Assembly: GCF_019801175.1 (NCBI RefSeq)
Contig: NZ_JAHVJR010000001.1
Span: 2,944,580-3,008,579, forward strand
Length of the DNA stretch: 64,000 nt
Reading direction: 5' to 3'
Source of the DNA: Vannielia litorea
GTDB lineage: Bacteria; Pseudomonadota; Alphaproteobacteria; Rhodobacterales; Rhodobacteraceae
How positions within the stretch are numbered: the first letter of the stretch is position 1; each line of letters starts with the position of its first letter. The notes beneath the pieces are model-generated. The model did no database searches. It worked only from the letters and a program-made list of their open reading frames with translations, and had not been told where the DNA came from. Shown here one piece after another: positions 1-64,000 of the stretch. The translations under genes and the position numbers were made by a program.

Positions 1-186
1 CGAAGTCACGACCTCGCCCGCCGCAGAGGGCTCCAGCCCGGCATAGAGCAGCGTCATCCCGGGGGCCGTTGCTACCCGGCTCAGCGCAAGAACCGCCGCA
101 AACATGGCCAGCGTAGTGACCAGAACGGTGATTCTCCGCCGCGCATCGAGGCCATTCCATGTGTCGAGTAGGTTCTGCACGCGCAT
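1..186 (-). CDS. fliF: Flagellar M-ring protein FliF, N-terminal fragment (gene runs off the window start)
   Basis: Reverse-complement of 1..186 translates MRVQNLLDTWNGLDARRRITVLVTTLAMFAAVLALSRVATAPGMTLLYAGLEPSAAGEVV, a typical FliF N-terminus with a TM helix. Divergent from fliL. Confidence 0.55.
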   Translation of the reverse strand, partial: MRVQNLLDTWNGLDARRRITVLVTTLAMFAAVLALSRVATAPGMTLLYAGLEPSAAGEVVTS

Positions 187-267
187 TCTCCGCCGTCATC
201 CGGGCTTCTGCCCTGTGCTCCCTAAATCGCGCATTGGCCTTAACAATCGGTTAGCCACATTCGGTCT

Positions 268-810
268 ATGAACGGATCAACGGATTTGTTCAGGAGACCC
301 GACGCCATGGCCGAGGACGAGGACGCCGCCGCAACGGAGGGCGGTGACGACACCCCAAAGAAAAAGTCGAAGCTGCCGCTGATTCTCGGCGTCCTGCTCA
401 TGCTGGGCGGCGGCGGCGGGGCGTTCTTTGCCACCTTCTCCGGCATGCTGGGCGGGGGGGAGCCTGCGGAGGAAGGGCATGAAGAGGTCGCCGAGGCCGA
501 GCCACTCGAGCCGGTGGCCTTCGTGCCGCTCGATCCGATCATCATCGCGGTCCGCTCGCGAGGTCGCGCCGCCCACCTCCGGTTTCGCGCCGAGCTGGAG
601 GTGGAGCCGGATCGGCAGGAGGAGGTGACCTTGCTGATGCCGCGCATCCTCGACGTGCTCAACACCTACCTTCGCGCCGTGGAAATCGGTGAAATCGAGC
701 GCCCAAGCGCGCTCATGAGTCTGCGTGCGCAGATGTTGCGGCGCATTCAGATCGTCACCGGGGAGGGCCGGGTAAAGGACCTTCTCGTGACCGAATTCGT
801 GGTGAACTAG
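268..810 (+). CDS. fliL: Flagellar basal-body-associated protein FliL family (copy 1)
   Basis: One TM helix then FliL-like core (FVPLDPIIIAV... LLVTEFVVN C-terminus). Sits in a flagellar locus divergent from fliF. True start may be the internal Met at ~307. Confidence 0.6.
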   Translation: MNGSTDLFRRPDAMAEDEDAAATEGGDDTPKKKSKLPLILGVLLMLGGGGGAFFATFSGMLGGGEPAEEGHEEVAEAEPLEPVAFVPLDPIIIAVRSRGRAAHLRFRAELEVEPDRQEEVTLLMPRILDVLNTYLRAVEIGEIERPSALMSLRAQMLRRIQIVTGEGRVKDLLVTEFVVN

Positions 811-819
811 GAGGGTTCG

Positions 820-1188
820 ATGCTCAATCTCATTGCAGATATTCTCATGGTCGCCGGGGCTGTCGGCGCCGGGGTCTATTGCCTGATCCTGTCGCGCAGG
901 CTCTCCCGTTTCACTGATCTTGAGGGCGGCATGGGCGGCGCCGTCGCCGTGCTTTCGGTGCAGGTCGACGACCTGAAAAAGGCGCTGGAAGAAGCACGCA
1001 AGGCCTCCAACGGCAGCGTCTCCCGCCTGACCGACATGACAAAACGCGCCGAGGAGTCGGCCGCCCGGCTGGAGATTCTCCTCGCCTCCATGCACGACCT
1101 GCCGGAGAGCGAGCCGAAGCCCGGTGCCAAGCCCACGGTGACCCGCCGTCGCCGGGCCGCGCGCCCCGAGGAACAGGAGGCCGCCTGA
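820..1188 (+). CDS. Small membrane / coiled-coil protein of the flagellar locus (unknown function)
   Basis: N-terminal hydrophobic helix followed by a charged coiled-coil region. Stop overlaps the next gene's start (ATGA at 1188). Confidence 0.35.
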   Translation: MLNLIADILMVAGAVGAGVYCLILSRRLSRFTDLEGGMGGAVAVLSVQVDDLKKALEEARKASNGSVSRLTDMTKRAEESAARLEILLASMHDLPESEPKPGAKPTVTRRRRAARPEEQEAA

Positions 1189-1802
1189 TGGCACGGCGCA
1201 AGAAATCGCGCTCAGGGCTACGCCGCAGGCTGGGCCGCGGGCTGCTGACCGTTCTGGCAGGCCTCCTTCTGAGTTCCGCCGCGCTGCGGCTGACCGGCGG
1301 CAGCGGCACCGCTTTCGCCCGCGAGGTCGCCAGCCGCATGGGCAGCGATGCGGGCGGTGAGGCCATACCCGTCGTCGCCGGATGCGAGCCCGAGCCTGAA
1401 ATCGCCGCGCTTCTCGCCGCGCTCACCGACCGTGAGGCGGCCGTCTCTGCACGTGAACTGGCGGTGTCTGACGAGATCGTCGCGCTGGAACGCGCCCGGG
1501 CAGAGGTCGCCCGCGAGATGGCCGCGCTGAAGGCCGCGGAAGCCCAGCTCGAAGAGACCCTCGCGCTCGCGGATGGCGCGGCCGAGAACGATCTCGCCAA
1601 GCTGACGCGCATGTATGAGGTGATGAAGCCCAAAGAGGCCGCCGCGCTCTTTGCCGAGATGGACCCGGTCTTTGCCGCCGGGTTTCTCGGCCGCATGCAG
1701 CCGGAACGGGCCGCTGCGGTGCTCGCGGGGATGGAGCCCAAGGCGGCCTATACCCTCTCCCTCATCCTCGCCGGCCGGAACGGCGCGGTTCCAACCGAGT
1801 AA
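1188..1802 (+). CDS. MotE/MgtE-N-like flagellar accessory protein (putative)
   Basis: Basic N-terminus, TM segment, coiled coil, then an MgtE_N-like C-terminus (KPKEAAALFAEMDPVFAAGFLGRMQPERAAAVLAGMEPKAAY). Lies immediately upstream of motA. Confidence 0.4.
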   Translation: MARRKKSRSGLRRRLGRGLLTVLAGLLLSSAALRLTGGSGTAFAREVASRMGSDAGGEAIPVVAGCEPEPEIAALLAALTDREAAVSARELAVSDEIVALERARAEVAREMAALKAAEAQLEETLALADGAAENDLAKLTRMYEVMKPKEAAALFAEMDPVFAAGFLGRMQPERAAAVLAGMEPKAAYTLSLILAGRNGAVPTE

Positions 1803-1889
1803 AGGCCCGGGCCTCAGAGAATCTTAACCGCCGGATGCGACAACGGACGCGGGCCAAAGCCCGCGAGGCAGAGCAAGAGCGAGCAGAAC

Positions 1890-2759
1890 ATGATCGGTAT
1901 TGTCGGTATCATCATCATCTTCGTGATGGTCTTCGGCGGCTATCTCGCCGCTGGCGGCAAGATGGGAATCATCCTCAAGTCCCTGCCCTTCGAGATGACG
2001 ATGATCGGCGGCGCCGCCGTGGGTGCCTTCGTGCTCGCCAACGACATGGCCGCGATCAAGCACACCCTGAAAGACATCAAGAAGGTGTTCAAAGGCCCGC
2101 ATTGGGGCCACCACGACTATAAAGAACTGCTCTGCCTGCTCTTCGAGCTGGTCCGTCTCGCCCGGCAAAACCCGGTCGGCCTCGAGGAGCATATCGAGAA
2201 CCCGGCCGAAAGCTCGATCATCTCACGCTACCCCAAGATCCTTGCCGACAGTGAAGCGATCGAGTTGATCTGCGACACGCTCCGCTCCGCCTCGATGAAC
2301 TACGATGACCCGAACCAGGTCGAGGAGGTGCTCGAAAAGCGCATGTCCGCCAACATGCACCACAACATGCACTCCTCCCACGCGATGCAGTCGATGGCCG
2401 ACGGCCTGCCGGCACTGGGGATCGTGGCCGCCGTGCTCGGCGTGATCAAAACCATGGGCTCCATCGACCAGCCGCCGGAGATTCTCGGCAAGCTGATCGG
2501 CGGCGCGCTCGTGGGCACCTTTCTGGGCGTGTTTCTCGCCTACGGCATCGTCGGGCCCTTTGCCTCCAAGATGAAGGCCGTGATCGAGGAAGATGCGCAT
2601 TTCTACCAGCTCATCCGCGAGGTGCTGGTGGCCAACCTGCACCAGCACGCCACCAACATCTGCATCGAGGTCGGGCGGCAAAATACTCCCGGTCACAGCC
2701 GCCCCAGCTTCTCGGAGTTGGAAGAAGCGCTGAAGAACCTCAAGTCGGAGGCCGCATGA
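1890..2759 (+). CDS. motA: Flagellar motor stator protein MotA
   Basis: 289 aa, four TM segments, conserved MotA/TolQ/ExbB signature (GIVAAVLGVIKTMGSIDQPPEILGKLIGGALVGTFLGVFLAYGIVGPFA). Confidence 0.85.
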   Translation: MIGIVGIIIIFVMVFGGYLAAGGKMGIILKSLPFEMTMIGGAAVGAFVLANDMAAIKHTLKDIKKVFKGPHWGHHDYKELLCLLFELVRLARQNPVGLEEHIENPAESSIISRYPKILADSEAIELICDTLRSASMNYDDPNQVEEVLEKRMSANMHHNMHSSHAMQSMADGLPALGIVAAVLGVIKTMGSIDQPPEILGKLIGGALVGTFLGVFLAYGIVGPFASKMKAVIEEDAHFYQLIREVLVANLHQHATNICIEVGRQNTPGHSRPSFSELEEALKNLKSEAA

Positions 2760-5164
2760 CCCTTCGGTTGTGGCTCCATGCGGTCGCGCTGGTCGCGGCC
2801 TTCGTCGCCGCGCCGCTGCGGGCCGAGACCGTGCGCCTTCTCTCCGGGGAGCATAACGGTTTCACACGCATCGCCCTCGTGCTCGCGCGCGAGAGCGCAT
2901 GGCGCGTGGGCCGGATCGAGGGCGGCTTCGGACTCGAGCTGGCCCGCCGCGACATTGCTGTCGATCTGACCGAGGCTTTCGACCTGATCCCCCGCACGCG
3001 CATCGGCACGCTGAAGTTCGATGCAGCCGAAGGCTTGCTCAGCATCGGTGTCCGCTGCAACTGCCACGCCGACGCCTTCCAGATCCGCTCCAACATCCTT
3101 GTCGTCGACATCCGCGATGGTCCCGCTCCCGAGGGCAACGCCTTCAATGCGCCACTCAACCCGCCCGACCCTGCACCCGAAAAAGCACCTGAGCCCGTTC
3201 ACCCGCCCACGGCAGAAGTAGCCGACGGTGTCCTGCCACCGCTGCACGCGGGCGCGCTGCGCAAACGCTATGATCGCCCCGTTGTTTTGCCTAACAGGCA
3301 GTCAGCCCCCCCCGAAAGCCCGCCCGAAAGCGTTCCCGCGCGAGAGGAGCCGCCGGTGACCGATGCCTTCGCCGAGGCCCGCGAGCGGCGCCGGATCGCC
3401 GAGATCGAGGCAGAACTGCTCAAGCAACTGGCCCGCGCGGGCTCACAGGGCATGGTCAAACCCAACCCGGCCTACGCCGGGCTCGAGGGGCAGGTCGCAC
3501 AACCTGATGCCGTCATGCCCCCCAGCAATCACCCCGGCGCGAACGTCGACGCAATCACAGGCGTCGACCGCGCCGCGCCAGATGCCCCGCTCCCGCCGGA
3601 AGACACGCGCGCCGCCTGCATCGCGCCGGAGCACTTCGCATTCCTCATTTCCGAACCCTCGGAAGAGCCGCATCAGATGATCGCCACCGCCCGCATGGCA
3701 CTGCTCAAGGAGTTCGACACACCCGATACCTATGCTGCCGAAGCGCTTTCCCGCGTCTACCTCTATCTCGGCTTCGGTGCCGAGGCCCGGCAGGTGATCG
3801 ATGACTTTCTGCCAAAGGCCGAGGTCGCCCCGCTCTACCGCGCTCTCGCCGCCGGGCTTGATGACACGCCAGACCTCGCCGGTCAGGCCTTGAGCGGCCA
3901 GGTCGGCTGCCCCGGTCCTGCATCATTCTGGGCGATGATGGTTGGCCCTGTGCCTGCAGCGCTGAACGAGCGCACCCAGCGCGATGTGGCCGCCACCGCC
4001 TCCGACCTGCCGCTGCACTTGCGCCGCCTCCTCGTCCCGCGCCTCGCGCAGCACCTGCTCGCCCGCGGTCACGATCAACTGGCCGCTGCCCTGCGCGATT
4101 CTCTCGCCCGCGTCGACGGCGCACACGGCGCCAGCTACCAGATGCTTCAGGCCGCGCTGGCCGAAGAAGGCGATATCGCGTCCGGCGGTGATGGCGCCCC
4201 CTCGCCTGCAAGCAGCACCGCCGCTGAAGCCATTCTCGAAAAGGTGGCAGAGAGCAACAAGGTCGAGGCCGCGCAGGCGCTCGTCGAGTTGATCCGCCTC
4301 GCCAACGCGCAAGGTCGCCCGCTGCCGCCCGACAAGATAGACCTCGCCGAAGCCCTGATCTTCGAGCATCGAGATACCGACGTCGCCCGGGTTCTGCTAA
4401 TCGGCCTCGCACCGGCCTACGCCCGCGATGGGGCTTTCAGCAAAGCCTTCGACCGGCTCGACGCTGCTGCCGCTCTCCCCACTGAGGCGGTGCCGGACCC
4501 GCTCGATCGAGCCCGCTCCACCACCGCGCTCCTGCTCGCGCAGAACGCGGCAGACGAAATATTCCTTCGTACCTTATTCCACCCCGCCCATGCCGGGCTC
4601 GGCGCCACCGTCTCTCCTGAGGCAAGCTTCGCCATCGCCGAACGGCTGCTCGCCCTCGGCTTCCCCGAGCAGGCCCTCGCCCAGTCCGAGAGCCTGCCTC
4701 GCGAAGATGCCTACCGCCTCATGCGGGTTCGCGCCCTCGCCGCGCTTGGCCGCTATGAACGGGCGCTGGCCTCCCTTGCCGGCCTGCGAGGCGCTGAGAG
4801 TGACGCGTTGCGCGGGGAACTTCTCGCTCGGCTGGGTGAGCACGAGCGCGCCCATACCATGAGCCGCGTCGCGGGTGATGAAGAGGCGGCCCGCCGCGCC
4901 GCCTGGGCCAGCGGCAGTGCCGAGGCGATCCGCGAATCGGGGAGCGAGACAGAGGCCGGCTTCACCGAGGCCACCCGCCCTGAGACCGCCCCCACCGCCC
5001 CCGGACGCCCCAGCCTCTCCGGCGCCGAAGAGCTGCTCGAACAGATCCGACAGCGCCGCAGCGCGATCGAGACCCTGCTCGAAGAAAAATCCACCGCTAC
5101 CGGGGCTGCGACTCGTTCCACTACCCCCGCGGGAGAAGGGGCCGAAAATCCGCCAGGGGCCTGA
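2756..5164 (+). CDS. Large secreted Pro/Ala-rich protein with C-terminal TPR-like region, flagellar-locus-associated, function unknown
   Basis: 802 aa with a signal peptide (MTLRLWLHAVALVAAFVAAPLRA). Conserved N-domain, Pro-rich linkers, Ala/Leu-rich TPR-like C-terminus. Start overlaps the motA stop (translational coupling). Confidence 0.5.
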   Translation: MTLRLWLHAVALVAAFVAAPLRAETVRLLSGEHNGFTRIALVLARESAWRVGRIEGGFGLELARRDIAVDLTEAFDLIPRTRIGTLKFDAAEGLLSIGVRCNCHADAFQIRSNILVVDIRDGPAPEGNAFNAPLNPPDPAPEKAPEPVHPPTAEVADGVLPPLHAGALRKRYDRPVVLPNRQSAPPESPPESVPAREEPPVTDAFAEARERRRIAEIEAELLKQLARAGSQGMVKPNPAYAGLEGQVAQPDAVMPPSNHPGANVDAITGVDRAAPDAPLPPEDTRAACIAPEHFAFLISEPSEEPHQMIATARMALLKEFDTPDTYAAEALSRVYLYLGFGAEARQVIDDFLPKAEVAPLYRALAAGLDDTPDLAGQALSGQVGCPGPASFWAMMVGPVPAALNERTQRDVAATASDLPLHLRRLLVPRLAQHLLARGHDQLAAALRDSLARVDGAHGASYQMLQAALAEEGDIASGGDGAPSPASSTAAEAILEKVAESNKVEAAQALVELIRLANAQGRPLPPDKIDLAEALIFEHRDTDVARVLLIGLAPAYARDGAFSKAFDRLDAAAALPTEAVPDPLDRARSTTALLLAQNAADEIFLRTLFHPAHAGLGATVSPEASFAIAERLLALGFPEQALAQSESLPREDAYRLMRVRALAALGRYERALASLAGLRGAESDALRGELLARLGEHERAHTMSRVAGDEEAARRAAWASGSAEAIRESGSETEAGFTEATRPETAPTAPGRPSLSGAEELLEQIRQRRSAIETLLEEKSTATGAATRSTTPAGEGAENPPGA

Positions 5165-5225
5165 CGGCGGAAACCTTATGGTAACCAGCTTGCCCTAGGC
5201 TGACCGCATGTTGGATTAGCCAGAA

Positions 5226-6035
5226 TTGCGATCTCAGATGCCCGACTGCTCCTCGCCAGAAGGCGGCCCCAGCGTTGCTCCGCGCGGGCTGTCCACCGCC
5301 CCCCGCACGCCGCCCCTCGGTACGCCCCGCGCGCGCCGGATCTTCATCATCCTCGCCGCTCTCGCGCTGGCCGTGCTGTCGCTGCCCGCGCTAGCCCAAC
5401 CCACCCGGCCAGAGCTTTGCGAGGCCGCCGCCAGCGAGGCCTCCGCCAAGACCGGCGTGCCGCTCTCTGTCCTTCGGGCGATCATGCTCACCGTCAGCGG
5501 CCGCAAGAGCGAGGAGGGTCTCGTGCCTTGGCCCTGGACCATCGGCGCAGGCGGGCAGCGCGTCTGGTTTGAAACCGCCGACGACGCCCGCGCCTACGCC
5601 TACCAGCAGGTCAAGGCCAGCGAACCCGCGCTTGGGCTCGGCTGTTTTCAGATCGACTATGCAAAGTACGGCCCGGAGTTCGCCTCACTCGAAGATATGC
5701 TGACTCCCCGCATCAACGCCGAGTTTGCAGCGTCTCTCTTGCTCGGTCTGCACGCCAAACACGGCGGCTGGGTCTATGCCGCTGCCGCACTCCAAGGTCT
5801 CGCTCCTGAAGAGTCCGAGACCTGGCTGGCCAGCTTCAACCGCAACCGCAGTTCGCTCCATGCGGAGGCCTACGATACGGCGCTCACCACTGTCGGCCCG
5901 CAAGGAAACCAGCCCCGGCTCAACACCTACCCGCTCGTGCAAGACACCGGCGCGGCGCAGGTCATGGGATCGCTGGTGCCCACCGCCCCGGCAACCCCGG
6001 GGGCCAGCCTCTTCGCCCCGGCAGAAGGGTTCTGA
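5226..6035 (+). CDS. Lytic transglycosylase (SLT-domain)-like protein, probably the flagellar rod-insertion muramidase
   Basis: Signal/TM segment (RRIFIILAALALAVLSLPALA) plus an SLT-like core (GLGCFQIDYAKYG...AEFAASLLLGLHAKHGGWVYAAAALQ). Immediately precedes flhA. Start codon uncertain. Confidence 0.45.
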   Translation: MRSQMPDCSSPEGGPSVAPRGLSTAPRTPPLGTPRARRIFIILAALALAVLSLPALAQPTRPELCEAAASEASAKTGVPLSVLRAIMLTVSGRKSEEGLVPWPWTIGAGGQRVWFETADDARAYAYQQVKASEPALGLGCFQIDYAKYGPEFASLEDMLTPRINAEFAASLLLGLHAKHGGWVYAAAALQGLAPEESETWLASFNRNRSSLHAEAYDTALTTVGPQGNQPRLNTYPLVQDTGAAQVMGSLVPTAPATPGASLFAPAEGF

Positions 6036-6038
6036 GCC

Positions 6039-8123
6039 ATGGCGCTCGGCAAGGCCGATCTCTTCAAGCCCACAATTCTGCTGGCGCTCGCATTGATGGG
6101 CGTCATCACCATGATGATCCTGCCCATGCCCTCATGGGTGCTCGACATCGGCCTTGCCGGCAGCTTCGCGCTCGCCATCCTGATCTTCACCGTCACCCTC
6201 TTCATCGAGCGCCCGCTGGACTTTTCGTCCTTCCCGACGATCCTGCTGGCCTCGCTCATGCTGCGCTTGTCGCTCAACGTCAGCTCGACCAAGCTGATCA
6301 TCGGCGAGGGTCACACCGGCACCCGGGCAGCGGGCAGCGTGATCGAGGGTTTCGCCATGTTCGTCATGGGCGGCTCGGTGTTTCTGGGCCTCGTGGTCTT
6401 TGGCGTGCTGATGATCGTGAACTTCATGGTCATCACCAAGGGCGCCGCCCGCATGGCCGAGGTCGGCGCGCGGTTCGCGCTCGACGGCATGCCCGGCAAG
6501 CAGCTCGCCATCGATTCCGACATGTCCGCAGGCGCGATCGACCATGCCGAGGCCAAGGCGCGGCGCGAGCTGGAGCAGGCCGAAACTACCTTTTTCGGCT
6601 CGCTCGACGGTGCCTCGAAATTCGTGAAGGGCGATGCCGTGGCCGGGTTGCTGATCACCCTGCTGAACCTCGTGATGGGGCTCATCATGGGGGCCGCAGT
6701 TCATGGCCTCCCGCTGGCCGAAGCATTCCAGACCTATGCGATCCTCACCGTGGGTGACGGGCTCGTCACCCAGATCCCGGCGGTCATCATCTCCATCGCC
6801 TCCGCCCTGCTGCTGGCCCGGGGCGGCGAGAAGGGGGCGACCGACCTTGCCCTCGTGGGCCAGCTTGGCAAGCACCCGGCGGCGATTGCCACGGTCGCCG
6901 TGCTCATGGCGCTCTTCGGCCTCGTCCCCGGCCTTCCGATGCTGCCCTTCTTCGCGGGCGCGGTGACCCTCGGGATCTTCGCGTGGCGACGGCAAAGTGT
7001 GCTGCGGGCCGAGGCCATCGCCGCCGCGCAGCCCGCGCCGGAAGCCGCCAAACCGGCCCGAAAATCCATCGGCGACATGCTCGACCTCGACGATATCCAC
7101 GTCGAGTTCGCGCCCGATCTGGTGGCCATGGTGCTCGACCCGGCCACCGGCCTCGACGCCCGGATCGAGAACATGCGCGCCCATGTGGCCGGGGCTTACG
7201 GGCTAATCCTTCCCGAGATCCGGCTGACGGATAACGCCGCGCTCAAGCCGCAGACCTACGCCATTCGCATCCACGGCGTGACCCAGGCCACCAATACGCT
7301 CCACCCCGACCGGGTGCTCGCGCTGGCCGGTGACACGCCCGAACTGCTGCCCCCCGGCGAAGATTGCAACGAGCCGGTCTATGGCGCCCCGGCCCGCTGG
7401 ATCTCCGAAAATGCGCGGGAAGAGGCGGCGCTTCAGGGCTCCACCGTGGTCACCTCCGCCGAGGTGCTCGCCACCCACCTGCTGGAGGTCCTCAAGCGCA
7501 ACTTCGCCCGGCTGCTCACCCTAAAGGCACTGCGGCGGTTGCTGGAGGAGCTATCCAACCTCTCAGATCCGGTCCGCGCCGAGGCCAACCGCCGCCTGAT
7601 CGACGAGTTGGTGCCCGACAAGGTGCCAACCGAACTACTACTCGCCGTCATGCGGCTGCTGCTCGATGAGCAAGTCTCTGTCCGCAACCTGCCCCTTATT
7701 CTCGAGGCGATCTCGGAGGCGCGCGGCACTTATTCCGCCCCGGAGGCGATTTGCGAGCACGTCCGCCAGCGCCTCGGCTTCCAGCTGGTCTCCGAGCTGC
7801 GTCGGGAGGATGGCACCCTGCCGTTGCTGCAACTCGCCCCCGAATGGGAGGAAAAATTCCTTGCCCACCAAGTCGATGGCGGCAACGGCACCGAGGATAT
7901 CGCCCTGCCGCCAGAGGCGTTCTCCAAGCTCGCAACCGGCGTCTCCGAAAAGCTATCCCACGCGGCCGAAAGCGGGGTCTCGCCCGCGCTGGTCACCACC
8001 TCCCGCCGTCGCCGCTTCCTGAAAACCGTGCTGACGGCCAAGGGCATCGGCACGCCGGTGCTCTCCTTCGAGGAAATCGGGATGGATGCGCGCCCGGCCC
8101 TGATGGGCGTCATCGCCGCATGA
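6039..8123 (+). CDS. flhA: Flagellar biosynthesis (type III export gate) protein FlhA
   Basis: 694 aa, multi-TM N-domain plus cytoplasmic domain. Unambiguous FlhA motifs (FVKGDAVAGLLITLLNLVMG...). Confidence 0.9.
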   Translation: MALGKADLFKPTILLALALMGVITMMILPMPSWVLDIGLAGSFALAILIFTVTLFIERPLDFSSFPTILLASLMLRLSLNVSSTKLIIGEGHTGTRAAGSVIEGFAMFVMGGSVFLGLVVFGVLMIVNFMVITKGAARMAEVGARFALDGMPGKQLAIDSDMSAGAIDHAEAKARRELEQAETTFFGSLDGASKFVKGDAVAGLLITLLNLVMGLIMGAAVHGLPLAEAFQTYAILTVGDGLVTQIPAVIISIASALLLARGGEKGATDLALVGQLGKHPAAIATVAVLMALFGLVPGLPMLPFFAGAVTLGIFAWRRQSVLRAEAIAAAQPAPEAAKPARKSIGDMLDLDDIHVEFAPDLVAMVLDPATGLDARIENMRAHVAGAYGLILPEIRLTDNAALKPQTYAIRIHGVTQATNTLHPDRVLALAGDTPELLPPGEDCNEPVYGAPARWISENAREEAALQGSTVVTSAEVLATHLLEVLKRNFARLLTLKALRRLLEELSNLSDPVRAEANRRLIDELVPDKVPTELLLAVMRLLLDEQVSVRNLPLILEAISEARGTYSAPEAICEHVRQRLGFQLVSELRREDGTLPLLQLAPEWEEKFLAHQVDGGNGTEDIALPPEAFSKLATGVSEKLSHAAESGVSPALVTTSRRRRFLKTVLTAKGIGTPVLSFEEIGMDARPALMGVIAA

Positions 8124-8147
8124 GCCGTCCCGCATGAGCCGCCGCAC

Positions 8148-8921
8148 ATGATCGAGGCCCTTGCCCAGCTTCTCGGCTTCTCCCAAGCCGCCATTGTGAC
8201 CGGCTTCACCGTCTTCCTCCGGGTCGGCGCGGCGATGATGATGATCCCGGCCTTCGGCGAGGCCGGGGTGCCCGCCCGCATCCGCCTCGCCGCAGCGCTG
8301 GCCTTCACTGCCATCGTCGCGCCCATGGTCGAGGTACCGCAATCCGCGTCGCTCACCGACATCGCCCTCTCGCTTACCCTCGTCAGCGAAACCGCCATCG
8401 GACTGATCTTCGGCTTCGGGCTGCGGCTCTTTGTCTATGCGCTCCAGGTTGCGGGCTCTATGGCGGCGCAATCCACCTCTCTCGCCCAGATTTTCGGCGC
8501 CTCCAAGGATGTGGATCCGCAGCCGGCCATCGGCCACCTGCTGGTGGTCTCGGGCCTCGCGCTCGCCGCCATGTCGGGCCTGCATGTGCAGATAGCGATG
8601 GGCTTCGTCCAGAGCTTTGAAGTGCTGCCAGTGGGCGCGGTCATCGGTGCGGGCGAGGCGATGGACTGGGGCGTGGAGCGCATCGGCGCGTCCTTCGGCA
8701 TGGCCTTCTCGCTCGCCTCCCCCTTCATCATCGCCGCGCTGATCTACAACATCGCCCTCGGGGTGATTAACCGCGCCATGCCCCAGCTCATGGTGGCCTT
8801 CGTCGGCGCGCCCGCCATCACCGCAGGCGGGCTCATCCTGCTGTTCTTCTCCGCGCCCTACCTGCTCTCCCTCTGGCTGGACACGCTGCAGCGCTACCTC
8901 GCCGTCCCGCTCGGAGGGTAA
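8148..8921 (+). CDS. fliR: Flagellar export apparatus protein FliR
   Basis: 257 aa polytopic membrane protein with FliR-type sequence. Follows flhA. Confidence 0.85.
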   Translation: MIEALAQLLGFSQAAIVTGFTVFLRVGAAMMMIPAFGEAGVPARIRLAAALAFTAIVAPMVEVPQSASLTDIALSLTLVSETAIGLIFGFGLRLFVYALQVAGSMAAQSTSLAQIFGASKDVDPQPAIGHLLVVSGLALAAMSGLHVQIAMGFVQSFEVLPVGAVIGAGEAMDWGVERIGASFGMAFSLASPFIIAALIYNIALGVINRAMPQLMVAFVGAPAITAGGLILLFFSAPYLLSLWLDTLQRYLAVPLGG

Positions 8922-8924
8922 CGC

Positions 8925-10028
8925 ATGGCCGGGCAGAGCGACGAAGGCGAAAAGCAACACGAGCCGACCCAGAAGCGGCTGGAGGACGCCCGCAAGAAGG
9001 GCGAAGTTCCGCGCTCGACCGATATCACCACCGCCACTGCCTATGGCGGGCTCCTGCTGGCCATGCTCACCGCCGGGGCCTCCAGCGTGGGCGCGCTCGG
9101 CACCACCGGCAGCCAGCTCCTCGCCCAGGCCGACCGTCTCGCCCCGCTGATGACCGGGCCGGGCTATGCCACCCTCTCCGGCGGGCTGCTGGCACAGGTC
9201 GCCACAGCCATCGCCCCGTGGTTCGCCATCCCCGCGCTCGTCTGTTTGCTCTCGCTCATTGCCCAGCGCGCGGTGACCTTCGCGCCCGAGAAGATCCAGT
9301 TCAAGCTCAGCCGCATCTCGCCGCTCTCCAACGCCAAGAACAAGTTCGGCCGCGGCGGGCTCTTCGAGTTCTTCAAGAGCTTCCTCAAGCTCACCATCAT
9401 CTCGGTCGTGCTCTTCGCCTACCTCGACCGCCGCCTGCCCGACATGCTCTCGGCCACCGCGCTGGAGCCGGGGCAGGTCGGGGCGCTGCTGGGGCGGCTC
9501 TGCCTCGATTTCCTGCTCATCGTCACGGCCATCATGGCCGCCATCGCCACGGTGGATTTCATGTGGCAGCGGGCCGAGCACATGCGCAAAAACCGGATGA
9601 GCCACCAAGAGCTGAAGGACGAACACAAGGAGAGCGAGGGCGATCCTTACATCCGCCAGCAGCGCCGCCAGAAGGCCATCGAAATCGCCTCGGCGCAGAT
9701 GATGGGCGAGGTGCCCAAGGCCGATGTCATCGTGGTGAACCCGCAACACTATGCAGTCGCCCTGAAGTGGAGCCGCGAGTCTGTGGGGGCGCCGGTCTGC
9801 GTGGCCAAGGGGGTGGATGAGGTCGCCGCGCGGATACGCGAAAAGGCGCAGGAGGCAGGCGTACCGATCCACCGCGATCCGCCCACCGCGCGGGCGCTCT
9901 TCGGCACCGTCCAGATCGGGGAGGAGATCCGCCCCGAGCATTATGCCCCGGTCGCAGCCGCCATCCGCTTCTCCGAGGCGATGCGCCGCAAGGCGCGGGC
10001 CAGCTATGCCCGCAGGCGCAGCCCATGA
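8925..10028 (+). CDS. flhB: Flagellar export apparatus protein FlhB
   Basis: N-terminal MAGQSDEGEKQHEPTQKRLEDARKKGEVPRS, four TM helices, and the NPQHYAVAL (NPTH-type) autocleavage site. Confidence 0.9.
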   Translation: MAGQSDEGEKQHEPTQKRLEDARKKGEVPRSTDITTATAYGGLLLAMLTAGASSVGALGTTGSQLLAQADRLAPLMTGPGYATLSGGLLAQVATAIAPWFAIPALVCLLSLIAQRAVTFAPEKIQFKLSRISPLSNAKNKFGRGGLFEFFKSFLKLTIISVVLFAYLDRRLPDMLSATALEPGQVGALLGRLCLDFLLIVTAIMAAIATVDFMWQRAEHMRKNRMSHQELKDEHKESEGDPYIRQQRRQKAIEIASAQMMGEVPKADVIVVNPQHYAVALKWSRESVGAPVCVAKGVDEVAARIREKAQEAGVPIHRDPPTARALFGTVQIGEEIRPEHYAPVAAAIRFSEAMRRKARASYARRRSP

Positions 10029-10378
10029 GTGTGAAGCGAAAGCAGATGCAGCGGCTCTCCGGGCTGATGGAGGCGCGGTTCATGGCCGGTCAGGGCACGC
10101 TCAAGCAACGCCTCGCCGAAGAGGCCCGCCTCGCCGCGGCCATCGACGAGATCGACAACGCCCGCCGTCAGGCGATGGCCGATGCCTCCGACCCGGTCCA
10201 CTTCAGCCCGTCCCACGCGCGGGCCACCAACGTGTGGCTGCGCTGGACCGATGCGCGCAAGGCGGTGCTCAACCGCGACCTCGCCCGCGCCCGCGCCGCC
10301 TCGGCCAAGGCCCGCAAGGCATTGGCCCGGTCCTTCGGACAGATGCAGGCCAGCCGGGAACTGATCCGCAAGCTATGA
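10025..10378 (+). CDS. Hypothetical coiled-coil protein downstream of flhB (FliJ-like?)
   Basis: 117 aa, entirely alpha-helical and charged. Start overlaps the flhB stop. No recognizable motif. Confidence 0.35.
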   Translation: MSVKRKQMQRLSGLMEARFMAGQGTLKQRLAEEARLAAAIDEIDNARRQAMADASDPVHFSPSHARATNVWLRWTDARKAVLNRDLARARAASAKARKALARSFGQMQASRELIRKL

Positions 10379-10831
10379 GAGCCGCTTTTCCATGAAGAGC
10401 GAGGAGGCCGCATCGGGGTAGTCGCCGAACGGCCCACGCTCCGTAAACCCCGCCGCCCGATACACCCTATGCGCCGCCTCCAGCAGGTTGCCAGTCTCCA
10501 GCCGCAGCCAGCCCAGCCCGCGCGCGCGCGCCTCCGCCTCGATCGCCGCAAGCACCTTCCCGGCCACCCCGCGCCCCCGCGCCGCCTCGTCGGTGAACAT
10601 CGATTTCACCTCGCCGTAGCCCGCCTTAACCGCCAGCGCTCCGGTGCCCACCACCCGGCCCACGTCCTGCGCGACAAAAAACACGATGTCCGGACCGGCA
10701 AGCGCGTCGATGTCGAGAAAGAAGTTATCCTCCGGCGGAAACAGCCGTTCCATCAGTGCGTGGCTCTGCTTCAGCAGAGCGGTCGCCTCCGGGTGCCGAG
10801 GGTCTCCGACCGTCACCTCGATTTCGCGCAT
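10373..10831 (-). CDS. GNAT family N-acetyltransferase
   Basis: 152 aa with an acetyl-CoA binding motif (VGRVVGTGAL...RGRGVAGKVL). Confidence 0.8.
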   Translation of the reverse strand: MREIEVTVGDPRHPEATALLKQSHALMERLFPPEDNFFLDIDALAGPDIVFFVAQDVGRVVGTGALAVKAGYGEVKSMFTDEAARGRGVAGKVLAAIEAEARARGLGWLRLETGNLLEAAHRVYRAAGFTERGPFGDYPDAASSLFMEKRLS

Positions 10832-10973
10832 ATCAGCCTCCGTTTCGGCGTTCCCCCGCCGTCACCCGCTCCATATCTTGTGGATAAGACCAACATCCAG
10901 CCCAGATGCTGATTGACAGACGCAGCACACCCCCCAAACATGGGTCAGCCCCGGGGAATCGCCCCCACGGGGC

Positions 10974-13900
10974 ATGGGGACAACAACCGGGGCAGCAGGC
11001 AGCGTGCGTTTCACACGGCTCAGACTCAATGGCTTCAAGAGCTTCGTCGACCCGACCGATCTGGTCATCGCCGATGGCCTGACCGGCGTTGTCGGCCCGA
11101 ACGGCTGCGGCAAGTCCAACCTGCTGGAAGCCCTGCGCTGGGTCATGGGCGAGAACCGCCCAACCGCCATGCGCGGCGGCGGCATGGAAGATGTCATCTT
11201 CGCCGGTGCCGCCTCGCGCCCGGCCCGCAACTTCGCCGAAGTCTCGATCCATATCGACAACGCCGAGCGCCTCGCGCCCGCCGGGTTCAACGATGCCGAT
11301 GTGCTCGAGGTCGTCCGCCGCATCACCCGCGATGCCGGCTCGGCCTACAAGGCCAACACCAAGGATGTGCGGGCGCGCGACATCCAGATGCTCTTCGCCG
11401 ATGCCTCCACCGGCTCGCACAGCCCGGCGCTGGTGCGGCAGGGGCAAATCTCGGAGCTGATCAACGCCAAGCCCAAGAACCGGCGGCGGATTCTCGAAGA
11501 GGCGGCAGGCATTTCCGGCCTCTACCAGCGCCGCCACGAGGCCGAGCTCAAGCTGAACGGCGCCGAGCAAAACCTCGCCCGCGTCGATGACGTGATCGAG
11601 CAACTCGCCGCCCAGCTTTCACAGCTCGCCCGGCAGGCCCGGCAGGCCGCCCGCTATCGCGAGATCGGCACCGAGTTGCGGCAGGTCGAAGGCCTGCTGC
11701 TCTACCGCCGCTGGAAAGAGGCCGATGAGGCTGTGGCCGCCGCAGGCCACGCCCACCGCGAAACCGTTGCCGCCGCCTCCGCCGCCGAACGCGCCGTGCT
11801 GGCCGCCGAAAAGCGCCGCAGCGAGACCGATGCCGCCCTGCCCGCACTCCGCGAAGAAGAGGCGATTGCCGCCGCCGTGCTGCAACGGCTCTCGGTCGAG
11901 CGCGGCGGGTTGCGTGAGGAAGCCACGCGCGCCGAGGCCGCCATCGACACACTGAAGAACCGGCTGGTCCAGCTTGCCCGTGACATGGAGCGCGAAGACG
12001 GGCTGAACCGTGATGCCGGTGAGACCGTCCAGCGCCTCGGCTGGGAGGAGACCGAGCTGCAAAAGGCCGGTGAGGGCCACGAGGACAAGCTGGAGCAGGC
12101 CACCGAGGCCGCCCGCAAAGCTGCCTCCGTGCTCTCCGAGATCGAGGAGCAACTGGCTGAAAAGACAGAGGATGTTGCCCGCCTCGCCGCCCGCCACCAA
12201 TCTGCCCAGCGGATGCAGGCCGATGCCCGCAGCGCCGCCGACCGAGGCGAGGCCGAGGCCGCCAAGGCCCGGGCGCAGGCCGAGGAGGCGCGGGGCCGCA
12301 AGTCCGGCGCCGAGGAGGCGATGCGCGCGGCCCAGATGGCCAGCGAGATCGCCAGCGCCAAGGCCGAAGAGGCCGAGGCCGCGCTCGAGGCTGCCGATGC
12401 TGCCCGCGCCGATATCGCCGGGCGCGAGGCCGAAGCCCGCGCAGCCGCCTCCGCCGCCGAGGGCGAAACCAAGACCCTTTCCGCCGAGATGCACGCGCTG
12501 GCCCGGCTGGTCGACCGCGAGGGCACCGAGGGCGCGCAGGTGCTCGACATGCTCTCGGTCGACAAGGGCTACGAAAAGGCTCTCGGCGCCGCGCTGGCCG
12601 ACGATCTTCGCGCCCCCGCCGTCGAGGCCGACGCGCCCTCCGGCTGGGCCGCCCTGCCCGCCTATCCTGCGCCGCAGGGCCTGCCCGGCGGGCTGCATCC
12701 GCTGGCCGATTACATGCATGTGCCCGAGGTGCTCCAGCGCCGCATGGCCGAGGTCGGGCTGGTGAGCTCCCCCGAGGAGGGCGCCGCGCGGCAGGCCGAG
12801 CTGAAGCCCGGCCAGCGGCTGGTGAGCCGTGAGGGCGACCTCTGGCGTTGGGATGGCTTCCGCGCCGGGGCCGAAGATGCGCCCTCCGCCGCCGCCCTCC
12901 GGTTGGAGCAGCTGAACCGGCTGGAAGAGCTGAAGATCGACCTCAACGAGGCCGAGGCCCGCGCCGAGGGCGCACGCTCCGCCCACCGCAGCCTGTCCGA
13001 CGAGTTGGCCCGCGTGACCGAGGCCGACCGCGCCGCCCGTCAGGCCCGCCGAGAGGCCGACACCGCGCTCGCCGATGCCTCCCGCGCCCTGAACCGCGCC
13101 GAGAGCGATGCCGCCATGGCCGCCACCCGCGCCGAAGCCGCCGAGATGGCGGTGAAGCGCCATGAGGATGAGGCCGCCGATGCACGCGGCCGTCTGGCCG
13201 AGGCCGAGGCTGCGCTGTCTCAGCTCGGCGATCTGGAGGAGGCGCGCGGCAACGTCGAGGCTGCCAAGAGCCTCGTCGAGAACGCCCGGCAGGACATGCT
13301 CTCCCGCCGCGCCGTGCAGGATGAGATCCGCCGCATGGGCGAGGCCCGCGTGCGGCGCGTGCAGGAGATCGCCCGCGAAGTCGCCAGCTGGACCGAGCGC
13401 CTCACCAACGCAGAGACCCGCTCCACTGAGCTGAAGGAGCGCCACGCCGCTACCGAGGCCGAGCTGGAACAGGCCGAGGCCGCGCCGGAAGAGATCGAGG
13501 CCCGCGAGGCAAAGCTTCTGGAGGCGCTTGAGGGGGCCGAAGACCGCCGCAAAGCCGCCGCTGACGCACTGGCGACCGGCGAGAGCGCATGGCGCGAGGC
13601 TCAGGCTCAGGAGCGCGAGGCCACCAAGATCGCAGGCGATTTGCGCGAAGGGCGCGCCGCCGCACAGGCCCGCATGGAGGCCGCGCAGGAAGCCCGGAAG
13701 CTCGCCGAGGAGCGTATCCACGAAGAGCTGGAATGCGCCCCCGCAAAACTGCTCGAAACCCTGGACACCGACCCCGAGAAGATGCCCGGTGTCGATGCGC
13801 TCGAAAATGACCTCTCCCGCCTGCGCCGCCAGCGCGACGCTTTGGGCGCGGTGAACCTCCGCGCCGAGGAAGACGCCAAAGAGGTCCAGACCGAGCATGA

Positions 13901-14462
13901 CGAGTTGGTGAAAGAAAAGGCCGATCTCGAAGAGGCGATCCGCGCTCTGCGCAACGGCATCGCCGGCCTCAACAAGGAGGGCCGCGAGCGCCTTCTGACC
14001 GCCTTCGAACAGGTGAACTCAAACTTCACCCTCCTGTTCAAGCACCTCTTCGGTGGCGGTGAGGCCTCGCTCGAACTGGTCGAGTCAGATGACCCGCTGG
14101 AAGCCGGCCTCGAGATCATGTGCATGCCGCCGGGCAAGAAACTCAGCACGCTCAGCCTGCTGTCAGGCGGCGAGCAGACCCTGACCGCGCTCGCGCTCAT
14201 CTTCGCCGTCTTCCTCGCCAACCCCGCCCCGATCTGCGTGCTCGACGAGGTGGATGCCCCGCTTGACGATGCCAACGTCACCCGGTTCTGCGACCTGCTG
14301 GACGAGATGACGCGGCGGACAGATACCCGCTTCCTCATCATCACCCACCACGCGGTGACGATGAGCCGGATGGATCGCCTCTTCGGCGTCACCATGCAGG
14401 AACAGGGCGTGAGCCAACTGGTCTCGGTCGACCTCAAGAAGGCCGAAGCGCTCGTGGCCTGA
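10974..14462 (+). CDS. smc: Chromosome segregation protein SMC
   Basis: 1162 aa. Walker A (GPNGCGKSNLLEAL), long coiled coils, hinge, C-terminal signature/Walker B (LSGGEQTLTALALIFAVF...VLDEVDAPLDDAN). Confidence 0.9.
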   Translation: MGTTTGAAGSVRFTRLRLNGFKSFVDPTDLVIADGLTGVVGPNGCGKSNLLEALRWVMGENRPTAMRGGGMEDVIFAGAASRPARNFAEVSIHIDNAERLAPAGFNDADVLEVVRRITRDAGSAYKANTKDVRARDIQMLFADASTGSHSPALVRQGQISELINAKPKNRRRILEEAAGISGLYQRRHEAELKLNGAEQNLARVDDVIEQLAAQLSQLARQARQAARYREIGTELRQVEGLLLYRRWKEADEAVAAAGHAHRETVAAASAAERAVLAAEKRRSETDAALPALREEEAIAAAVLQRLSVERGGLREEATRAEAAIDTLKNRLVQLARDMEREDGLNRDAGETVQRLGWEETELQKAGEGHEDKLEQATEAARKAASVLSEIEEQLAEKTEDVARLAARHQSAQRMQADARSAADRGEAEAAKARAQAEEARGRKSGAEEAMRAAQMASEIASAKAEEAEAALEAADAARADIAGREAEARAAASAAEGETKTLSAEMHALARLVDREGTEGAQVLDMLSVDKGYEKALGAALADDLRAPAVEADAPSGWAALPAYPAPQGLPGGLHPLADYMHVPEVLQRRMAEVGLVSSPEEGAARQAELKPGQRLVSREGDLWRWDGFRAGAEDAPSAAALRLEQLNRLEELKIDLNEAEARAEGARSAHRSLSDELARVTEADRAARQARREADTALADASRALNRAESDAAMAATRAEAAEMAVKRHEDEAADARGRLAEAEAALSQLGDLEEARGNVEAAKSLVENARQDMLSRRAVQDEIRRMGEARVRRVQEIAREVASWTERLTNAETRSTELKERHAATEAELEQAEAAPEEIEAREAKLLEALEGAEDRRKAAADALATGESAWREAQAQEREATKIAGDLREGRAAAQARMEAAQEARKLAEERIHEELECAPAKLLETLDTDPEKMPGVDALENDLSRLRRQRDALGAVNLRAEEDAKEVQTEHDELVKEKADLEEAIRALRNGIAGLNKEGRERLLTAFEQVNSNFTLLFKHLFGGGEASLELVESDDPLEAGLEIMCMPPGKKLSTLSLLSGGEQTLTALALIFAVFLANPAPICVLDEVDAPLDDANVTRFCDLLDEMTRRTDTRFLIITHHAVTMSRMDRLFGVTMQEQGVSQLVSVDLKKAEALVA

Positions 14463-14504
14463 GTGGCGAATGGCGGGACGTATCCCGCCACCACGCCTGA
14501 AGCC

Positions 14505-16019
14505 TCACCCCTTGATACTCTCCGCCGAGGCCATCCCTTCGGCCATCGACTTGCCACCGATCTTGTCGCGTACGGCCTTCTCGATGCGCTCGCCAATGTC
14601 ACCGTCAATGTTGCGCCAGTACTCGAACGCCCGCACCAACACCTTCTCGCTGACCCCGGCGCTCAGGTGCCCGGCGACGTTATTCACCAGGCGCTCACGG
14701 CCATCGTCGTCCATCACCTCGCGCACCAGCGTTCCGGCCTGGCTCCAGTCGTCGTCATCCTCGCGCAGCGTATAGGCCTCGCGCACCATCTCGCCGTCGC
14801 TGTGCCAGAGCCCGGCTTCGTGCTCGTGAGGCTGTGCCTCGGGCCCGCCGTAGGTGTTGGGCGCATAGACCGGGTCGCTCACCGGCACCGTCCGCCCCGC
14901 ACCATCCTTCGAGTAGCTATGCACCGGCGATTGCGCCTTGTTCACCGGAATTTCCTTGTAATTCACCCCAAGCCGCGCGCGGTGGGCATCGGCGTAGGAA
15001 AATCCCCGTGCCAGCAGCATCTTGTCGGGCGAAAGGCCCACGCCCGGCACCATGTTGTTCGGCTCGAAAGCCGCCTGCTCGATCTGGGTATGAAAATCGG
15101 TCGGGTTCCGATCGAGCACCATCCTGCCGACCTCGATCAGCGGGTAATCGGCATGCGGCCAGACCTTGGTGAGGTCGAACGGGTTGATCCGGTAGGTCTT
15201 TGCATCGTCCCACGGCATCACCTGCCACTTCAGTGTCCAGCTCGGGTGGTTGCCCTCGCGGATCTGGTTGAACAGGTCGGCCCGGTGATAGTCGCCATCC
15301 GTGCCCGCCAGCCTGTCGGCCTCTTCCTGCGTGAGGTGCGCGTTGCCGTCGCCTTGGTCGGTATGAAAGTGGAATTTCACCCAAAACCGCTCGCCCTCAG
15401 CGTTCACCAGTGAGTAGGTGTGCGAGGAATAGCCATTCATCTCCCGCCACGTCCGCGGAATGCCCCGGTCGCCCATCAGGTAAGCCACCTGGTGCGCGCT
15501 CTCGGGCGACAGCGTCCAGAAATCCCACTGCATGTCATGGTCGCGCAACCCGTTGTCCGCGCGGCGTTTCTGGCTGCGGATGAAGTGCTGAAACTTCATC
15601 GGATCCCGGATGAAGAAGATGGGCGTGTTGTTGCCCACCATGTCGAAGTTGCCTTCCTCGGTGTAGAACTTCACCGCAAAGCCGCGCGGGTCGCGCCACG
15701 TGTCAGGGCTGCCCTGCTCGCCCGCCACGGTGGAAAACCGGGCGAGGATGTCGGTCTTCGCGCCCGGCTGAAACACCTTCGCCTTGGTGTATTTCGAAAC
15801 ATCCGCCGTCACTTCGAAATGCCCGAAGGCACCCGAGCCCTTTGCATGCGGTTGCCGCTCCGGGATGCGCTCGCGGTTGAAGTTGGCCATCTGCTCCAGC
15901 AGGTAATGGTCATTCAGCACGATCGGGCCGTCGCGGCCTACGGTCAGCGAATGCTCATCGCTCTGGACCGGAATGCCGGCATCGGTGGTGGTGTGCGGGG
16001 TGGAAGGTTTCTTGGCCAT
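14505..16019 (-). CDS. Monofunctional heme catalase
   Basis: Catalase signatures ([23 protein letters not shown]; distal His; proximal Tyr region). Start taken at [10 protein letters not shown], the internal Met of the 521-aa ORF. Confidence 0.9.
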
Positions 16020-16123
16020 GTCGGGCTGCCTTTCGTTCAGGTGGCGTTGCCAACAGAACGATCCAGCCAATCAGAGGTTCCGGCCCACGCCGGACTGGCC
16101 GTGGCGCAGGCGGCCTCGGCCGC

Positions 16124-16576
16124 TCAGACCATCTCTTTCGCCAGTTCGCCAATCTTCTTGGCGACGGACTCCAGCGTTTCCGAATAGGCCCGCACCCGCT
16201 CACGAATTTCCGGCTCGCACTCGGGCACGCCATCGAGCGTGGCATAAAGCTCTTCGCTGCGGCGATGGAACTTGAGGCTCAGGTCCTCCACCATCGTCTC
16301 ATAGGATTTTTCGGCGAGCTGGAAGTAATCCTGCCGATCGCCCGGCTTCGTCACCCGGCGGATCATCCGGCGGTCGATCAGCGCGCGGGTCGCCGTGCTG
16401 ATGCTGCCCCGGCTCACCTGAAGCTCTGTCGCAAGGTCGCAGAACGCAACCGGAGACCCTTCCCAAACCAGCGCGCCCATCACCCGCCCTGCGGTGCGCG
16501 GCAGGCCGTCGGATTGCATCAGCAGCCCGATCTTCTCGATGAACTCGTCACGGATTTCTTCGATGGATTTGGTCAT
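16124..16576 (-). CDS. GbsR/MarR-like winged-helix transcriptional regulator
   Basis: LPRTAGRVMGALVWEGSPVAFCDLATELQVSRGSISTATRALIDRRMIRRV HTH region. Lies immediately upstream of the catalase on the same strand. Confidence 0.6.
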   Translation of the reverse strand: MTKSIEEIRDEFIEKIGLLMQSDGLPRTAGRVMGALVWEGSPVAFCDLATELQVSRGSISTATRALIDRRMIRRVTKPGDRQDYFQLAEKSYETMVEDLSLKFHRRSEELYATLDGVPECEPEIRERVRAYSETLESVAKKIGELAKEMV

Positions 16577-16729
16577 TCGGTCGCCTCTTCGGAGCTTCAA
16601 TTCATATGCGTCTTGGTCACTGTTCTTCTGTCGTTCTCGTAAGTTCAGATAGTACTAAACGCACTTAAAGTCTAGTGGTTCCCCCGTCCTGTGCGCCTGC
16701 GGAGGCCACCCGGGGCCATCCGACAAATT

Positions 16730-16748
16730 TTGAATCAAGCAAATTCAA
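16730..16748. promoter_or_regulatory. Inverted repeat TTGAAT-N7-ATTCAA in an AT-rich promoter region (candidate operator)
   Basis: Seen directly at 16730-16748. Sits in the only AT-rich stretch (~16600-16890) between the regulator gene and the divergent small secreted protein gene. ACTAAAC also occurs twice nearby. Confidence 0.35.
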
Positions 16749-16887
16749 TGCATTAGCATGTTCAATCCGATTATTTTGTTCTGTTTGTTTGATTCATACT
16801 AAACAGACCATACATCGGGCTCATCACGATGCAAGACATCGCGCCAACAGCCCACCAACGGGCACCACACGAAAGAGAGACAAGACA

Positions 16888-17229
16888 ATGAAAACCCCCA
16901 TCCTCGCAGCCGCCATTCTCGCCGTCGCCGCTCCCGCCTTCGCAAGCGATGCCAGCCTCGCCCGCTCCCTCGGCGTTCAGCCCGGTGCCTACACCCAAGA
17001 GCAGCTGGCCACGCTGAAAGCCCACGAGGGCGACTCCGCCGGTGAATCCCGCGTCTACTTCGGTGGCGATGCCGCCAACGGCGTGGTCAATGACGTGGCC
17101 GCCGCCAAGTTCCGCGAGCTGAACGCCGAGCAGAACAACGGCGTGTCCGCCACCTCGCAGGCGGTTGCCGCCCGCGGCATCATCAACCCGGTTGCCGAAG
17201 CCAAGTTCCAGGAACTGCGCGCCGAGTAA
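16888..17229 (+). CDS. Small secreted protein with internal repeat (AAKFRELNAEQNNGVS / AEAKFQELRAE)
   Basis: Signal peptide MKTPILAAAILAVAAPAFA. Shine-Dalgarno-like GAGAGACAAGACA upstream. Two copies of an AKF(R/Q)EL motif. Confidence 0.45.
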   Translation: MKTPILAAAILAVAAPAFASDASLARSLGVQPGAYTQEQLATLKAHEGDSAGESRVYFGGDAANGVVNDVAAAKFRELNAEQNNGVSATSQAVAARGIINPVAEAKFQELRAE

Positions 17230-17289
17230 TCCGCGCCCATCAGCGCAGCAAAAAGGGGGCCGTCATGGCCCCCTTTCTATGTCTATCAC

Positions 17290-18621
17290 CTATGCTTTCC
17301 CCGGCCCCAGCACCGACCGCAGCCGCCGGAATGCTTCCTCCGGGCCAGCGCTCGCCTCCGCCAGAAACCCGTCCAATTGCCCGTAAACCCGGATCGCCGC
17401 ATCGATCTCCGGATCCGAGCCCGAGGTATAGAGCCCCGACTGAATCATCAGCTCCGCCCGGTCATAAGCCCCCAGCCGTCGCCGTGCCTTGGCGATCAAC
17501 GCATTCTCCTGGGGGCTGGCCGCCTCGGGGAGTGACCGCGAGGTGGAGCGCAGCAGGTCCACCGCCGGAAAGCGCCCGCGTTCCGCGATCTCCCGCGCCA
17601 GCACCACGTGGCCGTCGAGCACGCCGCGCAGGATGTCGGCCACCGGCTCCTCCATGTCTGATCCGGCGACCAGCACAGAGAAAATCGCGGTGATGTCGCC
17701 CACTCCCTCCACCCCCGGCCCGGCCCGCTCGGCCAGCGCCATGATCATATGGGCGGTCGAGGGCGGATAGCCCCGCAAGCTCGCAGGCTCCCCCGCCGCC
17801 AGCGCTACCTCCCGGTGCGCCTCGGCAAAGCGCGTTACCGAGTCGGCCAGAAAAAGCACATGGTGCCCCTCGTCCCGCAGGTGCTCCGCCACCGCCATCG
17901 CCGTCCAGAGGCACCGGCGCCGGGCAATGGCCGACTGGTCCGATGTCGCCGCCACGATCACCGAGCGCGCCATCCCCTCCGGCCCCAGCACATCTTCTAT
18001 GAAGTGCCGCAGCTCCCGCCCCCGCTCACCTACCAGGGCAATCACCGCCCGGTCGGCCTGAAGCCCCCGGCCCAGTGCGCCCAGCAGTGAGGATTTGCCC
18101 ACGCCCGACCCGGCGAAAAGGCCGAGGCGCTGGCCCCGGACGATCGGCAGCAGCGTGTCGAACACCGCCAGCCCGGTGCCCAGCCGGTCGCCCAGCCGCT
18201 TGCGCTGTGTCGCAGGCGGCGCATGGGGCCGCAGTGGGCGCAGGTCCGGCCCCCGCGCTAGCGCCCGCCTGTCGAGTGGCTGGCCATAGGGGTCGATCAC
18301 CCGCCCCTGCCACGACAGATCAGGGAACAGCCCGTCGCCACCCTGAAGCGTCACCTTGTCGCCCAGCCGGATGCCATCGGCCGGCCCGTCCGGCAGCGCC
18401 ATCGCGCGCTCCCGGTCGATATGCACGATCTCGCCCCGCAGCCGCCCGCCCTGCGTGCCGAGCCAGACCTGATCGCCTAGCGCGGCGATCTCCGACAGGC
18501 CGGTGAGTTCCACCGCGCCGCGCCCTACCGCACTGATCCGCCCGACCGAGGCCGAGGGCCGGAGCGCCGCAATTTCGGCGGTGAGTTGGGCAATAGAGGT
18601 CTCGGCCATGGGATTCTCCAC
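17290..18621 (-). CDS. fliI: Flagellum-specific ATP synthase FliI
   Basis: 443 aa, Walker A (GLFAGSGVGKSSLLGALGRG), F1/T3SS ATPase family. Confidence 0.9.
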   Translation of the reverse strand: MENPMAETSIAQLTAEIAALRPSASVGRISAVGRGAVELTGLSEIAALGDQVWLGTQGGRLRGEIVHIDRERAMALPDGPADGIRLGDKVTLQGGDGLFPDLSWQGRVIDPYGQPLDRRALARGPDLRPLRPHAPPATQRKRLGDRLGTGLAVFDTLLPIVRGQRLGLFAGSGVGKSSLLGALGRGLQADRAVIALVGERGRELRHFIEDVLGPEGMARSVIVAATSDQSAIARRRCLWTAMAVAEHLRDEGHHVLFLADSVTRFAEAHREVALAAGEPASLRGYPPSTAHMIMALAERAGPGVEGVGDITAIFSVLVAGSDMEEPVADILRGVLDGHVVLAREIAERGRFPAVDLLRSTSRSLPEAASPQENALIAKARRRLGAYDRAELMIQSGLYTSGSDPEIDAAIRVYGQLDGFLAEASAGPEEAFRRLRSVLGPGKA

Positions 18622-18706
18622 ATTCCGCGCCGCGAGCCGGGCGCCTGAAACTGTTTCTAAAGGAATCAGGGTTAAGCCCAGGTTGAAGCCCGTGGGAGAA
18701 ACCCCG

Positions 18707-19093
18707 ATGTTCGATCAGCTCGAGATCCTTTCAATGGCGCGTGGCCTTGCCACGCACTCCGCCGCCCGCCAGTCCGTGGTGGCGCAAAACCTCGCCCAGG
18801 CCGATACCGCCGGCTACAAGGCGCGCGACCTCGCCAGTTTTGGCGAGAGTTACCGTGCCTCGTCTGGGCTGGCCCTGCGCAGCACCCGCGCGGGCCATAT
18901 CGCCGACAGCACGCCACCGCCCGCCCTGCGCCCCCATGTGGAGCGCGGCATCGATGGCGACCCCAACGGCAACACCGTTTCGATCGAGAGCCAGATGGTG
19001 AAATCGGCCGAGATCCGCACCCAGCACGAGATGGCGCTTTCGGTCTACCGCACCACGCTCGGCATCCTCCGCACCACGCTCGGCCGCAGGTAA
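18707..19093 (+). CDS. flgB: Flagellar basal-body rod protein FlgB
   Basis: MFDQLEILSMARGLATHSAARQSVVAQNLAQADTAGYKARDL N-terminal rod motif. Start taken at the internal Met of the longer ORF. Confidence 0.85.
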   Translation: MFDQLEILSMARGLATHSAARQSVVAQNLAQADTAGYKARDLASFGESYRASSGLALRSTRAGHIADSTPPPALRPHVERGIDGDPNGNTVSIESQMVKSAEIRTQHEMALSVYRTTLGILRTTLGRR

Positions 19094-19102
19094 GGGGGCA
19101 AC

Positions 19103-19495
19103 ATGAGCGATCTTCTGTCCAGTTTCTCCGTCTCCGCCAGCGGCATGGCCGCGCAAAGCTCGCGCCTGCGCCACGTGTCGGAGAACATCGCCAACGCCGA
19201 TACCCCCGGCTACCACCGCAAGCTGACCCCGTTCCGCGAGGTGATGCAGGGCGGCCGGATGACCGGCGAGGTCGAGGCCGCGCCGGTCCGGCTCGATGAC
19301 ACCGAGCTTCCCGAGGTCTTCGACCCCTCGCACCCGATGGCCGATGAGGCGGGCTTCTACCGCGGCTCCAACGTCGACCTCGTGATCGAGATCGCCGATG
19401 CCCGCGAGGCCCAGCGCAGCTACGAGGCCAACCTCAAAATGTTTGATCAGGCCCGGCAGATGACCCGGAGCCTTTTGGAAATACTGCGAAAATAG
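19103..19495 (+). CDS. flgC: Flagellar basal-body rod protein FlgC
   Basis: MSDLLSSFSVSASGMAAQSSRLRHVSENIANADTPGYHRK, a canonical FlgC N-terminus. Confidence 0.9.
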   Translation: MSDLLSSFSVSASGMAAQSSRLRHVSENIANADTPGYHRKLTPFREVMQGGRMTGEVEAAPVRLDDTELPEVFDPSHPMADEAGFYRGSNVDLVIEIADAREAQRSYEANLKMFDQARQMTRSLLEILRK

Positions 19496-19515
19496 CAGGT
19501 TAAAGGAGATCCAGA

Positions 19516-19806
19516 ATGGATATCAAACTGTCCCAGGTGGCTCGGCTCTACGAAGGAGCCAAGCCGGCCACCGCTCCGAAAGAGAGCACTCAGTCGGGCG
19601 GCGAAGGCTTCGCCCGCGTGGCCCAGGACTTCGCCTCCATGCTCTCGAACGCGGAGCAGGTGGCGCAGGACGCGATGGTCGGCAAAGCCGATCCTCACGC
19701 CCTCGTTCAGGCATTGGCCGAAGCCGAGCTGGCGGTCGAAACCGCCGTCACGGTGCGCGACAAGGTCGTGGAGGCCTATCAGGAAATCCTGCGGATGCCT
19801 GTGTGA
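19516..19806 (+). CDS. fliE: Flagellar hook-basal body protein FliE
   Basis: 96 aa, FliE-like C-terminus (LAVETAVTVRDKVVEAYQEILRMPV). Confidence 0.8.
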   Translation: MDIKLSQVARLYEGAKPATAPKESTQSGGEGFARVAQDFASMLSNAEQVAQDAMVGKADPHALVQALAEAELAVETAVTVRDKVVEAYQEILRMPV

Positions 19807-19809
19807 TCA

Positions 19810-20076
19810 ATGGAGGCGGCGGGCTTTTACGACACGCTCCGCGAGGGGCTCTGGGTCGGCGTCATCATCGCGCTGCCCATCCTCATCGTGGCACTCGTCG
19901 CGGGCGTGGCCATCGGCCTCGTCCAGGCGCTCACCTCGGTGCAGGAGATGACCCTCACCTTCGTGCCCAAGCTCGCCGCCATCCTCGCCGTCTTCTGGCT
20001 GACCATGGGGTTCATGACCGAAAGCCTCGTCAGCTTCTTCCAATCCACCCTCGTGCCGCTAATCGCCGGAGGATGA
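19810..20076 (+). CDS. fliQ: Flagellar export apparatus protein FliQ
   Basis: 88 aa, two TM helices, FliQ family pattern. Confidence 0.85.
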   Translation: MEAAGFYDTLREGLWVGVIIALPILIVALVAGVAIGLVQALTSVQEMTLTFVPKLAAILAVFWLTMGFMTESLVSFFQSTLVPLIAGG

Positions 20077-20080
20077 CCCC

Positions 20081-20794
20081 ATGAGCACCGGATACGTGAC
20101 CCTCTCCCGCCAGACCGGGCTGATGAACGAGATGCGCGCGGTCGCGAACAACCTCGCCAACCTCTCCACCACCGGCTTCCGCCGCGAGGGGGTGATCTTT
20201 TCCGAATGGGTCCGCGCCGCCGATGGCCCCTCGGGCTCGGTCTCCATGGGCACCGCCCGCGTGCGCAACACCGACCTGTCTCAAGGCGTCCTCTCCCAGA
20301 CCGGCGGCACCTTCGATTTTGCCATCGAGGGCGAGGGTTTCTTCCAGATCGAAACGCCCGAGGGCCTGCGCCTCACCCGTTCTGGCAGCTACACCCCCGG
20401 CCCGGCAGGCGAGTTGATGAACGGCGATGGCCATTTCCTGCTCGATGCCGGCGGCGCGCCCGTTTTCGCTCCGCCTGGCGTGCGCTCCATCAGCCTCTCG
20501 CCCGATGGCACCCTCTCCGCCGATGGCACCCCACTCACCCAGATCGGCGTGGTTGTGCCGGAGGATTACACCGCCATGACCCGCCAGGGCGGCACCCTCT
20601 TCAACCCCGGCGGCGCCGTGCTGCCCGCCGAGAACGCCCGCGTGCTGCAAGGCTTCGTTGAAGAGAGCAACGTTGATCCGATCCTCGAGATCGCCCGGAT
20701 GATCGAGGTCCAGCGCACCTATGAGCTGGGCCAGAAATTTCTGGAGAAGGAGTCCGAGCGCAAGGATTCCGTCATCCAGACCCTGACACGCTAA
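20081..20794 (+). CDS. flgF: Flagellar basal-body rod protein FlgF
   Basis: 237 aa with rod-family N-terminal (ANNLANLSTTGFRRE) and C-terminal (ESNVDPILEIARMIEVQRTYE) motifs. Confidence 0.85.
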   Translation: MSTGYVTLSRQTGLMNEMRAVANNLANLSTTGFRREGVIFSEWVRAADGPSGSVSMGTARVRNTDLSQGVLSQTGGTFDFAIEGEGFFQIETPEGLRLTRSGSYTPGPAGELMNGDGHFLLDAGGAPVFAPPGVRSISLSPDGTLSADGTPLTQIGVVVPEDYTAMTRQGGTLFNPGGAVLPAENARVLQGFVEESNVDPILEIARMIEVQRTYELGQKFLEKESERKDSVIQTLTR

Positions 20795-20806
20795 GGAGGC
20801 AAGCCC

Positions 20807-21592
20807 ATGCAGGCCCTGAAAATCGCCGCCACCGGCATGAGCGCGCAGCAGATGCGCGTCGATGTCATCTCCAACAATCTCGCGAATATGAGCACCACCG
20901 GCTACAACGCCCGCCGCGCCGATTTCGCCGATCTGCACTACCGCCAGCTCGCCCGGCCCGGCGCGATCAACGCAAATGATGGCACCATCCTGCCGACCGG
21001 CGTGCAGATCGGCCTCGGCGTGCGGCCCTCCGCAGTCAGCATGAACGTCCAGCAGGGCTCGCTCGGCGCCACCGGGGGTGATCTCGACGTGGCGATAGAG
21101 GGAAACGGCTACTTCGAGGTCACTCTGCCCTCCGGCCTCTCCGCCTACACCCGAGACGGCGCCCTGAAGCGCTCGGCCGATGGCCTCATCGTCACCGCCG
21201 ACGGCTACGGCGTGGTGCCCGACATCACAATCCCCGAGGATGCCCGCGCCATCTCCATCAACGCCGACGGCGAGATCTACGCCTATTTCAACGACCAGGT
21301 CGCGCCCCAGCTTCTCGGCCAGTTCACCCTCGCCGACTTCTCCAACGTGAAGGGGCTCGAAGCGATGGGCTCCAACCTCTTCCTCGAGACCGAGGCCTCC
21401 GGCCCGCCGCTGGTGGCCACCCCCGGCGAACAGGGGCTCGGGACCGTCCGGCAAGGCTATTTGGAGGATAGCTCCGTCGATGCGGTGAAGGAGATCACCG
21501 ATCTGATCACCGCCCAGCGCGGCTACGAGCTGAACGCCAAGGTCATCACCGCCGCCGACCAGATGCTCGGCGCCACCACCCAGATCCGCTAA
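20807..21592 (+). CDS. flgG: Flagellar distal rod protein FlgG
   Basis: 261 aa; MQALKIAATGMSAQQMRVDVISNNLANMSTTGY...YLEDSSVDAVKEITDLITAQRGYELNAKVI. Confidence 0.9.
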   Translation: MQALKIAATGMSAQQMRVDVISNNLANMSTTGYNARRADFADLHYRQLARPGAINANDGTILPTGVQIGLGVRPSAVSMNVQQGSLGATGGDLDVAIEGNGYFEVTLPSGLSAYTRDGALKRSADGLIVTADGYGVVPDITIPEDARAISINADGEIYAYFNDQVAPQLLGQFTLADFSNVKGLEAMGSNLFLETEASGPPLVATPGEQGLGTVRQGYLEDSSVDAVKEITDLITAQRGYELNAKVITAADQMLGATTQIR

Positions 21593-22044
21593 TGATGCTT
21601 CGCCTCCTCGCCCTTCTGTCGCTTCTAGCCAGCCCGCTCCGGGCCGAGATGCTGGTGGCCGCCCGGATGATCCCGGCGGGCACCCTGCTGGAGCCCCGCG
21701 ATGTGCTCCTGCGCGAGGGCACGGCGGCCGGCGCGGTGGTGGCCGTCGATGAGGCCGTCGGGCTCGAATCCCGCGTCGTCCTCTACCCCGGTCGCCCGAT
21801 CCGCGCCGCCGAGCTGGGTCCGCCCGCACTGGTCGAGCGCAACCAGATCGTCACCCTCGTCTACCGCCGCTCCGGCCTGCTCATCGCCACCGAGGCGCGG
21901 GCGCTGGGGCGCGGCGGCCTGGGCGACATGCTGAGAGTCATGAACCTCGCATCCCGCAGCACCGTCACCGGACAGGTCGACGAGGCGGGGCGCGTCATCG
22001 TGGGCCCAAGCGCCCGAATGCTGCACGACCTGGAGGACTTCTGA
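21592..22044 (+). CDS. flgA: Flagellar P-ring assembly chaperone FlgA (short form)
   Basis: Signal peptide plus SAF-like domain. Sits between flgG and flgH. Start overlaps the flgG stop. Confidence 0.65.
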   Translation: MMLRLLALLSLLASPLRAEMLVAARMIPAGTLLEPRDVLLREGTAAGAVVAVDEAVGLESRVVLYPGRPIRAAELGPPALVERNQIVTLVYRRSGLLIATEARALGRGGLGDMLRVMNLASRSTVTGQVDEAGRVIVGPSARMLHDLEDF

Positions 22045-22775
22045 TGACCCGCACCGCCCTTATCCTGCTCACCGCGCTACTCGCGCTCACCGGCTGCTCG
22101 CGTCTGCAAAACGTGGGCAAGGCCCCCGACTTCGAGCCGACCGAAAAGAGCTATGAGTATCGCGCCATGGCCTCCGTGCCCCTGCCCGACGTGCTCGACG
22201 ACAAGCGCGGCGCCGAGCAGGCCTCGCTCTGGAGCCGCAACCGCAAGTCCCTGCTGGGTGACAGGCGGGCCGTGCGGCGCGGCGATATCCTCACCGTGGT
22301 GATCGAGATCGACGACAGCGCCTCCATCTCTAACGCCACCGGCCGCTCCCGCAACGGCTCCGAGAGCATGGGCGTCCCCTCGCTCTTCGGCATCCCCCAG
22401 CGGATCGACGAGCGCTTGCCCGAAGGCGCCAGCACCGCCGATGCGGTTTCAACGAACTCCTCCTCCACCTTCTCAGGCAACGGGTCTGTGAGCCGGAACG
22501 AGCAGCTGGAACTGCGCATCGCGGCGACCATCGTGGAGGAAATGTCCAACGGCATCCTGCGCATTCAGGGCAGCCAGGAGGTGCGGGTGAACTTCGAGCT
22601 GCGCGAGCTTCTGGTCACCGGCTACGTCCGCCCAGAGGATATCACCCGCCAGAACGAGATCACCTATGACAAGATCGCAGGTGCCCGCATTTCCTACGGC
22701 GGTCGTGGCCAGATCACCGATGTGCAGCAGCCGCGCTACGGCCAGCAGGTGGCCGACATCGTCCTGCCCTTCTGA
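22044..22775 (+). CDS. flgH: Flagellar L-ring lipoprotein FlgH
   Basis: Lipobox LLALTGCS with the FlgH family core. Confidence 0.85.
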   Translation: MTRTALILLTALLALTGCSRLQNVGKAPDFEPTEKSYEYRAMASVPLPDVLDDKRGAEQASLWSRNRKSLLGDRRAVRRGDILTVVIEIDDSASISNATGRSRNGSESMGVPSLFGIPQRIDERLPEGASTADAVSTNSSSTFSGNGSVSRNEQLELRIAATIVEEMSNGILRIQGSQEVRVNFELRELLVTGYVRPEDITRQNEITYDKIAGARISYGGRGQITDVQQPRYGQQVADIVLPF

Positions 22776-22801
22776 TCCGCGCCCACACCGGAGACAGCCC
22801 C

Positions 22802-23317
22802 ATGAAGTCTATCCTCCTCATCCTCATCCTCGCCGCCATCGGCATCGGCGCGGGCGCAGGCGCGGGCATGATGCTCCGCCCGCCGCCCGAGGAGGTGGTG
22901 ATGAACCCCTGCGGCGAGGAGGGCGAGATGGTCGAGAGCCACCCGGTCGCCGCGCCGGAGCCAAAGGACACCACCGGCGAGGAGGCCGACCCGAACAAGG
23001 AATACGTGAAGCTGAACAACCAGTTCATCGTGCCTATCGTCGAGGAGGGGCGCGTGGCCTCGATGGTGGTGCTCAGCCTCAGCCTCGAAGTCGAGCTCGG
23101 CCAGCGCGAAACCGTCTATGCCCGAGAACCCAAGCTGCGCGACAGCTTCCTGCAGGTGCTCTTCGACCACGCCAACTCTGGCGGGTTCTCTGGCAACTTC
23201 ACCACCGGCACCAAGATGCGCCACCTCTCCGAAGCGCTTGAGGAGATTGGCCGCAAGGTGCTCGGCGCCACGCTGACGGATGTGCTCATCATCGACATCG
23301 TCCGGCAAGACAACTGA
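22802..23317 (+). CDS. fliL: Flagellar protein FliL family (copy 2)
   Basis: TM helix plus FliL core (YVKLNNQFIVPIVEEGRVASMVVLSLSLEVELG...ATLTDVLIIDIVRQDN). Confidence 0.7.
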   Translation: MKSILLILILAAIGIGAGAGAGMMLRPPPEEVVMNPCGEEGEMVESHPVAAPEPKDTTGEEADPNKEYVKLNNQFIVPIVEEGRVASMVVLSLSLEVELGQRETVYAREPKLRDSFLQVLFDHANSGGFSGNFTTGTKMRHLSEALEEIGRKVLGATLTDVLIIDIVRQDN

Positions 23318-23348
23318 CCGCCGGAAGCTGGCGCAGGGCCCGCGCGGC

Positions 23349-25061
23349 TCAGCGCCGCTCGCCCACCTCGCGGGTTTCGCTCAGGGTCATCCCGGCAGAG
23401 AGCGCCTCAGGGTCCACCACCAGCTCCAGCACCGCGAGCCGCCCGCTGGCCTGCGCCCGAACGAAGGCCCCGGCAAAGTCTTCCGTCCGCTCCACCCGCT
23501 CGCCAAACCCGCCATAGGCCTGCACCAGCGCCACGAAATCCGGGTTGGCCAGGTCGGTGCCCGAGACGCGCCCGGGGAAGGTCTTTTCCTGATGCATCCG
23601 GATCGTGCCATAGCGCCCGTTGTTGACCACCAGAACGATCGGCGCGGCGCCATGTTGCATCGCGGTCGAGAGCTCGTTGCAGGTCATCTGAAAACAGCCA
23701 TCTCCCGCCAGTGCCACCACCACCCGCTCGGGATGGCGCAGCTTGGCGGCAATGGCGGCGGGCAGGCCATAGCCCATCGAGCCGGAAGTCGGCGCAAGCT
23801 GGGTGCCGTAACGCTTGAACTGGTAGTAGCGATGCAACCAGGCGGCATAGTTGCCGGCGCCATTGGTCAGCACCGCATCGTCGGGCAGGTTCTCCGAAAG
23901 CCAGTGAATCACCTGCTCCAGCTTCAGTGCGCCGGGGGTCTCCTTCGGCCGGATCCACTTTTCATAGGCAGCGCGGTAATCGGCCGTCCACTGCCGCTTG
24001 TCGCCGCGCGGGCGCACGGAGCGGGCGAGCTTGGCCAGCACCACCGGCGCCTCCGCGACGAAGGGCAGCTGCACCGGGTAGACCTTGCCGATCTCGTCCG
24101 GATCGGGGTGAACGTGGATGATCCGCTTGTGCGGCGCGGCCACGTCGAGCAGCTTGTAGCCGCCCATCGTCACATCGCCCAGCCGGGTGCCCAGCGCCAC
24201 GATCAAATCGGCCTGTCGCACGGCATCGGCAAGGCCCGGGCTCATGCCCACGCCGAGATCGCCGATGTAATTGGGGTGCCGGTTGTCCATGTAATCCTGC
24301 CGCCGGAACGGCACCGCGACGGGCAGATCCATCGCCTCGGCAAAGCGGGCGAGGTTGGCGGAGGCCTCGGCACTCCAGCCCGGCCCGCCCGCGATCAGTA
24401 GCGGCCGGTGCGACCGCTCGATCTGGTGGATCACCAGCTCGGCAAAATTCGAGCCTTCCGGCGAGGTGAAAAAGGAGTCATCCGGGCGGTCGGCCACGTT
24501 GACCTTGTCGTGCAGCATGTCCTCGGGGAGCGAAAGCACCACCGGCCCCGGACGGCCCGACATCGACAGGCGGAAGGCGCGGTCGATGTATTCCGGCAGG
24601 CGCGCGGCGTCATCCACCTCCGCCGTCCACTTGGCGACGGGGGCCAGAAAGGCCTTCATGTCGACTTCCTGAAAGGCGTCGCGGTCGCGCTGCTCGCGCG
24701 GCACCTGCCCGACGAACACCACCATTGGCGTGCTGTCGTGCTTGGCCACATGCAGCCCGGCAGAGGCATTGGCCGCTCCCGGCCCGCGGGTCACGAAGAG
24801 CACGCCGGGCTCGCCGGTCATCTTGCCCTCGGCCTCGGCCATCATCGCCGCGCCACCTTCCTGGCGGCAGACGATGTTCTTGATGCCGGAGTCCACGAGC
24901 CCGTCGAGCACCGGCAAAAAGCTCTCTCCCGGCACCGAGAACACGCGTTCGATGCCACGGATGGCGAGTTGGTCGACAAGCACCTGCCCGCCATGCCGAA
25001 GCTCAGCGGCCCGCGGCGCGGCGGAAGGTTTGGGCGTTTTTAGTGGCACGACGGTCTTCAT
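23349..25061 (-). CDS. Thiamine-pyrophosphate-dependent enzyme, acetolactate synthase large-subunit family
   Basis: TPP N-domain (VFSVPGESFLPVLDGL), central domain, and the TPP-binding GDG...NN motif (ALAGDGCFQMTCNELSTAMQHGAAPIVLVVNNGRYGTI). Confidence 0.8.
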   Translation of the reverse strand: MKTVVPLKTPKPSAAPRAAELRHGGQVLVDQLAIRGIERVFSVPGESFLPVLDGLVDSGIKNIVCRQEGGAAMMAEAEGKMTGEPGVLFVTRGPGAANASAGLHVAKHDSTPMVVFVGQVPREQRDRDAFQEVDMKAFLAPVAKWTAEVDDAARLPEYIDRAFRLSMSGRPGPVVLSLPEDMLHDKVNVADRPDDSFFTSPEGSNFAELVIHQIERSHRPLLIAGGPGWSAEASANLARFAEAMDLPVAVPFRRQDYMDNRHPNYIGDLGVGMSPGLADAVRQADLIVALGTRLGDVTMGGYKLLDVAAPHKRIIHVHPDPDEIGKVYPVQLPFVAEAPVVLAKLARSVRPRGDKRQWTADYRAAYEKWIRPKETPGALKLEQVIHWLSENLPDDAVLTNGAGNYAAWLHRYYQFKRYGTQLAPTSGSMGYGLPAAIAAKLRHPERVVVALAGDGCFQMTCNELSTAMQHGAAPIVLVVNNGRYGTIRMHQEKTFPGRVSGTDLANPDFVALVQAYGGFGERVERTEDFAGAFVRAQASGRLAVLELVVDPEALSAGMTLSETREVGERR

Positions 25062-25145
25062 CTGGCGGCCCCGGGGATTCGTCTCAGCCTGTGCCATTCG
25101 CGCGGCCCCGGCAAGCCTCCGGCCCGACTATTTTCTGCTGTGGGG

Positions 25146-25547
25146 TCAGTGAGTCAGCGCGCCGTCGGTTCCGGTCGCCGCCGGGGTGAATCCGCCACCG
25201 TGGTACTCAACCATCGCGGCGAGGTCGTCGACCGGGGTGCCCGTGCGCAGGAAGGCGCAGGCATTGGATGCGATCGAAAAGATCGACCCGTCCGAGAAGA
25301 AGCTGGTGTCGGTGACGAAGATCACCTTGGTCTCGGGCCTGCGGTAGGCGGCAAAATCGGCCACCGCCAGCGCGCTGCCCTCGGCCAGCACGAGGTTCAG
25401 CACGATCACCTTGGCCTCGCCGTGGCGCAGCACATCCACCGCATCGCCCTGGCCGCCAACGAGCGTCACCTGGCAGCCTTGCCGCTCCAGATGCCGAGCC
25501 CAGAATCCTCCGAGCTCCTCGTCGCTTTCCACGATCAAGACTTTCAC
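25146..25547 (-). CDS. Stand-alone receiver-domain protein with Asn at the expected phospho-acceptor position (atypical response regulator)
   Basis: CheY-like fold (MKVLIVESDEE...KVIVLNLVLAEGS...KVIFVTD). By alignment to CheY D57 (FVISDWNMP) this protein has N (VIVLNLVL). Confidence 0.6.
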   Translation of the reverse strand: MKVLIVESDEELGGFWARHLERQGCQVTLVGGQGDAVDVLRHGEAKVIVLNLVLAEGSALAVADFAAYRRPETKVIFVTDTSFFSDGSIFSIASNACAFLRTGTPVDDLAAMVEYHGGGFTPAATGTDGALTH

Positions 25548-25620
25548 ACCACGCCTCGCTGACCGGAAGGTTCCGGACGCAACGCCCCCTCAGCCCACTA
25601 TGGGCCAGAATACCTAAACG

Positions 25621-25748
25621 CACGTTAACACATTGGACATAATGGTTAACGCGATTCCCCGGCTCCGGAGGGACAAATCTAAAATCAGCCTCAAATCAGC
25701 GCCTTGTCGCCCATCACCGGTGAACGGCCTGTTAACCACTTAACGTTT
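25621..25748. promoter_or_regulatory. Divergent promoter region carrying four (G)TTAAC hexamers
   Basis: Seen directly: cGTTAACa, gGTTAACgc, tGTTAACc, cTTAACgtt. The hexamer is rare in this high-GC sequence. TTAAC is the CtrA half-site, but the spacing here is not the canonical N7. Confidence 0.3.
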
Positions 25749-25818
25749 TCGTAGGCCCCGTTGCGTCCTCCCGCGCGTCCGCTACCCTCTCGCCGCACTG
25801 CCAGCCCCGGAGATCGCC

Positions 25819-26988
25819 ATGCGCACCGCCCTTCTCGCCGCCAGCCTGCTCGCCGCCGCCCCGCTTCAGGCGCAAGAGGCGCCCTGCGGCGGTGACTTCA
25901 CCGCCTTCAAGGCCGCTATCGCCGCCGAGGCCCCCTCCCACGGCGTCAGCGCCGACACCGCCAGCCGCTTCCTGTCCGGTGTCCGGCAAGACCAATCCGT
26001 GCTCAAGGCCGACCGCGCCCAAGGCGTCTTCCAGATGCCCTTCGTCGACTTCTCCCGCCGCCTCATCAGCCAGAGCCGGATCGACCGGGGCCGGGCCAAT
26101 GCGCGCGAGTACGATGCCATCTTCACCGAGATCGAACAGCGCTACGGCGTCTCCCGCGGCGTCCTCCTCGCCTTCTGGGCCTTCGAAACCGACTACGGCG
26201 CGGTGCAGGGCGATTTCAACACGGTGAACGCCCTCGTTACCCTCGCCCACGACTGCCGCCGCCCCGGCCTCTTCCGGCCGCAGGTCTTTGCCGCGATGAA
26301 GCTCTATGAGTCCGGCGATCTCGACCCCGCCCGCACCACCGGCGCATGGGCGGGCGAGATCGGCATGGTCCAGATGCTCCCCGAAGACATCATCGAGAAT
26401 GGCGTCGATGGCGACGGCGACGGCCACGTGAGCCTCAAGACATCGGCCCCCGACGCGCTGATGTCCGGCGGCAAGATGCTGCAATCGCTCGGCTGGCGCG
26501 CCGGCGAGCCGTGGCTCCAAGAGGTCACGATCCCCGACACGCTCGACTGGTCGCAGACCGGGCTGGAAACCGAGAAGCCCGCTTCCGAATGGGCCGCCCT
26601 CGGCGTGCAGCCCCGCGAGGGCAGCTTTGCCGATCTGCCCGCTTCGCTCCTGCTCCCGCAGGGCCGCAAGGGCCCGGCCTTCCTCGCCTACCCCAACTAC
26701 CGCGTCTACTTCGAGTGGAACCAGAGCTTCGTCTACGTCACCACCGCCGCCTATTTCGCCACCCGGCTGGAGGGCGCCCCTGTGTTCAACGCAGGCGCCC
26801 CCGATCCGGGTCTCGCGGATGGGCAAATGAAGGCCCTGCAACAGAAACTTCAGGCGCAGGGCCATGACGTGGGCGAGGTCGACGGCATCTTGGGCGCAAA
26901 AACCCGCGCCGCCGTGCGCGCCGAACAGGCCCGCCTCGGCCTGCCCGCCGATGGCTGGCCCACCGCGGAACTGCTGAACAGTTTATGA
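25819..26988 (+). CDS. Lytic murein transglycosylase (MltB family) with C-terminal peptidoglycan-binding domain
   Basis: Signal peptide. MltB-like core (LLAFWAFETDYG...EIGMVQMLPED...DGDGDGHV). C-terminal PG_binding_1-like domain (LQQKLQAQGHDVGEVDGILGAKTRAAVRAEQARLGL). Confidence 0.8.
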   Translation: MRTALLAASLLAAAPLQAQEAPCGGDFTAFKAAIAAEAPSHGVSADTASRFLSGVRQDQSVLKADRAQGVFQMPFVDFSRRLISQSRIDRGRANAREYDAIFTEIEQRYGVSRGVLLAFWAFETDYGAVQGDFNTVNALVTLAHDCRRPGLFRPQVFAAMKLYESGDLDPARTTGAWAGEIGMVQMLPEDIIENGVDGDGDGHVSLKTSAPDALMSGGKMLQSLGWRAGEPWLQEVTIPDTLDWSQTGLETEKPASEWAALGVQPREGSFADLPASLLLPQGRKGPAFLAYPNYRVYFEWNQSFVYVTTAAYFATRLEGAPVFNAGAPDPGLADGQMKALQQKLQAQGHDVGEVDGILGAKTRAAVRAEQARLGLPADGWPTAELLNSL

Positions 26989-27077
26989 GAATGCAACTGC
27001 GTCGCAGTTACATCTAATTGAAATCGTTGACTTTTCTATCGAGCGCCTTTACCTGACCCGCACAGGAAAGGCCCGCC

Positions 27078-27626
27078 ATGACCCCGTTTGCCATCGCCAC
27101 CCTCGCGCTTGCGCTCTCGATCGACGCCTTCGTGGCGGCGCTTGGCCGTGGCGCGCAGGTCGCCCGGCCCGGCTTTGCCGCCGCGCTCTCCACCGGCGCC
27201 GTCTTCGGTGCGGTCGAGGCGCTGACCCCATTGCTCGGTTGGGCCGCTGGGCTAGCCGCCGCGCAGTTCGTCGAGGCCATCGACCACTGGATCGCCTTTC
27301 TCCTCCTCGCGCTCGTCGGCGGGCGCATGGTGCTGCACGCGCTCGCCAAGTCCCGGCCCGCGCCCACCGCGGGCGGCCTCGTTCTCACCGCCATCGGCTC
27401 TTCCATCGACGCCTTCGCCGTGGGCATCTCGCTCGCCGTGCTCGGCGCGCCCATTGTCACGGTCGCCATCACCATCGGCGCCGCCACCCTCGTCATGGCC
27501 ACCCTCGGCACCCTCGCCGGGGCCTCCCTTGGCCGCCGCTTCGGCACCCTCGCCGAGGTCGCGGGCGGCCTTGCGCTCATCGCCCTCGGCACCGGTATCC
27601 TGCTCGATCACACGCTCCTGGCCTGA
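27078..27626 (+). CDS. mntP: Manganese efflux pump MntP (DUF204)
   Basis: 182 aa, six TM, duplicated SIDAF(A/V) motif (LALSIDAFVAALG / GSSIDAFAVGISLA). Confidence 0.8.
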   Translation: MTPFAIATLALALSIDAFVAALGRGAQVARPGFAAALSTGAVFGAVEALTPLLGWAAGLAAAQFVEAIDHWIAFLLLALVGGRMVLHALAKSRPAPTAGGLVLTAIGSSIDAFAVGISLAVLGAPIVTVAITIGAATLVMATLGTLAGASLGRRFGTLAEVAGGLALIALGTGILLDHTLLA

Positions 27627-27719
27627 CGGCCGCCTGATCGGCCCCCAAATGGCGCCCGACCCGCTTGCCGCGCCGCGCCCGCGCCTTTAGAACGCGCAGG
27701 TCAACAAGGAGTCCGCGCG

Positions 27720-28949
27720 ATGACCGAACAGCTCAACAGCTTCATGACCGGCCCCGATGAAAAGGGCCGCTTCGGCGATTTCGGCGGGCGTTTCGTGTCG
27801 GAAACGCTGATGCCGCTGATCCTCGAACTCGAGGAACGCTACGAGCACGCCAAGACCGACCCGGAGTTCTGGGCCGAGATGGACTTCCTGTGGAAGCATT
27901 ACGTCGGCCGCCCCAGCCCGCTCTACTTTGCCGAGCGGCTGACCGAGCGCCTCGGTGGCGCCAAGGTTTACTTCAAGCGCGACGAGCTGAACCACACCGG
28001 CGCCCATAAAATCAACAACGTGCTGGGCCAGATCATCCTCGCCCGCCGCATGGGCAAGAACCGCATCATCGCCGAGACCGGCGCAGGCCAGCACGGCGTG
28101 GCCACCGCCACCGTCTGCGCCAAGTTCGGCCTCAAATGCGTGGTCTACATGGGCGCCCATGACGTGGAGCGCCAAGCCCCCAACGTCTTCCGCATGCGCC
28201 TTCTGGGCGCCGAGGTGGTGCCGGTGACCTCCGGGCGTGGCACCCTGAAAGACGCGATGAACGACGCGCTGCGCGACTGGGTGACCAACGTGCGCGATAC
28301 CTTCTATTGCATCGGCACCGTCGCCGGCCCGCACCCCTACCCCGCGATGGTCCGCGATTTTCAGGCCATCATCGGCAAGGAAACCCGCGAGCAGATGATG
28401 GAGGCCGAGGGCCGCCTGCCCGACAGCCTCGTGGCCGCCATTGGCGGCGGCTCCAACGCGATGGGCCTGTTCTTCCCCTTCCTCGATGACAAGGAAGTCG
28501 AGATCATTGGCGTCGAGGCCGGCGGCAAGGGCGTGAACGAGAAGATGGAGCATTGCGCCTCCCTCTCCGGCGGCCGCCCCGGCGTGCTCCACGGCAACCG
28601 CACCTATCTGCTGCAGGATGAAGACGGCCAGATCCTCGAAGGCTCCTCCATCTCGGCGGGCCTCGACTATCCCGGCATCGGGCCGGAGCACTCCTGGCTG
28701 CACGAGACGGGCCGCGCCAAATACGTGTCGATCACCGACGCCGAGGCGCTCGAGGCCTTCCAGCTCTGCTGCGAGACCGAAGGGATCATCCCCGCGCTCG
28801 AGCCCTGCCACGCGCTCGGCCACGTCATCAAATACGCGCCCACCCTGCCCGCCGATCACATCCTCTGCATGAACATGTGCGGCCGCGGCGATAAAGATAT
28901 CTTCACCGTCGCCAAGGCCCTCGGCGTCGACATGAGCGCGATGGGCTGA
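27720..28949 (+). CDS. trpB: Tryptophan synthase beta chain
   Basis: 409 aa. PLP-lysine motif ([11 protein letters not shown]) and the GGGSNA loop. Near-identical architecture to known TrpB. Confidence 0.95.
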
Positions 28950-29035
28950 GGCCTAAACCTCGGTTTAGGCCCCTCTGCCGGGGGTTTAGGCCGGTCACCC
29001 GGGGGTTTAAGGCCGCACGCCTAAACCCCCGGCCA
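28950..29035. repeat. Cluster of REP-like palindromes (GGCCTAAACC / GGTTTAGGCC family); first copy is a perfect 10-bp stem hairpin right after the trpB stop
   Basis: Seen directly: GGCCTAAACCtcGGTTTAGGCC (28950-28971), GGGGTTTAGGCC (28981-28992), GGGGGTTTAAGGCcgcacGCCTAAACCCCC (29001-29030). No T-tract follows. Confidence 0.5.
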
Positions 29036-29119
29036 ATCGACCGCCCGCCCCCAACCACGCTTTCCTTTTGGCCAAGGTCCGGCACCCCGCCGGCCCACAA
29101 CGCCCGAAAGGAAAAGCCG

Positions 29120-29596
<477 letters not shown>

Positions 29597-29678
29597 TCAC
29601 CCGCGCAATCTCATGCCGAAAGGCCCAAACCCGTCCGGCCCGGTTTTCCGGGTCGGGCGCTTCGCTTAAGCTCTGACC

Positions 29679-30068
29679 ATGACTCGCATCCTCGCGCTCC
29701 TCTGCCTCGTCACCGCCCTCGCCCTGCCCGAGCCCGCGCCGGCCCAGTCGGTGCGCGACCGCGTGGTCTCTCAGCTTGAGGCGCAGGGCTTCGGCAACTT
29801 CCGGATCTCCCGCACCCTGCTGGGCCGGGTGCGGATCGTCGCCATCGGCCGCGGGATGCAGCGCGAGATCGTCTTCAACCCGGCCACCGGCGAGATCCTG
29901 CGCGATCTCTCCCGCCCGATCCGCAAGGGCGTGCAGGGCAGCAACGGCCACGCCTCGGGCGCGAGCAATGATCGCAACGGTGGCGGCGGCGGAGATGACG
30001 ACGACGATGATGACGACGACGACGACGGGGACGATGACCACGATGGGGGCGACGACGATGACGATTGA
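29679..30068 (+). CDS. Secreted PepSY-like domain protein with Gly5-poly-Asp tail (paralogue of the preceding gene)
   Basis: Signal peptide MTRILALLCLVTALALPEPAPAQS. PepSY-like core (RVRIVAIGRGMQREIVFNPATGEILRD). Tail NGGGGGDDDDDDDDDDDGDDDHDGGDDDDD. Confidence 0.6.
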   Translation: MTRILALLCLVTALALPEPAPAQSVRDRVVSQLEAQGFGNFRISRTLLGRVRIVAIGRGMQREIVFNPATGEILRDLSRPIRKGVQGSNGHASGASNDRNGGGGGDDDDDDDDDDDGDDDHDGGDDDDD

Positions 30069-30113
30069 TCCGTCCGGCGCCCTGCCCGCGCCGCCCCGCG
30101 CGGCGGGCCTCCC

Positions 30114-30686
30114 GTGATGCAGGCCAACACCGCCCTCCTCCTCGTCATCCTCGTCGTGCAAACCCTCTGCGCGCTGTTCTTCGTCGGCGAGATCCTGTCC
30201 TCGGTCATCGGCTTCGCCCCCCTCAGCTGGCAGGTGCATGAGTTCATCGAGATCGGCGCCGCGCTGGGGCTCCTTCTCGGCATCCTGCTGGGCGGCATCG
30301 CCCTGCGCCGCACCATGTCGCGCAACGCCGCGCTGGGGCACCAGTTGCACGCCGCCTCCAGCGCCTTCATGGACCTGCTCGAAGAGCGCATCGCCGCCTG
30401 GGGCCTCACCCCGGCCGAGCGCGATGTGGCCATCTTCGCGGTGAAGGGCCTGACCATCCCCGAAATCGCCAGCCTGCGCCAAACCTCCGAGGGCACGGTG
30501 AAGGCCCAAACGGCAGCGATCTATCGTAAAGCCGGCGTCAACGGCCGTCCCCAGCTTCTCTCCCTCTTCATCGAAGAACTGATGGAGAGCGGCATGAACG
30601 AGCGCCTCGCCGCCAGCACCCTCGCCGCCACTCCACCCCCGGCCCGTCCCCAGCCCGCCGAAGCCGCCGAGGCCACCCCGCGATAG
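30114..30686 (+). CDS. Membrane-anchored LuxR/GerE-family transcriptional regulator
   Basis: Two N-terminal TM helices, then a LuxR-type HTH (LTPAERDVAIFAVKGLTIPEIASLRQTSEGTVKAQTAAIYRKAGVNGRPQL). Confidence 0.7.
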   Translation: MMQANTALLLVILVVQTLCALFFVGEILSSVIGFAPLSWQVHEFIEIGAALGLLLGILLGGIALRRTMSRNAALGHQLHAASSAFMDLLEERIAAWGLTPAERDVAIFAVKGLTIPEIASLRQTSEGTVKAQTAAIYRKAGVNGRPQLLSLFIEELMESGMNERLAASTLAATPPPARPQPAEAAEATPR

Positions 30687-30888
30687 CCCTGCCAGCACCT
30701 CCGCGTGGCAATTCTGCAACTTCACGGCCCATGACAGCATATTTCATGCGGCAGAATCGCGCATCCCGCCTATACGGCCCCTCCCGCTCGTAGCGGTCGG
30801 AGTTCAGCGGCTCGGGGTTTGATCCCCCGTCCGGTGCGGTGAGGCCCTGCCTCTGCCGTATGCCGAACCCGGCGCAGCCCTGCGGGAT

Positions 30889-30962
30889 GCGCGTGTAGCT
30901 CAGCGGAAGAGCGCCGGAATTTAATCCGGAGGCCGGAGGTTCAACTCCTTCCACGTGCGCCA
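30889..30962 (+). tRNA. tRNA-like gene with canonical acceptor, D and T arms and encoded CCA, but a 6-nt anticodon loop (ATTTAA); probable degenerate tRNA (Lys-TTT-like?)
   Basis: Hand-folded. Acceptor GCGCGTG/CACGTGC (one G-U pair), D-stem GCTC/GAGC, anticodon stem CCGGA/TCCGG with only 6 loop nt, T-arm GGAGG-TTCAACT-CCTTC, discriminator G, CCA. Total 74 nt. Confidence 0.45.
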
Positions 30963-31035
30963 TGGATGTAGCTCATTCGGGTAGAGCACCAGACTTCTAA
31001 TCTGGGTGTAGCGGGTTCGAATCCCGCCATCACCG
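30962..31035 (+). tRNA. tRNA-Arg(TCT)-like gene; perfect D, anticodon (CTTCTAA loop) and T arms but a mismatched acceptor stem and no encoded CCA
   Basis: D-stem GCTC/GAGC; anticodon stem CCAGA/TCTGG with loop CTTCTAA; T-arm GCGGG-TTCGAAT-CCCGC. The 3' acceptor CATCACC pairs with only 4 of 7 of the 5' ATGGATG. Its 5' end abuts or overlaps the CCA of the previous tRNA. Confidence 0.5.
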
Positions 31036-31433
31036 GCCCTTAAAAGGCCACCAGTTTCAGGAACTGGCCACCGCTTTGAACGGTGCATCTGAAGATACGG
31101 AGTTCGGGGTCGCCCTGTCGGGTGGCTCCGCGCCAATCCCGCGCCCTCGGGCAAGGGGGCGGCAAGGCGCTTCCCGACCCTGGCCACGGGCCGGCGGCGG
31201 GTGATGGCACGGGCCGGTGCAGGCCGGGCGGCGGGAGCACTCCCAATGCCCCACCCGCACCACGCCACGCCCTCTCCCCGGCCCGCCCGCTCGCAGCCAC
31301 GGCAGGGGCGGCCTCGGGCTCCACCCTTTCCGCGCCACCCGGCGCCTCACACCTGCCGTCCATCCCGGGCGCAACCCACCAAACCCAAAAGGAGATCGCG
31401 CGTGCGATAGCGAAGCGAAGAAGGAACGAGACA

Positions 31434-32567
31434 ATGACCATGATAGATTTTCTGACCGGGACCATCCCCGTCACCGTCACCGAAACCGAGCGTGTGCTCG
31501 TGCTGCGGCACGGGCGGTTCGCCTCCATGCTGACCGCTGGGCACTACCGCCTGCGGCGCAAGGGCACCACGCTGCACCGGTATGACATCGAGGCAAACCC
31601 TGCCTTCGTCTCGTCCTACAGCGACGCCTTGAAGCGCGCACGCCCCGATCTGCACGACGCCCACCTCACCGAGATCCGGGCCGAGGAGGCCGAGGTGGTG
31701 CTGATCTCGCTCTATGGCTGGCCCTGGCGCCTGCTCCACCCCGGCCACCGGGTCACCGTCTGGAAAGACGCGGGCCTCTGGACGGTCGAGCGCCACGCCG
31801 TGACCGGCCCCCTGCTGCCCAAGGCACTGGGGGACCGGCTCGAGGCCGCCGGGATCACGCGGGTCTACACCCCCGTGACCGTGCCCGATGGCCACACCGG
31901 CCTGCTCTTCACCGAGGGCGCGCTGGTGGGTGATCTGGCTCCCGGTCTGCACCGTGTCTGGTCGATCGGCGCCAAGTCGACCGTCACCACGGTCGATCTC
32001 CGCTGGCGGGCCCATGAGGTCACCGGCCATGAGATCCTCACGCGGGATCGGGTGACTCTGCGGGTCAACCTCTCGGCCACCTACCGGGTGGTCGATGCGC
32101 GGGCCGCGGTGACGGTGGTCAAGGACTACGCCGAAGCGCTCCACCGGGCGCTGGCCCTCGCTTTCCGGAAGACCCTCGGGGCGCTGACTCTCGACGAGCT
32201 TCTGGCCGACAAGGTCGCGGTCGACGAGACGGCGGCGGGCGAGGTCCGGGCGGCCATGGCCGAGCTCGGGCTCGAGGTGGCGGAAATCGCCCTGAAGGAC
32301 GTGATCCTTCCCGGCGAGATGCGCGAAATCCTCAACCGCGTCGTGGCGGCGGAGAAAGAGGCCGAGGCCAACGTCATCCGTCGGCGCGAAGAGACCAACG
32401 CGGTCCGGGCGCTGCACAACACGGCCAAGGTCATGGCGGACAACCCCGTCATGCTGCGGCTGAAAGAGCTGGAGGCGCTGGAAACCGTGGCCTCCAAGGT
32501 CGAGCGGCTCACCGTCCACAACGGGACGGCCGGGCTTCTGTCCGACCTCGTGAAGCTCCGCGACTGA
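31434..32567 (+). CDS. SPFH/Band-7 (stomatin/HflC-like) domain protein with N-terminal extension
   Basis: C-terminal half carries the SPFH signature (LRVNLSATYRVVDARAAVTVVKDY...ALTLDELLADKVAVDETA...LGLEVAEIALKDVILPGEMREILNRVVAAEKEAEANVIRRREETNAVRAL). Good Shine-Dalgarno (AAGGAACGAG). Start taken at the internal Met of the longer ORF. Confidence 0.8.
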   Translation: MTMIDFLTGTIPVTVTETERVLVLRHGRFASMLTAGHYRLRRKGTTLHRYDIEANPAFVSSYSDALKRARPDLHDAHLTEIRAEEAEVVLISLYGWPWRLLHPGHRVTVWKDAGLWTVERHAVTGPLLPKALGDRLEAAGITRVYTPVTVPDGHTGLLFTEGALVGDLAPGLHRVWSIGAKSTVTTVDLRWRAHEVTGHEILTRDRVTLRVNLSATYRVVDARAAVTVVKDYAEALHRALALAFRKTLGALTLDELLADKVAVDETAAGEVRAAMAELGLEVAEIALKDVILPGEMREILNRVVAAEKEAEANVIRRREETNAVRALHNTAKVMADNPVMLRLKELEALETVASKVERLTVHNGTAGLLSDLVKLRD

Positions 32568-32726
32568 ACCAACAGGCCGTCCGGCACCCCCGCCGGGCGG
32601 CCTACACCTACAATTCGCCTAAAATTCTCGCCCCGCCCTGGTCATTTTCTTGCTGAAAATATTCCCGGGGGGTCTGGGGGGCTGGCCCCCCAGTCAGCAC
32701 CGGCAAAGTGCGCAACGCCGCAAGGC

Positions 32727-33710
32727 TCACACCTCCTGCGCCGCCTCCCGCGCCACCGCCTCCAAGTCCATCCCCGGCTCGCCCACGGCCACCCATGCGG
32801 CACCCGGCGCCAGCCAGCGCACCATCTCCACACCGTCAAAGCTGCGCGGGGTAAACTCTTCGCTCCCCGGACCCTCCCGGCCCAGCACGCAAAGCGCCAT
32901 CACCTGGCCCTCAGCATCGGTATAGAGCAGCTGCGCCACCGGCTTGCCGCCTGCCACCAGCAGGCGTGCGCCCTGGAAGGTAAAGCCAGAGGCGGCAAGA
33001 TCCGGCACGCTGAACGGCACACCCGTCTCCTTGCCGAGCCATGTCTCGATGTGGTCCTTGTCACTCGCCGGCACCTCCACGAGGTGCGCCACCTGCCGGG
33101 CATAGACCCGGTGGTAATCGGCAATCTCGTCCATCCAGCCGCGCGTGGCATGGCCATCGGCCAGTTCCGTGCCTGGCACCAGCGCCCGCGTCATCAGCGC
33201 CCCGGCCCCCGCGCCCACCAAAAGCAGCGCCAGCGCCGCGGCGATGGATGAGGAAAAGAACGGTTGGCGGTTCTCATTGGCCGCGGCATAGGCCGGCGGC
33301 GGCATCTCTTCGCGCGGCGCATTGCCCCCGGCTGGAATGCCCCCAACCGAAGGCGCGCCGCCGCCCAGCGCTGCTTGCCCCGGCACGCCCGGCTCGGCCT
33401 CGGCCACATCCGGTGCAGGGGCCGCGCCCTCGCCGGCCGGCGTCGCAGCGGCCACCGTGGGCCGGGCCTCTTCCAGCCGGGTGCCCGGCGTGGTGGTGGC
33501 CGATATCGTCGCCAGCAGCTCGGGCGGCAACGGTGCGTCGAGCAGGCTGTCAAAGGCCACGCCCACCTCGGCATCCAGCGCGCCCGCCGCCTCGATCTCT
33601 GCAGCAAGGCTCGGGTCTTCGGCGGCTTCGGCCTCGAAGGCAGCGGCCTCGGCGGCGCTCATCGCCCCGTCGAGATAGGCAGAGATGCGGTCCATCCGAT
33701 CGGCCATCAT
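32727..33710 (-). CDS. Anti-sigma factor (zf-HC2/RskA-like N-domain, Pro/Ala-rich linker, single TM, periplasmic C-domain)
   Basis: N-terminus MDRISAYLDGAMSAAEAAAFEAEAAEDPSLAAEIEA is typical anti-sigma. Start overlaps the sigma gene's stop by 4 nt. Confidence 0.7.
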   Translation of the reverse strand: MMADRMDRISAYLDGAMSAAEAAAFEAEAAEDPSLAAEIEAAGALDAEVGVAFDSLLDAPLPPELLATISATTTPGTRLEEARPTVAAATPAGEGAAPAPDVAEAEPGVPGQAALGGGAPSVGGIPAGGNAPREEMPPPAYAAANENRQPFFSSSIAAALALLLVGAGAGALMTRALVPGTELADGHATRGWMDEIADYHRVYARQVAHLVEVPASDKDHIETWLGKETGVPFSVPDLAASGFTFQGARLLVAGGKPVAQLLYTDAEGQVMALCVLGREGPGSEEFTPRSFDGVEMVRWLAPGAAWVAVGEPGMDLEAVAREAAQEV

Positions 33711-34210
33711 GCCGCCTCCCCTGCCAGAGCCGCCCGCAAGCGCACACGCGCCGCCGACATGCGTGACATCACCGTGCCCGGCGGAATATCGAGGATCGAC
33801 GCCGCCTCGGCATAGCTGTGGCCCTCCACCGAGACGAGCAGCAGCACCGATGAGAGCCCCTCGGGCAGCGCCATGATCTGCGCCATCACCTGCCCCGCGC
33901 GAGTGGCCTCCTCACCGCCCGCATGGCTCACCAGTTCGGCGGCCTCCTCAGCTGGCACCGTGCCCTCGCCCGTTCGCACCTGCCGCTTGCGCATCTCCGA
34001 TGTCCAGAGATTGCGCGCCATCGTGTAAAGCCACGGCAGCAGCGGCTGCTCGGGGTTCCACTTGGCGGCATTGGTTATGGCACGTTCGCAGGTCATCTGA
34101 ACAAGGTCATCGCCCTCGGATGGGTGGCGGGTCAGGCTGAGCGCAAAGCGCCGCAGCCGCGGAAGGCTGGCCAGAAGCTCGGCCTGAAAATCTGTCGCGT
34201 CGGGCTGCAA
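33707..34210 (-). CDS. ECF (sigma-70 family) RNA polymerase sigma factor
   Basis: Region 2 (LPRLRRFALSLTRHPSEGDDLVQMTCERAI) and region 4 HTH (LPEGLSSVLLLVSVEGHSYAEAASILDIPPGTVMSRMSAARVRLR). Confidence 0.85.
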   Translation of the reverse strand: MQPDATDFQAELLASLPRLRRFALSLTRHPSEGDDLVQMTCERAITNAAKWNPEQPLLPWLYTMARNLWTSEMRKRQVRTGEGTVPAEEAAELVSHAGGEEATRAGQVMAQIMALPEGLSSVLLLVSVEGHSYAEAASILDIPPGTVMSRMSAARVRLRAALAGEAA

Positions 34211-34369
34211 GCTGCGGCCTCCTCGGAGCGGTGCGAACCCCCTGGTCCGCGTGGCCCGATAGAAACCAAAGGCCGGTCGCGATGCAACCGCCCGTGCGAA
34301 AATGCGCCCGGACGGTTGGCTTTTTGGGGCAGGCAGGGATGGCGCCTGCCCCTCGGGTGTGCAGCGGGA

Positions 34370-34906
34370 TCAATAATCCACCGCAACCCCGCCAATCGCC
34401 TGCATCAGGCTGGCATAAGCCCATGTGTCCTGCCCGCCGCGCAGGGCGATCTCTTCAAGCTGCTCGGTCGCGCCCGCAAGGTCGCCCTCGGCGGCAAGGC
34501 CCTGGCCCATGTAGGAGCGGGCAAGGATGTAATCGGGGTCCACGTTCAGCGCGGCCTGGTAAAAGCCCATCGCAGCGCCGGTGTCGCCCATCTTGCGGTG
34601 GGTGAAGCCCTTGTAGTTCAGGATGCGCGGGTCGTTCTGGTCTTCGGCGGCGGCCAGCACCATCAGGGCGCGGTCGTATTTGCCATTGTAGGCCAGCTCG
34701 CGGGCGGCTTCGTAGCGGTCGTCGTCGGTCACGGCTTCGGACTTGGCGTCGAGGCACTTGGCGGTCTTCTCGTCAAACACCTGCCCTTTCTCGCACTTCG
34801 TGGTCGTCGAGGTGCTGGTCGGCGGTGTGGTGCTGTCGGAGCCTGCGGCAAAGGCCGGGGCGGCCATGGCGAGGAGAACGGCGGTCATCGGAAGAATGCG
34901 GGTCAT
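34370..34906 (-). CDS. Secreted tetratricopeptide-repeat protein
   Basis: Signal peptide MTRILPMTAVLLAMAAPAFA. TPR-like repeats (AYNGKYDRALMVLAAAEDQND...GAAMGFYQAALNVDPDYILARSYMGQGLAAEGDLAGA). Confidence 0.7.
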   Translation of the reverse strand: MTRILPMTAVLLAMAAPAFAAGSDSTTPPTSTSTTTKCEKGQVFDEKTAKCLDAKSEAVTDDDRYEAARELAYNGKYDRALMVLAAAEDQNDPRILNYKGFTHRKMGDTGAAMGFYQAALNVDPDYILARSYMGQGLAAEGDLAGATEQLEEIALRGGQDTWAYASLMQAIGGVAVDY

Positions 34907-35060
34907 CTGTCGGTCCTTTGGGTCAATGGTCTGGTTCGGTTTATCTCGGTGACGGCCCTCATCGGCTGTCATGAGAGTTACGCAGCAGCACCCCGGTTTA
35001 TTCATTGCCGACTGAGATTATTTCGCGAAAATCTCGTAACCCATTGACCACGCGGCAAAA

Positions 35061-35441
35061 CTATTTCGCCGCCACGGCCTGCAAAACCTTCAGCGGCACG
35101 ATCTCCAGCGCCTTCTGATGGGTCGCCTCCAGCACCACCTCGGGCGGGCAGCCCTCGTCATGGGCCTGCATGAACCGGCTGGCACAGAGGCACCAGCGGT
35201 CGCCGGGCTTCAACCCGTCAAACCCGTATTGCGGCATCGGCGTGCTCAGGTCGTTGCCCACGTATTTGCTGTAGGCGAGGAACTCCGCCGTCATCACCGC
35301 GCACACCGTATGGCTCCCCGCATCGGCGAGGCAGGAGTTGCAATGCCCGTCGCGGAAGAACCCCGTCACCGGATCGTTGGAGCAGGGCTCCAGATCGCCG
35401 CCCAGCACGTTGAGCGAGGGGTATTTCTCCAGTGCGGTCAT
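35061..35441 (-). CDS. DUF2237 family protein
   Basis: 126 aa. Conserved Cys pattern and a PEVVLEATH motif typical of DUF2237. Confidence 0.65.
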   Translation of the reverse strand: MTALEKYPSLNVLGGDLEPCSNDPVTGFFRDGHCNSCLADAGSHTVCAVMTAEFLAYSKYVGNDLSTPMPQYGFDGLKPGDRWCLCASRFMQAHDEGCPPEVVLEATHQKALEIVPLKVLQAVAAK

Positions 35442-36643
35442 CAGCGGGCCTCCACGTTGGTTATGGCGATGCGGCGGAACCAGTCGATCATCCCGTCCTG
35501 CACCGCACCTTGCCCAAAGCCGTGGTCCGCCGCGCTCACCGCGACGACCACCTGCGCCGGGCGGTTGATGTAGATGTATTGCCCATAGATCCCCACGGCC
35601 AGAAATTCACCTTCTCCCGTCTTCGGCACCCACCAGTGATAGCCGTAGCGCAACGCGCCCGGCGCGGTGTTGGCCCTTGGCAGAGTGCTCTCGCGCACCC
35701 AGTCATAGGGCACGATCCGCCGCTCCCCGAGCCGCCCGTCCTGCAAATACATCTGCCCGAAGAGCGCATAGTCCCGCAGGCTCATGTTCAGCCCGCCCAG
35801 CACAAACCCCTGCCCCCGCGCATCGGTCAGCAGCGTCGGGCGGCTCTCCAGCCCCATCGGCGCCAGCAGCCGCTCGCCGAGCAACGTCGCCATGTCCTGC
35901 CCGGTCGCGCCGCGCAGCACCATGCCCAGCACATGGGTGTCCATCGACACGTAGCGCCAGACCTCTCCCGGCGGCCCGGCCCGGCGGTCGAGCCCCTCGG
36001 TGAACCCGTCGAGCGAGCCGCCCAGCGCAAGGATACGGCCCATCCGGTTGATGTCGGACCAGTAGTCGAAATAGTCCTCGTTGAAGGCCACGCCCGACTG
36101 CATCAGCAGCACATCGCCAACGCTCGCCCCGTCATAGGCGCTGCCTTCAAGCGCCGGAGCATATTGCGTCACCGGGTCGTCGAGGCTTTCGATCTCGCCC
36201 GCATCCAGCACGATCCCGAGCAGCGCTGAGACAAAGCTCTTCGACACCGACCACGAGATCCGCAGGTCATCGCGCCCGGTGCCCTCGCGGTACACCTCCT
36301 GCGTCACCTGCCCGTCGGAGAGCACCACCAGCCCGGTGATCCGCCGCTCCGCCATCCATGCCTCCGACCCTTCGGGCAGCGGCACCGGCGGGGCCTCCAG
36401 CACCGGCTGCACCGCATCGCCCGGCCCAACCGGCAGCGCGACCCAGTGAAAGAGCTCGCCCATGTGGGTGAAGTTCCAGACGATCCGCTCCGGATCGAAG
36501 AGCTTCTGCACCGCCCAGAGCCGCGCCACCTCCTCGCGCTTCACCCAAGCCGCCGCCCCCGCCAAGACGAGCAGCAGGAGCAATCCGAGACCTATGGCTT
36601 TCAACGCGGCACGCATGGTCCGATCCGACCACGAGAGCCGCAC
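35441..36643 (-). CDS. Serine hydrolase, beta-lactamase-related family (class C/esterase-like)
   Basis: N-terminal TM/signal. SxxK nucleophile motif (SWSVSKSF) plus Tyr and KTG-like downstream boxes. Confidence 0.8.
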   Translation of the reverse strand: MRLSWSDRTMRAALKAIGLGLLLLLVLAGAAAWVKREEVARLWAVQKLFDPERIVWNFTHMGELFHWVALPVGPGDAVQPVLEAPPVPLPEGSEAWMAERRITGLVVLSDGQVTQEVYREGTGRDDLRISWSVSKSFVSALLGIVLDAGEIESLDDPVTQYAPALEGSAYDGASVGDVLLMQSGVAFNEDYFDYWSDINRMGRILALGGSLDGFTEGLDRRAGPPGEVWRYVSMDTHVLGMVLRGATGQDMATLLGERLLAPMGLESRPTLLTDARGQGFVLGGLNMSLRDYALFGQMYLQDGRLGERRIVPYDWVRESTLPRANTAPGALRYGYHWWVPKTGEGEFLAVGIYGQYIYINRPAQVVVAVSAADHGFGQGAVQDGMIDWFRRIAITNVEAR

Positions 36644-36815
36644 CGGCGCAAGCAGCCCCGGCTTGACTCATCGGCCCTCCCTCTGCCCGAATGGCTTTGG
36701 TGCTCCCGCGCCAGCCCGGAAGCGACCGAAACCAAGGGAGGAGCATGGCAAAACCGCACCGCGCTGACCCAAGGGCGCTTGCCCGCCCGCTTCAGGCCAA
36801 GCCCAAGGCAAAGGC

Positions 36816-39371
36816 ATGATCACCTCGGTCGTCCTCAGCCTGACCATGCTCCTGCTGTCCGCCGGGGCGCTCTATGCCATCTACTCCTCCCAAAGCCTCG
36901 CCCGCCGCCCACCGCTCCGCGATGCCGCCATCGGCACCGCCCTCGGCATCACCGTCGCCCTGCTGATCGAAACACACGGGCTGACCGAGCTTGTCGCGCC
37001 CCTCGTGGCCAAATCCGGCCCACTGGTGCTGGCCGGCTATCTCGGCGGCCCCATCGGCACGGCGGCGGCAGCGGTGTTTGCCCTCGGCGCCCGGGTCTGG
37101 ATGGGCGGGCCGGTGATGGCCGAGGGCCTGCTGCTCATCGCCGGCCTGCTGCTCACCGGCCTCGCCATCCGCGCCCTCGCGCCCCCGCGCGACTGGCCCC
37201 GCGTGCCGCTCCGCCACCTCGCCCTGCTGCTCATCGGGTTCGCCTTCGTGCAATCCATCGTGCCGATGCTTCCCCGCGTCAGCGCCGCGATCGGCGCGCT
37301 TGGCAGCCCTGTCGTCATCCTGCCAGGCATCCTGCTGGGCGGAGCCATCTCGATCGTCCTCACCTGGGCCTTGAACGAGATCGCCCGCCGCACCGCCCAC
37401 GGCCTCACCGAGAAAGACGAGCTGCTCGCCCGCATGGGCATCATCCTGCCCCACGCCGGTGTGGGCACCTTCCGCTACTACGGCGAGAGCAACACCTACC
37501 ACGTCGACGAGGGCTTCATGCGGCTCTACGGCCTGTCGCGCCCTCCCGGCCCGATCGATTACGCCACCTTCGACGCCCTCGTTCACCCCGACGACCGCGC
37601 CCGGATGGCCCGCGCGAAGGACGAGGCCGAGGCCGGCAGCACCGCCCGCGACCAGATCGACATTCGCGCCATCCGGTCCGATGGCACCCCGCTCGAGATC
37701 CGCCTCAACTGGGTGGTGTTCCGCGAGGCCCCTGACGGGCCGGTCGAGATGGTCGGCGTCCACCGCGACCTCACCGATATCCGGCGGGCGCAGCAGGCGC
37801 TCGACAAGGCCGAGCAGCGCTCCTCCACCATCGCCGCCAACCTGCCGGGCGTGGTGGTGCAACTGCTGATCGACAAAGATGGCAGCCGCCGCCTCACCTA
37901 CATCGGCCCCAAGTGCCTCGAGGTCTGGGGCTACCCTGCGGAGGAGGTCATGGCCGACAATTCGCTCATCCGCAGCGGCCAGCCGCCCGAGGATGTCGAG
38001 CGTTTCGTGGCCGACATGCGCGCGGCCCTGGTCCGCGGTGCGCCCATCCGCAGCCGCATCCCGGTCACCGACCGCATCGGCACCACCCGCTGGATGGAGT
38101 TCTATGGCTCCGGCACGCCCCTGCCCGAGGGCGGCCATCAGGTCGATGGCATCTTCATCGATGTCTCCGCCGAGGTCGCCGCACGCGCCGAGGCCGACCA
38201 CAATCTCGAACTGGCCCACAGCGCCCAGCGCAACGAGGCCATCGGCAAGCTCACCGGTGGCGTGGCGCATGATTTCAACAACATCCTCGCGGTGATCCTC
38301 GGCAACCTCGAGCTCCTGCGCGAAGACATAAGCTCGGCTGACAGGCTCTCGCTGATCGATGCCGCCATCGAGGCCAGCCAGCGCGGCGCGCAGCTCACCC
38401 GCGCCATGCTCGCCTTCGCCCGCAAGTCCCGGCTCGATCCCGAGGTGGTCGACCTCAACGACATCGCCCGCCAGTCCGACAACTGGATGCGCCGCGCCCT
38501 GCCCACCTCCGTCTCGGTCGAAACCTCGCTGCTGGGCGGCCTCTGGCCGGTGCTGGCCGACCCGGCCACGCTGGAGAGCGCCCTGCTCAACCTCATCGTC
38601 AATGCCCGCGATGCAATGCGGGGCAAGGGCAGCCTCACCATTGAAACCGCCAATGTGCGCATCGACCAAAGCTACATCGACGCCCGCAATGAAGAGATCG
38701 CGCCGGGCCGCTACGTCATGCTCGCCGTCTCCGACACCGGCACCGGCATCGCGCCCGAAGACCTGCCGCATATCTTCGAGCCGTTTTATTCCACCAAGCC
38801 CCCCGCTTCCGGCTCCGGGCTGGGGTTGTCGATGGTCATGGGCTTCGTCCGCCAGTCCGGCGGCACCGTGCAGGTCTATTCCGAGCCGGGCACCGGCACG
38901 ACCTTCAAGCTTTACTTTCCCGCCGCCGATGGCGCCCCGATGCAGCCCGCCGCGCCCGCGCCCGTGGCCGATGAAACCCCGCCCACCGGCAAGCGCCTGC
39001 TGCTGGCCGAGGATGAGAGCGGCGTGAACGACGTGCTCCTCTCCATCCTCACCCGCGCCGGCTACGAGGTGACCGCCACCGCCACCGGCGATGCCGCCCT
39101 CGCCGCCTTTCTGGAGGAGCCGGAAGCCTTTGATGTGGTGCTGACCGATATCGTCATGCCCGGCGCGCTTCAGGGCACCGGGCTGGCCCGCGCCCTGCGC
39201 GCCCGCCGTCCCGATCTGCCCATCGTGTTCCTCTCGGGCTACGCCTCCGAGGCCACGGTGCATGGCAACGGGCTCCACGCCGACGACATCCGCCTTATGA
39301 AGCCCGTGCCCCGCGACGAGCTGCTCGCCGCGGTCGAGAGGGCAATGGCCCAAGGGGCCACGCCCGGCTAG
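36816..39371 (+). CDS. Hybrid sensor histidine kinase/response regulator (membrane N-domain, PAS domains, HisKA, HATPase, C-terminal receiver)
   Basis: H-box AHDFNNILAVILGNLELL. N, G1 and G2 boxes (NLIVNARDAM...DTGTGI...GSGLGLSMV). Receiver with D (VVLTDIVMPG). Confidence 0.85.
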   Translation: MITSVVLSLTMLLLSAGALYAIYSSQSLARRPPLRDAAIGTALGITVALLIETHGLTELVAPLVAKSGPLVLAGYLGGPIGTAAAAVFALGARVWMGGPVMAEGLLLIAGLLLTGLAIRALAPPRDWPRVPLRHLALLLIGFAFVQSIVPMLPRVSAAIGALGSPVVILPGILLGGAISIVLTWALNEIARRTAHGLTEKDELLARMGIILPHAGVGTFRYYGESNTYHVDEGFMRLYGLSRPPGPIDYATFDALVHPDDRARMARAKDEAEAGSTARDQIDIRAIRSDGTPLEIRLNWVVFREAPDGPVEMVGVHRDLTDIRRAQQALDKAEQRSSTIAANLPGVVVQLLIDKDGSRRLTYIGPKCLEVWGYPAEEVMADNSLIRSGQPPEDVERFVADMRAALVRGAPIRSRIPVTDRIGTTRWMEFYGSGTPLPEGGHQVDGIFIDVSAEVAARAEADHNLELAHSAQRNEAIGKLTGGVAHDFNNILAVILGNLELLREDISSADRLSLIDAAIEASQRGAQLTRAMLAFARKSRLDPEVVDLNDIARQSDNWMRRALPTSVSVETSLLGGLWPVLADPATLESALLNLIVNARDAMRGKGSLTIETANVRIDQSYIDARNEEIAPGRYVMLAVSDTGTGIAPEDLPHIFEPFYSTKPPASGSGLGLSMVMGFVRQSGGTVQVYSEPGTGTTFKLYFPAADGAPMQPAAPAPVADETPPTGKRLLLAEDESGVNDVLLSILTRAGYEVTATATGDAALAAFLEEPEAFDVVLTDIVMPGALQGTGLARALRARRPDLPIVFLSGYASEATVHGNGLHADDIRLMKPVPRDELLAAVERAMAQGATPG

Positions 39372-40289
39372 TCAGCCCTTCTTGGCTTCCTCTTCCATGT
39401 CCATCCCGTTCATACGGGCCACGTGGTCGGTGACGAAGGGCACAAAGTCGCCGCCCTTCCCGATCGCCTCGACATGGTTGAAGTAATGCCGCACCGCGCT
39501 GGCCACCACGTTGACCACGCCCGCATCGGCGGCCATCGAGTTCACGTAGCGCAGATCCTTGTTGGCGTTTTGGATGGTGAACTTGTGCACCTCCGCCTCC
39601 CGGCCCACGCAGCCGCGAGTGAACGTGTCGAAAAACCCGTTGCCCAGCCGCGAGCCGCCGATCACCGTCTGAAACTGCTTCGGCGTGATCCCCACCTTCG
39701 CACCCAGCACCGCCGCCTCGGCATAAAGGCTGGCATAGCCCATCGAGACGAAGTTCATCAGCAGCTTCATCTTGTGGCCGTTGCCGGTCGGGCCCATGTG
39801 GTTGATCGTGCCCGCCCAGCATTCGATCACCGGCAGCACCTTGGCGAAGCTCTCGTCATCCGCGCCCACCATCGCGTCCAGCGTGCCTTCCTCGGCCTCC
39901 TTCGGCGTGCGGCCCAGCGGCGCATCCACGAGGCGGCCGCCCTTGGCCTCCAGTTCAGCGGCCAGCTTCATGGTGCTCACCGGATCGGCGGTGGAACATT
40001 CCACCACGATCAGGCCGGGTTTCGCCCCGGCCAAAATCCCGTCCGACCCATGAAACACCGCCTCCACCTGCGGCGAATTGCCGAGGCAGATGTGGATGAT
40101 CTCGCATTGCTCTGCCATCTCCTTGGGCGAGGCCGCTTCCGTCGCCCCCATGCCCACGAGGCTCTCGATCGGCGTCCGGTTGCGGTTGCCCTTCACCACC
40201 AGCGGATAGCCGCCTTTCAGGATGTTCTTCGCCATCCCGTGGCCCATGAATCCCACGCCGATGAACCCGACGGTCGGTTTGTCTGCCAT
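39372..40289 (-). CDS. 3-hydroxyisobutyrate dehydrogenase-family NAD-dependent beta-hydroxyacid dehydrogenase (tartronate semialdehyde reductase / L-threonate dehydrogenase-like)
   Basis: GFIGVGFMGHGMA Rossmann motif and the 6PGDH-like NAD-binding family pattern. Confidence 0.8.
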   Translation of the reverse strand: MADKPTVGFIGVGFMGHGMAKNILKGGYPLVVKGNRNRTPIESLVGMGATEAASPKEMAEQCEIIHICLGNSPQVEAVFHGSDGILAGAKPGLIVVECSTADPVSTMKLAAELEAKGGRLVDAPLGRTPKEAEEGTLDAMVGADDESFAKVLPVIECWAGTINHMGPTGNGHKMKLLMNFVSMGYASLYAEAAVLGAKVGITPKQFQTVIGGSRLGNGFFDTFTRGCVGREAEVHKFTIQNANKDLRYVNSMAADAGVVNVVASAVRHYFNHVEAIGKGGDFVPFVTDHVARMNGMDMEEEAKKG

Positions 40290-40308
40290 GTTGTCCTCCC
40301 GGAAAATC

Positions 40309-41061
40309 TCAAAGGCTGGCGGTAATGCCGCCATCCACGAAAAGCGTATGCCCGTTCACGAAGCTCGCCGCATCGCTGGCAAGGAACACGCAGGCCCCCA
40401 CCAGCTCTTCCACCTTGCCCCAGCGCCCGGCAGGCGTGCGCTTTTCGAGCCAGGCGCTGAACTCGGGGTCAGAGACCAGCGCCGCGTTCAGCGGCGTGTC
40501 AAAGTAGCCGGGCGCAATCGCATTGCAGTTCAGCCCGTGCTTGGCCCAATCGGTCGCCATCCCCTTCGTGAGATTCGCAATCGCCCCCTTGCTGGCCGTG
40601 TAGGGCGCAATGCCGGGCCTTGCGAGCAGGGTCTGCACAGAGGCGATATTGATGATCTTGCCGCTGCCGCGCGCAATCATCCCCCGCGCCACCGCCTGCC
40701 CCACGTAAAAGGCACTGTTCACATTGGTCCGCATCAGCCGGTCAAAGGCCTCCGGCTCGAACTCCTCAAGCGGCCCCCGGTGCTGCATCCCGGCGTTGTT
40801 CACCAAGATATCGAGCGGCTTGCCATAGCCCTCCACCGCCTCACGCACCGCGCCCGCATCGGTCACGTCAAACGCCAGCGTCTCCACATCCGCGCCGGTC
40901 GCCCGCAGCGCCTCTGCCGCCTCGCCGAGCCGTTCGGTGTTGCGCGCATTCAGCACCACCGAGGCCCCGGCCTCCGCCAGCCCTTTGGCCAGCGCAGCGC
41001 CAATCCCCATAGACGAGCCGGTCACCAGCGCCCGCCGGCCGCTCAGATCGAAAATCTTCAT
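40309..41061 (-). CDS. SDR family oxidoreductase (gluconate 5-dehydrogenase / 5-keto-D-gluconate reductase-like)
   Basis: TGSSMGIG cofactor motif, NNAG, catalytic YTASK. Confidence 0.85.
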   Translation of the reverse strand: MKIFDLSGRRALVTGSSMGIGAALAKGLAEAGASVVLNARNTERLGEAAEALRATGADVETLAFDVTDAGAVREAVEGYGKPLDILVNNAGMQHRGPLEEFEPEAFDRLMRTNVNSAFYVGQAVARGMIARGSGKIINIASVQTLLARPGIAPYTASKGAIANLTKGMATDWAKHGLNCNAIAPGYFDTPLNAALVSDPEFSAWLEKRTPAGRWGKVEELVGACVFLASDAASFVNGHTLFVDGGITASL

Positions 41062-41175
41062 AAGTCCTCCCACGCGCCAGCCCCCCTCATTGACAATCGG
41101 GGGCCGAGCCTTCATGCAAATGGTATACCATTTGGGGCGGCATGCAACCGCCCCGCCCAGGGAGGAGCCACGCCC

Positions 41176-42204
41176 ATGAAGGCGCTATTTGCCCACGGGG
41201 CGCATGACCTGCGCCTTGAGGAGTCCCAGCCCGTTGCCCCCGGCCCGGGCGAGGTTGCGCTGCGGATGGTGCGCGGCGGCATCTGCGGCTCCGACCTGCA
41301 TTACTACCACAACGGCGGCTTCGGCACCGTCAAGCTGCGCGAGCCAATGATCCTCGGACATGAGGTGGCAGGCGAGATCACAGCGCTTGGTGAGGGCGTC
41401 CAGAACCTCGCGGTCGGCGACCTCGTCGCCGTCTCCCCCTCCCGCCCCTGCGGGGCTTGCGCCGAGTGCCTGCGCGGCCTGCCCAACCAGTGCCTGAACA
41501 TGCGCTTCTACGGCTCCGCCATGCCCTTCCCGCACATCCAAGGCGCCTTCCGCGAAGAGCTGACTGCCCTCGCCTCCCAATGCGTCCCCGCCGCCGGACT
41601 CACCGCCGCACAGGCCGCTATGGCCGAGCCGCTCGCGGTCTGCCTCCACGCCACCCGCCAGGCCGGAGACCTCCTCGGCAAACGCGTGCTCATCACCGGT
41701 TGCGGCCCCATCGGCCAGCTCTGCATCCTCGCCGCCCGCCGCGCAGGGGCCGCCGAGATCGTGGCCACCGACATCGCCACGCCCGCGCTCGAAGCCGCCA
41801 AAACCTCCGGCGCCGACCGCACCCTGAACACCGCCGAAAACCCCGAGGCCCTCGCCCCCTACACGGCGGGCAAAGGCACCTTCGATGCCGCCATCGAATG
41901 CTCCGGCGCGCCCCAAGCCCTCGCCGCCTGCATTGCCGCTCTCCGGCCCCGCGGCACGCTGGTGCAACTCGGCCTCTCCGGCGACATGCCCGTGCCGATG
42001 ATGCAGGTCACCGCCAAGGAACTCTCCCTCAAGGGCTCCTTCCGCTTCCACGAAGAATTCGCCATCGCGGTCCAGCTCATGCAGAAGGGCCTGATAAACG
42101 TGGCCCCGCTCATCACCCACAGCTTCCCGCTCGCCAGCTTCGCCGAGGCCTTCACCATGGCCTCCGACAAATCCCGCGCCATGAAGGTCCAACTGGAGTT
42201 CTGA
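41176..42204 (+). CDS. Zinc-dependent medium-chain dehydrogenase (L-idonate 5-dehydrogenase / sorbitol dehydrogenase-like)
   Basis: GHEVAGEI zinc motif, structural-Zn Cys cluster (PCGACAECLRG), GCGPIGQL Rossmann motif. Start set at MKALFAHG. Confidence 0.85.
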   Translation: MKALFAHGAHDLRLEESQPVAPGPGEVALRMVRGGICGSDLHYYHNGGFGTVKLREPMILGHEVAGEITALGEGVQNLAVGDLVAVSPSRPCGACAECLRGLPNQCLNMRFYGSAMPFPHIQGAFREELTALASQCVPAAGLTAAQAAMAEPLAVCLHATRQAGDLLGKRVLITGCGPIGQLCILAARRAGAAEIVATDIATPALEAAKTSGADRTLNTAENPEALAPYTAGKGTFDAAIECSGAPQALAACIAALRPRGTLVQLGLSGDMPVPMMQVTAKELSLKGSFRFHEEFAIAVQLMQKGLINVAPLITHSFPLASFAEAFTMASDKSRAMKVQLEF

Positions 42205-42800
42205 TGCTCACCTTCGCCGCCGCCGTCTTCTTCCTCATCATCACCCCCGGCCCGGGCGTGCTGACAACGGCTGGCGTTGGCTCGGGCTTCGGCTTCCGCC
42301 CCGGCCTGCGCTATGTGGTCGGCCTCTTCATCGGCACCAACCTCGTGGCGCTCGGGGTCATCTCAGGCGTCGCCGCCGTGGTGCTCTCGGTCCCGGCCAT
42401 CCGCATCGTGCTGGCCGTCGCCTCCGTGGCCTACCTCTGCTGGCTCGCCGCCAAGATCGCCTTCGCAGGCAGCAAGATCGCCTTCTCTCCCGCCGCCACC
42501 GCCCCCGGCATCCTCGGCGGCGTGATGCTTCAGGCGATCAACCCCAAGGCCTATGCCGTCAACACCACCCTCTTCGCGGGCTTCCCCTTCGCCCCCGACA
42601 ACCTCGTGTTCGAGACCATCGCCAAACTGGTGATCGTCAACGCCATCTGGATTCCCATCCACCTCGGCTGGCTCTGGGCCGGGGCCACGCTCCACCGCCT
42701 CAACCTCTCCGAGGCCGCCCACCGCCGGATCAACATCGCCATGGCCGCCTCGCTGCTGGCCGTTGTCGCCCTCGCCCTCTACGCAAGTTTCCTCAAATGA
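42204..42800 (+). CDS. LysE/RhtB family amino-acid/metabolite exporter
   Basis: 198 aa, six TM, LysE-type N-terminus (MLTFAAAVFFLIITPGPGVL). Start overlaps the preceding stop (TGATG). Confidence 0.8.
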   Translation: MLTFAAAVFFLIITPGPGVLTTAGVGSGFGFRPGLRYVVGLFIGTNLVALGVISGVAAVVLSVPAIRIVLAVASVAYLCWLAAKIAFAGSKIAFSPAATAPGILGGVMLQAINPKAYAVNTTLFAGFPFAPDNLVFETIAKLVIVNAIWIPIHLGWLWAGATLHRLNLSEAAHRRINIAMAASLLAVVALALYASFLK

Positions 42801-44194
42801 CCATCCCCGCTGCCATCACCCGCCTCGATTTCCTCGGCGACCGCATCGTCACCTCCGGCGCCGTGCGCGACCAGCACGGCCAGAATGAGACCTACTACCC
42901 CGACACCCCGCCCGATGCCGTGGCCTTCCCCGAAACGACCGAGGAAGTCAGCCAGATTCTCCGCATCTGCCACGAGGAGTCCTGCCCCGTCGTCCCCTAC
43001 GGCGCCGCCTCCTCGCTCGAAGGCCAGCACCTCTGCACCTCCGGTGGCATCTCCCTCGACATGAACCGCATGGCGAGCGTTCTCGAAGTCCGCCCCGAAG
43101 ATCTCAACTGCACCGTCCAGCCCGGAATCACCCGCCTGCGCCTCAACGAAGAGCTCCGCGCCACCGGCCTGATGTTCCCGGTCGACCCCGGCGCCGACGC
43201 CTCCATCGGCGGCATGGCCGCCACCCGCGCCTCCGGCACCACCGCCGTGCGCTACGGCACCATGCGCGAGAATATCCTCGCACTCGAGGCGGTGATGGCC
43301 GATGGCACTGTGATCCGCACGGGCACCCAGGCCCGCAAATCCTCCACCGGGTATGATCTCACCCACCTGCTCATCGGCTCCGAGGGCACGCTCGGCATCA
43401 TCACCGAGCTGACCCTCCGCCTTCAGGGCATCCCCGAGGCCACCTCCGCCGCCACCTGCCGCTTCGCCTCAGTCGAAGACGCGGTGAACTGCGTCATCAC
43501 CACCATCCAGTCCGGCCTGCCGATGGCCCGGATCGAGCTGCTCGACGAGATGATGGTCAAAGGCTTCAACGCCTACTCCGGCGCGGGCCTCCCCGAAGAG
43601 CCGCACCTTTTCCTCGAATTCCACGGCACCCCCGCCTCCGTGGCCGAACAGGCCGAGACCTTCGGCATGATCGCCGAAGATTTCGGCGCTTCCGGCTGGC
43701 AGGTCGCCGAAAAGGCCGAGGATCGCACCGCCCTCTGGGCCATGCGCCACAAGGCCCACTACGCCTCCGCCGCGCTCGGCAAGGGCAAGCACCTCTGGCC
43801 CACGGACGTGTGCGTGCCGATCTCCCGGCTCGCCGAGGCCGTGCTTCAGGCCCAGAAGGATGCGGTCGCCCTCGGCCTCACCTCCACCATCGTCGGCCAT
43901 GTCGGCGACGGAAACTTCCACGCGGGCGTCAGCGTTGACCCGACAGACCCCGAGGAAATGCAGCGCGCCGAGGCCTTCACCGGTGCGCTCGCCAAAACCG
44001 CCCTCCGCCTCGGCGGCACCGTCTCGGGTGAGCATGGCATCGGCCTCGGCAAGCAGCGCTACATGGAGGCCGAGCACGGCCCCGCGCTCACCTACATGCG
44101 CGCGATCAAGCAGGCCTTCGATCCGCGCAACATCCTGAACCCCGGCAAGCTCCTGCCGCCAACCAACGAGGTGCCCCATGCTGCCGCAGAATAG
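42797..44194 (+). CDS. FAD-linked oxidase (GlcD / D-lactate dehydrogenase family)
   Basis: FAD-binding PCMH domain (VVPYGAASSLEGQ) and the C-terminal FAD-oxidase domain. Confidence 0.85.
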   Translation: MTIPAAITRLDFLGDRIVTSGAVRDQHGQNETYYPDTPPDAVAFPETTEEVSQILRICHEESCPVVPYGAASSLEGQHLCTSGGISLDMNRMASVLEVRPEDLNCTVQPGITRLRLNEELRATGLMFPVDPGADASIGGMAATRASGTTAVRYGTMRENILALEAVMADGTVIRTGTQARKSSTGYDLTHLLIGSEGTLGIITELTLRLQGIPEATSAATCRFASVEDAVNCVITTIQSGLPMARIELLDEMMVKGFNAYSGAGLPEEPHLFLEFHGTPASVAEQAETFGMIAEDFGASGWQVAEKAEDRTALWAMRHKAHYASAALGKGKHLWPTDVCVPISRLAEAVLQAQKDAVALGLTSTIVGHVGDGNFHAGVSVDPTDPEEMQRAEAFTGALAKTALRLGGTVSGEHGIGLGKQRYMEAEHGPALTYMRAIKQAFDPRNILNPGKLLPPTNEVPHAAAE

Positions 44195-45323
44195 TGACCA
44201 AGCCGTCCTGACAACCCGCGTCTGGAAGCCCGGCACCGGCCCCTGTGTCGTGCGGCTTGAGGCAAACCGGGTGATCGACATCACTTCCAAGGCCATCCCC
44301 ACCATGCAGGCCCTGCTGGAGCAGCCCGACCCGGCTGCCACCGCCCGTTCCGCGCCCGGCAACTTCCTCTGCACCTTTGAAGAGCTGGCCGAAGCCTCCA
44401 CCGAGGCCGCCGGCCCCGATGCCCTCCGCCTCCTCGCCCCCGCCGACCTTCAGGCGATCAAGGCCAGCGGCGTCACCTTCGCCGAGAGCATGGTCGAGCG
44501 TGTCATCGAGGAGCGCGCCGCAGGCGATGCCGACCGCGCCGAAGAGATCCGCGCTCGGGTGAAATCCCACATCGGAGATAGCCTCTCCGGCATCGAGCCG
44601 GGCAGCGACAAGGCCATGGCCGTCAAGGAGGTGCTGCAAAAGGAGGGCCTCTGGTCGCAATACCTCGAAGTCGGCATCGGCCCCGACGCCGAGGTCTTCA
44701 CCAAGTGCCAGCCCATGGCCGCCGTGGGCCACGGCGCTTCCGTGGGCCTGCACCCCATGTCGAGCTGGAACAACCCCGAACCCGAGGTCGTGCTGGCCGT
44801 CAGTTCCAAAGGCAAAATCGTCGGCGCCACCCTCGGCAACGATGTAAACCTGCGCGACGTGGAGGGCCGCTCCGCCCTCCTCCTCGGCAAGGCGAAAGAC
44901 AACAACGCCTCCGCCGCCCTCGGTCCCTTCCTCCGCCTCTTCGACGACAAGTTCACCCTCGATGACGTGCGCAAGACTCACCTCACCATGAGCGTGACCG
45001 GCACCGATGGCTTCACCCTCGAAGGCTCCTCCTCGATGGAGAAAATCTCCCGCGACCCGGCCTCGATCGTCAGCCAAACCATCGGCCGCCACCACCAATA
45101 CCCCGACGGCTTCTTCCTCTACCTCGGCACCATGTTCGCCCCGGTCAAAGACCGCGACGCCCCGGGCCAGGGCTTCACCCACCACCCGGGCGATACCGTC
45201 TCCATCTCCACCCCGCTGCTCGGCACCCTCACCAACACCGTCCGCCTCTCCACCGAGGCGCCGGAGTGGACCTTCGGCACCTCCGCGCTCATGCGCAACC
45301 TTGCCCAGCGAGGCCTGCTATGA
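44178..45323 (+). CDS. Fumarylacetoacetate hydrolase (FAH) family protein
   Basis: FAH fold signatures (KIVGATLGNDVNLRD..., HHPGDTVSISTPLLGTL). Confidence 0.8.
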   Translation: MLPQNSDQAVLTTRVWKPGTGPCVVRLEANRVIDITSKAIPTMQALLEQPDPAATARSAPGNFLCTFEELAEASTEAAGPDALRLLAPADLQAIKASGVTFAESMVERVIEERAAGDADRAEEIRARVKSHIGDSLSGIEPGSDKAMAVKEVLQKEGLWSQYLEVGIGPDAEVFTKCQPMAAVGHGASVGLHPMSSWNNPEPEVVLAVSSKGKIVGATLGNDVNLRDVEGRSALLLGKAKDNNASAALGPFLRLFDDKFTLDDVRKTHLTMSVTGTDGFTLEGSSSMEKISRDPASIVSQTIGRHHQYPDGFFLYLGTMFAPVKDRDAPGQGFTHHPGDTVSISTPLLGTLTNTVRLSTEAPEWTFGTSALMRNLAQRGLL

Positions 45324-46162
45324 CCCTCTATGACGATACCCAGTGCAACCTCGGCGAAGGCCCGCTCTGGCACCCCGAGCGGCAAGAGTTCTTCTGGTTC
45401 GACATCAACAAGCACCACATGCACGCCCAGCGCGCGGGCCAGACCTTCACATGGGAGTTCGAGCACTTCGTCTCCGCCGGAGGCTGGGTCGATCGTGACA
45501 CGCTGCTGATCGCCTCAGACGCCGCGCTCTTCACTTTCAACCTCACCACAGGGGCGCGTGAAGAGATCACCTCGCTCGAGGCCGACAACCCCGCCACCCG
45601 CTCCAACGATGGCCGCGCCGACCCTCAGGGCGGCTTCTGGATCGGCACGATGGGCTGCAAGAAGGAAACCGGCGCAGGCGCCTACTACCGCTACTACCGC
45701 GGCGAGCTGCGCCAGCTCTGGGATAACTGGAGCATCCCCAACTGCACCTGCTTCACCCCAGATGGCACCACCGCCTACATCGCCGACACGCCGCAAAACC
45801 AGATCTGGCGGGTGGCGCTCGATGAGCACGGCTGGCCCAAGGGCGACCCCGAACCTTGGCTGACCCTCCCCAAGGAGAGCCACCGCCCCGATGGCGCCGT
45901 CTGCGACACCCAAGGTAACCTCTGGATCGCCCAATATGGCCACTCCAAAGTCACCGTCCACGCGCCCGATGGCACCGAGCTGCGCGCCCTCCCCGTCCCC
46001 GGCAAGAACACCACCTGCCCGGCCTTCGGCGGCGAGGCGCTCGACCAGCTCTATGTGACGACAGCCATTCAGGAAGACCCAAACCCAGCCCCCGAAGACG
46101 GCTGCACCTACCTGCTCGATCCGCAGGCGACCGGGCAGGCCGAACATCTGGTGATCCTATGA
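45320..46162 (+). CDS. SMP-30/gluconolactonase/LRE-family lactonase
   Basis: MTLYDDTQCNLGEGPLWHPERQEFFWFDI... with RSNDGRADPQGGFW and the NG..FSPDG six-blade propeller pattern. Confidence 0.8.
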   Translation: MTLYDDTQCNLGEGPLWHPERQEFFWFDINKHHMHAQRAGQTFTWEFEHFVSAGGWVDRDTLLIASDAALFTFNLTTGAREEITSLEADNPATRSNDGRADPQGGFWIGTMGCKKETGAGAYYRYYRGELRQLWDNWSIPNCTCFTPDGTTAYIADTPQNQIWRVALDEHGWPKGDPEPWLTLPKESHRPDGAVCDTQGNLWIAQYGHSKVTVHAPDGTELRALPVPGKNTTCPAFGGEALDQLYVTTAIQEDPNPAPEDGCTYLLDPQATGQAEHLVIL

Positions 46163-47061
46163 GCCGTTTCCTCTGCATCGGTGAATGCATGGTCGAATTG
46201 GCCCAAACCGGGCCTGACACCTACCGCCGCGGCTTCGCAGGCGACACCTTCAACACCGCATGGTACGCCCGCCGCTGCCTCCCCGAGAGCTGGGATGTCA
46301 GCTACGCCACCGCGGTCGGCACAGATGCCACCTCAGCCGAGATGACCGCCTTCATGCAGGCCGAGGGTGTCAGCCCCGTCACCCGCGAAATCCCGGATCG
46401 CACGGTGGGCCTCTACATGATCGCCACCAACGACGGCGAGCGCAGCTTCTCCTACTGGCGCAGCCACTCCGCCGCCCGCCTGCTGGGCGAAGATACCGAC
46501 TGGCTCGCCAGCACCTTCGCCACCGCCGAGATGATCCACTTCTCCGGCATCACCCTCGCCATCCTCGCCCCCGACCAGCGCAGCCGCCTGTGCAATGCCC
46601 TGCGCTCCTCCCGCGCCACCGTCAGCTTCGACACCAACCTGCGCCCGCGCCTCTGGGAGAACGAGAACGCCATGAAGCGCGGCCTCACCCAAGGCGCCTC
46701 CGCCGCCTCAATCGTGCTGCCCAGCTTCGATGAGGAAACCGCCCTCTTCGGCGACCCCACGCCAGAGCACACCATCGCCCGCTACCGCGAGGCCGGGGCC
46801 TCCATCATCGCGGTGAAAAACGGCGCCGAGGCGCTCACGCTGGCCACGCCCGAGGGCATCACCGAGATCGCCTGCGAGCCGGTCGACAAGGTGGTGGACA
46901 GCACCGCCGCAGGCGACAGCTTCGCCGCCCGCTTCCTCGCCGGTCTCGCCCAGCAGGAGCCGCCCGCCGAGGCCGCCCGCGCCGCCATGGGTCTCGCCGC
47001 CAAAGTCATCCGCGCGCCCGGCGCGCTCGTGCCAGATATCTTCTCAGGAGACAGCAAATGA
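46159..47061 (+). CDS. kdgK: PfkB-family sugar-acid kinase (2-dehydro-3-deoxygluconokinase-like)
   Basis: N-terminal GECMVEL, C-terminal TAAGDSFAARFLAG anion-hole motif. Confidence 0.75.
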   Translation: MSRFLCIGECMVELAQTGPDTYRRGFAGDTFNTAWYARRCLPESWDVSYATAVGTDATSAEMTAFMQAEGVSPVTREIPDRTVGLYMIATNDGERSFSYWRSHSAARLLGEDTDWLASTFATAEMIHFSGITLAILAPDQRSRLCNALRSSRATVSFDTNLRPRLWENENAMKRGLTQGASAASIVLPSFDEETALFGDPTPEHTIARYREAGASIIAVKNGAEALTLATPEGITEIACEPVDKVVDSTAAGDSFAARFLAGLAQQEPPAEAARAAMGLAAKVIRAPGALVPDIFSGDSK

Positions 47062-48017
47062 ACATCCTCATCATCGGCGGCGCAGGTGTCGTCGGGCAAA
47101 AGCTCGCCACCTCCCTCGCCGCCAAGGGCACCCTGCGCGGCAAGCCGATCAGCCGCCTCATCCTCGCCGATGTGGTCGCCCCCGCCGCCGTCGAGGCGCC
47201 CTTCGCCGTCGAAACCACAAAGTGTGACATCACCGACCCGGCCTCGATGGAAGCGATCATCACCGCCGAGACCGATGTGATCTACTTGCTGGCCGCCATC
47301 GTCTCCGGTCAGGCCGAGGCCGAGTTCGAGCTGGGCTGGAACATCAACATGCACGGCACCATCAACGTGCTGGAGCGCGCCCGCACCCTCGGCACCTGCC
47401 CGGTAGTCGTGTTCTCGTCGTCGATGGCCGTCTACGGCGGCGACACGCCCGACCCGATCACCGATTTCTCCTCGCTGAACCCGCAAACCTCCTACGGTGC
47501 GCAAAAGGCCATCGGCGAGATGATGGTCACCGACTACTCCCGCAAGGGCTACATCGATGGCCGCGCCTTCCGCCTGCCCACCATCTCGGTGCGCCCCGGC
47601 AAGCCCAACGCGGCGGCCTCCGGCTTCATGTCGTCGATCTTCCGCGAGCCGCTCAACGGCCAGCCCGCCAACTGCCCCGTCGATGACAGCTTCCCGCACT
47701 ACTACCTCAGCCCGCGCAAATGCGTGGAGAACCTCGTGATCGGCGCCGAGATCCCGGCGGAGGATTTCGGCCCCAACCGCGCCGTGCAACTGCCCGGCCG
47801 CATGTGGACAATCCGCCAATGCATCGACGCGATGACCGCCGTCGCGGGCCCCGAGCCCGCAAAGCTCATCACCTGGAACGACGATCCGGTGATCCAGAAC
47901 ATCGTGAAAGGCTGGCGCTTCGATCTGCGGCCTGAAAAGGCCCGGCGCCTCGGCATGTCGGCGGACGAGACCTTCGAAGACAACATCCGCTACTACATCG
48001 AAGACGATCGCCCCTGA
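47058..48017 (+). CDS. NAD-dependent epimerase/dehydratase-family dehydrogenase (acid-sugar dehydrogenase, DenD-like?)
   Basis: IIGGAGVVGQKL Rossmann motif and a YGAQK catalytic YxxxK. Confidence 0.75.
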   Translation: MNILIIGGAGVVGQKLATSLAAKGTLRGKPISRLILADVVAPAAVEAPFAVETTKCDITDPASMEAIITAETDVIYLLAAIVSGQAEAEFELGWNINMHGTINVLERARTLGTCPVVVFSSSMAVYGGDTPDPITDFSSLNPQTSYGAQKAIGEMMVTDYSRKGYIDGRAFRLPTISVRPGKPNAAASGFMSSIFREPLNGQPANCPVDDSFPHYYLSPRKCVENLVIGAEIPAEDFGPNRAVQLPGRMWTIRQCIDAMTAVAGPEPAKLITWNDDPVIQNIVKGWRFDLRPEKARRLGMSADETFEDNIRYYIEDDRP

Positions 48018-48105
48018 TACGGGCCACGCTTCGGCCCTCAAAGCCTCATCGCAGCCCATGCTGCGGTGAGGCTGCTCCAGCCCGCCAGACCCGGCCCAAG
48101 CCTCC

Positions 48106-48900
48106 ATGCGCACGCTGCTCACCGTCCTCCTGCTGACCCTCGCCGCCGCCTCGACGCAGGCCGCACCCCGCACCCTCTGCACCCTCGTGATCGACGCGGC
48201 CACAGGCGCCGCGCTGCACGAGGCGGGCGATTGCGACACGCGCACCACCCCCGCCTCCACCTTCAAACTCGCCCTCGCCATCATCGGTTTCGAGGAGGGG
48301 TTTCTTACCGGCCCTCACGCTCCTGTCCTGCCCTTCCGCCCCGGTGACCCGGACTGGGGCGGCGCCAACTGGACGCGCGAAACAGGCCCAACCGATTGGC
48401 TCCGCTACTCCGTCGTCTGGTATTCGCAGCGCATCACCCACGCGCTCGGGGAGGCCACCCTCACCCGCCATGCCCGCGCCTTTGGCTATGGCAACGCCGA
48501 CTTCTCCGGTGATCCCGGCTTCGGCAACGGGCTCGACCGCGCCTGGATCGCCTCATCGCTGCAAATCTCCCCGCGCGAGCAAACCGACTTCCTGCGCGGT
48601 CTGGTCACCGCCACCCTGCCCGTCTCGCCCGAGGCCATGGCGCAGACCCGCGCCATCACGCAGCGCTTCGAGGCGGGCGGCTGGGTGATCCACGGCAAGA
48701 CCGGCGGCGCCTACCCGCGCCGTGCCGACCGGAGCTTCGATTATGCTGCGGGCTGGGGCTGGTTCGTCGGCTGGGCCGAGCAAGAGGGGCGCACCCTCGT
48801 CTTCGCCCGGCTCACACAGGCCCGCGAGCGCACATCGCGCTCCCCCGGCCTTCTGACGCGCGATAGCCTGCTGGCCGACTGGCCCAAGCTTGCGCCCTAG
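48106..48900 (+). CDS. Class D (OXA-family) beta-lactamase
   Basis: Signal peptide. All class D boxes present: STFK (PASTFKLAL), YGN (FGYGNADF), SxV region, KTG (HGKTGG), WxxG (GWFVGW). Confidence 0.85.
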   Translation: MRTLLTVLLLTLAAASTQAAPRTLCTLVIDAATGAALHEAGDCDTRTTPASTFKLALAIIGFEEGFLTGPHAPVLPFRPGDPDWGGANWTRETGPTDWLRYSVVWYSQRITHALGEATLTRHARAFGYGNADFSGDPGFGNGLDRAWIASSLQISPREQTDFLRGLVTATLPVSPEAMAQTRAITQRFEAGGWVIHGKTGGAYPRRADRSFDYAAGWGWFVGWAEQEGRTLVFARLTQARERTSRSPGLLTRDSLLADWPKLAP

Positions 48901-48944
48901 CGGCGCCTCGCCCGCCGGCCGGAACCGGGCGAGAGACCGCCCGA

Positions 48945-49070
48945 TCCGTTAACACGTCGCCGTCATGCACATCTGCATATGCATAGGATGTGCATGGGAT
49001 GTGCATCAGTTGTGCATCAACAAAATATAGCGTTAACGCCCATCCGGCCCCGCCGCACAGGCATTAACGC
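48945..49070. repeat. AT-rich convergent intergenic island with six TGCAT/ATGTGCAT direct repeats and three (G)TTAACGC motifs
   Basis: Seen directly: gtcATGCACatcTGCATATGCATaggATGTGCATgggATGTGCATcagttGTGCATcaa, flanked by cGTTAACacg, cGTTAACGCc and cATTAACGCa. Confidence 0.5.
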
Positions 49071-49076
49071 AAAGCC

Positions 49077-50015
49077 TCAGTTGACCGGCGTCAGCAGGTC
49101 GTTTCCGGCCAGAAAGGCGCTGATGTTGTCGCGCTGAAGCTTCGCCATCGCCGCCCGCGTCTCCACCGTGCCCGAGCCCTGGTGCGGCTGGATCACCACG
49201 TTGTCGAACTCGTAGAACCGCGCGTCGATCTTCGGCTCGTTCACGAACACATCCAGCCCCGCGCCATAGATCCCGCCGCTCTTCAGCGCGGCGATCAGAG
49301 CCTCTTCGTCCACCGTCGAGCCGCGCGAGATGTTCACCAGGATGCCGCGCGGGCCCAGCGCCTCAAGCACCTCTTTCGAAACGATATTTTCGGTCGCTTT
49401 GCCACCCACCGTGGCCACGATCAGGTAATCGACAGCGGCGGCCAGCGCCTCGGGGCTGTCATGATAGGTCCAGCCCGGCGTCTCCTTCTCGGAGCGGCTC
49501 CAGTAGTGCAGATCCATCTTGAACGGCACCAGCCGCTCGGCAATCTCGCGCCCGATCCGGCCAAGGCCAAGGATGCCCGCGCGGCCCCCGCTGACCTTGC
49601 GGTTCAGCCGATATTCACCCTTTTCGGCCCATGATCCGGAGCGCGCCCACTGGCTCGCATGTTCCATCTCCCGGCCGCACATCAGCAGCATCGCCACGGC
49701 AAGGTCAGCCACGTCATCGTTGAGCACGTCAGGGGTGTTGGTCACGCGAATATCGCGCTCCGAGGCGGCCGCCACGTTAATGGAGTCGTAACCAACCCCG
49801 AAGTTGGCGATGACCCCAAGGTTCGGCAGCAGGTCCATCGCCTCGGCGCCAAACGGCTTGTGCCCCTTGAAGCCCGCAGCGGTGATGCCCGCCCGCGTGG
49901 CTTCGTCGAGGCTGCCGATCTCGGTGGTTTCGGCCAGAAAAACCGGGTCGAACGTCTCTTTCAGCTTGGCCAGATCGGCCTCGCTGTAGTTCCCGATTGC
50001 GATCACCTTGCTCAT
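49077..50015 (-). CDS. D-isomer-specific 2-hydroxyacid dehydrogenase (glyoxylate/hydroxypyruvate reductase family)
   Basis: GLGRIGREIAERL NAD motif and the catalytic Arg/Glu/His triad region (ISRGSTVDE...HQGSGT). Confidence 0.85.
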   Translation of the reverse strand: MSKVIAIGNYSEADLAKLKETFDPVFLAETTEIGSLDEATRAGITAAGFKGHKPFGAEAMDLLPNLGVIANFGVGYDSINVAAASERDIRVTNTPDVLNDDVADLAVAMLLMCGREMEHASQWARSGSWAEKGEYRLNRKVSGGRAGILGLGRIGREIAERLVPFKMDLHYWSRSEKETPGWTYHDSPEALAAAVDYLIVATVGGKATENIVSKEVLEALGPRGILVNISRGSTVDEEALIAALKSGGIYGAGLDVFVNEPKIDARFYEFDNVVIQPHQGSGTVETRAAMAKLQRDNISAFLAGNDLLTPVN

Positions 50016-50089
50016 GGCCTGTTCCTCCCCGGCGGCGCGTCAAATGGTATACCATTCCCTCCCACCGCACCGCCGGGGAGTCAAGCCGC

Positions 50090-50932
50090 TCAGCCTTCGC
50101 AGATCTCCTGCACCGACTTTTTCACCGCCTCCAGCGAGAAGACCTGATCCAGCCAGTCTTCCTTGAAGATCACGCTCTTGGCCTTGTCGATCGCCATCAG
50201 GGCGCCATCGCTGAACTTGCCCTCCGGGAAGATGCCAAAGGCAATCGCCAGCTCGATCTTCAGATGCCCCAGCACGAAGTCATGCGCCGCCGCCTCCGGC
50301 ACCCCCATGCTCACCGCCCGGTCGGTCGCATCGCGCAACGCAAGGCTCATCGTGGCCGCCACCGTCTCGCTCAGCGCAGGCTCCAGCACGGCGATGTTTT
50401 CCAGCGTGCAGCGATGGCTCCGGGCCACCGGCGCATAGATGATCTTCGCGATCTCCTCGCAGAGCGCATAATGCTCCTCCGGCCCCTGAATCAGCGCGCA
50501 AACGATCCCCTGCGGCGCCGCGATCCCGCCGAAGTAATCCGCCTGCGCCTCCTTGGTCTCCTGCACCTCGAGGATATGCGGGTGGCAGGGATGGGTGCAA
50601 AAGTAGGTGATGTCATCGCGCTCCGGCATCTCCCCTGCATAGGGCGCCGCGGCGTCCAGCACGATCACCGCCGCGCCGGGCTTCAGCTTGTCCACGAAGC
50701 CATGGGTGATCTTGCCGATCAGCCGGTCCGGCACCGCCATCAGCACCACATCGGCGTCTGAAATCGCGTTGTCGCCGTCGGTCACGGCCTCCACGCCCAC
50801 CTCGTCCAGCAGCCGTTTGCGGCCCACTTCTGACACTTCCACATGGTCAATCTCGAACCGCGTGGGCTTGAGGTTCTGCGCCAGCCGAACGCCCATCTTT
50901 CCCCCCGCACCGAGCAAAGCAACCTTGGTCAT
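50090..50932 (-). CDS. NAD(P)-binding dehydrogenase-like protein (Rossmann N-domain plus 6PGDH-C-like domain), function unknown; candidate oxidoreductase partner of the DUF1537 kinase/RLP
   Basis: MTKVALLGAGGKMG N-terminus. First gene upstream of the kinase, with a 2-nt gap. Longer ORF to 50977 is possible. Confidence 0.55.
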   Translation of the reverse strand: MTKVALLGAGGKMGVRLAQNLKPTRFEIDHVEVSEVGRKRLLDEVGVEAVTDGDNAISDADVVLMAVPDRLIGKITHGFVDKLKPGAAVIVLDAAAPYAGEMPERDDITYFCTHPCHPHILEVQETKEAQADYFGGIAAPQGIVCALIQGPEEHYALCEEIAKIIYAPVARSHRCTLENIAVLEPALSETVAATMSLALRDATDRAVSMGVPEAAAHDFVLGHLKIELAIAFGIFPEGKFSDGALMAIDKAKSVIFKEDWLDQVFSLEAVKKSVQEICEG

Positions 50933-50933
50933 C

Positions 50934-52247
50934 TCATTCTCCTCCTGCGGCACCACCGCCGCGTTTGATCCATCCAAAATAATCGTCCGATCCCATCTGC
51001 CCGCCCTTCAGCGCCAGCTCGAGCCCGGCCAAATTCTCATCCTCCGAATGCGCCCTGAGCAGCGCCGCACCGGGGATCGTCGGGGCCAGTGCGGTAAAGG
51101 CATAAAGCCCCAGCTCGCGGCTCGCGTGGCCACTGGTATCCCCGCCCGAGATCACCGCCCGCTTCAGCCCCGTCTGCCGCAGCAGCCGCGCCAGCACCTT
51201 GCCCAGCGCCGCGCCGATCCGCGCATTCGCCTCTTCCATCCCGCCTGCCGGCACCGCCGCCCGCAGCCGCGCCACAGCAGGGTCATCCGGCCCCTTCGCG
51301 GTGTAGATCAGCGGGTCCCGCCCGGCTTCCAGAGCCTTGAGCGCCGTCTCATAGGCCCCCGTAGCCTCGCCCTTCACGGCGGCCACCGCATCCAGCTCGA
51401 TCCCCTCGAACCCATGCGCCTCAGCCCATGCAATCTGCGCCGCCGTCACCGGCGAAACCGAGCCGGAGACAGCCAGCATCCGCTCCACCGGCCCGGCGCT
51501 CTCGCCCCGGTCCTCCGCAGGCAGCCATCCCTGCGCGCGCCAATGCTCCACCAGCGCGTATTCCACGCCTTGCGAACCGACGGCAAACACCGGCGACTGG
51601 TCCCACATCCGCTGCCCGACCCGGCCCATATGCGCATCCGTCATCGCATCGAATGACCAGACCTCCGCCTCCGGCGAACCGTCCAAGTCCTCCAGCGACA
51701 CCAGCCCAAAGCTCTTGCCCGTCTGCTTCGCCAGATGCCGCGCCACATCGCTCTCATCCATCGGCGTCACCGGATGCCGTGCCATCACCGGGTGCCGGTC
51801 GAGCCGGAACACCCCGCCGGGGCCGGACGCAAACAAATGCCCGAAAGCCTGATAACGCCGCATCTTCGGCGCGGCGAGCAGACAGGGGATGAACGGCCCT
51901 TTCACCACCTCCGCCCCAAGGTCGATTGCCTTGCCGATCGAGCCGATCTCGGGCGATGAGTCCAAGGTCGAGCAAGTTTTGTAATGCACCACCCGCGCAC
52001 CCGTTCCGGCCAGAAAGCGGAACACCCCCGGCAACTCCCGCTCCATCCAGCCGGGCGAATGCGAGCGCGCCGTGGTCGCTACCCCAACCGCCCGCACGCC
52101 GGGAAACCGCGCCAGCTGCGCCTCCGTTGGCACATCCAAGAACAGCACCGCAGGCACCCCCGCGAACTCCAGCACCTCCATGCTGGCCGCCGAGCCGGTG
52201 AAGTCATCCCCCACCCAGCCGATCAGGGTGCCGCCCGGCAGGCTCAC
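50934..52247 (-). CDS. Four-carbon acid-sugar kinase family protein (DUF1537 + DUF4392; OtnK/OiaK-like), paralogue 1
   Basis: GDDFTGSAAS N-motif and ISGGDTSGHASRELG C-motif, homologous to 55643..56881. Start set at GTG overlapping the RLP stop (GTGA). The 126-aa Gly/Arg-rich upstream extension of the raw ORF is rejected. Confidence 0.75.
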   Translation of the reverse strand: MSLPGGTLIGWVGDDFTGSAASMEVLEFAGVPAVLFLDVPTEAQLARFPGVRAVGVATTARSHSPGWMERELPGVFRFLAGTGARVVHYKTCSTLDSSPEIGSIGKAIDLGAEVVKGPFIPCLLAAPKMRRYQAFGHLFASGPGGVFRLDRHPVMARHPVTPMDESDVARHLAKQTGKSFGLVSLEDLDGSPEAEVWSFDAMTDAHMGRVGQRMWDQSPVFAVGSQGVEYALVEHWRAQGWLPAEDRGESAGPVERMLAVSGSVSPVTAAQIAWAEAHGFEGIELDAVAAVKGEATGAYETALKALEAGRDPLIYTAKGPDDPAVARLRAAVPAGGMEEANARIGAALGKVLARLLRQTGLKRAVISGGDTSGHASRELGLYAFTALAPTIPGAALLRAHSEDENLAGLELALKGGQMGSDDYFGWIKRGGGAAGGE

Positions 52248-53488
52248 CCGAAGGCCTCCAGCGCGCCCTTGAGCGCGGGTCGTGTCGCAGCATAGTCCTC
52301 CGCCGCCACACCCGCCTGCGCCGCCTCCCAAGCCTCCCGCAATGAGGCCACGCCTGCCGCCGGCCCATCCGGGTGCGCCATGATCCCGCCGCCCGCCGCG
52401 TGGATGCAATCTGCGTGGCCGACGCGGGCATAGGTCTCCGCCGCCTGCACCGCCGTCTGGCCCGAGGAGAACACCGGCATCGCCACGCAGGGCTTGTCCT
52501 CCCACATTGGCGTGCCGACCGAGAGCGCCGAGGCCACCACGCTGTCGTCCGCCTCCGAGAACTTGTTGCGCAGCCCGTTCACGTGCATGTGGTCCGCCCC
52601 GGCCAGCCGCCAGAGCTTGCTCCACGCAGTGTAGTCCCAGCCCAGCATGTCGGCCCGGCTCAGGTAGCCCCAGCCGCAGCGGTGCGCATGGATCGGCAGC
52701 TCCGAATGGCGCGAGAAGGCGAGGAAACCCGCAAAGCCCACCGAGTTCAGCGAAACCATCGCACAGGTCGCCCCAAGCTCCAGCAGCAGGTCATGCCGCC
52801 ACCGCATCTCGTCCACCTCGCCCGTCAGGTTGAAGGCAAACATCACCTTCTTGCCGGTCTTCTCGGCATGGTCGTTCAGCACGCGCATCACCGCCCGCGC
52901 CCGCGCGTCGAACGGGCAGTTCGGCCCGTCGCTCTGCAACTCGTCATCCTTGATGAAGTCGATGCCCGCCGCGGCCAGATCACCGGCCAGCGAAGCCGTC
53001 TCCTCCGGCCCAAAGCCCACAGAGGGCTTTACGATGGTGCCGATCAACGGCCCTCTCTCCACGCCGCTCAAACGCCGCGTCCCCTCGATCCCAAACTTCG
53101 GCCCCGGATGGGCCGCGCCAAACTCCCGCGGCAGCCGGATATCGCGCAGCCGCAGCCCCGAGAATTGCCGCAACTCAAAGAGGTTGCCTGCCACCGTCGC
53201 CACGAGGTTGGGGATCGACGCCCCGATATTCCCCATCGGCCAACTCAACGTCACCTTCGCCCGCGTATACCGCTCCCCCGTGGCCCCACCGCCCAGCGAC
53301 GGCTCGGCCACCTCGCCCACGACCTCCAGCGCCTCCACCCGCGCCGCCGAGCGCTCGCGCAGCTCCGGCGTCTCCCCCGGCACAGAAACAAAGGTGCCGG
53401 AACTCTGCTCCCCCGCCATCGCCTCCGCCGCCTTGGCCGGGTCCACCGGGGTTTCGATCAGGTAGTCCGCTTCGATGCGTTCACTCAT
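52244..53488 (-). CDS. RuBisCO-like protein (form IV RuBisCO large-subunit homologue)
   Basis: 414 aa with a RuBisCO large-chain TIM-barrel signature (GLRLRDIRLP, GTIVKPSVGF, IDFIKDDE with the carbamylated-Lys region KDDE, HAHR, GGG). Adjacent to a DUF1537 kinase. Confidence 0.8.
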   Translation of the reverse strand: MSERIEADYLIETPVDPAKAAEAMAGEQSSGTFVSVPGETPELRERSAARVEALEVVGEVAEPSLGGGATGERYTRAKVTLSWPMGNIGASIPNLVATVAGNLFELRQFSGLRLRDIRLPREFGAAHPGPKFGIEGTRRLSGVERGPLIGTIVKPSVGFGPEETASLAGDLAAAGIDFIKDDELQSDGPNCPFDARARAVMRVLNDHAEKTGKKVMFAFNLTGEVDEMRWRHDLLLELGATCAMVSLNSVGFAGFLAFSRHSELPIHAHRCGWGYLSRADMLGWDYTAWSKLWRLAGADHMHVNGLRNKFSEADDSVVASALSVGTPMWEDKPCVAMPVFSSGQTAVQAAETYARVGHADCIHAAGGGIMAHPDGPAAGVASLREAWEAAQAGVAAEDYAATRPALKGALEAFG

Positions 53489-54198
53489 TGGAAGTGATCC
53501 TGGTGATAGAGTTCATTGGCGCGCTCGAGGTGGTCTCGCATGGCCTTCGCCGCCGCGCCCTCATCCCCTGCTGCAATCGCATCGAGTATCGCGCGGTGCT
53601 CGGTGAGCGTCAGTTGCTCCAACCCGCGCTTGCGCACCGCCTCTGCGTGAAAGTCGCGCAACCAATCGAACACGCCGGCAGCGAGGGTCTCGAAAATGGG
53701 GTTAGCCGAAATGGCCGCGATGCGACGGTGGAACTTTCCGTCGATCTCAAGAAACTTCTCCGGCTCTTCCGCCGAAAGCTCCTGCGCCGCCAGCAGCGCC
53801 TCCAGCGAGGCGATGTCCACCTCTGTCCGGCGGCGTGCGGCGATCCGGGCCATCTCGGCCTCCAGCGCCGCGCGGGCCTCCTTCAGGTGGTCCATCGAGG
53901 AGGTATGCGCGAGCAGGTGCCGCACCCCGGTGCCCAGTTGCCCGATCAGCCCATCGAGCGACGGCTCCGCCACCCTCGGGCGCCCGCCATGCCGGATTTC
54001 GATCACGCCGCGATGCTGGAGCGCCTGCATCGCCTCGCGGATCGCCGGCCGCCCAATCTCATATCGCGCCATCAGCTCCCGCTCGGAAGGCAAGGCATCG
54101 CCCGGGCCAAGGCCGTCCTCGCGGATCAACCGCAGCAGACGATCCTGCACCTCATCGGCCAGCTTCCGGGGTTTTATTTGATCTGGTAAGCTCATCAT
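53485..54198 (-). CDS. GntR/FadR-family transcriptional regulator
   Basis: N-terminal GntR HTH (LPSERELMARYEIGRPAIREAMQAL) plus FadR-type C-domain. Start overlaps the RLP start region by 4 nt. Confidence 0.8.
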   Translation of the reverse strand: MMSLPDQIKPRKLADEVQDRLLRLIREDGLGPGDALPSERELMARYEIGRPAIREAMQALQHRGVIEIRHGGRPRVAEPSLDGLIGQLGTGVRHLLAHTSSMDHLKEARAALEAEMARIAARRRTEVDIASLEALLAAQELSAEEPEKFLEIDGKFHRRIAAISANPIFETLAAGVFDWLRDFHAEAVRKRGLEQLTLTEHRAILDAIAAGDEGAAAKAMRDHLERANELYHQDHFQ

Positions 54199-54246
54199 AC
54201 CAGTTGCTAGCGCAAGCGTCCGCACCGATCAAGAGCCTTGCTTGGC

Positions 54247-55014
54247 TCAGATGCCTTGCGCCGCCTTCAGCCAGCCCAGCGTCGGCTCCGTCGGCCCGCC
54301 GGGCTTGTATTCCGCCCCCAGCGGGGACTCCCAGCCAAGCGCCTTCAAGTGCCTGTAGATATGCGTGAAATTCACCTCGCCATGATCCGGCGCACCCCGG
54401 TCCGGCACCGCCGCGATCTGGATATGCCCGATCTTCGGCAAGAGCCGCTCCAACCGGTGGCTGAGGTCCCCTTCCATCAACTGCACATGGTAGCAGTCGA
54501 ACATGATCTTCAGGTTCTCCGCCCCCACCTCGGCCAGAATCGCCTCCGCCTGCGCGGTGGTCGAAAGGAAGTATCCCGGCGCGTCATAGTGGTTGATCGG
54601 CTCGATCAGAATGGTCTTTCCCATTCCCGCCGCCTTGCCGCAAGCATAGCCCAGCGCCTCGACAAAGGTGTCATGGTCGCCTCCGAAGCCCGCCATCACA
54701 TGCACCTTCCCGGTGCCGCTCGCCTCGGCATAGGCCAGCGCCTCGTCGATGGCATCCCGCGCCTCCGCCTCACGCCCCGGCACCGCCGAAAAGCCCATCT
54801 CGCGCTTCGCCGCATCGCCCCGCGAGGCATTGAGGCCCAGCATCTCCAGCCCGGTCTCGGCCAGCGCATCGGCCACCTCGCCCGCAGGCACCGCATAGGG
54901 CCAATGGCACTCCACCGCGTCGAACCCCGCCGCCTTGGCGGCCCGGATCGCTTGCGGAAGCGGCAACTCGCTCCAGAGGAACCCGAGGTTGGCCGAAAAT
55001 CTCATGCGTCCCAC
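54247..55014 (-). CDS. otnI: Hydroxypyruvate isomerase family protein (2-oxo-tetronate isomerase OtnI-like)
   Basis: TIM-barrel xylose-isomerase-like. MRFSANLGFLW... and conserved Glu/His metal ligands (ILIEPINHYD, FDCYH). Confidence 0.8.
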   Translation of the reverse strand: MGRMRFSANLGFLWSELPLPQAIRAAKAAGFDAVECHWPYAVPAGEVADALAETGLEMLGLNASRGDAAKREMGFSAVPGREAEARDAIDEALAYAEASGTGKVHVMAGFGGDHDTFVEALGYACGKAAGMGKTILIEPINHYDAPGYFLSTTAQAEAILAEVGAENLKIMFDCYHVQLMEGDLSHRLERLLPKIGHIQIAAVPDRGAPDHGEVNFTHIYRHLKALGWESPLGAEYKPGGPTEPTLGWLKAAQGI

Positions 55015-55646
55015 TCCAGATCGAACTTGCTGACCAGCGCCTGAACCTGCCCGTCGTCGAGGCCCCGCGCGCCCATGCCCCGCGTCATCAGCGCCAGCTT
55101 GGCCGTGGCTTCCAACTCCTCGATGGCGTTGCAGGCCGCCTCCACGTCCTTGCCCGCCACCACCGGCCCGTGGTTGGCCAGCATCACCGCCGATCGTTTA
55201 CCCGCCAGCCCGCGCACCGCCTCGCCCATCGCCGGATCGCCTGGCAGGAAAAAGGGCAGCAGCTTCACCCGGCCCAACTGCATCACCCCATAGGGGGTGA
55301 GCGGCGGCAAAAAGTCGTCCTCGTCGGCCTCCAGCATCGAGAGCGCAACCGAGTGGCACGAATGCAGGTGCACCACCGCCCCCGCCGTGCCGCGCGTGTC
55401 GTAAAACGCCGTGTGCAGCGCCATTTCCTTGGTTGGCTTGTCGCCGCCCACGTGCTGCCCCGCGCTGTCGAACCGCGCCAGCCGCCCCGGGTCGAGCCGG
55501 CCAAAGCTGGTGCCGGTGGGCGAGACCAGCAGGCCGCCATCCTCGGTGCGGGCCGAGATATTGCCGGTCGAGCCGTGGGTCAGCCCCCGGTCGAAAAGCG
55601 ATTTTGCCAGCATGCAAAGCTGTTCGCGCAGGGCCGTCTCGCTCAT
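55002..55646 (-). CDS. otnC: Class II aldolase/adducin-family decarboxylase (3-oxo-tetronate 4-phosphate decarboxylase OtnC-like)
   Basis: LTHGSTGNISAR plus His metal ligands (AVVHLHSCHS). Start set at MSETALREQL (codon 157 of the raw ORF). Confidence 0.8.
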   Translation of the reverse strand: MSETALREQLCMLAKSLFDRGLTHGSTGNISARTEDGGLLVSPTGTSFGRLDPGRLARFDSAGQHVGGDKPTKEMALHTAFYDTRGTAGAVVHLHSCHSVALSMLEADEDDFLPPLTPYGVMQLGRVKLLPFFLPGDPAMGEAVRGLAGKRSAVMLANHGPVVAGKDVEAACNAIEELEATAKLALMTRGMGARGLDDGQVQALVSKFDLEWDA

Positions 55647-56881
55647 GCCAGCATCCCCAGCGCATCGGAAAAGAAGCTCTCGGCCCCGAAGTTGCCCGAC
55701 TTCAGCGCCAGCGCAATCTCCTCGCCACCGGAGACGCAGCCGCACCATGGCACGCCCGGCGCAATCTCGCGGCCCACGTCGAGCCGGGTCACGCCCAGCG
55801 CCTGCGTGACCGCGCCCGAGGTCTCGCCGCCCGCCACCACGATCCGCCGCGCGCCCTGGTCGCGCGCCTGCACCGCCAGCGCGGCCAGCGCCTCTTCGAC
55901 CACTTCGCCAGCGCGGGCTGTCCCCAATTCGCTCTGCGCCCGGCGCACCGCCTGCGGCTCCGCCGTAGCATAGACGATCGGCGCCTTGCCCATGTCCTGC
56001 TTGGCCAGCCAGTTGGAGGCCGCGCCGTGGCCCTCGGCGGCCAGCACCAGCGGGTCGAGCTTGAAGGCCGGGCCAGCATAGGCCGCCACCTGCGCGCGCG
56101 TCATCGCCGAGCAACTGCCCGAGAGCACCACCGCGCCCGGCCCCACCTGTGGCACCGTGGCTTCACGGGCGCTGTCATCGAGCAGGCCCGCCTCGCGATA
56201 GAGCGCCGGCAAGGGCATCGCCAGCGCCGAACCGCCGGTCATCAGCGCCATGTCGCGGCCCGCGCGGGCTATGATCTCGAGGTCGGCGTCCGCCACCGCA
56301 TCCACGACCACATGCGCCGGGGCCTTGGCCAGCGCCTCGGCCAGCGCCTCCGCGCCCCGCGCCACGGTGAGCCTGTCCACCAGCCCCACCTCGCGCGTAA
56401 CCTGCGGGCCAAGCAGCCGCATCAGGTTGCTGTCGCGCATCGGGGTCAGCGGGTGGTCCTTCATCGGGCTCTCCGCCAAGGGCTGCTGCCCGACAAAGAG
56501 GTTGCCCATGAACACCGAGCGCCCGTTCTCGGGGAAGGCCGGGCAATAGACCGTGCGCTCCGCCCCCAGCGCCGCCATCAACGCCTCCGACACCGGGCCG
56601 ATGTTGCCCTCTGCGGTCGAGTCGAAGGTGCTGCAATACTTCCAGAAAAACCGCTCCGCCCCGGTGCCCTTCAGCCAGTCGAGCGCGGTCAGCGCCTCCG
56701 ACACGGCCTCGCTCACCGGCGCAGTGCGGATCTTCAGGGCGACCACCTCAAAGGGCGCATCGCTCTCGCCGTCCTCCGGCACCCCGATGCGCAGCGAAAC
56801 CTTCGCCCCGCTCCGCGCCAGCAGGCCCGCCAGATCGGTGGCACCCGTGAAATCGTCGGCAATCGCCCCGAAAATGGCCAT
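55643..56881 (-). CDS. otnK: Four-carbon acid-sugar kinase (DUF1537/DUF4392; 3-oxo-tetronate kinase OtnK-like), paralogue 2
   Basis: MAIFGAIADDFTGATDLAGLL N-motif, VVAGGETSGAVTQALG C-motif. Start overlaps the otnC stop. Confidence 0.85.
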   Translation of the reverse strand: MAIFGAIADDFTGATDLAGLLARSGAKVSLRIGVPEDGESDAPFEVVALKIRTAPVSEAVSEALTALDWLKGTGAERFFWKYCSTFDSTAEGNIGPVSEALMAALGAERTVYCPAFPENGRSVFMGNLFVGQQPLAESPMKDHPLTPMRDSNLMRLLGPQVTREVGLVDRLTVARGAEALAEALAKAPAHVVVDAVADADLEIIARAGRDMALMTGGSALAMPLPALYREAGLLDDSAREATVPQVGPGAVVLSGSCSAMTRAQVAAYAGPAFKLDPLVLAAEGHGAASNWLAKQDMGKAPIVYATAEPQAVRRAQSELGTARAGEVVEEALAALAVQARDQGARRIVVAGGETSGAVTQALGVTRLDVGREIAPGVPWCGCVSGGEEIALALKSGNFGAESFFSDALGMLA

Positions 56882-56882
56882 G

Positions 56883-57680
56883 CTATTCCTCGTGAATTCC
56901 GTCAGCCGTGAAGGCCCCGCCCTGGTAAACCACCTGCGGCGCATCGATGGCAGGCATCTCCTCCATCTGCTCCACCACGGCGCGGTAATCTTCCGCCCGG
57001 TCCTGCGGTTCCCAGCCGAGGAAGCCGACCTCGCGGTTGTCCCACCAGCCGGTCGCGTTGTTGGAGGCGCCGTAGACGATCGGGCAGCCGATCTTCGGCG
57101 CGCGGAACACGCACTCGATCAGCCGCACGAAATCATCGTAGCTCATCCAGCTCGCCAGCATCCGCCGGTTCTTCGGCTCAGGGAAGCAGGAGCCGATCCG
57201 CACGCTCGCGGTCTCGATGCCGAATTTGTTGTAATACATCGACGCCATCGCCTCGCCGAAGACCTTGCTCACACCATAGAGCCCGTCCGGCTGGGTCAGC
57301 GCATTGGCATCGAGCCGCGTCGTCTGCTTGTGAAAGCCCACCGCGTGGTTGGAACTGGCAAAGATCACCCGGTTGCAGCCGGTGTTACGACAGGCCTCGT
57401 ATAGGTTGAACACCCCGTCGATATTGGCGTTGCGGATGACCGACCACGTATCTTCAATCGACCGGCCGCCCAGATGCACGATCCCGTCGCAGCCGCGCAC
57501 GAGGTCTTCAACCGCCGCCTTGTCGCCCAAGTCGCAAACCACGACCTCCTCGTTCTCCCCGGCAGGCGGCATCTCGACCACGTCAGAGAGCCTCAGGGTC
57601 TTCGCCATATGTTTCAGGCGGTCGCGGCACATCGAGCCAAGGCCGCCAGCGGCGCCGGTGATCAGCAGTCGGTTCATCAT
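56883..57680 (-). CDS. Short NAD-dependent epimerase/dehydratase-family dehydrogenase (uronate dehydrogenase-like / acid-sugar dehydrogenase)
   Basis: LLITGAAGGLG Rossmann motif and YGVSK catalytic motif. 265 aa, the size class of uronate dehydrogenases. Confidence 0.7.
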   Translation of the reverse strand: MMNRLLITGAAGGLGSMCRDRLKHMAKTLRLSDVVEMPPAGENEEVVVCDLGDKAAVEDLVRGCDGIVHLGGRSIEDTWSVIRNANIDGVFNLYEACRNTGCNRVIFASSNHAVGFHKQTTRLDANALTQPDGLYGVSKVFGEAMASMYYNKFGIETASVRIGSCFPEPKNRRMLASWMSYDDFVRLIECVFRAPKIGCPIVYGASNNATGWWDNREVGFLGWEPQDRAEDYRAVVEQMEEMPAIDAPQVVYQGGAFTADGIHEE

Positions 57681-57695
57681 AGTCTTCTCTCCCTG

Positions 57696-58478
57696 TCAGG
57701 ACTTATGCGCATGGGTTTTCAGGAAGGCCAGAGCAGCCTCCCGCATTTCCGCGGTTTCGGCATGGCCGGCTTCCGGTTGGAAGAAATGGGTGAGCCCCTC
57801 CGGCGGCAGCTTGGCCAGCGCGGCTTCACGGGCGGCTTGCGGCGTCAGCGCGTCCTGCCCGCCGTGGGCCACAAAGAGCGGGCGCGGCGCGATCCGCGCG
57901 GCCACATCGCCTTGGTCGCCCATGCGGAGCAGGCCGGGCGCGGTGTACCACGGCCCGTGACGCGCATGGGCGCCGGTTTCGATCATGGGCGCGATATCGG
58001 CCAGCATGATCAGGCTCACCGCCCCCGCGACCCTTGGCTCCAGCGCGGCGAGCCATGTGCCAAGCCCCGCACCCATCGAGGCACCCCAGGTGAAGATCCG
58101 TGCAGCATCCACGCGCGGGTCAGCGGCCAGATGCTCAAAGGCCCCGCGCTGGTCGGCCAGCATCCGGGCAAAGAGCGAGCGCCCGTGCCACGCCTCGGCC
58201 AGCGACAGCGCCTCTTCGCTGCCCTCGGCCTGCCGCGTGCCAAACCCCGGCATGTCGATGCAATACACCGCAAAGCCCGCCGCCACCAAAGCCGGGCCGG
58301 GCGGCCCGCTTGTCCACCATGCGCCTTCGGTCAGCTCCCGCTTGCCAAGGCCGTATTCGCCTCCGTGGGCATGGCAATAGAGCACCGCCGGAAACGGCCC
58401 CGACCCTTCCGGGCACAAGAGCACCCCGCCCGCCAACGGCTCCGCCGGCGCCCAGCCCACCAGCTCCTCCAAGCGCAT
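57696..58478 (-). CDS. Alpha/beta hydrolase (dienelactone hydrolase-like)
   Basis: GASMGAG nucleophile elbow, a downstream Asp, and a His near the C-terminus (EAGHAET). Confidence 0.7.
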   Translation of the reverse strand: MRLEELVGWAPAEPLAGGVLLCPEGSGPFPAVLYCHAHGGEYGLGKRELTEGAWWTSGPPGPALVAAGFAVYCIDMPGFGTRQAEGSEEALSLAEAWHGRSLFARMLADQRGAFEHLAADPRVDAARIFTWGASMGAGLGTWLAALEPRVAGAVSLIMLADIAPMIETGAHARHGPWYTAPGLLRMGDQGDVAARIAPRPLFVAHGGQDALTPQAAREAALAKLPPEGLTHFFQPEAGHAETAEMREAALAFLKTHAHKS

Positions 58479-59656
58479 CAGGTGTAGCCGTAGGAGCCGT
58501 CAGGCCGCACGGGCAACTTGCGCTCCCAATGAATGTAACGGTCGGTCGCGAGAAACTCCTCGTCGATCTCCACACCCCAGCCGGGCCGGTCGGGGCGCAG
58601 CTCCAGATGGCCGTCCACCGGCATGTAGGGGTCTTTCACATAGCCCGCCGCCTCATCGGTTTTCACCATGTCGCGGGTCAGAAAGGCCGAGGTGCCCGGC
58701 AGCCGGTATTCGAGGATTTTGAAGTTGGGCTGCGCGGCGCAGAAATGCACGTTCACCGCCGTCGCCAGCGGCCCCATCGGGTTGTGCGGCGCAACGTTCA
58801 CGTAATGCGCCTCGGCAATCGCCGCGATCTTGCGCATCTCCAGCAGCCCGCCCACGGCGCAGATATCGGGCTGGATGATGTCCGCCCCCTTCACCGCCAG
58901 CAGACGGTTGAACTCGAAGCGCGAATACAGGCTCTCCCCGGTCGCCAGCGGCACCTTCAGCTGCCGCTTCAGATCGCCCCAAGCCTCGATGTTCTCCATC
59001 CGCATCGGCTCTTCGTAAAAGAGCGGGCGGAAGGCAGCGAGCGCATTGCCCATTTCCACCGCCTGATAGGGCTCGAAGAGGCGGGCGTGGGCATCAAAGG
59101 CAAATTCCGCATCCGGGCAAAGCTCACGCAGCTCGGCCACCCATTCCTCGGTTTGGCCAACCACCCTGTGCCACGGCTCGGCATGAATATCGCAACGATA
59201 GGGCGAAAGCTTGAAGGCATTGAGACCCCACGCCTCCCGGTGCTCCGCCACATGGTCGGCCACCTCCGCCGCATCGGGCGCCGAGTAGACGCCCTGATAC
59301 ACCCGCACCCGGTCACGCACATGCCCGCCAAGCAGCTTGTAAACCGGAACGCCCAGCGCCTTCGCCGAAATGTCCCAAAGCGCATGGTCGATCCCGGCAA
59401 TAGCCGCTAGGCCAAGCGCGCCGGGCGGAAAGCGGCTCTGCTGGAGCAGCTTCAAGATCAGCCGCTCGATCCGCGTCGGGTCTTCGCCTTCGATCTGGAG
59501 GTAGAGGTAATCAAGCAGCGGCGGCAGCGCGCGGTCCGGCCCGTGGTTGTAGCACTCGCCCCAGCCGGTGATCCCCTCGTCGGTATCGACCGCCACAATC
59601 ACGCGCGGGCGGTTGCCGTCGCGCGACATGAAGCTTCTCAAGCCAGTGATCTTCAT
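58478..59656 (-). CDS. Enolase-superfamily MR/MLE-type enzyme (acid-sugar lactone cycloisomerase / dehydratase)
   Basis: MKITGL capping domain. Barrel metal ligands (FDAHARL..., YEEP, QPDI) and KxK motif (FKLSPYR). Confidence 0.85.
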   Translation of the reverse strand: MKITGLRSFMSRDGNRPRVIVAVDTDEGITGWGECYNHGPDRALPPLLDYLYLQIEGEDPTRIERLILKLLQQSRFPPGALGLAAIAGIDHALWDISAKALGVPVYKLLGGHVRDRVRVYQGVYSAPDAAEVADHVAEHREAWGLNAFKLSPYRCDIHAEPWHRVVGQTEEWVAELRELCPDAEFAFDAHARLFEPYQAVEMGNALAAFRPLFYEEPMRMENIEAWGDLKRQLKVPLATGESLYSRFEFNRLLAVKGADIIQPDICAVGGLLEMRKIAAIAEAHYVNVAPHNPMGPLATAVNVHFCAAQPNFKILEYRLPGTSAFLTRDMVKTDEAAGYVKDPYMPVDGHLELRPDRPGWGVEIDEEFLATDRYIHWERKLPVRPDGSYGYT

Positions 59657-60519
59657 CCCGCAAACCTCGCTTGCTCCACGCCCGTCACGCCAAGGCCGGT
59701 GACGGCAAAGAGGTTGCCATCCAGCGCATCCGGCGCGTCGGAACCGATTGAGGTGACATAGAGGATGTCGAGGTTGCGCCCACCGAACATCGGCTTGGTC
59801 GGGCGCTCCACCGGCATGTCGATGATCCGGTCTACCTTGCCCTGCGGCGTGATCCGCACCAACTGCGCGCCGCTGATCCCGGCCATCCAGTAGCAGCCAT
59901 CGGCATCCACCGTGCCGCCATCGGGTCGCCCCGCGACCTCGCGGGTGTCAAAGAAAACCTTCCGGTTCGAGGGCGTGCCGCTTTCGGTATCGTAGTCGCA
60001 AGCCCAGATGGTGCGCACCAGCGGGTTGCTATCGGAGTAGTAGAGCGTTGTGCCGTCGGGGCTGAAGGCAAGGCCGTTGGTGGTGTAGACCTTGTCGAAG
60101 AAGGGCGTTACCGACCCGTCCGTGCCGTAGCGGTAGAACTGCCCCAGCTGCTCCGGGTCGCCGCCGTCTTTCATCGTGCCGGCCCAGAACCGGCCCTGCA
60201 TATCGGTGCCGCCATCGTTGAAGCGGTTGCCGGGCCGGTCGGCCTCGGGGTCCGTGAGGAAGGTCTTTGTTAAGGTTTCCGGGTCATAAAGATAAAAGCC
60301 GGACTTCGCCGCCACGATCAGCCCGCCAGCCTCCCGCCGGGCAACGCACCCGACCGGCTCGCCAAAGTCGAATGCCTCGTCGCTGCCATCCTCCCCGGTG
60401 CGGTGAATCTTTCCGCCAGAGATATCGGCCCACCAAAGCGCCTGGTCGCCCACGTCCCAAACAGGCCCCTCTCCCAGCTGCGCCCGAGCGGGCACGGCCA
60501 CATCAACCGAAACTGTCAT
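59653..60519 (-). CDS. SMP-30/gluconolactonase/LRE-family lactonase
   Basis: LGEGPVWD, NRFNDGGTDMQGRFW and TNGLAFSPDG propeller motifs. Confidence 0.8.
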   Translation of the reverse strand: MTVSVDVAVPARAQLGEGPVWDVGDQALWWADISGGKIHRTGEDGSDEAFDFGEPVGCVARREAGGLIVAAKSGFYLYDPETLTKTFLTDPEADRPGNRFNDGGTDMQGRFWAGTMKDGGDPEQLGQFYRYGTDGSVTPFFDKVYTTNGLAFSPDGTTLYYSDSNPLVRTIWACDYDTESGTPSNRKVFFDTREVAGRPDGGTVDADGCYWMAGISGAQLVRITPQGKVDRIIDMPVERPTKPMFGGRNLDILYVTSIGSDAPDALDGNLFAVTGLGVTGVEQARFAG

Positions 60520-60522
60520 GGA

Positions 60523-61254
60523 TCACTCTCCCTTGAACACCCGCCGCTCGGACGCCTCGATATGCTCGGCCATCGCCGCCCGCGCCGCTGTGGCATCGCC
60601 CGCGGCTATCGCATCAAAGATCCGACGGTGCTCGTTTCCCATTGAGACCTTGCCCTCCCGGTATCCGGTGGAGCCAAGACTGCGCACAAACTTACCGATA
60701 AAAAACATCTGCGTTCGCAGCATGCGCAAAGTATCAAGTATGAACCTGTTGTCAGACAACTCCGCGATCCGCACGTGAAACCGCGCATCCATGTCGATGG
60801 TCGAGGTGCCTTCGCGCACGCTCGCCTCCATGTCTTCCAGCATGGCCTCCAGCGCCGCAACCTCCTCGGGCGTCACCTTCTGTGCCGCCAGACCGGCGCT
60901 CTCGACCTCCAGCATCTTCCGAAAACCGATGTAGGCCGCGATATCATCGATGCTCTGCAAAGGCGCGTATCCGGCACCCGGCTGGTCACCGCCCCCGCTG
61001 ATGAACGACCCGGCCCCCTGCCGCGACACGATCAGCCCATCTTCGCGCAACCGCGCAAGGGCCGCACGAATCACGGGGCGCGATACACCATGCTCTGCCG
61101 AAAGGTCCTTTTCCGCCGGCAGCTTGGCCCCCAGCGTGTAGTGCCCGCTGCGGATTTGCCCGAGCAGGCGCTCGTAGATCTGATTCTCCAGCCGCCGCGC
61201 GTGGGCCGCCTCCCCGCGCGAAGGCACATCTTTCGACACAGTATTCATTAACAC
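60523..61254 (-). CDS. GntR/FadR-family transcriptional regulator
   Basis: HTH (LPAEKDLSAEHGVSRPVIRAALARL) plus FCD C-domain. Heads the downstream acid-sugar operon. Confidence 0.8.
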   Translation of the reverse strand: MLMNTVSKDVPSRGEAAHARRLENQIYERLLGQIRSGHYTLGAKLPAEKDLSAEHGVSRPVIRAALARLREDGLIVSRQGAGSFISGGGDQPGAGYAPLQSIDDIAAYIGFRKMLEVESAGLAAQKVTPEEVAALEAMLEDMEASVREGTSTIDMDARFHVRIAELSDNRFILDTLRMLRTQMFFIGKFVRSLGSTGYREGKVSMGNEHRRIFDAIAAGDATAARAAMAEHIEASERRVFKGE

Positions 61255-61387
61255 GTTCTCCCGCCCGGAGATGTATCACGGGCCTCGAAATTACAACATG
61301 AGATAATTTGTTTGACAAGTTGTCATCGGAAATGCTGACCTTGTGCCGCTGAGACTCGGAAGAGCGAAAGCACAGGGAGGAAAATCC

Positions 61388-63310
61388 ATGACACGAAATT
61401 GGCGATTCTCGTCAGTGGCCGCGCTTGCCGTCGGCGTATTCTTGCATCCGTTCACCGCCCAGGCAGGCGAAGCGCCCGCTCTGGCCGAAGCCGTTGCCGC
61501 AGGCAACCTGCCACCCTTGGAAGAGCGGCTGCCAGCCCAGCCCGAGGTGGTCACGGGGCTGGAGAACATCGGCACCTACGGCGGCAAACTGCGCCGGATG
61601 CTTGGCGGCTCGAACGATCACAACTCCATTCTGCGCATCATCAGCCCGCAGGGCCTGACCCGCTGGAAAGCCGACTTTTCCGGCGTGGTGCCCAACGTGG
61701 CCGAGAGCTGGGAAACTAACGAAGACGGCTCCGAGTTCACCTTCAAGCTCCGCGAGGGCATGAAGTGGTCGGACGGCGAGCCCTTCACCGCCGATGATGT
61801 GGTGTTCTTCGTCAACGACTTGTTGAACAACAAGGAATTCTACCCCAACCCGCCTGCCCGCTTCGTGGTGGCCGGAGAGCCGATGCAGGCCGAGAAGGTG
61901 GATGACCACACCGTCACGCTGAAGTTCGCAGCGCCCTACGGCACCTTCCTGACCGAGCTGGCCACGCCGCTCGCACAGGAGCCGGTGCTCTGGGCCAAGC
62001 ACTACTGCCAGCAGTTCCACCCGGCCTACAACGACGACGTGCAGGCGATGGTGGATGAGACAGAGGCGGTCGAAGACTGGCCCGCGCTCTACCGCCTGAA
62101 GTGCGGCGAGGTCGAGGCCCCCAACCGCTGGTCCAACCCCGAGCGTCCCACGCTCGACCCTTGGGTGGTTACTGGCGAGGGCTATTCCGCCGGTTCCACG
62201 CAGGTGGTCATGGAGCGCAATCCCTACTTCTGGCAGGTCGACGAGGAGGGCAACCAGCTCCCCTATATCGACACGCTGGAGATGGGCGTCGCGCAAGACA
62301 ACGAGGCCCTCGTGCTGGAGGCCATTGCTGGCAACATCGACTTCCAGCGCCGGAAAATCTCGAACCCGGCCAACAAGCCGGTCTTTGCCGAGAACGCCGA
62401 AAAGGGCGGTTTCGAGATCCTCGACATGATCAACTCGAACTCCAACTCGATGGCGATCCACTTCAACCACACGCACAAGAACCCGCAGATGCGCGATTTC
62501 ATCCGCAACAAGGATGTGCGCGTGGCGCTGAGCCTCGGGATCGACCGCGAGGAGATCATCGACATCGTCTATCAGGGCCAGGGCGAGCCCTACCAGATCG
62601 GGCCGCGGCCGACCCATGTGCTCTACAACGAGCAACTGGGCAAGCAGCACACCGAGTATGATCCTGACAAGGCCAACGAACTGCTCGATGCTGCCGGCTA
62701 TGCCGAGATGGACGACGAAGGCTACCGCCTGTTCCCCGATGGCACCCGGATCGTGTTCAACGCGCAGTACACCGGCGTTGAGCAGCCCGATTGGGGCGAC
62801 AGCCTCGAGATCATCAAGGAGCAGTGGGAAGAGATCGGCATCGAGCTGAACTCGACCTCGGTCGAACGGTCGATCTACTACTCGCGCGGTGAAGCCAACG
62901 AGCATGACTTCATGGTCTGGGGCGCACCCGGCGGGCTGGACCCGACCCTCTCTCCGCGCGATGTGCTCGCCGTCCATCCGCAGGCCAGCTGGTTCGGCAT
63001 CCCCTGGACGCGCTGGTATCTTTCCGGCGGCTCGGAAGGTGAAGAGCCGACCGAGAGCATGAAGAAACGCCTCGCGCTCTACGACAGCTTCAAGCAGGAG
63101 GCCGATCAGGAGAAGGCGCTGGATATCTTCCGGCAGATTCACCAGGAGGCCGCCGACGAGATGGAAATCATCGGCATCTCCCTCGCTCCCAACCTCGTGG
63201 GCGTGGTGAACAAGAACCTGATGAACGCGCCGCGCAGCCTTCCCTCGTCGTGGATGTATCCTGACCCGGGCCCGACCCTGCCGCAAACCTGGTACTGGCC
63301 GGAAAGCTGA
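61388..63310 (+). CDS. ABC transporter substrate-binding protein, family 5 (oligopeptide/oligosaccharide type)
   Basis: Signal peptide MTRNWRFSSVAALAVGVFLHPFTAQA. SBP_bac_5 architecture, ~640 aa. Confidence 0.85.
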   Translation: MTRNWRFSSVAALAVGVFLHPFTAQAGEAPALAEAVAAGNLPPLEERLPAQPEVVTGLENIGTYGGKLRRMLGGSNDHNSILRIISPQGLTRWKADFSGVVPNVAESWETNEDGSEFTFKLREGMKWSDGEPFTADDVVFFVNDLLNNKEFYPNPPARFVVAGEPMQAEKVDDHTVTLKFAAPYGTFLTELATPLAQEPVLWAKHYCQQFHPAYNDDVQAMVDETEAVEDWPALYRLKCGEVEAPNRWSNPERPTLDPWVVTGEGYSAGSTQVVMERNPYFWQVDEEGNQLPYIDTLEMGVAQDNEALVLEAIAGNIDFQRRKISNPANKPVFAENAEKGGFEILDMINSNSNSMAIHFNHTHKNPQMRDFIRNKDVRVALSLGIDREEIIDIVYQGQGEPYQIGPRPTHVLYNEQLGKQHTEYDPDKANELLDAAGYAEMDDEGYRLFPDGTRIVFNAQYTGVEQPDWGDSLEIIKEQWEEIGIELNSTSVERSIYYSRGEANEHDFMVWGAPGGLDPTLSPRDVLAVHPQASWFGIPWTRWYLSGGSEGEEPTESMKKRLALYDSFKQEADQEKALDIFRQIHQEAADEMEIIGISLAPNLVGVVNKNLMNAPRSLPSSWMYPDPGPTLPQTWYWPES

Positions 63311-63381
63311 CCCTTCGGGCGGGCCTTCGGGCCCGCCCCCACCGCCCTTCGGCGCAACGACTACCCTGACAGGCAAACCCA

Positions 63382-63999
63382 ATGATCTGGCGTTACATCC
63401 TGAAACGCATCCTCTGGATGGTGCCGTTTCTCTTCGGTGTCTCCATCGTCGCCTTCCTGCTCATCCAGGCGCCGCCGGGAGACTACCTGACGACCTATAT
63501 CGCCAAGCTGGGCGAGAGCAACGAGGTGCTGGACCAGGCCTCAATTGAAAACCTCCGCGCCCGCTTCGGCCTCGACCAGCCACTCTACGTGCAGTATTTC
63601 AAGTGGGTGAGCCGCCTCCTGGTAGGCGACTTCGGGATGAGCTTCGAATGGCGGCAGCCGGTTTCCGATCTTGTCTGGGGCCGCATGGGCCTGACGCTTT
63701 GCCTCTCGATGGCGACCTTGCTCTTCACATGGGCCGTTGCCTTCCCCATCGGCGTCTATTCCGCCGTGCGCAAGTATTCCTTCGGCGACTACCTCGCCAC
63801 CACCATCGGCTTCATCGGCCTCGCCACCCCCAACTTTCTGCTCGCGCTGATCCTCATGTACATCGGCGTCGTCCACTTTGGCGCAGATGTCGGCGGCCTC
63901 TTCTCCAATGAGTACAAGAACGCCCCGTGGAGCTGGGCCAAGGTCTGGGACCTGATGAAACACCTCTGGCTACCGGTCGTCGTGCTGGGCACTTCGGCC
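63382..63999 (+). CDS. ABC transporter permease (DppB/OppB-like), 5' portion; runs off the window end
   Basis: MIWRYILKRILWMVPFLFGVSIVAFLLIQAPPGDYL, a typical OppB N-terminus. No stop before the window end. Confidence 0.8.
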   Translation, partial: MIWRYILKRILWMVPFLFGVSIVAFLLIQAPPGDYLTTYIAKLGESNEVLDQASIENLRARFGLDQPLYVQYFKWVSRLLVGDFGMSFEWRQPVSDLVWGRMGLTLCLSMATLLFTWAVAFPIGVYSAVRKYSFGDYLATTIGFIGLATPNFLLALILMYIGVVHFGADVGGLFSNEYKNAPWSWAKVWDLMKHLWLPVVVLGTSA

Positions 64000-64000
64000 A

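Follow-up and report, generated by a model that had tools for sequence, protein, structure and literature searches.

A Vannielia osp ortholog with asparagine at the phospho-acceptor position, a likely phosphorylation-independent inhibitor of CckA

The small reverse-strand gene whose translation starts MKVLIVESDEE, in the 64-kb stretch of Vannielia litorea DNA analysed here (the window), is by its sequence an ortholog of osp. It likely encodes a phosphorylation-independent inhibitor of the histidine kinase CckA, and its own expression is probably activated by CtrA. The osp gene was reportedly first named by Oh, Ko and Kaplan in 2003. Osp of Rhodobacter (Cereibacter) sphaeroides (RSWS8N_09785) is a response-regulator-like inhibitor of CckA, which heads the CckA-ChpT-CtrA phosphorelay for motility and the cell cycle (Vega-Baray et al. 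2022, mBio, PMC9430884). The Osp family was characterised in that year, and a close homolog of the window protein is already listed as Osp by its discoverers.

Results

The protein has a receiver fold with Asn51 at the phospho-acceptor position

The ends of the open reading frame coincide exactly with those in the initial annotation (Table 1), and its GC3 of 0.85 is typical for real genes in a window of 67% GC. The Pfam profile Response_reg (PF00072) scored 22.7 bits against the protein, below the gathering cutoff of 30.2, in a match that covers residues 3-82 (profile positions 1-80 of 111), and none of the NCBIfam models came near its own cutoff. An identical protein, WP_222470734.1, has been recorded from Vannielia litorea and Vannielia sp.; its database label is only 'response regulator transcription factor'.

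Table 1. Positions of the osp ortholog, its codons and motifs, its promoter elements and its neighbours in the window
Feature	Position	Strand	Remarks
osp ortholog, 133-aa single-domain receiver-like protein	25146..25547	-	GTG start, TGA stop
GAGG ribosome-binding site (Shine-Dalgarno)	25554..25557	-	6 nt ahead of the osp GTG; read from sequence
Codon AAC (Asn51)	25395..25397	-	Phospho-acceptor position (CheY Asp57, Osp Asp51); from alignments and model
Glu7-Ser8 codons	25524..25529	-	Positions of the CheY Asp12-Asp13 acidic pair, second acid lost; from hhalign
FFSDGSIF motif, codons 83-90	25278..25301	-	β4-α4 loop and short α4; family-specific
C-terminal tail GGF...TH, codons 118-133	25149..25196	-	Clade-specific, predicted disordered
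One-mismatch candidate CtrA box TTAACGTGCGTTTAG	25614..25628	-	Ends 66 nt before the osp start codon
Conserved block GTTAACCATTATGTCCAATGTGTTAAC	25624..25650	-	Two TTAAC half-sites, starts 21 nt apart (not 11 nt)
Second TTAAC cluster TGAACGGCCTGTTAACCACTTAAC	25721..25744	+	Faces the divergent lytic transglycosylase; partly kept in V. litorea DSM 29440
Thiamine-pyrophosphate (TPP) enzyme gene	23349..25097	-	48 nt downstream of osp; Pfam TPP_enzyme_N/M/C, NCBIfam PRK08199 815 bits
MltB_2-type lytic murein transglycosylase	25819..26988	+	Divergent; Pfam SLT_2 and PG_binding_1, TIGR02283 324 bits
Alpha-type flagellar cluster	268-23317		FliL, MotA, FlhA, FliR, FlhB, FliI, FlgC, FliE, FliQ, FlgF/G, FlgA, FlgH

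AlphaFold2, given an alignment of 120 sequences, modelled the protein as a (β/α)5 receiver fold with a pLDDT of 90.6 and a pTM of 0.84. The strands of the model comprise residues 2-6 (β1), 26-30 (β2), 47-51 (β3), 74-79 (β4) and 96-101 (β5), and the helices residues 10-22 (α1), 33-42 (α2), 59-69 (α3), 89-92 (a short α4) and 106-117 (α5). When the PDB was searched with Foldseek, nearly all of the top 50 matches were response-regulator receiver domains or proteins containing one, with TM scores of about 0.72-0.80 and rmsd values of mostly 1.7-2.8 Å. There is no output domain; the sole extra sequence is the disordered tail of 16 residues, of which residues 124-133 have a pLDDT below 50. T79 closes β4 in the model and takes the position of CheY T87, so the conserved Thr and the fold (TM about 0.8) are both retained, as the initial annotation had proposed.

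The same annotation had described a stand-alone receiver with Asn in place of the acceptor Asp, and at the level of sequence three independent alignments confirmed that Asn51 sits at the phospho-acceptor position. In a phmmer search against the PDB, the segment VIVLNLVL of the window protein paired with VVLLDLLL of Aquifex NtrC1. The HMM alignment suggested at the time as a check gave the same answer, as hhalign placed N51 on D57, E7 on D12 and S8 on D13 when a profile of 120 homologs was compared with E. coli CheY. In the family alignment, the acceptor column holds Asp in most relatives of the window protein. The AlphaFold2 model agrees, with N51 as the final residue of β3. Compared with canonical CheY-like receivers (PF00072), the window protein shares the (β/α)5 fold, an acid (Glu) where CheY has Asp12 and the Thr that corresponds to Thr87, but it has no counterpart of Asp57, Asp13 or Lys109. 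It thus lacks the acceptor Asp, the acidic pair and the β5 Lys, as well as a Pfam score above the gathering level; in the β5 region, positions 101-105 read R-T-G-T-P where the conserved Lys would be expected.

These data make it highly improbable that the protein is a conventional response regulator phosphorylated on a nearby acid, such as Glu56 or Asp64, or on a residue brought into place by an alignment shift. Although Glu7 and Thr79 are retained and acidic residues are present in the β3-α3 loop, the three alignments and the model fix Asn51 at the end of β3, the Asp13 and Lys109 equivalents have gone too, the Response_reg score stays under its cutoff, and even an Asp-bearing ortholog is not phosphorylated in vitro (PMC9430884). 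Glu56, the glutamate of LAEGS that had been named as the residue a shift might bring to the acceptor site, was rejected as an alternative acceptor; it belongs to the β3-α3 loop, opposite N62 of CheY.

The gene is an osp ortholog

For comparison with a bona fide Osp, the locus of Cereibacter johrii JA192, a strain on the authors' Osp list (PMC9430884), was retrieved by running one of the published osp primers as a DNA pattern over genome contigs. Most matches were unrelated chance hits (Alistipes, Acidobacteriota and others) and only the one in C. johrii (L009) was relevant. Its 120-aa open reading frame contains DGSIFTH and ends in EHYVHAA, in agreement with the primers and the text of PMC9430884. 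BLASTP aligned it with the window protein over 116 residues, 60 of them identical (52%), with 0 gaps, an E value of 3e-40 and N51 opposite D51. A still closer relative is SIO31853, which Table S2 of PMC9430884 assigns to Vannielia litorea DSM 29440 as its Osp; this homolog (P0007) likewise carries Asn51, and its identity to the window protein is 70-75%.

More than 1300 homologs of the window protein were found at E <= 0.001, and the named ones all come from roseobacter-group genera, among them Jhaorihella, Aliiruegeria and Sediminimonas, which are also on the published Osp list (PMC9430884). The window protein and R. sphaeroides Osp thus share a distribution in the Rhodobacterales (Roseobacteraceae, Cereibacter, Defluviimonas). 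They also share family-specific residues. FFSDGSIF is near-invariant in 122 close homologs and present in most of the best 150 cluster representatives, and DGSIFTH is encoded by a published primer for R. sphaeroides osp (PMC9430884). Asn95 is essentially invariant in the family alignment, Thr104-Pro105 is nearly so after β5, where the conserved Lys is missing, and position 8 is Ser in 98 of the 122 homologs and Asp in a single one.

R. sphaeroides Osp has 120 residues and a single domain with D51, and it lacks the acidic pair after β1 and the β5 Lys (PMC9430884). The window protein resembles it in consisting of one receiver-like domain, in having Glu and then a non-acidic residue after β1, and in the missing β5 Lys. 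It differs in its acceptor residue and in its length of 133 residues, which is due to the disordered tail; the form of this tail, GG[FLY]-x(9-12)-[RPT]H, was seen in no clade other than that of Vannielia/Oceanicola sp. D3. The family also has a His/Tyr pair close to the C-terminus, and here the order differs, residues 114-116 being EYH rather than EHY. H115D inactivated R. sphaeroides Osp (PMC9430884), and the presence of Tyr at the His115 position, with His at 116, was counted against an Osp-type explanation; the swap is frequent in the family.

In vitro, Osp lowered CckA autophosphorylation by about 50% at a ratio of 0.25:1 and almost fully at 1:1, and it left CckA dephosphorylation unchanged (PMC9430884). 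It interacts directly with the CckA transmitter domain and is specific for CckA, as PhoR was not inhibited, and R. sphaeroides Osp was itself not phosphorylated despite its Asp51 (PMC9430884). Loss of osp switches on CtrA-dependent flagellar genes, and CtrA activates osp, which makes a negative feedback loop (PMC9430884). The motility or cell-cycle role proposed for the gene from its surroundings gains support from this orthology to an inhibitor of CckA. Signalling without phosphorylation, which had been ascribed to the Asn, likewise holds through the orthology, but the Asn is not its cause: the whole Osp family, Asp-bearing members included, lacks the second Mg-binding Asp and the β5 Lys. The further idea of a constitutive mimic of a phosphorylated, active regulator gives way to a stoichiometric kinase inhibitor as the best-supported model.

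Asn51 is a recurrent replacement under purifying selection

About 70-85% of the Osp family keeps Asp at position 51. The 122 close homologs have Asp (102) or Asn (20) and nothing else, and the best 150 representatives of 50%-identity clusters have D (101), N (31), S (5), G (3), Q (3), E (2), A (1) and R (1). A neighbour-joining tree was built with the position-51 column excluded. Ten of its N-bearing sequences group together as the clade of the window, which comprises Vannielia, Oceanicola sp. D3 and relatives known from metagenomes; an eleventh member, P0008, was left off the tree. The nine remaining N-bearing sequences are scattered, eight of them with an Asp-bearing nearest neighbour. The tree demands at least nine changes at position 51, an exact number that is soft given only 116 columns. 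Codon 51 is AAC in the window and GAC in Asp-bearing orthologs, a single G-to-A transition. On this sequence evidence, Asn51 apparently arose several times independently.

Within the Asn clade, dN/dS is 0.18-0.31, similar to the values of Asn-versus-Asp comparisons; Osp therefore stayed under purifying selection after the loss of Asp. Asn51 is a common, tolerated and recurrent replacement of an Asp that is no longer used as phospho-acceptor. The restriction of the position to Asp or Asn in close relatives suggests that the side chain may keep a structural role.

That the gene is the decaying relic of a response regulator, without a function, is the least probable of the readings that we weighed. 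Three of the five catalytic residues have been lost and the Pfam score is weak, but the open reading frame is intact with gene-like codon usage, selection has been purifying across the Asn-bearing clade, the family-specific motifs are invariant across the large set of homologs, the promoter block and the ribosome-binding site are conserved, and the function of the ortholog has been shown genetically and biochemically (PMC9430884). A pseudogene was ruled out by dN/dS and motif conservation.

Natural Asn51 has an engineered counterpart, since the window residue matches the D51N substitution of R. sphaeroides Osp, which stayed active. Swim rings reached 2.5 cm in the absence of Osp, 1.64 cm with the wild-type protein and 1.12 cm with Osp D51N, and D51A had been shown to be functional earlier (PMC9430884). 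Engineered D51N thus repressed swimming more than wild-type Osp did (PMC9430884), and this is the basis of a speculative reading, which we regard as improbable, that natural Asn51 alleles are 'locked-on' forms of Osp. Asp would then act elsewhere as a switch for release, by way of a bound metal, a transient phosphorylation or some other modification, and would have been abandoned repeatedly; together with the tail, the relocation and the split CtrA box, the Asn would mark a rewired CckA feedback loop. Asn51 in the window's clade does coincide with a new disordered tail (possibly a degron), with relocation to the flagellar side and with a candidate CtrA box whose halves stand exactly 10 bp further apart.

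The osp promoter carries CtrA-type motifs

The spacer of 270 bp between osp and the divergent gene contains three of the five GTTAAC sites of the window (1.6 expected window-wide) and its only TTAACCAT, at 25642-25649 inside the conserved block, which bears out the TTAAC-rich promoter of the initial annotation. The window has five one-mismatch matches to TTAA-N7-TTAA against 0.64 expected; two of them are in the osp spacer and another, at 18672-18686, falls between fliI and the rod genes. A perfect TTAA-N7-TTAA is absent from the whole 64-kb window. An Rfam scan of the window returned two tRNAs only, with no match in the osp promoter region.

The candidate box and the conserved block overlap in the osp-strand sequence GTTAACCATTATGTCCAATGTGTTAACGTGCGTTTAG, which spans 25650 down to 25614. 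The block is kept as GTTAACCATTrTGkCsAATGTGTTAAy in V. litorea DSM 29440 and Oceanicola sp. D3, and the rest of the spacer has diverged; CAGCGAGGC, the region of the osp ribosome-binding site, is conserved in two relatives as well. Removal of the central 10 bp of the block, ATGTCCAATG, would leave TTAACCATTTGTTAAC, which agrees perfectly with the published consensus. With this expanded spacing, the half-sites in the window's clade stand two helical turns apart instead of one.

Promoters of published osp orthologs have the CtrA motif TTAACCHTTYGTTAA 43-124 nt upstream of the start (Fig. S7, PMC9430884). The window promoter resembles them in having a candidate CtrA-type motif at a similar distance, the 66 nt of its box falling inside this range. 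In place of a clean TTAA-N7-TTAA it has half-sites whose starts are 21 nt apart and a one-mismatch box. The C. johrii promoter has a perfect TTAACCACGCGTTAA, and Tropicimonas a one-mismatch site. The osp promoters listed as having a MEME-detected CtrA motif do not include that of V. litorea (PMC9430884). The candidate boxes indicate that CtrA probably activates the window osp, although the lack of a perfect box, the wide spacing of the half-sites and the absence from the published list speak against such control.

The flagellar neighbourhood is clade-specific and a CckA-like kinase lies nearby

The closeness of the gene to flagellar genes, which the initial annotation had pointed out, was borne out: FlgF/G, FlgA, FlgH and a FliL-sized open reading frame end at 23317, with one gene, that of the TPP enzyme, in between. 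No terminator-like site was found between osp and the TPP enzyme gene, and the two are possibly co-transcribed. The flagellar cluster is broken up by a GNAT acetyltransferase, an SMC-like ATPase and a catalase. On the other side of osp, the transglycosylase gene is followed by mntP and then by a PALP-domain gene that is trpB-like by sequence. The order transglycosylase-osp-TPP enzyme-flagellar genes is shared with V. litorea DSM 29440 and Oceanicola sp. D3. In Tropicimonas the osp synteny differs from that of the window, and in R. sphaeroides osp lies between a TetR gene and a hypothetical gene, away from flagellar genes (PMC9430884). The flagellar neighbourhood is therefore clade-specific and by itself weak evidence.

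None of cckA, chpT and ctrA was identified within the 64-kb window. A hybrid histidine kinase with a CckA-like transmitter is encoded at 36816-39371, 11 kb from osp. It matched the Brucella CckA model with 280 bits over residues 255-840, below the cutoff, and has a hydrophobic N-terminal region of ~190 residues that looks multi-spanning by eye. As a possible CckA it falls below both CckA equivalog cutoffs and its long hydrophobic N-terminus is atypical; it was left as a candidate.

This kinase enters into the only serious rival to CckA inhibition, which we consider unlikely: the window protein could inhibit a kinase in the manner of Osp or FixT, or serve as an adaptor, with a different partner in this lineage, for example the 36816-39371 kinase or a flagellar or proteolytic component, and could control something other than the CckA-CtrA axis. 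The clade features (16-aa tail, EYH swap, flagellar-side relocation and atypical promoter) suggest rewiring, a CckA-like hybrid kinase is close by, and FixT is a single-domain receiver that inhibits another kinase (PMC9430884). Yet the core aligns without gaps and is highly conserved with bona fide Osp, including FFSDGSIF, N95 and T104-P105, and R. sphaeroides Osp acts on CckA and leaves PhoR alone (PMC9430884). The nearby kinase is only CckA-like, with an odd N-terminus.

Discussion

We infer for the window protein the mechanism of R. sphaeroides Osp. The protein would be a receiver look-alike incapable of phosphorylation; by binding to the DHp-CA (transmitter) part of CckA, a hybrid histidine kinase, it would keep that kinase from autophosphorylating. 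Such inhibition would damp expression of the CtrA regulon, the neighbouring flagellar genes included, with a predicted effect on motility, and activation by CtrA through the CtrA-type boxes of the osp promoter would close a negative feedback loop. All of these functional statements are transferred from an ortholog at 52% identity. FlaC, the 'swim-or-stick' regulator of Silicibacter/Ruegeria sp. TM1040, may belong to the same family as Osp.

Two other single-domain proteins offer comparisons. FixT of Sinorhizobium meliloti and Caulobacter crescentus is a single-domain receiver without acidic residues before α1 that is not phosphorylated; it blocks histidine kinase autophosphorylation, leaves dephosphorylation unchanged and is cleared by proteolysis (PMC9430884). 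Its target is FixL, not CckA, and the likeness, drawn from the description in PMC9430884, is mechanistic only. DivK of Caulobacter and the Rhizobiales, a response regulator that likewise has a single domain, lowers the kinase activity of CckA, and Osp has been proposed to take its role in the Rhodobacterales, which lack DivK (PMC9430884). DivK differs in being a genuine phospho-accepting receiver that acts via DivL, whereas Osp acts directly on CckA and without phosphorylation; in the phmmer search, DivK from the PDB matched the window protein only marginally (E about 1).

The window protein opens no new class of system. What is modestly new is the recurrent natural Asp-to-Asn change at a position that close relatives restrict to these two residues, together with the clade-specific tail and the candidate CtrA box expanded by 10 bp. 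The natural change is the evolutionary counterpart of the published D51N substitution and supports the view that Osp acts by binding and not by phosphotransfer. For a gene labelled only 'response regulator', the orthology points to a specific function: it would feed back negatively on CckA-ChpT-CtrA, the relay driving flagellar gene expression in roseobacters.

Putative CtrA-binding sites upstream of osp and elsewhere in the window

The region upstream of osp, the gene encoding a receiver-like ortholog of the CckA inhibitor Osp, contains two perfect TTAAC half-sites separated by 21 nt start to start (25624-25650, minus strand). Without the central 10 bp between them, ATGTCCAATG, the sequence would become TTAACCATTTGTTAAC, which perfectly matches the published osp CtrA motif TTAACCHTTYGTTAA (PMC9430884). 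Both V. litorea DSM 29440 and Oceanicola sp. D3 keep the expanded half-site arrangement upstream of osp (loci L020 and L021, upstream of the gene start at position 4001).

A second TTAAC cluster, TGAACGGCCTGTTAACCACTTAAC (25721-25744, plus strand), is oriented toward the divergent gene for an MltB_2-type lytic transglycosylase (25819), and it is partly kept in V. litorea DSM 29440. The transglycosylase may therefore also be CtrA-regulated, as a flagellar SltF-like enzyme would be. The remaining two GTTAAC sites of the window (48948-48953 and 49032-49037), spaced by 84 nt, both fall in the short gap between a 264-aa ORF and a 312-aa ORF.

Two CtrA-like boxes, each with one mismatch to TTAA-N7-TTAA, were found next to flagellar genes. 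The box between fliI and the rod genes is in a setting of the same type as flgB2-fliI2, a CtrA-controlled region in R. sphaeroides.

Gene content of the window

The flagellar cluster is broken up at 10373-16070 by non-flagellar genes. Four other ORFs within the cluster had no match in a Pfam search at E <= 1e-5 and may encode lineage-specific flagellar or motor proteins. The hybrid histidine kinase possesses an N-terminal hydrophobic region of ~190 residues, PAS domains, HisKA (H-box AHDFNN), HATPase and a receiver domain. Against the CckA models it scored 280 bits (Brucella) and 244 bits (Caulobacter), both far under the 1000-bit cutoffs; it may be either the CckA of this organism or a paralog. 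The gene for an ECF-type sigma factor shares 4 nt with a 327-aa ORF, for which no family was matched (pair at 32727-34210, minus strand), and this is the arrangement of a sigma/anti-sigma pair. Two tandem tRNA genes with 5 nt between them are located at 30889-31031 (plus strand), and an Rfam scan of the window matched nothing beyond these.

Coordinates of genes and CtrA-like boxes in the window
Feature	Position	Strand	Context
CtrA-like box TTAACAATCGGTTAG	240-254	+	immediately upstream of fliL-motA operon
122-aa ORF	820-1188	+	flagellar cluster, no Pfam match
802-aa ORF	2756-5164	+	flagellar cluster, no Pfam match
269-aa ORF	5226-6035	+	flagellar cluster, no Pfam match
117-aa ORF	10025-10378	+	flagellar cluster, no Pfam match
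GNAT acetyltransferase	10373-10831	-	non-flagellar, within flagellar cluster
1162-aa SMC/RecF-like ATPase	10974-14462	+	non-flagellar, within flagellar cluster
Catalase	14505-16070	-	non-flagellar, within flagellar cluster
CtrA-like box TTAAGCCCAGGTTGA	18672-18686	+	divergent region, fliI and rod genes
ECF-type sigma factor	33707-34210	-	overlaps 327-aa ORF
Hybrid histidine kinase, 851 aa	36816-39371	+	
264-aa ORF	48106-48900	+	flanks GTTAAC pair
312-aa ORF	49077-50015	-	flanks GTTAAC pair

Start codon and C-terminal tail of Osp

All three osp genes examined from the Asn-bearing Vannielia/Oceanicola sp. D3 clade start with GTG (25545-25547 in the window; position 4001 in L020 and L021), and those of Tropicimonas and Cereibacter start with ATG. 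Residues 118-133 of Osp (25149-25196, minus strand) form a tail that is predicted to be disordered and is specific to the clade, GG[FLY]-x(9-12)-[RPT]H, which is closed by a conserved His. The remaining Osp homologs end 2-6 residues past the EHY motif, and the C-terminus of Osp in Cereibacter johrii is ...VHAA. Since Osp abundance is reported to be under post-transcriptional control (PMC9430884), these tails could be degradation signals.

What the first reader, a model, noticed from the sequence alone, without database searches (positions are those of the whole stretch)
48106..48900. Chromosomal class D (OXA-type) beta-lactamase with all catalytic boxes intact
The 264-aa secreted protein carries STFK, YGN, KTG and WxxG in correct order and spacing. 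It is embedded among catabolic genes with no mobile element nearby. This is consistent with an intrinsic, species-level OXA enzyme of marine Rhodobacteraceae. It is relevant as an environmental resistance-gene reservoir.
Basis: partly seen in the sequence, partly recalled or inferred. Interest (0 to 1): 0.55.

Follow-up and report, generated by a model that had tools for sequence, protein, structure and literature searches.

The report
Chromosomal class D beta-lactamase gene
This is an ordinary, intact, already-annotated class D (OXA-type) beta-lactamase gene that sits without any mobile element at the end of a sugar-acid breakdown gene cluster in the marine bacterium Vannielia, one more example of the known reservoir of such genes in environmental bacteria.

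Summary
It passes NCBI's curated class D beta-lactamase model (306 bits against a cut-off of 280). It is about 52% identical to the biochemically and structurally characterised OXA-57 of Burkholderia pseudomallei, and its AlphaFold model superposes on OXA-57 with TM 0.95. Every catalytic residue is present: S51, K54, S102-x-V104, Y128-G-N, W147, K198-T-G and GWFVGW. It has a Sec-type signal peptide and no BlaR1 sensor architecture.

The identical protein is already in RefSeq as "class D beta-lactamase [Vannielia litorea]" (WP_222470755.1). No transposase, integrase or plasmid relative was found, and GC and GC3 match the neighbours.

In five Vannielia/Oceanicola genomes the gene directly follows the D-erythronate dehydrogenase gene denD. 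Its synonymous divergence is in the same range as its neighbours' (omega 0.2-0.3). Four related denD loci outside the clade lack it. It is therefore a genus-level chromosomal gene, most simply explained by an old single-gene gain.

It falls below the cut-off of every named OXA family tested, so it is an unnamed lineage of a known kind. Activity and expression are untested. Interest is low.

The parts
48106..48900 (+). Coding sequence of the class D (OXA-type) beta-lactamase precursor, 264 aa plus stop
   Evidence: ORF. NCBIfam NF000270 at 306.1 bits against a cut-off of 280. Pfam PF00905. PDB best hit OXA-57 (9hpt), E=3e-82. 100% identical to RefSeq WP_222470755.1. AlphaFold pLDDT 92.1, TM 0.95 to OXA-57 and 6ni0.
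48106..48162 (+). Predicted Sec signal peptide (residues 1-19, MRTLLTVLLLTLAAASTQA, cleavage before A20-P21)
   Evidence: Hydrophobic core and TQA|AP site read from the sequence. Low-confidence helix 2-13 ahead of the folded domain in the model. The solved OXA-57 chain aligns only from residue 22 onwards. No signal-peptide predictor was run.
48250..48267 (+). PASTFK motif: nucleophile Ser51 and Lys54 (the lysine that is carbamylated in class D enzymes); DBL positions S70/K73
   Evidence: P49, S51, T52 and K54 are invariant in 34 homologues of 51-79% identity. The role of the equivalent S53/K56 is shown in the OXA-57 crystal structure.
48409..48417 (+). S102-V-V104, the SxV box (DBL S118/V120), which acts as a proton relay
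   Evidence: S102 and V103 are invariant. Equivalent to OXA-57 S104/V106.
48487..48495 (+). Y128-G-N130 box (DBL Y144)
   Evidence: G129 is invariant in A4; Y128 is invariant in A5.
48505..48549 (+). Omega loop carrying a six-residue type-II insertion (DPGFGN relative to OXA-48), Trp147 (DBL W157, hydrogen-bonds the Lys carbamate) and Ile148
   Evidence: BLASTP gap against OXA-48. W147 is invariant. OXA-57 W149/I150 roles. Type-II loop definition from bioRxiv 10.1101/2025.01.20.633977.
48697..48705 (+). K198-T-G200 box (DBL K208)
   Evidence: Invariant in homologues.
48757..48774 (+). GWFVGW (the GWxxGW fingerprint), preceded by an insertion of about 8 residues in the beta9-beta10 hairpin loop, as in OXA-57 and OXA-427
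   Evidence: G218, W219 and G222 are invariant. Loop insertion noted for OXA-57 and OXA-427.
48018..48105 (+). 88-bp spacer between the denD stop and the OXA start. It holds a 14-bp-stem hairpin (48042-48073). No sigma-70-like promoter and no Shine-Dalgarno sequence (CCTCC precedes the ATG).
   Evidence: Inverted repeat I6. Fold -42.8 kcal/mol, z = -3.5. Promoter/terminator scan found nothing. In L001, L086 and L082 the spacer is only 17-25 bp, so the hairpin segment is a later addition in the window/L002 lineage.
47058..48017 (+). denD, D-erythronate dehydrogenase. It is the last gene of the co-directional catabolic array that the OXA gene directly follows.
   Evidence: NCBIfam NF043036 at 387.8 bits against a cut-off of 325. 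Names given by sources. Linkage to OXA is conserved in L001, L002, L082 and L086.
48901..49076 (.). Spacer between the convergent OXA and 2-hydroxyacid dehydrogenase genes. Most of it (about 48945-49076) is native to the site and was not brought in with the OXA gene.
   Evidence: The same element is present in the empty-site locus L083 and in L001, L002 and L086. On the - strand, about 49030-49070 forms a hairpin followed by UAUAUUUUGUUG, which looks like the terminator of the dehydrogenase gene.
49077..50015 (-). D-isomer-specific 2-hydroxyacid dehydrogenase gene, convergent with OXA. In outgroup loci it directly faces denD.
   Evidence: Pfam families recorded for the orthologues. NCBIfam hits all below cut-off.

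Best explanation
The ORF encodes a periplasmic class D (OXA-type) serine beta-lactamase. It belongs to the branch that holds OXA-57/OXA-42, OXA-22, OXA-114, OXA-45, OXA-427 and AFD-1.

Inferred mechanism, by homology with OXA-57 and OXA-48:
- The precursor is exported by Sec and cleaved after Ala19.
- In the mature enzyme, Lys54 is carbamylated by CO2 in a hydrophobic pocket (Val104, Trp147, Ile148), and the carbamate is held by Trp147.
- The carbamate acts as general base for Ser51 to acylate the beta-lactam ring, and then for water to deacylate it.
- Ser102 relays protons, and Lys198-Thr-Gly200 forms the strand that lines the active site.
- The likely substrates are penicillins and early cephalosporins, with at most slow carbapenem turnover. 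This profile is extrapolated, not tested.

Genomic history, shown here: the gene is a stable chromosomal gene of the Vannielia/Oceanicola clade. It lies immediately after denD at the 3' end of an acid-sugar catabolic array, has co-diverged with its neighbours, is under purifying selection, and has no trace of a mobile element. Related loci outside the clade have the same or a similar denD cluster without it, which favours an old single-gene gain.

Expression is probably by read-through from the denD array or from an unrecognised weak promoter. This is inference.
For: Family
- NF000270 class D equivalog scores 306.1 against a cut-off of 280, E=1.3e-91.
- PDB best hits are OXA-57 (9hpt) and B. 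thailandensis class D (6ni0), E about 3e-82, over the full mature length.
- AlphaFold pLDDT 92.1 and pTM 0.88. Foldseek TM 0.95 and rmsd 1.2-1.6 A to 6ni0 and 9hpt; all 50 best PDB matches listed are class D enzymes.

Catalytic residues
- S51, K54, S102, V104, Y128, W147, I148 and K198-T-G200 align with OXA-57 S53, K56, S104, V106, W149, I150 and K201-T-G203, and with OXA-48 S70, K73, S118, Y144, W157 and K208.
- They are invariant in 34 homologues of 51-79% identity.
- OXA-57 is a proven enzyme with a fully carbamylated lysine.

Chromosomal and stable
- The site and the upstream neighbours are the same in L001, L002, L082 and L086; the downstream neighbours are also the same in L001, L002 and L086.
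- OXA dS is 0.16/0.47/0.59 against L002/L001/L082. The neighbours' ranges are 0.10-0.26, 0.28-0.73 and 0.38-0.56. OXA omega is 0.20-0.32.
- GC 0.71 and GC3 0.87, like the neighbours.
- No transposase or integrase in 40 scanned ORFs.
- No plasmid homologue at 60% identity or more.

Gain
- L083, L084, L088 and L089 carry denD without an OXA gene. L083 and L084 also have no tblastn remnant.
- None of the 79 other OXA-homologue loci shares a neighbour with the window at an orthologue-like level; the few neighbour hits are 25-40% identical.
Against: - No biochemical or phenotypic data exist for this protein or for any Vannielia strain (searches found none).
- No promoter-like site and no Shine-Dalgarno sequence precede the gene. 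In this strain a strong hairpin separates it from denD, so it may be poorly expressed.
- Omega is 2-3 times that of the neighbours, meaning the constraint is relaxed.
- Two of the seven published class D fingerprint motifs are in variant form: FxxW appears as F77..W84 and FWL as AWI. OXA-57 shows the same variants.
- In Lupo et al. 2022, 3 of 10 uncharacterised class D homologues gave no active enzyme in E. coli.
- The gain-versus-loss inference rests on four outgroup loci of unknown exact phylogenetic position.
Confidence: 0.87

Rival explanations
1. The protein is a beta-lactam-sensing or penicillin-binding domain (BlaR1/MecR1-type sensor or a PBP fragment) that binds but does not turn over beta-lactams.
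For: The OXA fold is shared with BlaR1 sensor domains. Pfam sees only the generic PF00905 transpeptidase domain. A weak NCBIfam BlaR1 match exists at 68.7 bits.
Against: - BlaR1 scores 68.7 against a cut-off of 400, and the match covers only the C-terminal part of a 585-position profile.
- The protein is 264 aa with a cleavable signal peptide and has no membrane or zinc-protease domain.
- No blaI/mecI-like repressor lies nearby; the only regulator close by is a GntR in the catabolic cluster.
- All 50 best structural matches listed are beta-lactamases.
- The deacylation-relevant residues W147, V104 and I148 are conserved.
Confidence: 0.03
2. The gene is a silent or decaying relic. The protein folds, but it is not expressed at a useful level or has lost useful activity, and it contributes nothing to resistance.
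For: - No promoter-like site and no Shine-Dalgarno sequence.
- A strong hairpin lies between denD and the gene in this strain.
- Omega of 0.20-0.32 is higher than for most neighbours.
- In one V. litorea-labelled assembly (L085) a different ORF follows denD, although the contig ends 318 bp later.
Against: - The reading frame is intact in at least five genomes, across dS up to about 0.6 for the three pairs measured (L002, L001, L082), with omega well below 1.
- All catalytic residues are invariant.
- GC3 is 0.87, as in expressed neighbours.
- In L001, L086 and L082 the start codon is only 17-25 bp after denD, which fits co-transcription.
Confidence: 0.08
3. The gene is a recently acquired, potentially mobile resistance determinant (integron cassette, transposon or island cargo) rather than an intrinsic gene.
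For: - OXA genes are often cassette- or transposon-borne.
- The gene tree mixes Rhodobacterales, Hyphomicrobiales, Beta- and Gammaproteobacteria, so the family has moved horizontally in the past.
- The gene is absent from the same site in outgroups.
Against: - No integrase, transposase or recombinase domain in 40 ORFs scanned across 64 kb.
- The only tRNA genes lie 17 kb away.
- GC and GC3 are the same as the neighbours'.
- dS is in the same range as that of flanking genes in three pairwise comparisons, so the gene has been resident since the clade's common ancestor.
- No attC-like GTTRRRY core follows the stop codon (read).
- The downstream repeat element is native to the empty site.
- The nearest plasmid homologues are 55% identical or less, and most are on megaplasmids.
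Confidence: 0.02

Closest known systems
OXA-57 (OXA-42 family), chromosomal class D beta-lactamase of Burkholderia pseudomallei (PDB 9HPT; bioRxiv 10.1101/2024.12.23.630153), and its B. thailandensis homologue 6NI0
   Same: - Best sequence and structure match: E=3e-82; about 52% identity in the Foldseek alignment; TM 0.95.
- Same catalytic residues, including the AWI form of the omega-loop motif.
- Same conserved Cys pair, same long omega loop and same long beta9-beta10 loop.
- Chromosomal and species-intrinsic.
   Different: - Only about half of the residues are identical.
- It scores 305.8 against a cut-off of 540 for the OXA-42-family model, so it is not a member of that family.
- The host is a marine alphaproteobacterium rather than a betaproteobacterium.
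- The genomic context differs.
- Activity is untested here.
AFD-1, class D beta-lactamase of Agrobacterium fabrum/tumefaciens (PDB 6NHU, 6V6N)
   Same: Chromosomal class D enzyme of an alphaproteobacterium with a type-II omega loop. TM 0.93-0.94 and 44-45% identity.
   Different: More distant in sequence than OXA-57. Comes from Hyphomicrobiales. I have no kinetic data for it in hand.
OXA-919 of Brucella (Ochrobactrum) pseudogrignonensis (PMC8549353)
   Same: Precedent for a species- or genus-wide chromosomal OXA lineage in Alphaproteobacteria, discovered by genomics. It has a type-II omega loop and an 8-residue beta9-beta10 insertion.
   Different: A distant lineage: the OXA-919-like model scores 203 bits against a cut-off of 575.
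OXA-48 (reference for DBL numbering; PDB 3HBR)
   Same: All core motifs align: S70, K73, S118, V120, Y144-G-N, W157, K208-T-G and GWxVGW. Same fold (TM 0.78).
   Different: - 31% identity.
- OXA-48 has a short type-I omega loop and a short beta9-beta10 loop.
- It is plasmid- and transposon-borne in Enterobacterales and is an efficient carbapenemase.
Environmental 'DBL-homologues' surveyed by Lupo et al. 2022 (PMC9045261)
   Same: Chromosomal, Sec-exported, far from transposases and found in non-clinical bacteria. This is the typical situation: only 5.6% of chromosomal homologues lie near a transposase.
   Different: I could not establish whether this Vannielia lineage falls in one of their 62 clusters. 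None of their ten tested enzymes is known to be from this clade.

Membership tests
Class D (OXA) serine beta-lactamases | SxxK box with nucleophilic Ser and the Lys that is carbamylated (PASTFK; DBL S70/K73) | tested here: met
   PASTFK at residues 49-54. It aligns to OXA-48 S70/K73 and OXA-57 S53/K56. Invariant in homologues.
Class D (OXA) serine beta-lactamases | SxV box (DBL S118-x-V120) | tested here: met
   S102-V-V104.
Class D (OXA) serine beta-lactamases | YGN box (DBL 144-146) and K-T-G box (DBL 208-210) | tested here: met
   Y128-G-N130 and K198-T-G200. KTG is invariant.
Class D (OXA) serine beta-lactamases | Omega-loop Trp that holds the Lys carbamate (DBL W157), and the GWxxGW strand motif | tested here: met
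   W147 aligns to OXA-48 W157 and OXA-57 W149. GWFVGW at 218-223.
Class D (OXA) serine beta-lactamases | Literal FxxW and FWL fingerprint motifs (bioRxiv 10.1101/2025.01.20.633977) | tested here: inconclusive
   The region reads F77-RPGDPD-W84..W89, and A146-W-I148 in place of F-W-L. OXA-57, a proven class D enzyme, has the same variants (YRDSYIAW and AWI). The paper's table of motif definitions is an image that is not held, so the tolerated variation could not be checked.
Class D (OXA) serine beta-lactamases | Score above the curated cut-off of NCBI's class D equivalog model | tested here: met
   NF000270 bla_class_D_alt scores 306.1 bits against a cut-off of 280.
Class D (OXA) serine beta-lactamases | Class D fold: an alpha/beta domain plus an all-alpha domain, as a stand-alone secreted protein of about 27 kDa | tested here: met
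   AlphaFold pLDDT 92.1. TM 0.95 to 6ni0 and 9hpt; all 50 best matches listed are class D enzymes. Signal peptide present and no extra domains.
Class D (OXA) serine beta-lactamases | CO2-dependent Lys carbamylation and hydrolysis of beta-lactams | not testable with these tools
   This needs purified enzyme, kinetics with and without bicarbonate, and MICs. It is inferred only from OXA-57.
OXA-42/OXA-57 family (a named OXA family) | More than 90% identity to a family member (family definition in bioRxiv 10.1101/2025.01.20.633977), or a score above the NCBIfam family cut-off | tested here: not met
   About 52% identity to OXA-57. NF040531 scores 305.8 against a cut-off of 540. All other named OXA-family models are also below their cut-offs.
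BlaR1/MecR1 beta-lactam sensor-transducers | N-terminal multi-pass membrane zinc-protease domain plus C-terminal sensor domain; score above the model cut-off | tested here: not met
   The protein is 264 aa with only PF00905. NF000326 scores 68.7 against a cut-off of 400 and matches profile positions 383-567 only.
Mobile (cassette-, transposon- or plasmid-borne) OXA genes | Adjacent integrase, transposase or attC site, or location on a plasmid; composition unlike the host | tested here: not met
   No such Pfam domain in 40 ORFs of the window. GC and GC3 match the host. Plasmid homologues are all below 60% identity. Synteny and dS match the neighbours.

The most novel reading that the evidence does not exclude
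The beta-lactamase gene may have been captured as the terminal gene of the D-erythronate/acid-sugar catabolic array. The start codon lies 17-25 bp after the denD stop in three genomes, there is no promoter or regulator of its own, and the linkage to denD holds even where the downstream side is rearranged. Its expression would then be set by carbon source through read-through transcription, not by beta-lactam exposure. The enzyme may also share the slow carbapenem turnover of OXA-57. That would be an unusual regulatory arrangement for an intrinsic beta-lactamase, and a possible unnamed carbapenem-hydrolysing lineage in marine bacteria.
Probability: 0.15. Interest if true: 0.35.

Novelty: new member of a known kind. 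Interest (0 to 1): 0.15.

Why it matters
[quoted passage not shown] The practical value is modest. It could be given an OXA number if characterised, and the clean filled-site versus empty-site comparison shows that such genes can enter a chromosome as single genes and leave no mobile-element scar. It does not change any concept and opens no long-standing question.

Tried and rejected
- Exact-sequence look-up of the window protein and of P0001 and P0003 in the contig index: not on record. Context was obtained through P0002, P0005 and P0244 instead.
It was redone with A5.
- The promoter/terminator scan of 47800-49200 found nothing.
- Rfam found nothing in 47500-49500 at E<=1.
- Integron cassette idea: no GTTRRRY core follows the stop codon. 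The GTTAAC-bounded repeat element downstream is also present in the empty-site locus L083, so it did not come with the gene.
- Target-site duplication idea: a 10-bp direct repeat CAAAGCCTCA flanks the segment (48039 and 49070). By my rough estimate about one exact 10-mer pair is expected by chance in 1.25 kb, another unrelated 10-mer pair is present, and the repeat is absent from the short-junction genomes. I rejected it as chance.
- Plasmid search: only hits of 55% identity or less.
- Literature on Vannielia/Oceanicola litoreus antibiotic phenotype: nothing in the held library.
- Second beta-lactamase-family gene (PF00144, 35441-36643): no class C model matched, so it is not an AmpC.
- The NJ tree has no bootstrap values and a star-like deep structure. 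I used it only to show that the Vannielia clade is monophyletic and that taxa are interleaved elsewhere.
Full report
**Observation.** The window has a single ORF at 48106..48900 on the + strand: ATG start, 264 aa, and the first start codon after the upstream in-frame stop (sequence). The N-terminus MRTLLTVLLLTLAAASTQA|AP has one basic residue, a hydrophobic core and an A-x-A-type cleavage site. It has no twin-arginine motif and no lipobox (read by eye; no predictor was available).

**What it is.**
- NCBI's curated equivalog model for class D beta-lactamases (NF000270, bla_class_D_alt) scores 306.1 bits against a cut-off of 280, E=1.3e-91.
- Every named OXA-family model is far below its cut-off; the best is OXA-42-like at 305.8 against 540. 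The BlaR1 sensor model scores 68.7 against 400.
- Pfam sees only the generic PF00905 domain.
- Against solved structures, the best matches are 9HPT and 6NI0 (E about 3e-82, residues 22-262), followed by 6HUH (OXA-427), 6NHU/6V6N (Agrobacterium) and 4GN2 (OXA-45).
- 9HPT is OXA-57 of Burkholderia pseudomallei. That enzyme hydrolyses penicillins and first-generation cephalosporins and turns carbapenems over slowly. Its crystal structure shows a fully carbamylated K56 hydrogen-bonded to S53 and W149 (bioRxiv 10.1101/2024.12.23.630153).
- In the HMMER alignment, the OXA-57 residues S53, K56, S104, V106, W149, I150 and K201-T-G203 correspond to S51, K54, S102, V104, W147, I148 and K198-T-G200 here.
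BLASTP against it gives 31% identity with S51=S70, K54=K73, S102=S118, Y128=Y144, W147=W157 and K198=K208. [quoted passage not shown] These are the 'type-II' omega loop and the long hairpin loop described for AFD-1/OXA-1 and for OXA-57/OXA-427 in the DBL numbering paper (bioRxiv 10.1101/2025.01.20.633977).
- Five of that paper's seven fingerprint motifs are exact. FxxW and FWL appear in the same variant forms as in OXA-57 (F77..W84 and AWI).
- An AlphaFold2 model built on 32 sequences has mean pLDDT 92.1 and pTM 0.88. It superposes on 6NI0 and 9HPT with target-normalised TM 0.95 and rmsd 1.2-1.6 A. All 50 best PDB matches listed are class D beta-lactamases.
- In an alignment of 34 homologues (51-79% identical), the invariant columns include P49, S51, T52, K54, S102, V103, G129, W147, K198, T199, G200, G218, W219 and G222, plus a Cys pair (C25, C43) that probably forms a disulfide (the disulfide is inference).

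**Already annotated.** The protein is 100% identical to RefSeq WP_222470755.1, 'class D beta-lactamase [Vannielia litorea]'. Its 90% cluster also holds proteins from Vannielia sp. SX4 and a second V. litorea strain. NCBI taxonomy places Vannielia in Rhodobacterales, Paracoccaceae. The family is large: 1602 proteins at E<=1e-20 in the word-indexed search. Genome loci come from Rhodobacterales, Hyphomicrobiales, Burkholderiales, Neisseriales and Pseudomonas.

**Surroundings.**
- Upstream, on the same strand, are genes for an FAD oxidase (GlcD-like), an FAH-family hydrolase, an SMP-30/gluconolactonase-type lactonase, a KDG-kinase-like PfkB protein and D-erythronate dehydrogenase DenD. DenD is above its NCBIfam equivalog cut-off (387.8 against 325).
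- Downstream, on the opposite strand, are a D-2-hydroxyacid dehydrogenase, a PGDH_C protein, a DUF1537-type kinase (OiaK-like, below cut-off), a RuBisCO-like protein (OiaX-like, below cut-off), a GntR regulator, a xylose-isomerase-like protein, a class II aldolase and a second DUF1537 kinase.
- These are acid-sugar catabolic genes, so 'embedded among catabolic genes' is correct.
- I called 58 ORFs by third-position GC and scanned 40 of them against Pfam. The rest of the window holds flagellar export and rod genes, SMC, a catalase, an acetolactate-synthase-like TPP enzyme, a lytic transglycosylase, an ECF sigma factor, a hybrid histidine kinase and more sugar-acid genes. There is no transposase, integrase or recombinase. 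About 13 small ORFs, mostly inside the flagellar cluster, were not scanned.
- The only tRNA genes are two in tandem at 30889-31031, 17 kb away.
- GC of the gene (0.71) and its GC3 (0.87) match the surroundings: GC 0.63-0.73 in sliding windows and GC3 0.78-0.90 in neighbouring genes.
- tblastn against 72,556 plasmids finds nothing at 60% identity or more. The best hits (53-55%) are mostly on large replicons (a 586-kb Pseudomonas luteola plasmid, Ralstonia megaplasmids, a 4.6-Mb Shinella replicon), plus one 109-kb plasmid of Mariluticola halotolerans.

**History of the locus.**
- The same arrangement, denD | OXA | 2-hydroxyacid dehydrogenase (convergent), is present in three genomes: Oceanicola sp. 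502str15 (L001), Oceanicola sp. m2 (L002) and the type strain V. litorea DSM 29440 (L086).
- Oceanicola sp. D3 (L082) keeps the whole upstream array and denD-OXA but has unrelated genes downstream.
- None of the 79 other genome loci carrying a homologue shares an orthologous neighbour with the window. Only a few weak neighbour hits of 25-40% identity appear.
- Nei-Gojobori estimates give OXA dS = 0.16, 0.47 and 0.59 against L002, L001 and L082. This is within the range of the flanking genes (0.10-0.26, 0.28-0.73 and 0.38-0.56). Omega is 0.20, 0.32 and 0.30, against 0.01-0.26 for the neighbours.
- The gene has therefore diverged together with its neighbours since the common ancestor of these genomes. 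It is under purifying selection, though more relaxed than for the metabolic enzymes.
- Two metagenomic loci have an otherwise identical gene order and denD products 82% and 75% identical to the window's (L083, L084). In them, denD directly faces the 2-hydroxyacid dehydrogenase gene, with gaps of 240 bp and 24 bp. tblastn finds no trace of an OXA gene.
- Two further denD loci (Rhodobacteraceae bacterium THAF1, L088; and L089) also end their array with denD and no OXA gene.
- Together with the lack of denD linkage in any other OXA-bearing genome, the simplest account is a single-gene gain at the 3' end of the denD array in the Vannielia/Oceanicola ancestor. Loss in the outgroups is not formally excluded.
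- A neighbour-joining tree (no bootstrap) shows the Vannielia clade as monophyletic on its own branch. Elsewhere, Rhodobacterales, Hyphomicrobiales, beta- and gammaproteobacterial sequences are interleaved, which fits old horizontal movement of the family.
- One assembly labelled V. litorea (GCA_018424695.1, L085) has a different ORF after denD, but its contig ends 318 bp later. I could not resolve this.

**Expression (inference).**
- In L001 and L086 the OXA start codon is 17 bp after the denD stop, and in L082 it is 25 bp after. In the window and L002 the spacer is 88 bp because of an extra segment holding a 14-bp-stem hairpin at 48042-48073. The region folds at -42.8 kcal/mol, z = -3.5 against shuffles.
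- No sigma-70-like promoter or canonical terminator is detected in 47800-49200.
- The bases before the ATG are CCTCC, conserved in L001 and L082 and not a Shine-Dalgarno sequence.
- No AmpR/LysR-type or BlaI-type regulator is adjacent.
- The gene most likely depends on read-through from the denD array or on a promoter these simple scans do not recognise. In this strain the hairpin may damp that read-through.

**Comparison with what is known.** Large-scale surveys have already shown two things. Class D homologues are widespread in non-clinical bacteria, and they are mostly chromosomal, with only 5.6% of the chromosomal ones near a transposase. In addition, seven of ten untested lineages gave detectable beta-lactamase activity (Lupo et al. 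2022, PMC9045261). Alphaproteobacterial precedents exist in AFD-1 of Agrobacterium (6NHU) and OXA-919 of Brucella pseudogrignonensis (PMC8549353). The present gene is a typical example. It belongs to the class, but not to any named OXA family under the family criteria checked here (more than 90% identity, or the NCBIfam family cut-offs).

**Verdict.** It is a new, unnamed and uncharacterised member of a well-known kind, already annotated correctly in RefSeq. Interest is low (0.15). The most novel reading not excluded is that the gene rides as terminal gene of the acid-sugar operon, so that carbon source controls beta-lactamase level, possibly with OXA-57-like slow carbapenem hydrolysis. I put that at about 0.15 probability and modest interest.

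Noticed in passing
window 48945-49076 (repeats at 48977-49017): A conserved non-coding element lies between the convergent OXA and 2-hydroxyacid dehydrogenase genes. It has three direct repeats of (A/T)TGTGCAT spaced exactly 11 bp apart and is bounded by two GTTAAC sites. The array is unique in the window (3 matches against 0.17 expected). It is conserved in L001, L002, L086 and in the empty-site locus L083, so it is native to the site. Rfam finds nothing. The right-hand part, on the - strand, folds as a hairpin followed by UAUAUUUUGUUG, which looks like the dehydrogenase gene's terminator. The 11-bp-phased repeats suggest a protein-binding array or a small RNA, and remain unexplained.
   Followed up: partly
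window 48042-48073: A 14-bp-stem hairpin (AGCCTCATCGCAGC / GCTGCGGTGAGGCT) with no U-tract lies in a segment of about 70 bp that is present only in the window and L002. The other genomes have a 17-25 bp denD-OXA junction, and D3 and L085 carry a different short hairpin (GGGTGGGCA..TGCCCACC) at the same place. It may be a REP-like or RNA-stabilising element that turns over quickly.
   Followed up: partly
window 35441-36643 (- strand): A second gene of a 'beta-lactamase' superfamily lies 12 kb upstream: 400 aa, Pfam PF00144 at 98 bits. It matches no NCBIfam class C beta-lactamase model; its only hit is a weak one to a 3-succinylated cholic acid synthase model. It is probably a generic serine hydrolase or esterase, not an AmpC. 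The orthologous position in L001 also carries a PF00144 gene.
   Followed up: partly
window 30889-31031: Rfam finds two tandem tRNA genes (30889-30959 and 30965-31031; 58.6 and 56.2 bits). ARAGORN reports only one, with an undetermined anticodon ('tRNA-???', anticodon tt). The two tools disagree, and anticodon identity was not resolved.
   Followed up: no
window 49077-56944 (- strand): The gene cluster resembles the D-apionate / four-carbon acid-sugar pathways: an OiaK-like DUF1537 kinase (451 bits, cut-off 700), an OiaX-like RuBisCO-like protein (437.5 bits, cut-off 700), a PGDH_C protein, a GntR regulator, a xylose-isomerase-like protein, a class II aldolase and a second DUF1537 kinase. Both key enzymes are well below the equivalog cut-offs, so the substrate may differ from D-apionate.
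   Followed up: partly
L085 (V. litorea-labelled assembly GCA_018424695.1), 6961-7278: In this assembly denD (product 90% identical to the window's) is followed by an unrelated ORF (MRLHPSPNDTELRV...) instead of the OXA gene, and the contig ends 318 bp after denD. The site is either variable within the clade or there is an assembly or binning problem.
   Followed up: partly
window 36792-39371 and other places: Very long ORFs overlap on opposite strands, for example 36816..39371 + (851 aa, a real hybrid histidine kinase) against 36792..39353 - (853 aa), and 46782..48284 - (500 aa) running antisense over the PfkB gene, denD and the OXA start. These are the usual shadow ORFs of a 67% GC genome. 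Third-position GC picks out the real frame.
   Followed up: yes
window 1-23300: The first third of the window is a flagellar gene cluster (MotA, FlhA/FHIPEP, FliR, FlhB, FliI-type ATPase, FlgF/FlgG rod proteins, FlgH), interrupted by SMC, catalase and GNAT genes. It is unrelated to the finding.
   Followed up: no

What the first reader, a model, noticed from the sequence alone, without database searches (positions are those of the whole stretch)
50090..54225. RuBisCO-like protein (RLP) operon with a DUF1537 acid-sugar kinase, an unassigned NAD-binding dehydrogenase and a GntR regulator
A form-IV RuBisCO homologue (52244-53488) is translationally coupled (GTGA overlap) to a DUF1537/DUF4392 kinase. 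Next come a Rossmann/6PGDH-C-like protein of unknown function and a 2-hydroxyacid dehydrogenase, all under a FadR-type GntR gene. RLP + DUF1537 kinase neighbourhoods are known from D-apionate and related branched or 3-oxo acid-sugar pathways, where the RLP acts on the kinase product (decarboxylase or transcarboxylase/hydrolase chemistry). The substrate and the role of the 50090-50932 protein here are not assignable from sequence. It could be the oxidoisomerase or dehydrogenase that makes the kinase's 3-oxo substrate.
Basis: partly seen in the sequence, partly recalled or inferred. Interest (0 to 1): 0.7.

Follow-up and report, generated by a model that had tools for sequence, protein, structure and literature searches.

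The report
RuBisCO-like D-apionate catabolic gene cassette
This is a four-gene cassette (regulator, RuBisCO-like enzyme, acid-sugar kinase, oxidoisomerase) of a pathway already known from soil bacteria for degrading the plant branched sugar acid D-apionate, found here in a sugar-acid gene island of the marine bacterium Vannielia litorea, so it is a new member of a known kind.

Summary
On the minus strand lie a FadR/NanR-type GntR gene (53485-54225), a form-IV RuBisCO homologue (52244-53488), a DUF1537 kinase (50934-52247), a PF16896 Rossmann protein (50090-50932) and a D-2-hydroxyacid dehydrogenase (49077-50015). The ATGA and GTGA overlaps are real.

The "unassigned" dehydrogenase belongs to the D-apionate oxidoisomerase (ApnO) family. 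It is 85% identical to the Roseovarius sp. CAU 1744 protein that a 2026 JBC paper calls ApnO, in the same island.

The RLP belongs to a clade (59-79% identity, 80 genomes) that is almost always followed by this kinase, is often linked to D-apiose dehydrogenase and transporter genes, and is never linked to the isomerases the decarboxylase route needs. It keeps RuBisCO residues that the decarboxylase clade has lost (E60, N123, H327, S379). I read it as the 3-oxo-isoapionate-4-phosphate transcarboxylase/hydrolase type, which yields 3-phosphoglycerate and glycolate.

The regulator and its palindromic operator are shared with the apiose clusters. The 2-hydroxyacid dehydrogenase has a different operator and probably belongs to a ketogluconate/idonate regulon.

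No biochemistry exists for this marine clade and no apionate transporter lies nearby. Verdict: new member of a known kind, low to moderate interest.

The parts
53485..54225 (-). FadR/NanR-subfamily GntR regulator of the cassette. The likely true start is ATG 54198. Its stop overlaps the RLP start (ATGA).
   Evidence: Pfam GntR plus FCD. NCBIfam NanR subfamily NF003011 scores 268.4, above the cutoff of 260. ATGA overlap. Homologues of 38-75% identity lie within 12 kb of the RLP in 48 of 80 related loci.
54183..54203 (.). Operator-like palindrome CTGGTA-N9-TACCAG, lying over the probable GntR start codon.
   Evidence: Sequence read. The same site sits at the 5' end of the GntR gene in L004, L005, L008 and L010, and in the intergenic space 34-36 nt before the RLP in L015 and L016. 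The half-site CTGGTAT[AG][AG]T occurs 45 times in 36 of 84 loci, against 4.6 in shuffles. These include the apiose clusters of R. etli CFN42 and the Xanthobacteraceae.
52244..53488 (-). RuBisCO-like protein (form IV), read as the 3-oxo-isoapionate-4-phosphate transcarboxylase/hydrolase type.
   Evidence: Pfam and NCBIfam, PDB 3nwr, model and fold search, clade context, active-site comparison, and JGI names for clade members.
50934..52247 (-). DUF1537 (SBD_N + NBD_C) acid-sugar kinase, OiaK-like. Its GTG start overlaps the RLP stop.
   Evidence: Pfam. The best NCBIfam model is OiaK at 451.8 bits. It follows the RLP in 70 of 71 loci. It keeps 102 of the 103 positions that are at least 95% conserved in apiose-linked kinases.
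50090..50932 (-). PF16896 Rossmann protein of the ApnO (D-apionate oxidoisomerase) family.
   Evidence: PGDH_C 202 bits. PDB 5t57 E = 5e-86 and 3c24. 85% identical to Roseovarius CAU 1744 P0303, named ApnO in PMC12994016. It keeps 68 of the 69 positions conserved in apiose-linked homologues.
50043..50056 (.). Perfect palindrome AATGGTATACCATT in the gap before the 2-hydroxyacid dehydrogenase. It marks a separate regulatory unit.
   Evidence: An identical copy lies at 41119-41132. 0.21 matches are expected by chance.
49077..50015 (-). D-2-hydroxyacid dehydrogenase. It is a neighbour rather than a pathway member, and is probably a 2-ketogluconate/2-keto-L-gulonate reductase.
   Evidence: Pfam. 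The best PDB hit is 4lsw at 277 bits. PMC12994016 characterised the island homologue as 2KGR. It is present next to the cassette in only 5 of 80 loci.
54247..56944 (-). Context: OtnI (54247-55014), OtnC (55002-55649) and OtnK (55643-56881/56944). These are tetronate-pathway genes directly upstream on the same strand.
   Evidence: NCBIfam scores: OtnC 285 (cutoff 250), OtnK 518 (cutoff 350), OtnI 266 (cutoff 325, not reached). The same order is seen in L004, L006, L010 and L086.
42797..48017 (+). Context: convergent operon. It holds a GlcD-like FAD oxidase (42797-44194, a possible sink for glycolate), an FAH-like protein, a lactonase, a KDG-kinase-like PfkB protein and D-erythronate dehydrogenase DenD (47058-48017).
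   Evidence: Pfam. NCBIfam: DenD 388 bits against a cutoff of 325. GlcD 352 bits, below its cutoff. The operon is conserved in L004, L005, L006, L010 and L086.

Best explanation
The cassette GntR-RLP-kinase-ApnO (54225-50090, minus strand) is a self-regulated module for D-apionate catabolism. It is the RLP transcarboxylase/hydrolase variant of the pathway described by Carter et al. 2018.

Proposed steps, inferred from homology and context and not shown for this organism:
1. The PF16896 enzyme uses NAD+ to oxidise C2 of D-apionate and shifts the hydroxymethyl group, giving 3-oxo-isoapionate.
2. The DUF1537 kinase phosphorylates O4.
3. The RLP uses a carbamylated Lys180 and Mg2+ held by Asp182 and Glu183. 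It decarboxylates to an enediolate, re-adds the CO2 on the neighbouring carbon, hydrates, and cleaves the C-C bond. The products are 3-phosphoglycerate and glycolate.
4. The NanR-like FCD regulator binds the CTGGTA-N9-TACCAG palindrome over its own start codon. It is presumably released by D-apionate or an intermediate.

The cassette sits inside a C4/C5/C6 sugar-acid island, between the OtnKCI tetronate genes and a ketogluconate-reductase-type dehydrogenase. That dehydrogenase has a different operator and is probably not part of the pathway.
For: Organism and literature:
- The window is Vannielia litorea (100% protein match).
- The same island with the same gene order occurs in Roseovarius sp. 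CAU 1744 (L086). PMC12994016 labels the genes there ApnO-OiaK-OiaX.

Context of the RLP clade in the 80 genome loci (59-79% identity):
- The kinase lies directly downstream in 70 of 71 loci with room for it.
- An ApnO homologue is present in 54.
- Apiose markers (Gfo/Idh/MocA dehydrogenase, the conserved 640-aa protein, ribose-type binding protein plus DUF2291) are present in 26.
- TIM or RpiB isomerases are present in 0.
- The PGAP-named decarboxylase of R. etli CFN42 is only 43% identical and is followed by TIM and RpiB genes.

Other support:
- JGI names clade members '3-oxoisoapionate-4-phosphate transcarboxylase/hydrolase'. They are 67-69% identical to the window protein.
- Active site: this clade keeps E60, T65, N123, K175, K201, D203, E204, H294, R295, H327, K334 and S379. 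The decarboxylase clade has D60, G123, A177, Q325, Q327 and G379.
- The marine proteins differ from apiose-linked orthologues at 1 of 154 (RLP), 1 of 103 (kinase) and 1 of 69 (ApnO) highly conserved positions.
- The regulator and its operator half-site are shared with bona fide apiose clusters, including R. etli CFN42.
- A marine clade member (L015) has an Amidohydro_2 gene and a TRAP carboxylate transporter in the same operon.
- A marine Rhodobacteraceae strain with an apiose cluster grows on D-apiose (PMC11747546).
Against: - No enzyme of this marine clade has been assayed.
- I could not obtain the X. autotrophicus Py2 prototype sequence. The transcarboxylase/hydrolase assignment therefore rests on JGI names, context and residue logic.
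- The window has no D-apiose dehydrogenase, apionolactonase or obvious apionate transporter.
- The NCBIfam equivalog cutoffs for OiaK (452 against 700) and OiaX (437 against 700) are not reached. The kinase of the R. etli apiose cluster also fails the OiaK cutoff (473 bits), and apiose-linked clade RLPs score like ours (453-459).
- RLPs and kinases linked to an SDR instead of ApnO keep all the same conserved positions. Those positions therefore do not by themselves fix the pathway's starting substrate.
- In Roseovarius and Marivita the cassette has lost its own regulator and is fused to the Otn operon. That could mean functional integration with tetronate metabolism.
Confidence: 0.7

Rival explanations
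1. The cassette works on a linear C4 (or C5/C6) acid sugar as part of the tetronate island. The ApnO homologue would act as a D-erythronate 3-dehydrogenase, bypassing DenD and OtnI. The kinase and RLP would then process 3-oxo-tetronate (4-phosphate) in parallel with OtnK and OtnC. This idea was raised by Watanabe et al. 2026.
For: The cassette is wedged between OtnKCI and other island genes. In Roseovarius CAU 1744 and Marivita it lacks its own regulator, and the RLP start overlaps the OtnI stop. The marine loci have no apiose dehydrogenase or lactonase. PMC12994016 proposes this reading explicitly. In L007 the island-type TGGTATACCA palindrome lies directly upstream of the RLP.
Against: The window already encodes a complete canonical route: DenD, OtnI, OtnK and OtnC. 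A second kinase and an RLP would be redundant. Marine relatives L005, L007, L015 and L016 carry the cassette without Otn genes. All three enzymes keep virtually every residue conserved in apiose-linked orthologues. In V. litorea the cassette keeps the NanR-like regulator and operator of the apiose clusters.
Confidence: 0.15
2. [quoted passage not shown] Isomerases encoded elsewhere would carry that on to erythrose 4-phosphate.
For: The best NCBIfam model is the decarboxylase equivalog NF042437. PMC12994016 uses the label OiaX.
Against: The score of 437 is far below the cutoff of 700, while R. etli CFN42 scores 784. Identity to that protein is only 43%. 54 of 154 clade-conserved positions differ, including N123, H325/H327, S379 and E60. 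None of the 80 clade loci has the TIM or RpiB genes that accompany the decarboxylase.
Confidence: 0.1
3. It is a true CO2-fixing RuBisCO, or an RLP of a different known class (the MtnW enolase, the Rhodospirillum rubrum isomerase, the YkrW type or the hamamelose oxygenase).
For: Most RuBisCO catalytic residues are retained.
Against: K177 is Ser and H298 is Trp. NCBIfam form III, II and I models and the MtnW models are all far below cutoff. No phosphoribulokinase or small-subunit gene was seen among the window genes scanned. The obligatory DUF1537 kinase and ApnO partners are not those of these other classes.
Confidence: 0.02

Closest known systems
D-apionate pathway with the RLP transcarboxylase/hydrolase (Carter et al. 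2018, Nat Chem Biol 14:696; prototype from Xanthobacter autotrophicus Py2, as cited in PMC6302742)
   Same: The same three enzyme families (PF16896 oxidoisomerase, DUF1537 kinase, RLP) occur in the same order, with no downstream tetrulose-phosphate isomerases. Clade members from the Xanthobacteraceae are 71-73% identical. JGI gives clade members this enzyme name.
   Different: The cassette sits in a marine Rhodobacteraceae sugar-acid island with no apiose dehydrogenase, lactonase or ABC transporter nearby. The regulator is co-directional and translationally coupled rather than divergent. Identity to the prototype itself was not measured.
D-apionate pathway with the RLP decarboxylase (Agrobacterium radiobacter K84 / Rhizobium etli CFN42 p42f; PGAP 'OiaX', NF042437)
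   Same: It has ApnO and DUF1537 kinase homologues, a NanR-like regulator and the same operator half-site.
   Different: The RLP is only 43% identical. Its active site differs (D60, G123, A177, Q325, Q327, G379). TIM and RpiB isomerase genes are present there and absent here.
C4/C5/C6 sugar-acid island of Roseovarius sp. CAU 1744 and Paracoccus litorisediminis (Watanabe et al., J Biol Chem 2026, PMC12994016)
   Same: The island is the same: OtnK-OtnC-OtnI, RLP-kinase-ApnO, 2-hydroxyacid dehydrogenase, and convergent DenD/PfkB/lactonase/FAH/FAD-oxidase genes. The RLP is 75% identical and ApnO 85% identical.
   Different: V. litorea keeps a dedicated GntR gene and operator in front of the RLP. 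It has a class D beta-lactamase gene where Roseovarius has an HpcH-type aldolase gene.
Tetronate pathway OtnK/OtnC/OtnI (the DUF1537 kinase family, Zhang et al. 2016 PNAS)
   Same: The kinase fold and logic are the same: oxidise to a 3-oxo acid sugar, phosphorylate, then break a C-C bond. The genes lie directly adjacent.
   Different: The cassette kinase is only 28% identical to the OtnK next door. The C-C step is done by an RLP rather than a class II aldolase-type decarboxylase.

Membership tests
RuBisCO large-subunit superfamily, form IV (RLP) | N-terminal and TIM-barrel catalytic domains of the RuBisCO large chain | tested here: met
   PF00016 200.6 bits and PF02788 39.1 bits. 3nwr at E = 9e-114. 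AF2 model pLDDT 83, TM 0.88 to 3nwr.
RuBisCO large-subunit superfamily, form IV (RLP) | Carbamylatable Lys and Mg ligands (K201, D203, E204) are kept, but one or more RuBP-binding residues are replaced and the protein does not fit the form I-III models | tested here: met
   The KDDE motif is kept. K177 is Ser and H298 is Trp (residue numbers assigned by motif). rubisco_III scores 217 against a cutoff of 497.
3-oxo-isoapionate-4-phosphate transcarboxylase/hydrolase (EC 3.7.1.28 type) | Close sequence relationship to the characterised X. autotrophicus Py2 enzyme | tested here: inconclusive
   The prototype sequence could not be retrieved. Proxies are 67-69% identity to proteins JGI names with this function and 71-73% identity to Xanthobacteraceae clade members.
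3-oxo-isoapionate-4-phosphate transcarboxylase/hydrolase (EC 3.7.1.28 type) | Encoded with apnO and oiaK, and without L-erythrulose-1-P / D-erythrulose-4-P isomerase genes | tested here: met
   The kinase and ApnO homologue lie directly downstream. None of 80 clade loci, nor the window, has a TIM or RpiB homologue near the RLP.
3-oxo-isoapionate-4-phosphate transcarboxylase/hydrolase (EC 3.7.1.28 type) | Products are 3-phosphoglycerate and glycolate | not testable with these tools
   This needs an enzyme assay.
[quoted passage not shown] | Equivalog HMM score of at least 700 bits | tested here: not met
   437.5 bits. The R. etli CFN42 protein scores 783.9.
3-oxo-isoapionate kinase OiaK (NCBIfam NF042436) | Equivalog HMM score of at least 700 bits | tested here: not met
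   451.8 bits. The cutoff is not discriminating, because the kinase of the R. etli apiose cluster scores 473 and the Microvirga one 575.
3-oxo-isoapionate kinase OiaK (NCBIfam NF042436) | Two-domain DUF1537 architecture, encoded next to the RLP and ApnO | tested here: met
   SBD_N 151 bits and NBD_C 115 bits. GTGA coupling. 70 of 71 loci.
D-apionate oxidoisomerase ApnO (EC 1.1.1.421; PF16896) | Rossmann N-domain plus PGDH_C domain, and homology to the proteins of characterised apiose clusters | tested here: met
   PGDH_C 202 bits. 5t57 at E = 5e-86. 51% identical to the R. etli CFN42 cluster protein and 64% to the Microvirga one. 85% identical to the Roseovarius protein called ApnO in PMC12994016.
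D-apionate oxidoisomerase ApnO (EC 1.1.1.421; PF16896) | NAD+-dependent conversion of D-apionate to 3-oxo-isoapionate | not testable with these tools
   This needs an assay. PMC12994016 states that such work on ApnO is in progress.
NanR-subfamily FCD/GntR regulators | GntR wHTH plus FCD domain, above the NF003011 cutoff | tested here: met
   268.4 bits against a cutoff of 260. Pfam GntR plus FCD. A conserved palindromic site is present.

The most novel reading that the evidence does not exclude
In marine Rhodobacteraceae the ApnO-kinase-RLP cassette may have been recruited into the tetronate operon. In Roseovarius and Marivita it is fused to OtnI without its own regulator. It might then act on a substrate other than D-apionate, for example D-erythronate or another linear acid sugar. 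The RuBisCO-like enzyme would carry out a carboxyl-transfer and hydrolysis that conserves carbon where OtnC would release CO2. This would be a new physiological role and possibly a new substrate for an RLP.
Probability: 0.1. Interest if true: 0.65.

Novelty: new member of a known kind. Interest (0 to 1): 0.25.

Why it matters
The significance is modest.
- Annotation: public annotation leaves all three enzymes with generic names ('ribulose-bisphosphate carboxylase large subunit family protein', 'four-carbon acid sugar kinase family protein', 'phosphogluconate dehydrogenase C-terminal domain-containing protein'). This analysis gives a usable rule for naming them. The rule combines clade, context without TIM/RpiB genes, and the residue signature E60/N123/H327/S379 against D/G/Q/G.
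- Regulation: it gives a candidate operator for the NanR-like regulator.
- Ecology: it suggests that roseobacter-group bacteria take up the acid D-apionate rather than the sugar. A plausible source is apiose-rich plant material such as seagrass or duckweed apiogalacturonan (background knowledge, not tested here).
- Enzymology: it identifies a large marine set of near-complete RuBisCO active sites doing non-photosynthetic chemistry. This is of some interest for RuBisCO evolution, but the enzyme class has been known since 2018.

Tried and rejected
- Primary paper: Carter et al. 2018 is not held in the library. Pathway details come from papers that cite it and from my own knowledge.
- Prototype sequence: I looked for the X. 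autotrophicus Py2 sequence through the genome scan, a second homologue search and a cluster look-up. No Py2 record surfaced.
- Conserved-position test: I had hoped it would show whether the marine enzymes changed substrate. It separates the decarboxylase clade (54 of 154 positions differ) but not the SDR-linked variant (0 differences). It therefore supports the same kinase and RLP chemistry, not the identity of the first substrate.
- Promoter and terminator scan: it found no sigma-70-like promoter and fewer terminator-like hairpins than in shuffled sequence. Transcription units are inferred only from overlaps and palindromes.
- The second GntR (60523-61254): no orthologue lies within 10 kb of the RLP in the related loci. 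The binder of the TGGTATACCA sites remains unknown.
- Names for the ApnO homologue: a source-name search gave only generic names.
- Alternatives rejected: a bona fide RuBisCO, the MtnW type and the decarboxylase type.


Full report
**What is in the sequence.** The window is 66-68% G+C. The RLP and the PF16896 protein have 100%-identical matches in Vannielia litorea, Rhodobacteraceae. On the minus strand lie five genes:
- a GntR/FCD regulator (53485-54225)
- a RuBisCO large-chain homologue (52244-53488)
- a two-domain DUF1537 kinase (50934-52247)
- a PF16896 (PGDH_C) Rossmann protein (50090-50932)
- a D-2-hydroxyacid dehydrogenase (49077-50015).

GntR and RLP overlap by ATGA. RLP and kinase overlap by GTGA. 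One base separates the kinase stop from the next ATG, which has a GGAGGAG ribosome-binding site. A 74-nt gap precedes the last gene. The RLP fold is beyond doubt. Pfam gives 200.6 bits. PDB 3nwr matches over the full length at E = 9e-114. An AlphaFold2 model (pLDDT 83) superposes on 3nwr at TM 0.88.

**Surroundings.** The cassette lies in a sugar-acid island that runs from about 39.4 to 61.3 kb.
- Directly upstream on the same strand are OtnI, OtnC and OtnK (the tetronate pathway). Further upstream are a uronate-dehydrogenase-like protein, a hydrolase, a galactonate-dehydratase-like enolase-superfamily protein, a lactonase and a second GntR.
- Convergent on the plus strand are a GlcD-like FAD oxidase, an FAH-like protein, a lactonase, a KDG-kinase-like PfkB protein and D-erythronate dehydrogenase (388 bits, cutoff 325). 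A class D beta-lactamase follows.
- Further left are L-idonate-5-dehydrogenase-like and gluconate-5-dehydrogenase-like genes.

Watanabe et al. (J Biol Chem 2026, PMC12994016) described this type of island in marine Rhodobacteraceae. [quoted passage not shown] I fetched that locus. It has OtnK-OtnC-OtnI-RLP-kinase-PGDH_C-2-Hacid_dh and the same convergent genes. Its RLP is 75% identical to ours and its PF16896 protein is 85% identical. The arrangement is therefore already in the literature. The 'unassigned' dehydrogenase is a member of the D-apionate oxidoisomerase family. PDB 5t57 matches at E = 5e-86, and it is 51-64% identical to the proteins of rhizobial and Microvirga apiose clusters.

**Which kind of RLP.** PMC6302742 reports that Carter et al. 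2018 characterised two apionate RLPs. One is a decarboxylase (A. radiobacter K84). The other is a transcarboxylase/hydrolase (X. autotrophicus Py2). The only NCBIfam model, NF042437 'OiaX', covers the decarboxylase. R. etli CFN42 scores 784 bits on it and ours scores 437, against a cutoff of 700. The two proteins are 43% identical. In R. etli the RLP and kinase are followed by TIM and RpiB genes, which the decarboxylase product needs.

I collected 80 genome loci whose RLP is 59-79% identical to ours and scored their neighbours by tblastn.
- The kinase lies directly downstream in 70 of the 71 loci with room for it.
- An ApnO homologue is present in 54.
- A NanR-like GntR is present in 48.
- Apiose markers (Gfo/Idh/MocA dehydrogenase, a conserved 640-aa protein, ribose-type binding protein plus DUF2291) are present in 26.
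- TIM or RpiB genes are present in none.

JGI names several clade members '3-oxoisoapionate-4-phosphate transcarboxylase/hydrolase', and these are 67-69% identical to our protein. Apiose-linked clade members score on NF042437 just as ours does, at 453-459 bits.

**Active site.** Residue numbers were assigned by motif from established RuBisCO knowledge. This clade keeps E60, T65, N123, K175, K201, D203, E204, H294, R295, H327, K334, S379, G381, G403 and G404. Only K177 (Ser) and H298 (Trp) are changed. Three PGAP-named decarboxylases have D60, G123, A177, Q325, Q327 and G379. An enzyme that must re-carboxylate, hydrate and cleave would be expected to keep these residues. An enzyme that only decarboxylates could lose them. 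This is an inference, not a demonstration.

**Is the marine version doing the same thing?** In a neighbour-joining tree the marine Rhodobacteraceae proteins (window, L004-L008, L010, L014-L016) form one clade nested among apiose-linked clades. I compared them with positions that are at least 95% conserved in apiose-linked orthologues. The marine majority differs at 1 of 154 RLP positions, 1 of 103 kinase positions and 1 of 69 ApnO positions (a conservative I/V change).

There is a caveat. RLPs and kinases from a variant in which an SDR replaces ApnO also differ at none of these positions. The test therefore argues for unchanged kinase and RLP chemistry. The conserved ApnO is what points to D-apionate as the entry substrate. 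One marine clade member (Pseudoprimorskyibacter, L015) has an Amidohydro_2 gene, a TRAP DctPQM transporter, GntR, RLP, kinase and ApnO in a row. This fits uptake of a carboxylate. TRAP DctM genes also lie close to the RLP in many other clade loci. A marine Rhodobacteraceae strain with an annotated apiose cluster grows on D-apiose (PMC11747546).

**Regulation.** A palindrome, CTGGTA-TGATGAGCT-TACCAG (54203-54183), lies over the probable true start codon of the GntR gene at ATG 54198. The same site is found at the GntR 5' end in L004, L005, L008 and L010. In L015 and L016 it lies in non-coding DNA 34-36 nt before the RLP. Its conservation is therefore not merely a coding constraint. The half-site CTGGTAT[AG][AG]T occurs 45 times in 36 of 84 loci, against 4.6 in shuffles. 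It lies mostly just upstream of the RLP, the regulator or ApnO. It is present in the R. etli CFN42 and Xanthobacteraceae apiose clusters and absent from the SDR-type loci. Regulator and operator are therefore part of the conserved apionate module.

The 2-hydroxyacid dehydrogenase is preceded by a different, perfect 14-nt palindrome, AATGGTATACCATT (50043-50056). The only other copy in the window lies between the idonate-5-dehydrogenase-like and gluconate-5-dehydrogenase-like genes (41119-41132). 0.21 matches are expected by chance. The core of this palindrome also precedes OtnK in Roseovarius and the dehydrogenase in L005. The protein's best PDB match is the K. vulgare enzyme. PMC12994016 characterised the island homologue as a 2-ketogluconate/2-keto-L-gulonate reductase. 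I therefore place this gene in the island's ketogluconate/idonate regulon, not in the RLP pathway. It accompanies the cassette in only 5 of 80 loci.

**Mechanism proposed.** D-apionate is oxidised and rearranged by the PF16896 enzyme to 3-oxo-isoapionate. The DUF1537 kinase phosphorylates it at O4. The RLP converts the product by decarboxylation, re-carboxylation at the adjacent carbon, hydration and C-C cleavage to 3-phosphoglycerate and glycolate. The GlcD-like oxidase in the convergent operon may oxidise the glycolate, though this is speculative. The NanR-like repressor controls the cassette from the palindrome at its own start. What is shown: gene content, coupling, family membership, clade context, residue patterns and operator conservation. 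What is inferred: every catalytic step and the effector.

**Rivals.** Three alternatives were weighed.
1. Integration with the tetronate pathway on a linear acid sugar, as floated by Watanabe et al. It gains some weight from the fusion to OtnI without a regulator in Roseovarius and Marivita. It is disfavoured by redundancy with the complete DenD/OtnI/OtnK/OtnC set here, and by the stand-alone cassettes in L005, L007, L015 and L016.
2. A plain decarboxylase. This is disfavoured by score, identity, residues and the missing isomerases.
3. A true RuBisCO or another RLP class. This is excluded for practical purposes.

**Verdict.** The feature is a new member of the known ApnO-OiaK-RLP D-apionate module. 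It is most likely the transcarboxylase/hydrolase variant, and its island context was published in 2026. Interest is low to moderate. The open points are the lack of any assay for the marine clade, the missing transporter and upstream enzymes, and the meaning of its fusion with the tetronate operon in some genomes.

Noticed in passing
window 41119-41132 and 50043-50056 (also 56923-56932 with one mismatch): The exact 14-nt palindrome AATGGTATACCATT occurs twice. One copy lies between the divergent gluconate-5-dehydrogenase-like and L-idonate-5-dehydrogenase-like genes. The other lies before the 2-hydroxyacid dehydrogenase. A one-mismatch copy of the core sits 40 nt before the likely OtnK start. 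The same core precedes OtnK in Roseovarius (L086 7228-7237), the dehydrogenase in L005, and the RLP in L007. It looks like the operator of an island-wide GntR-type regulon. The regulator that binds it is unidentified.
   Followed up: partly
L002, L021, L024, L026, L031, L033, L051, L060 (soil Rhizobium, Methylobacterium, Bosea, Microvirga and others): In this variant of the same RLP-kinase pair, an SDR replaces the ApnO homologue directly after the kinase. In R. etli NXC12 it comes with a LysR regulator and a KdgT-type permease. The RLP and kinase keep all clade-conserved positions, but the NanR operator half-site is absent. The entry substrate is unknown and, as far as I found, uncharacterised.
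   Followed up: partly
L086 10001-10004 (Roseovarius sp. CAU 1744) and L006 (Marivita): These genomes lack the cassette's own GntR gene. The RLP start overlaps the OtnI stop, so the apionate-type genes are fused into the tetronate operon.
   Followed up: partly
window 48106-48900 (+): A class D (OXA-like) beta-lactamase ORF with a signal peptide sits between the two convergent sugar-acid operons. Roseovarius CAU 1744 has an HpcH/HpaI aldolase gene at the corresponding position.
   Followed up: no
window 48964-49006: A cluster of direct and inverted copies of ATGCACATC lies in the AT-richer spacer between the beta-lactamase gene and the end of the 2-hydroxyacid dehydrogenase gene. Its function is unknown.
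   Followed up: no
window 56881-56944: The longest OtnK ORF overlaps the upstream uronate-dehydrogenase-like gene by 62 nt. The family alignment starts at residue 25, and an ATG at 56881 directly follows the upstream stop. That ATG is probably the real start.
   Followed up: partly
L015 5261-9925 (Pseudoprimorskyibacter insulae): An Amidohydro_2 (lactonase-type) gene and a TRAP DctPQM transporter precede GntR-RLP-kinase-ApnO on the same strand. DctM genes also abut the RLP in many other clade loci. These are candidate apionate or apionolactone uptake and hydrolysis genes.
   Followed up: partly
window 36816-39371 (+) and 35441-36643 (-): A large hybrid histidine kinase (851 aa) and a serine beta-lactamase / PBP-like protein lie just outside the sugar-acid island.
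   Followed up: no
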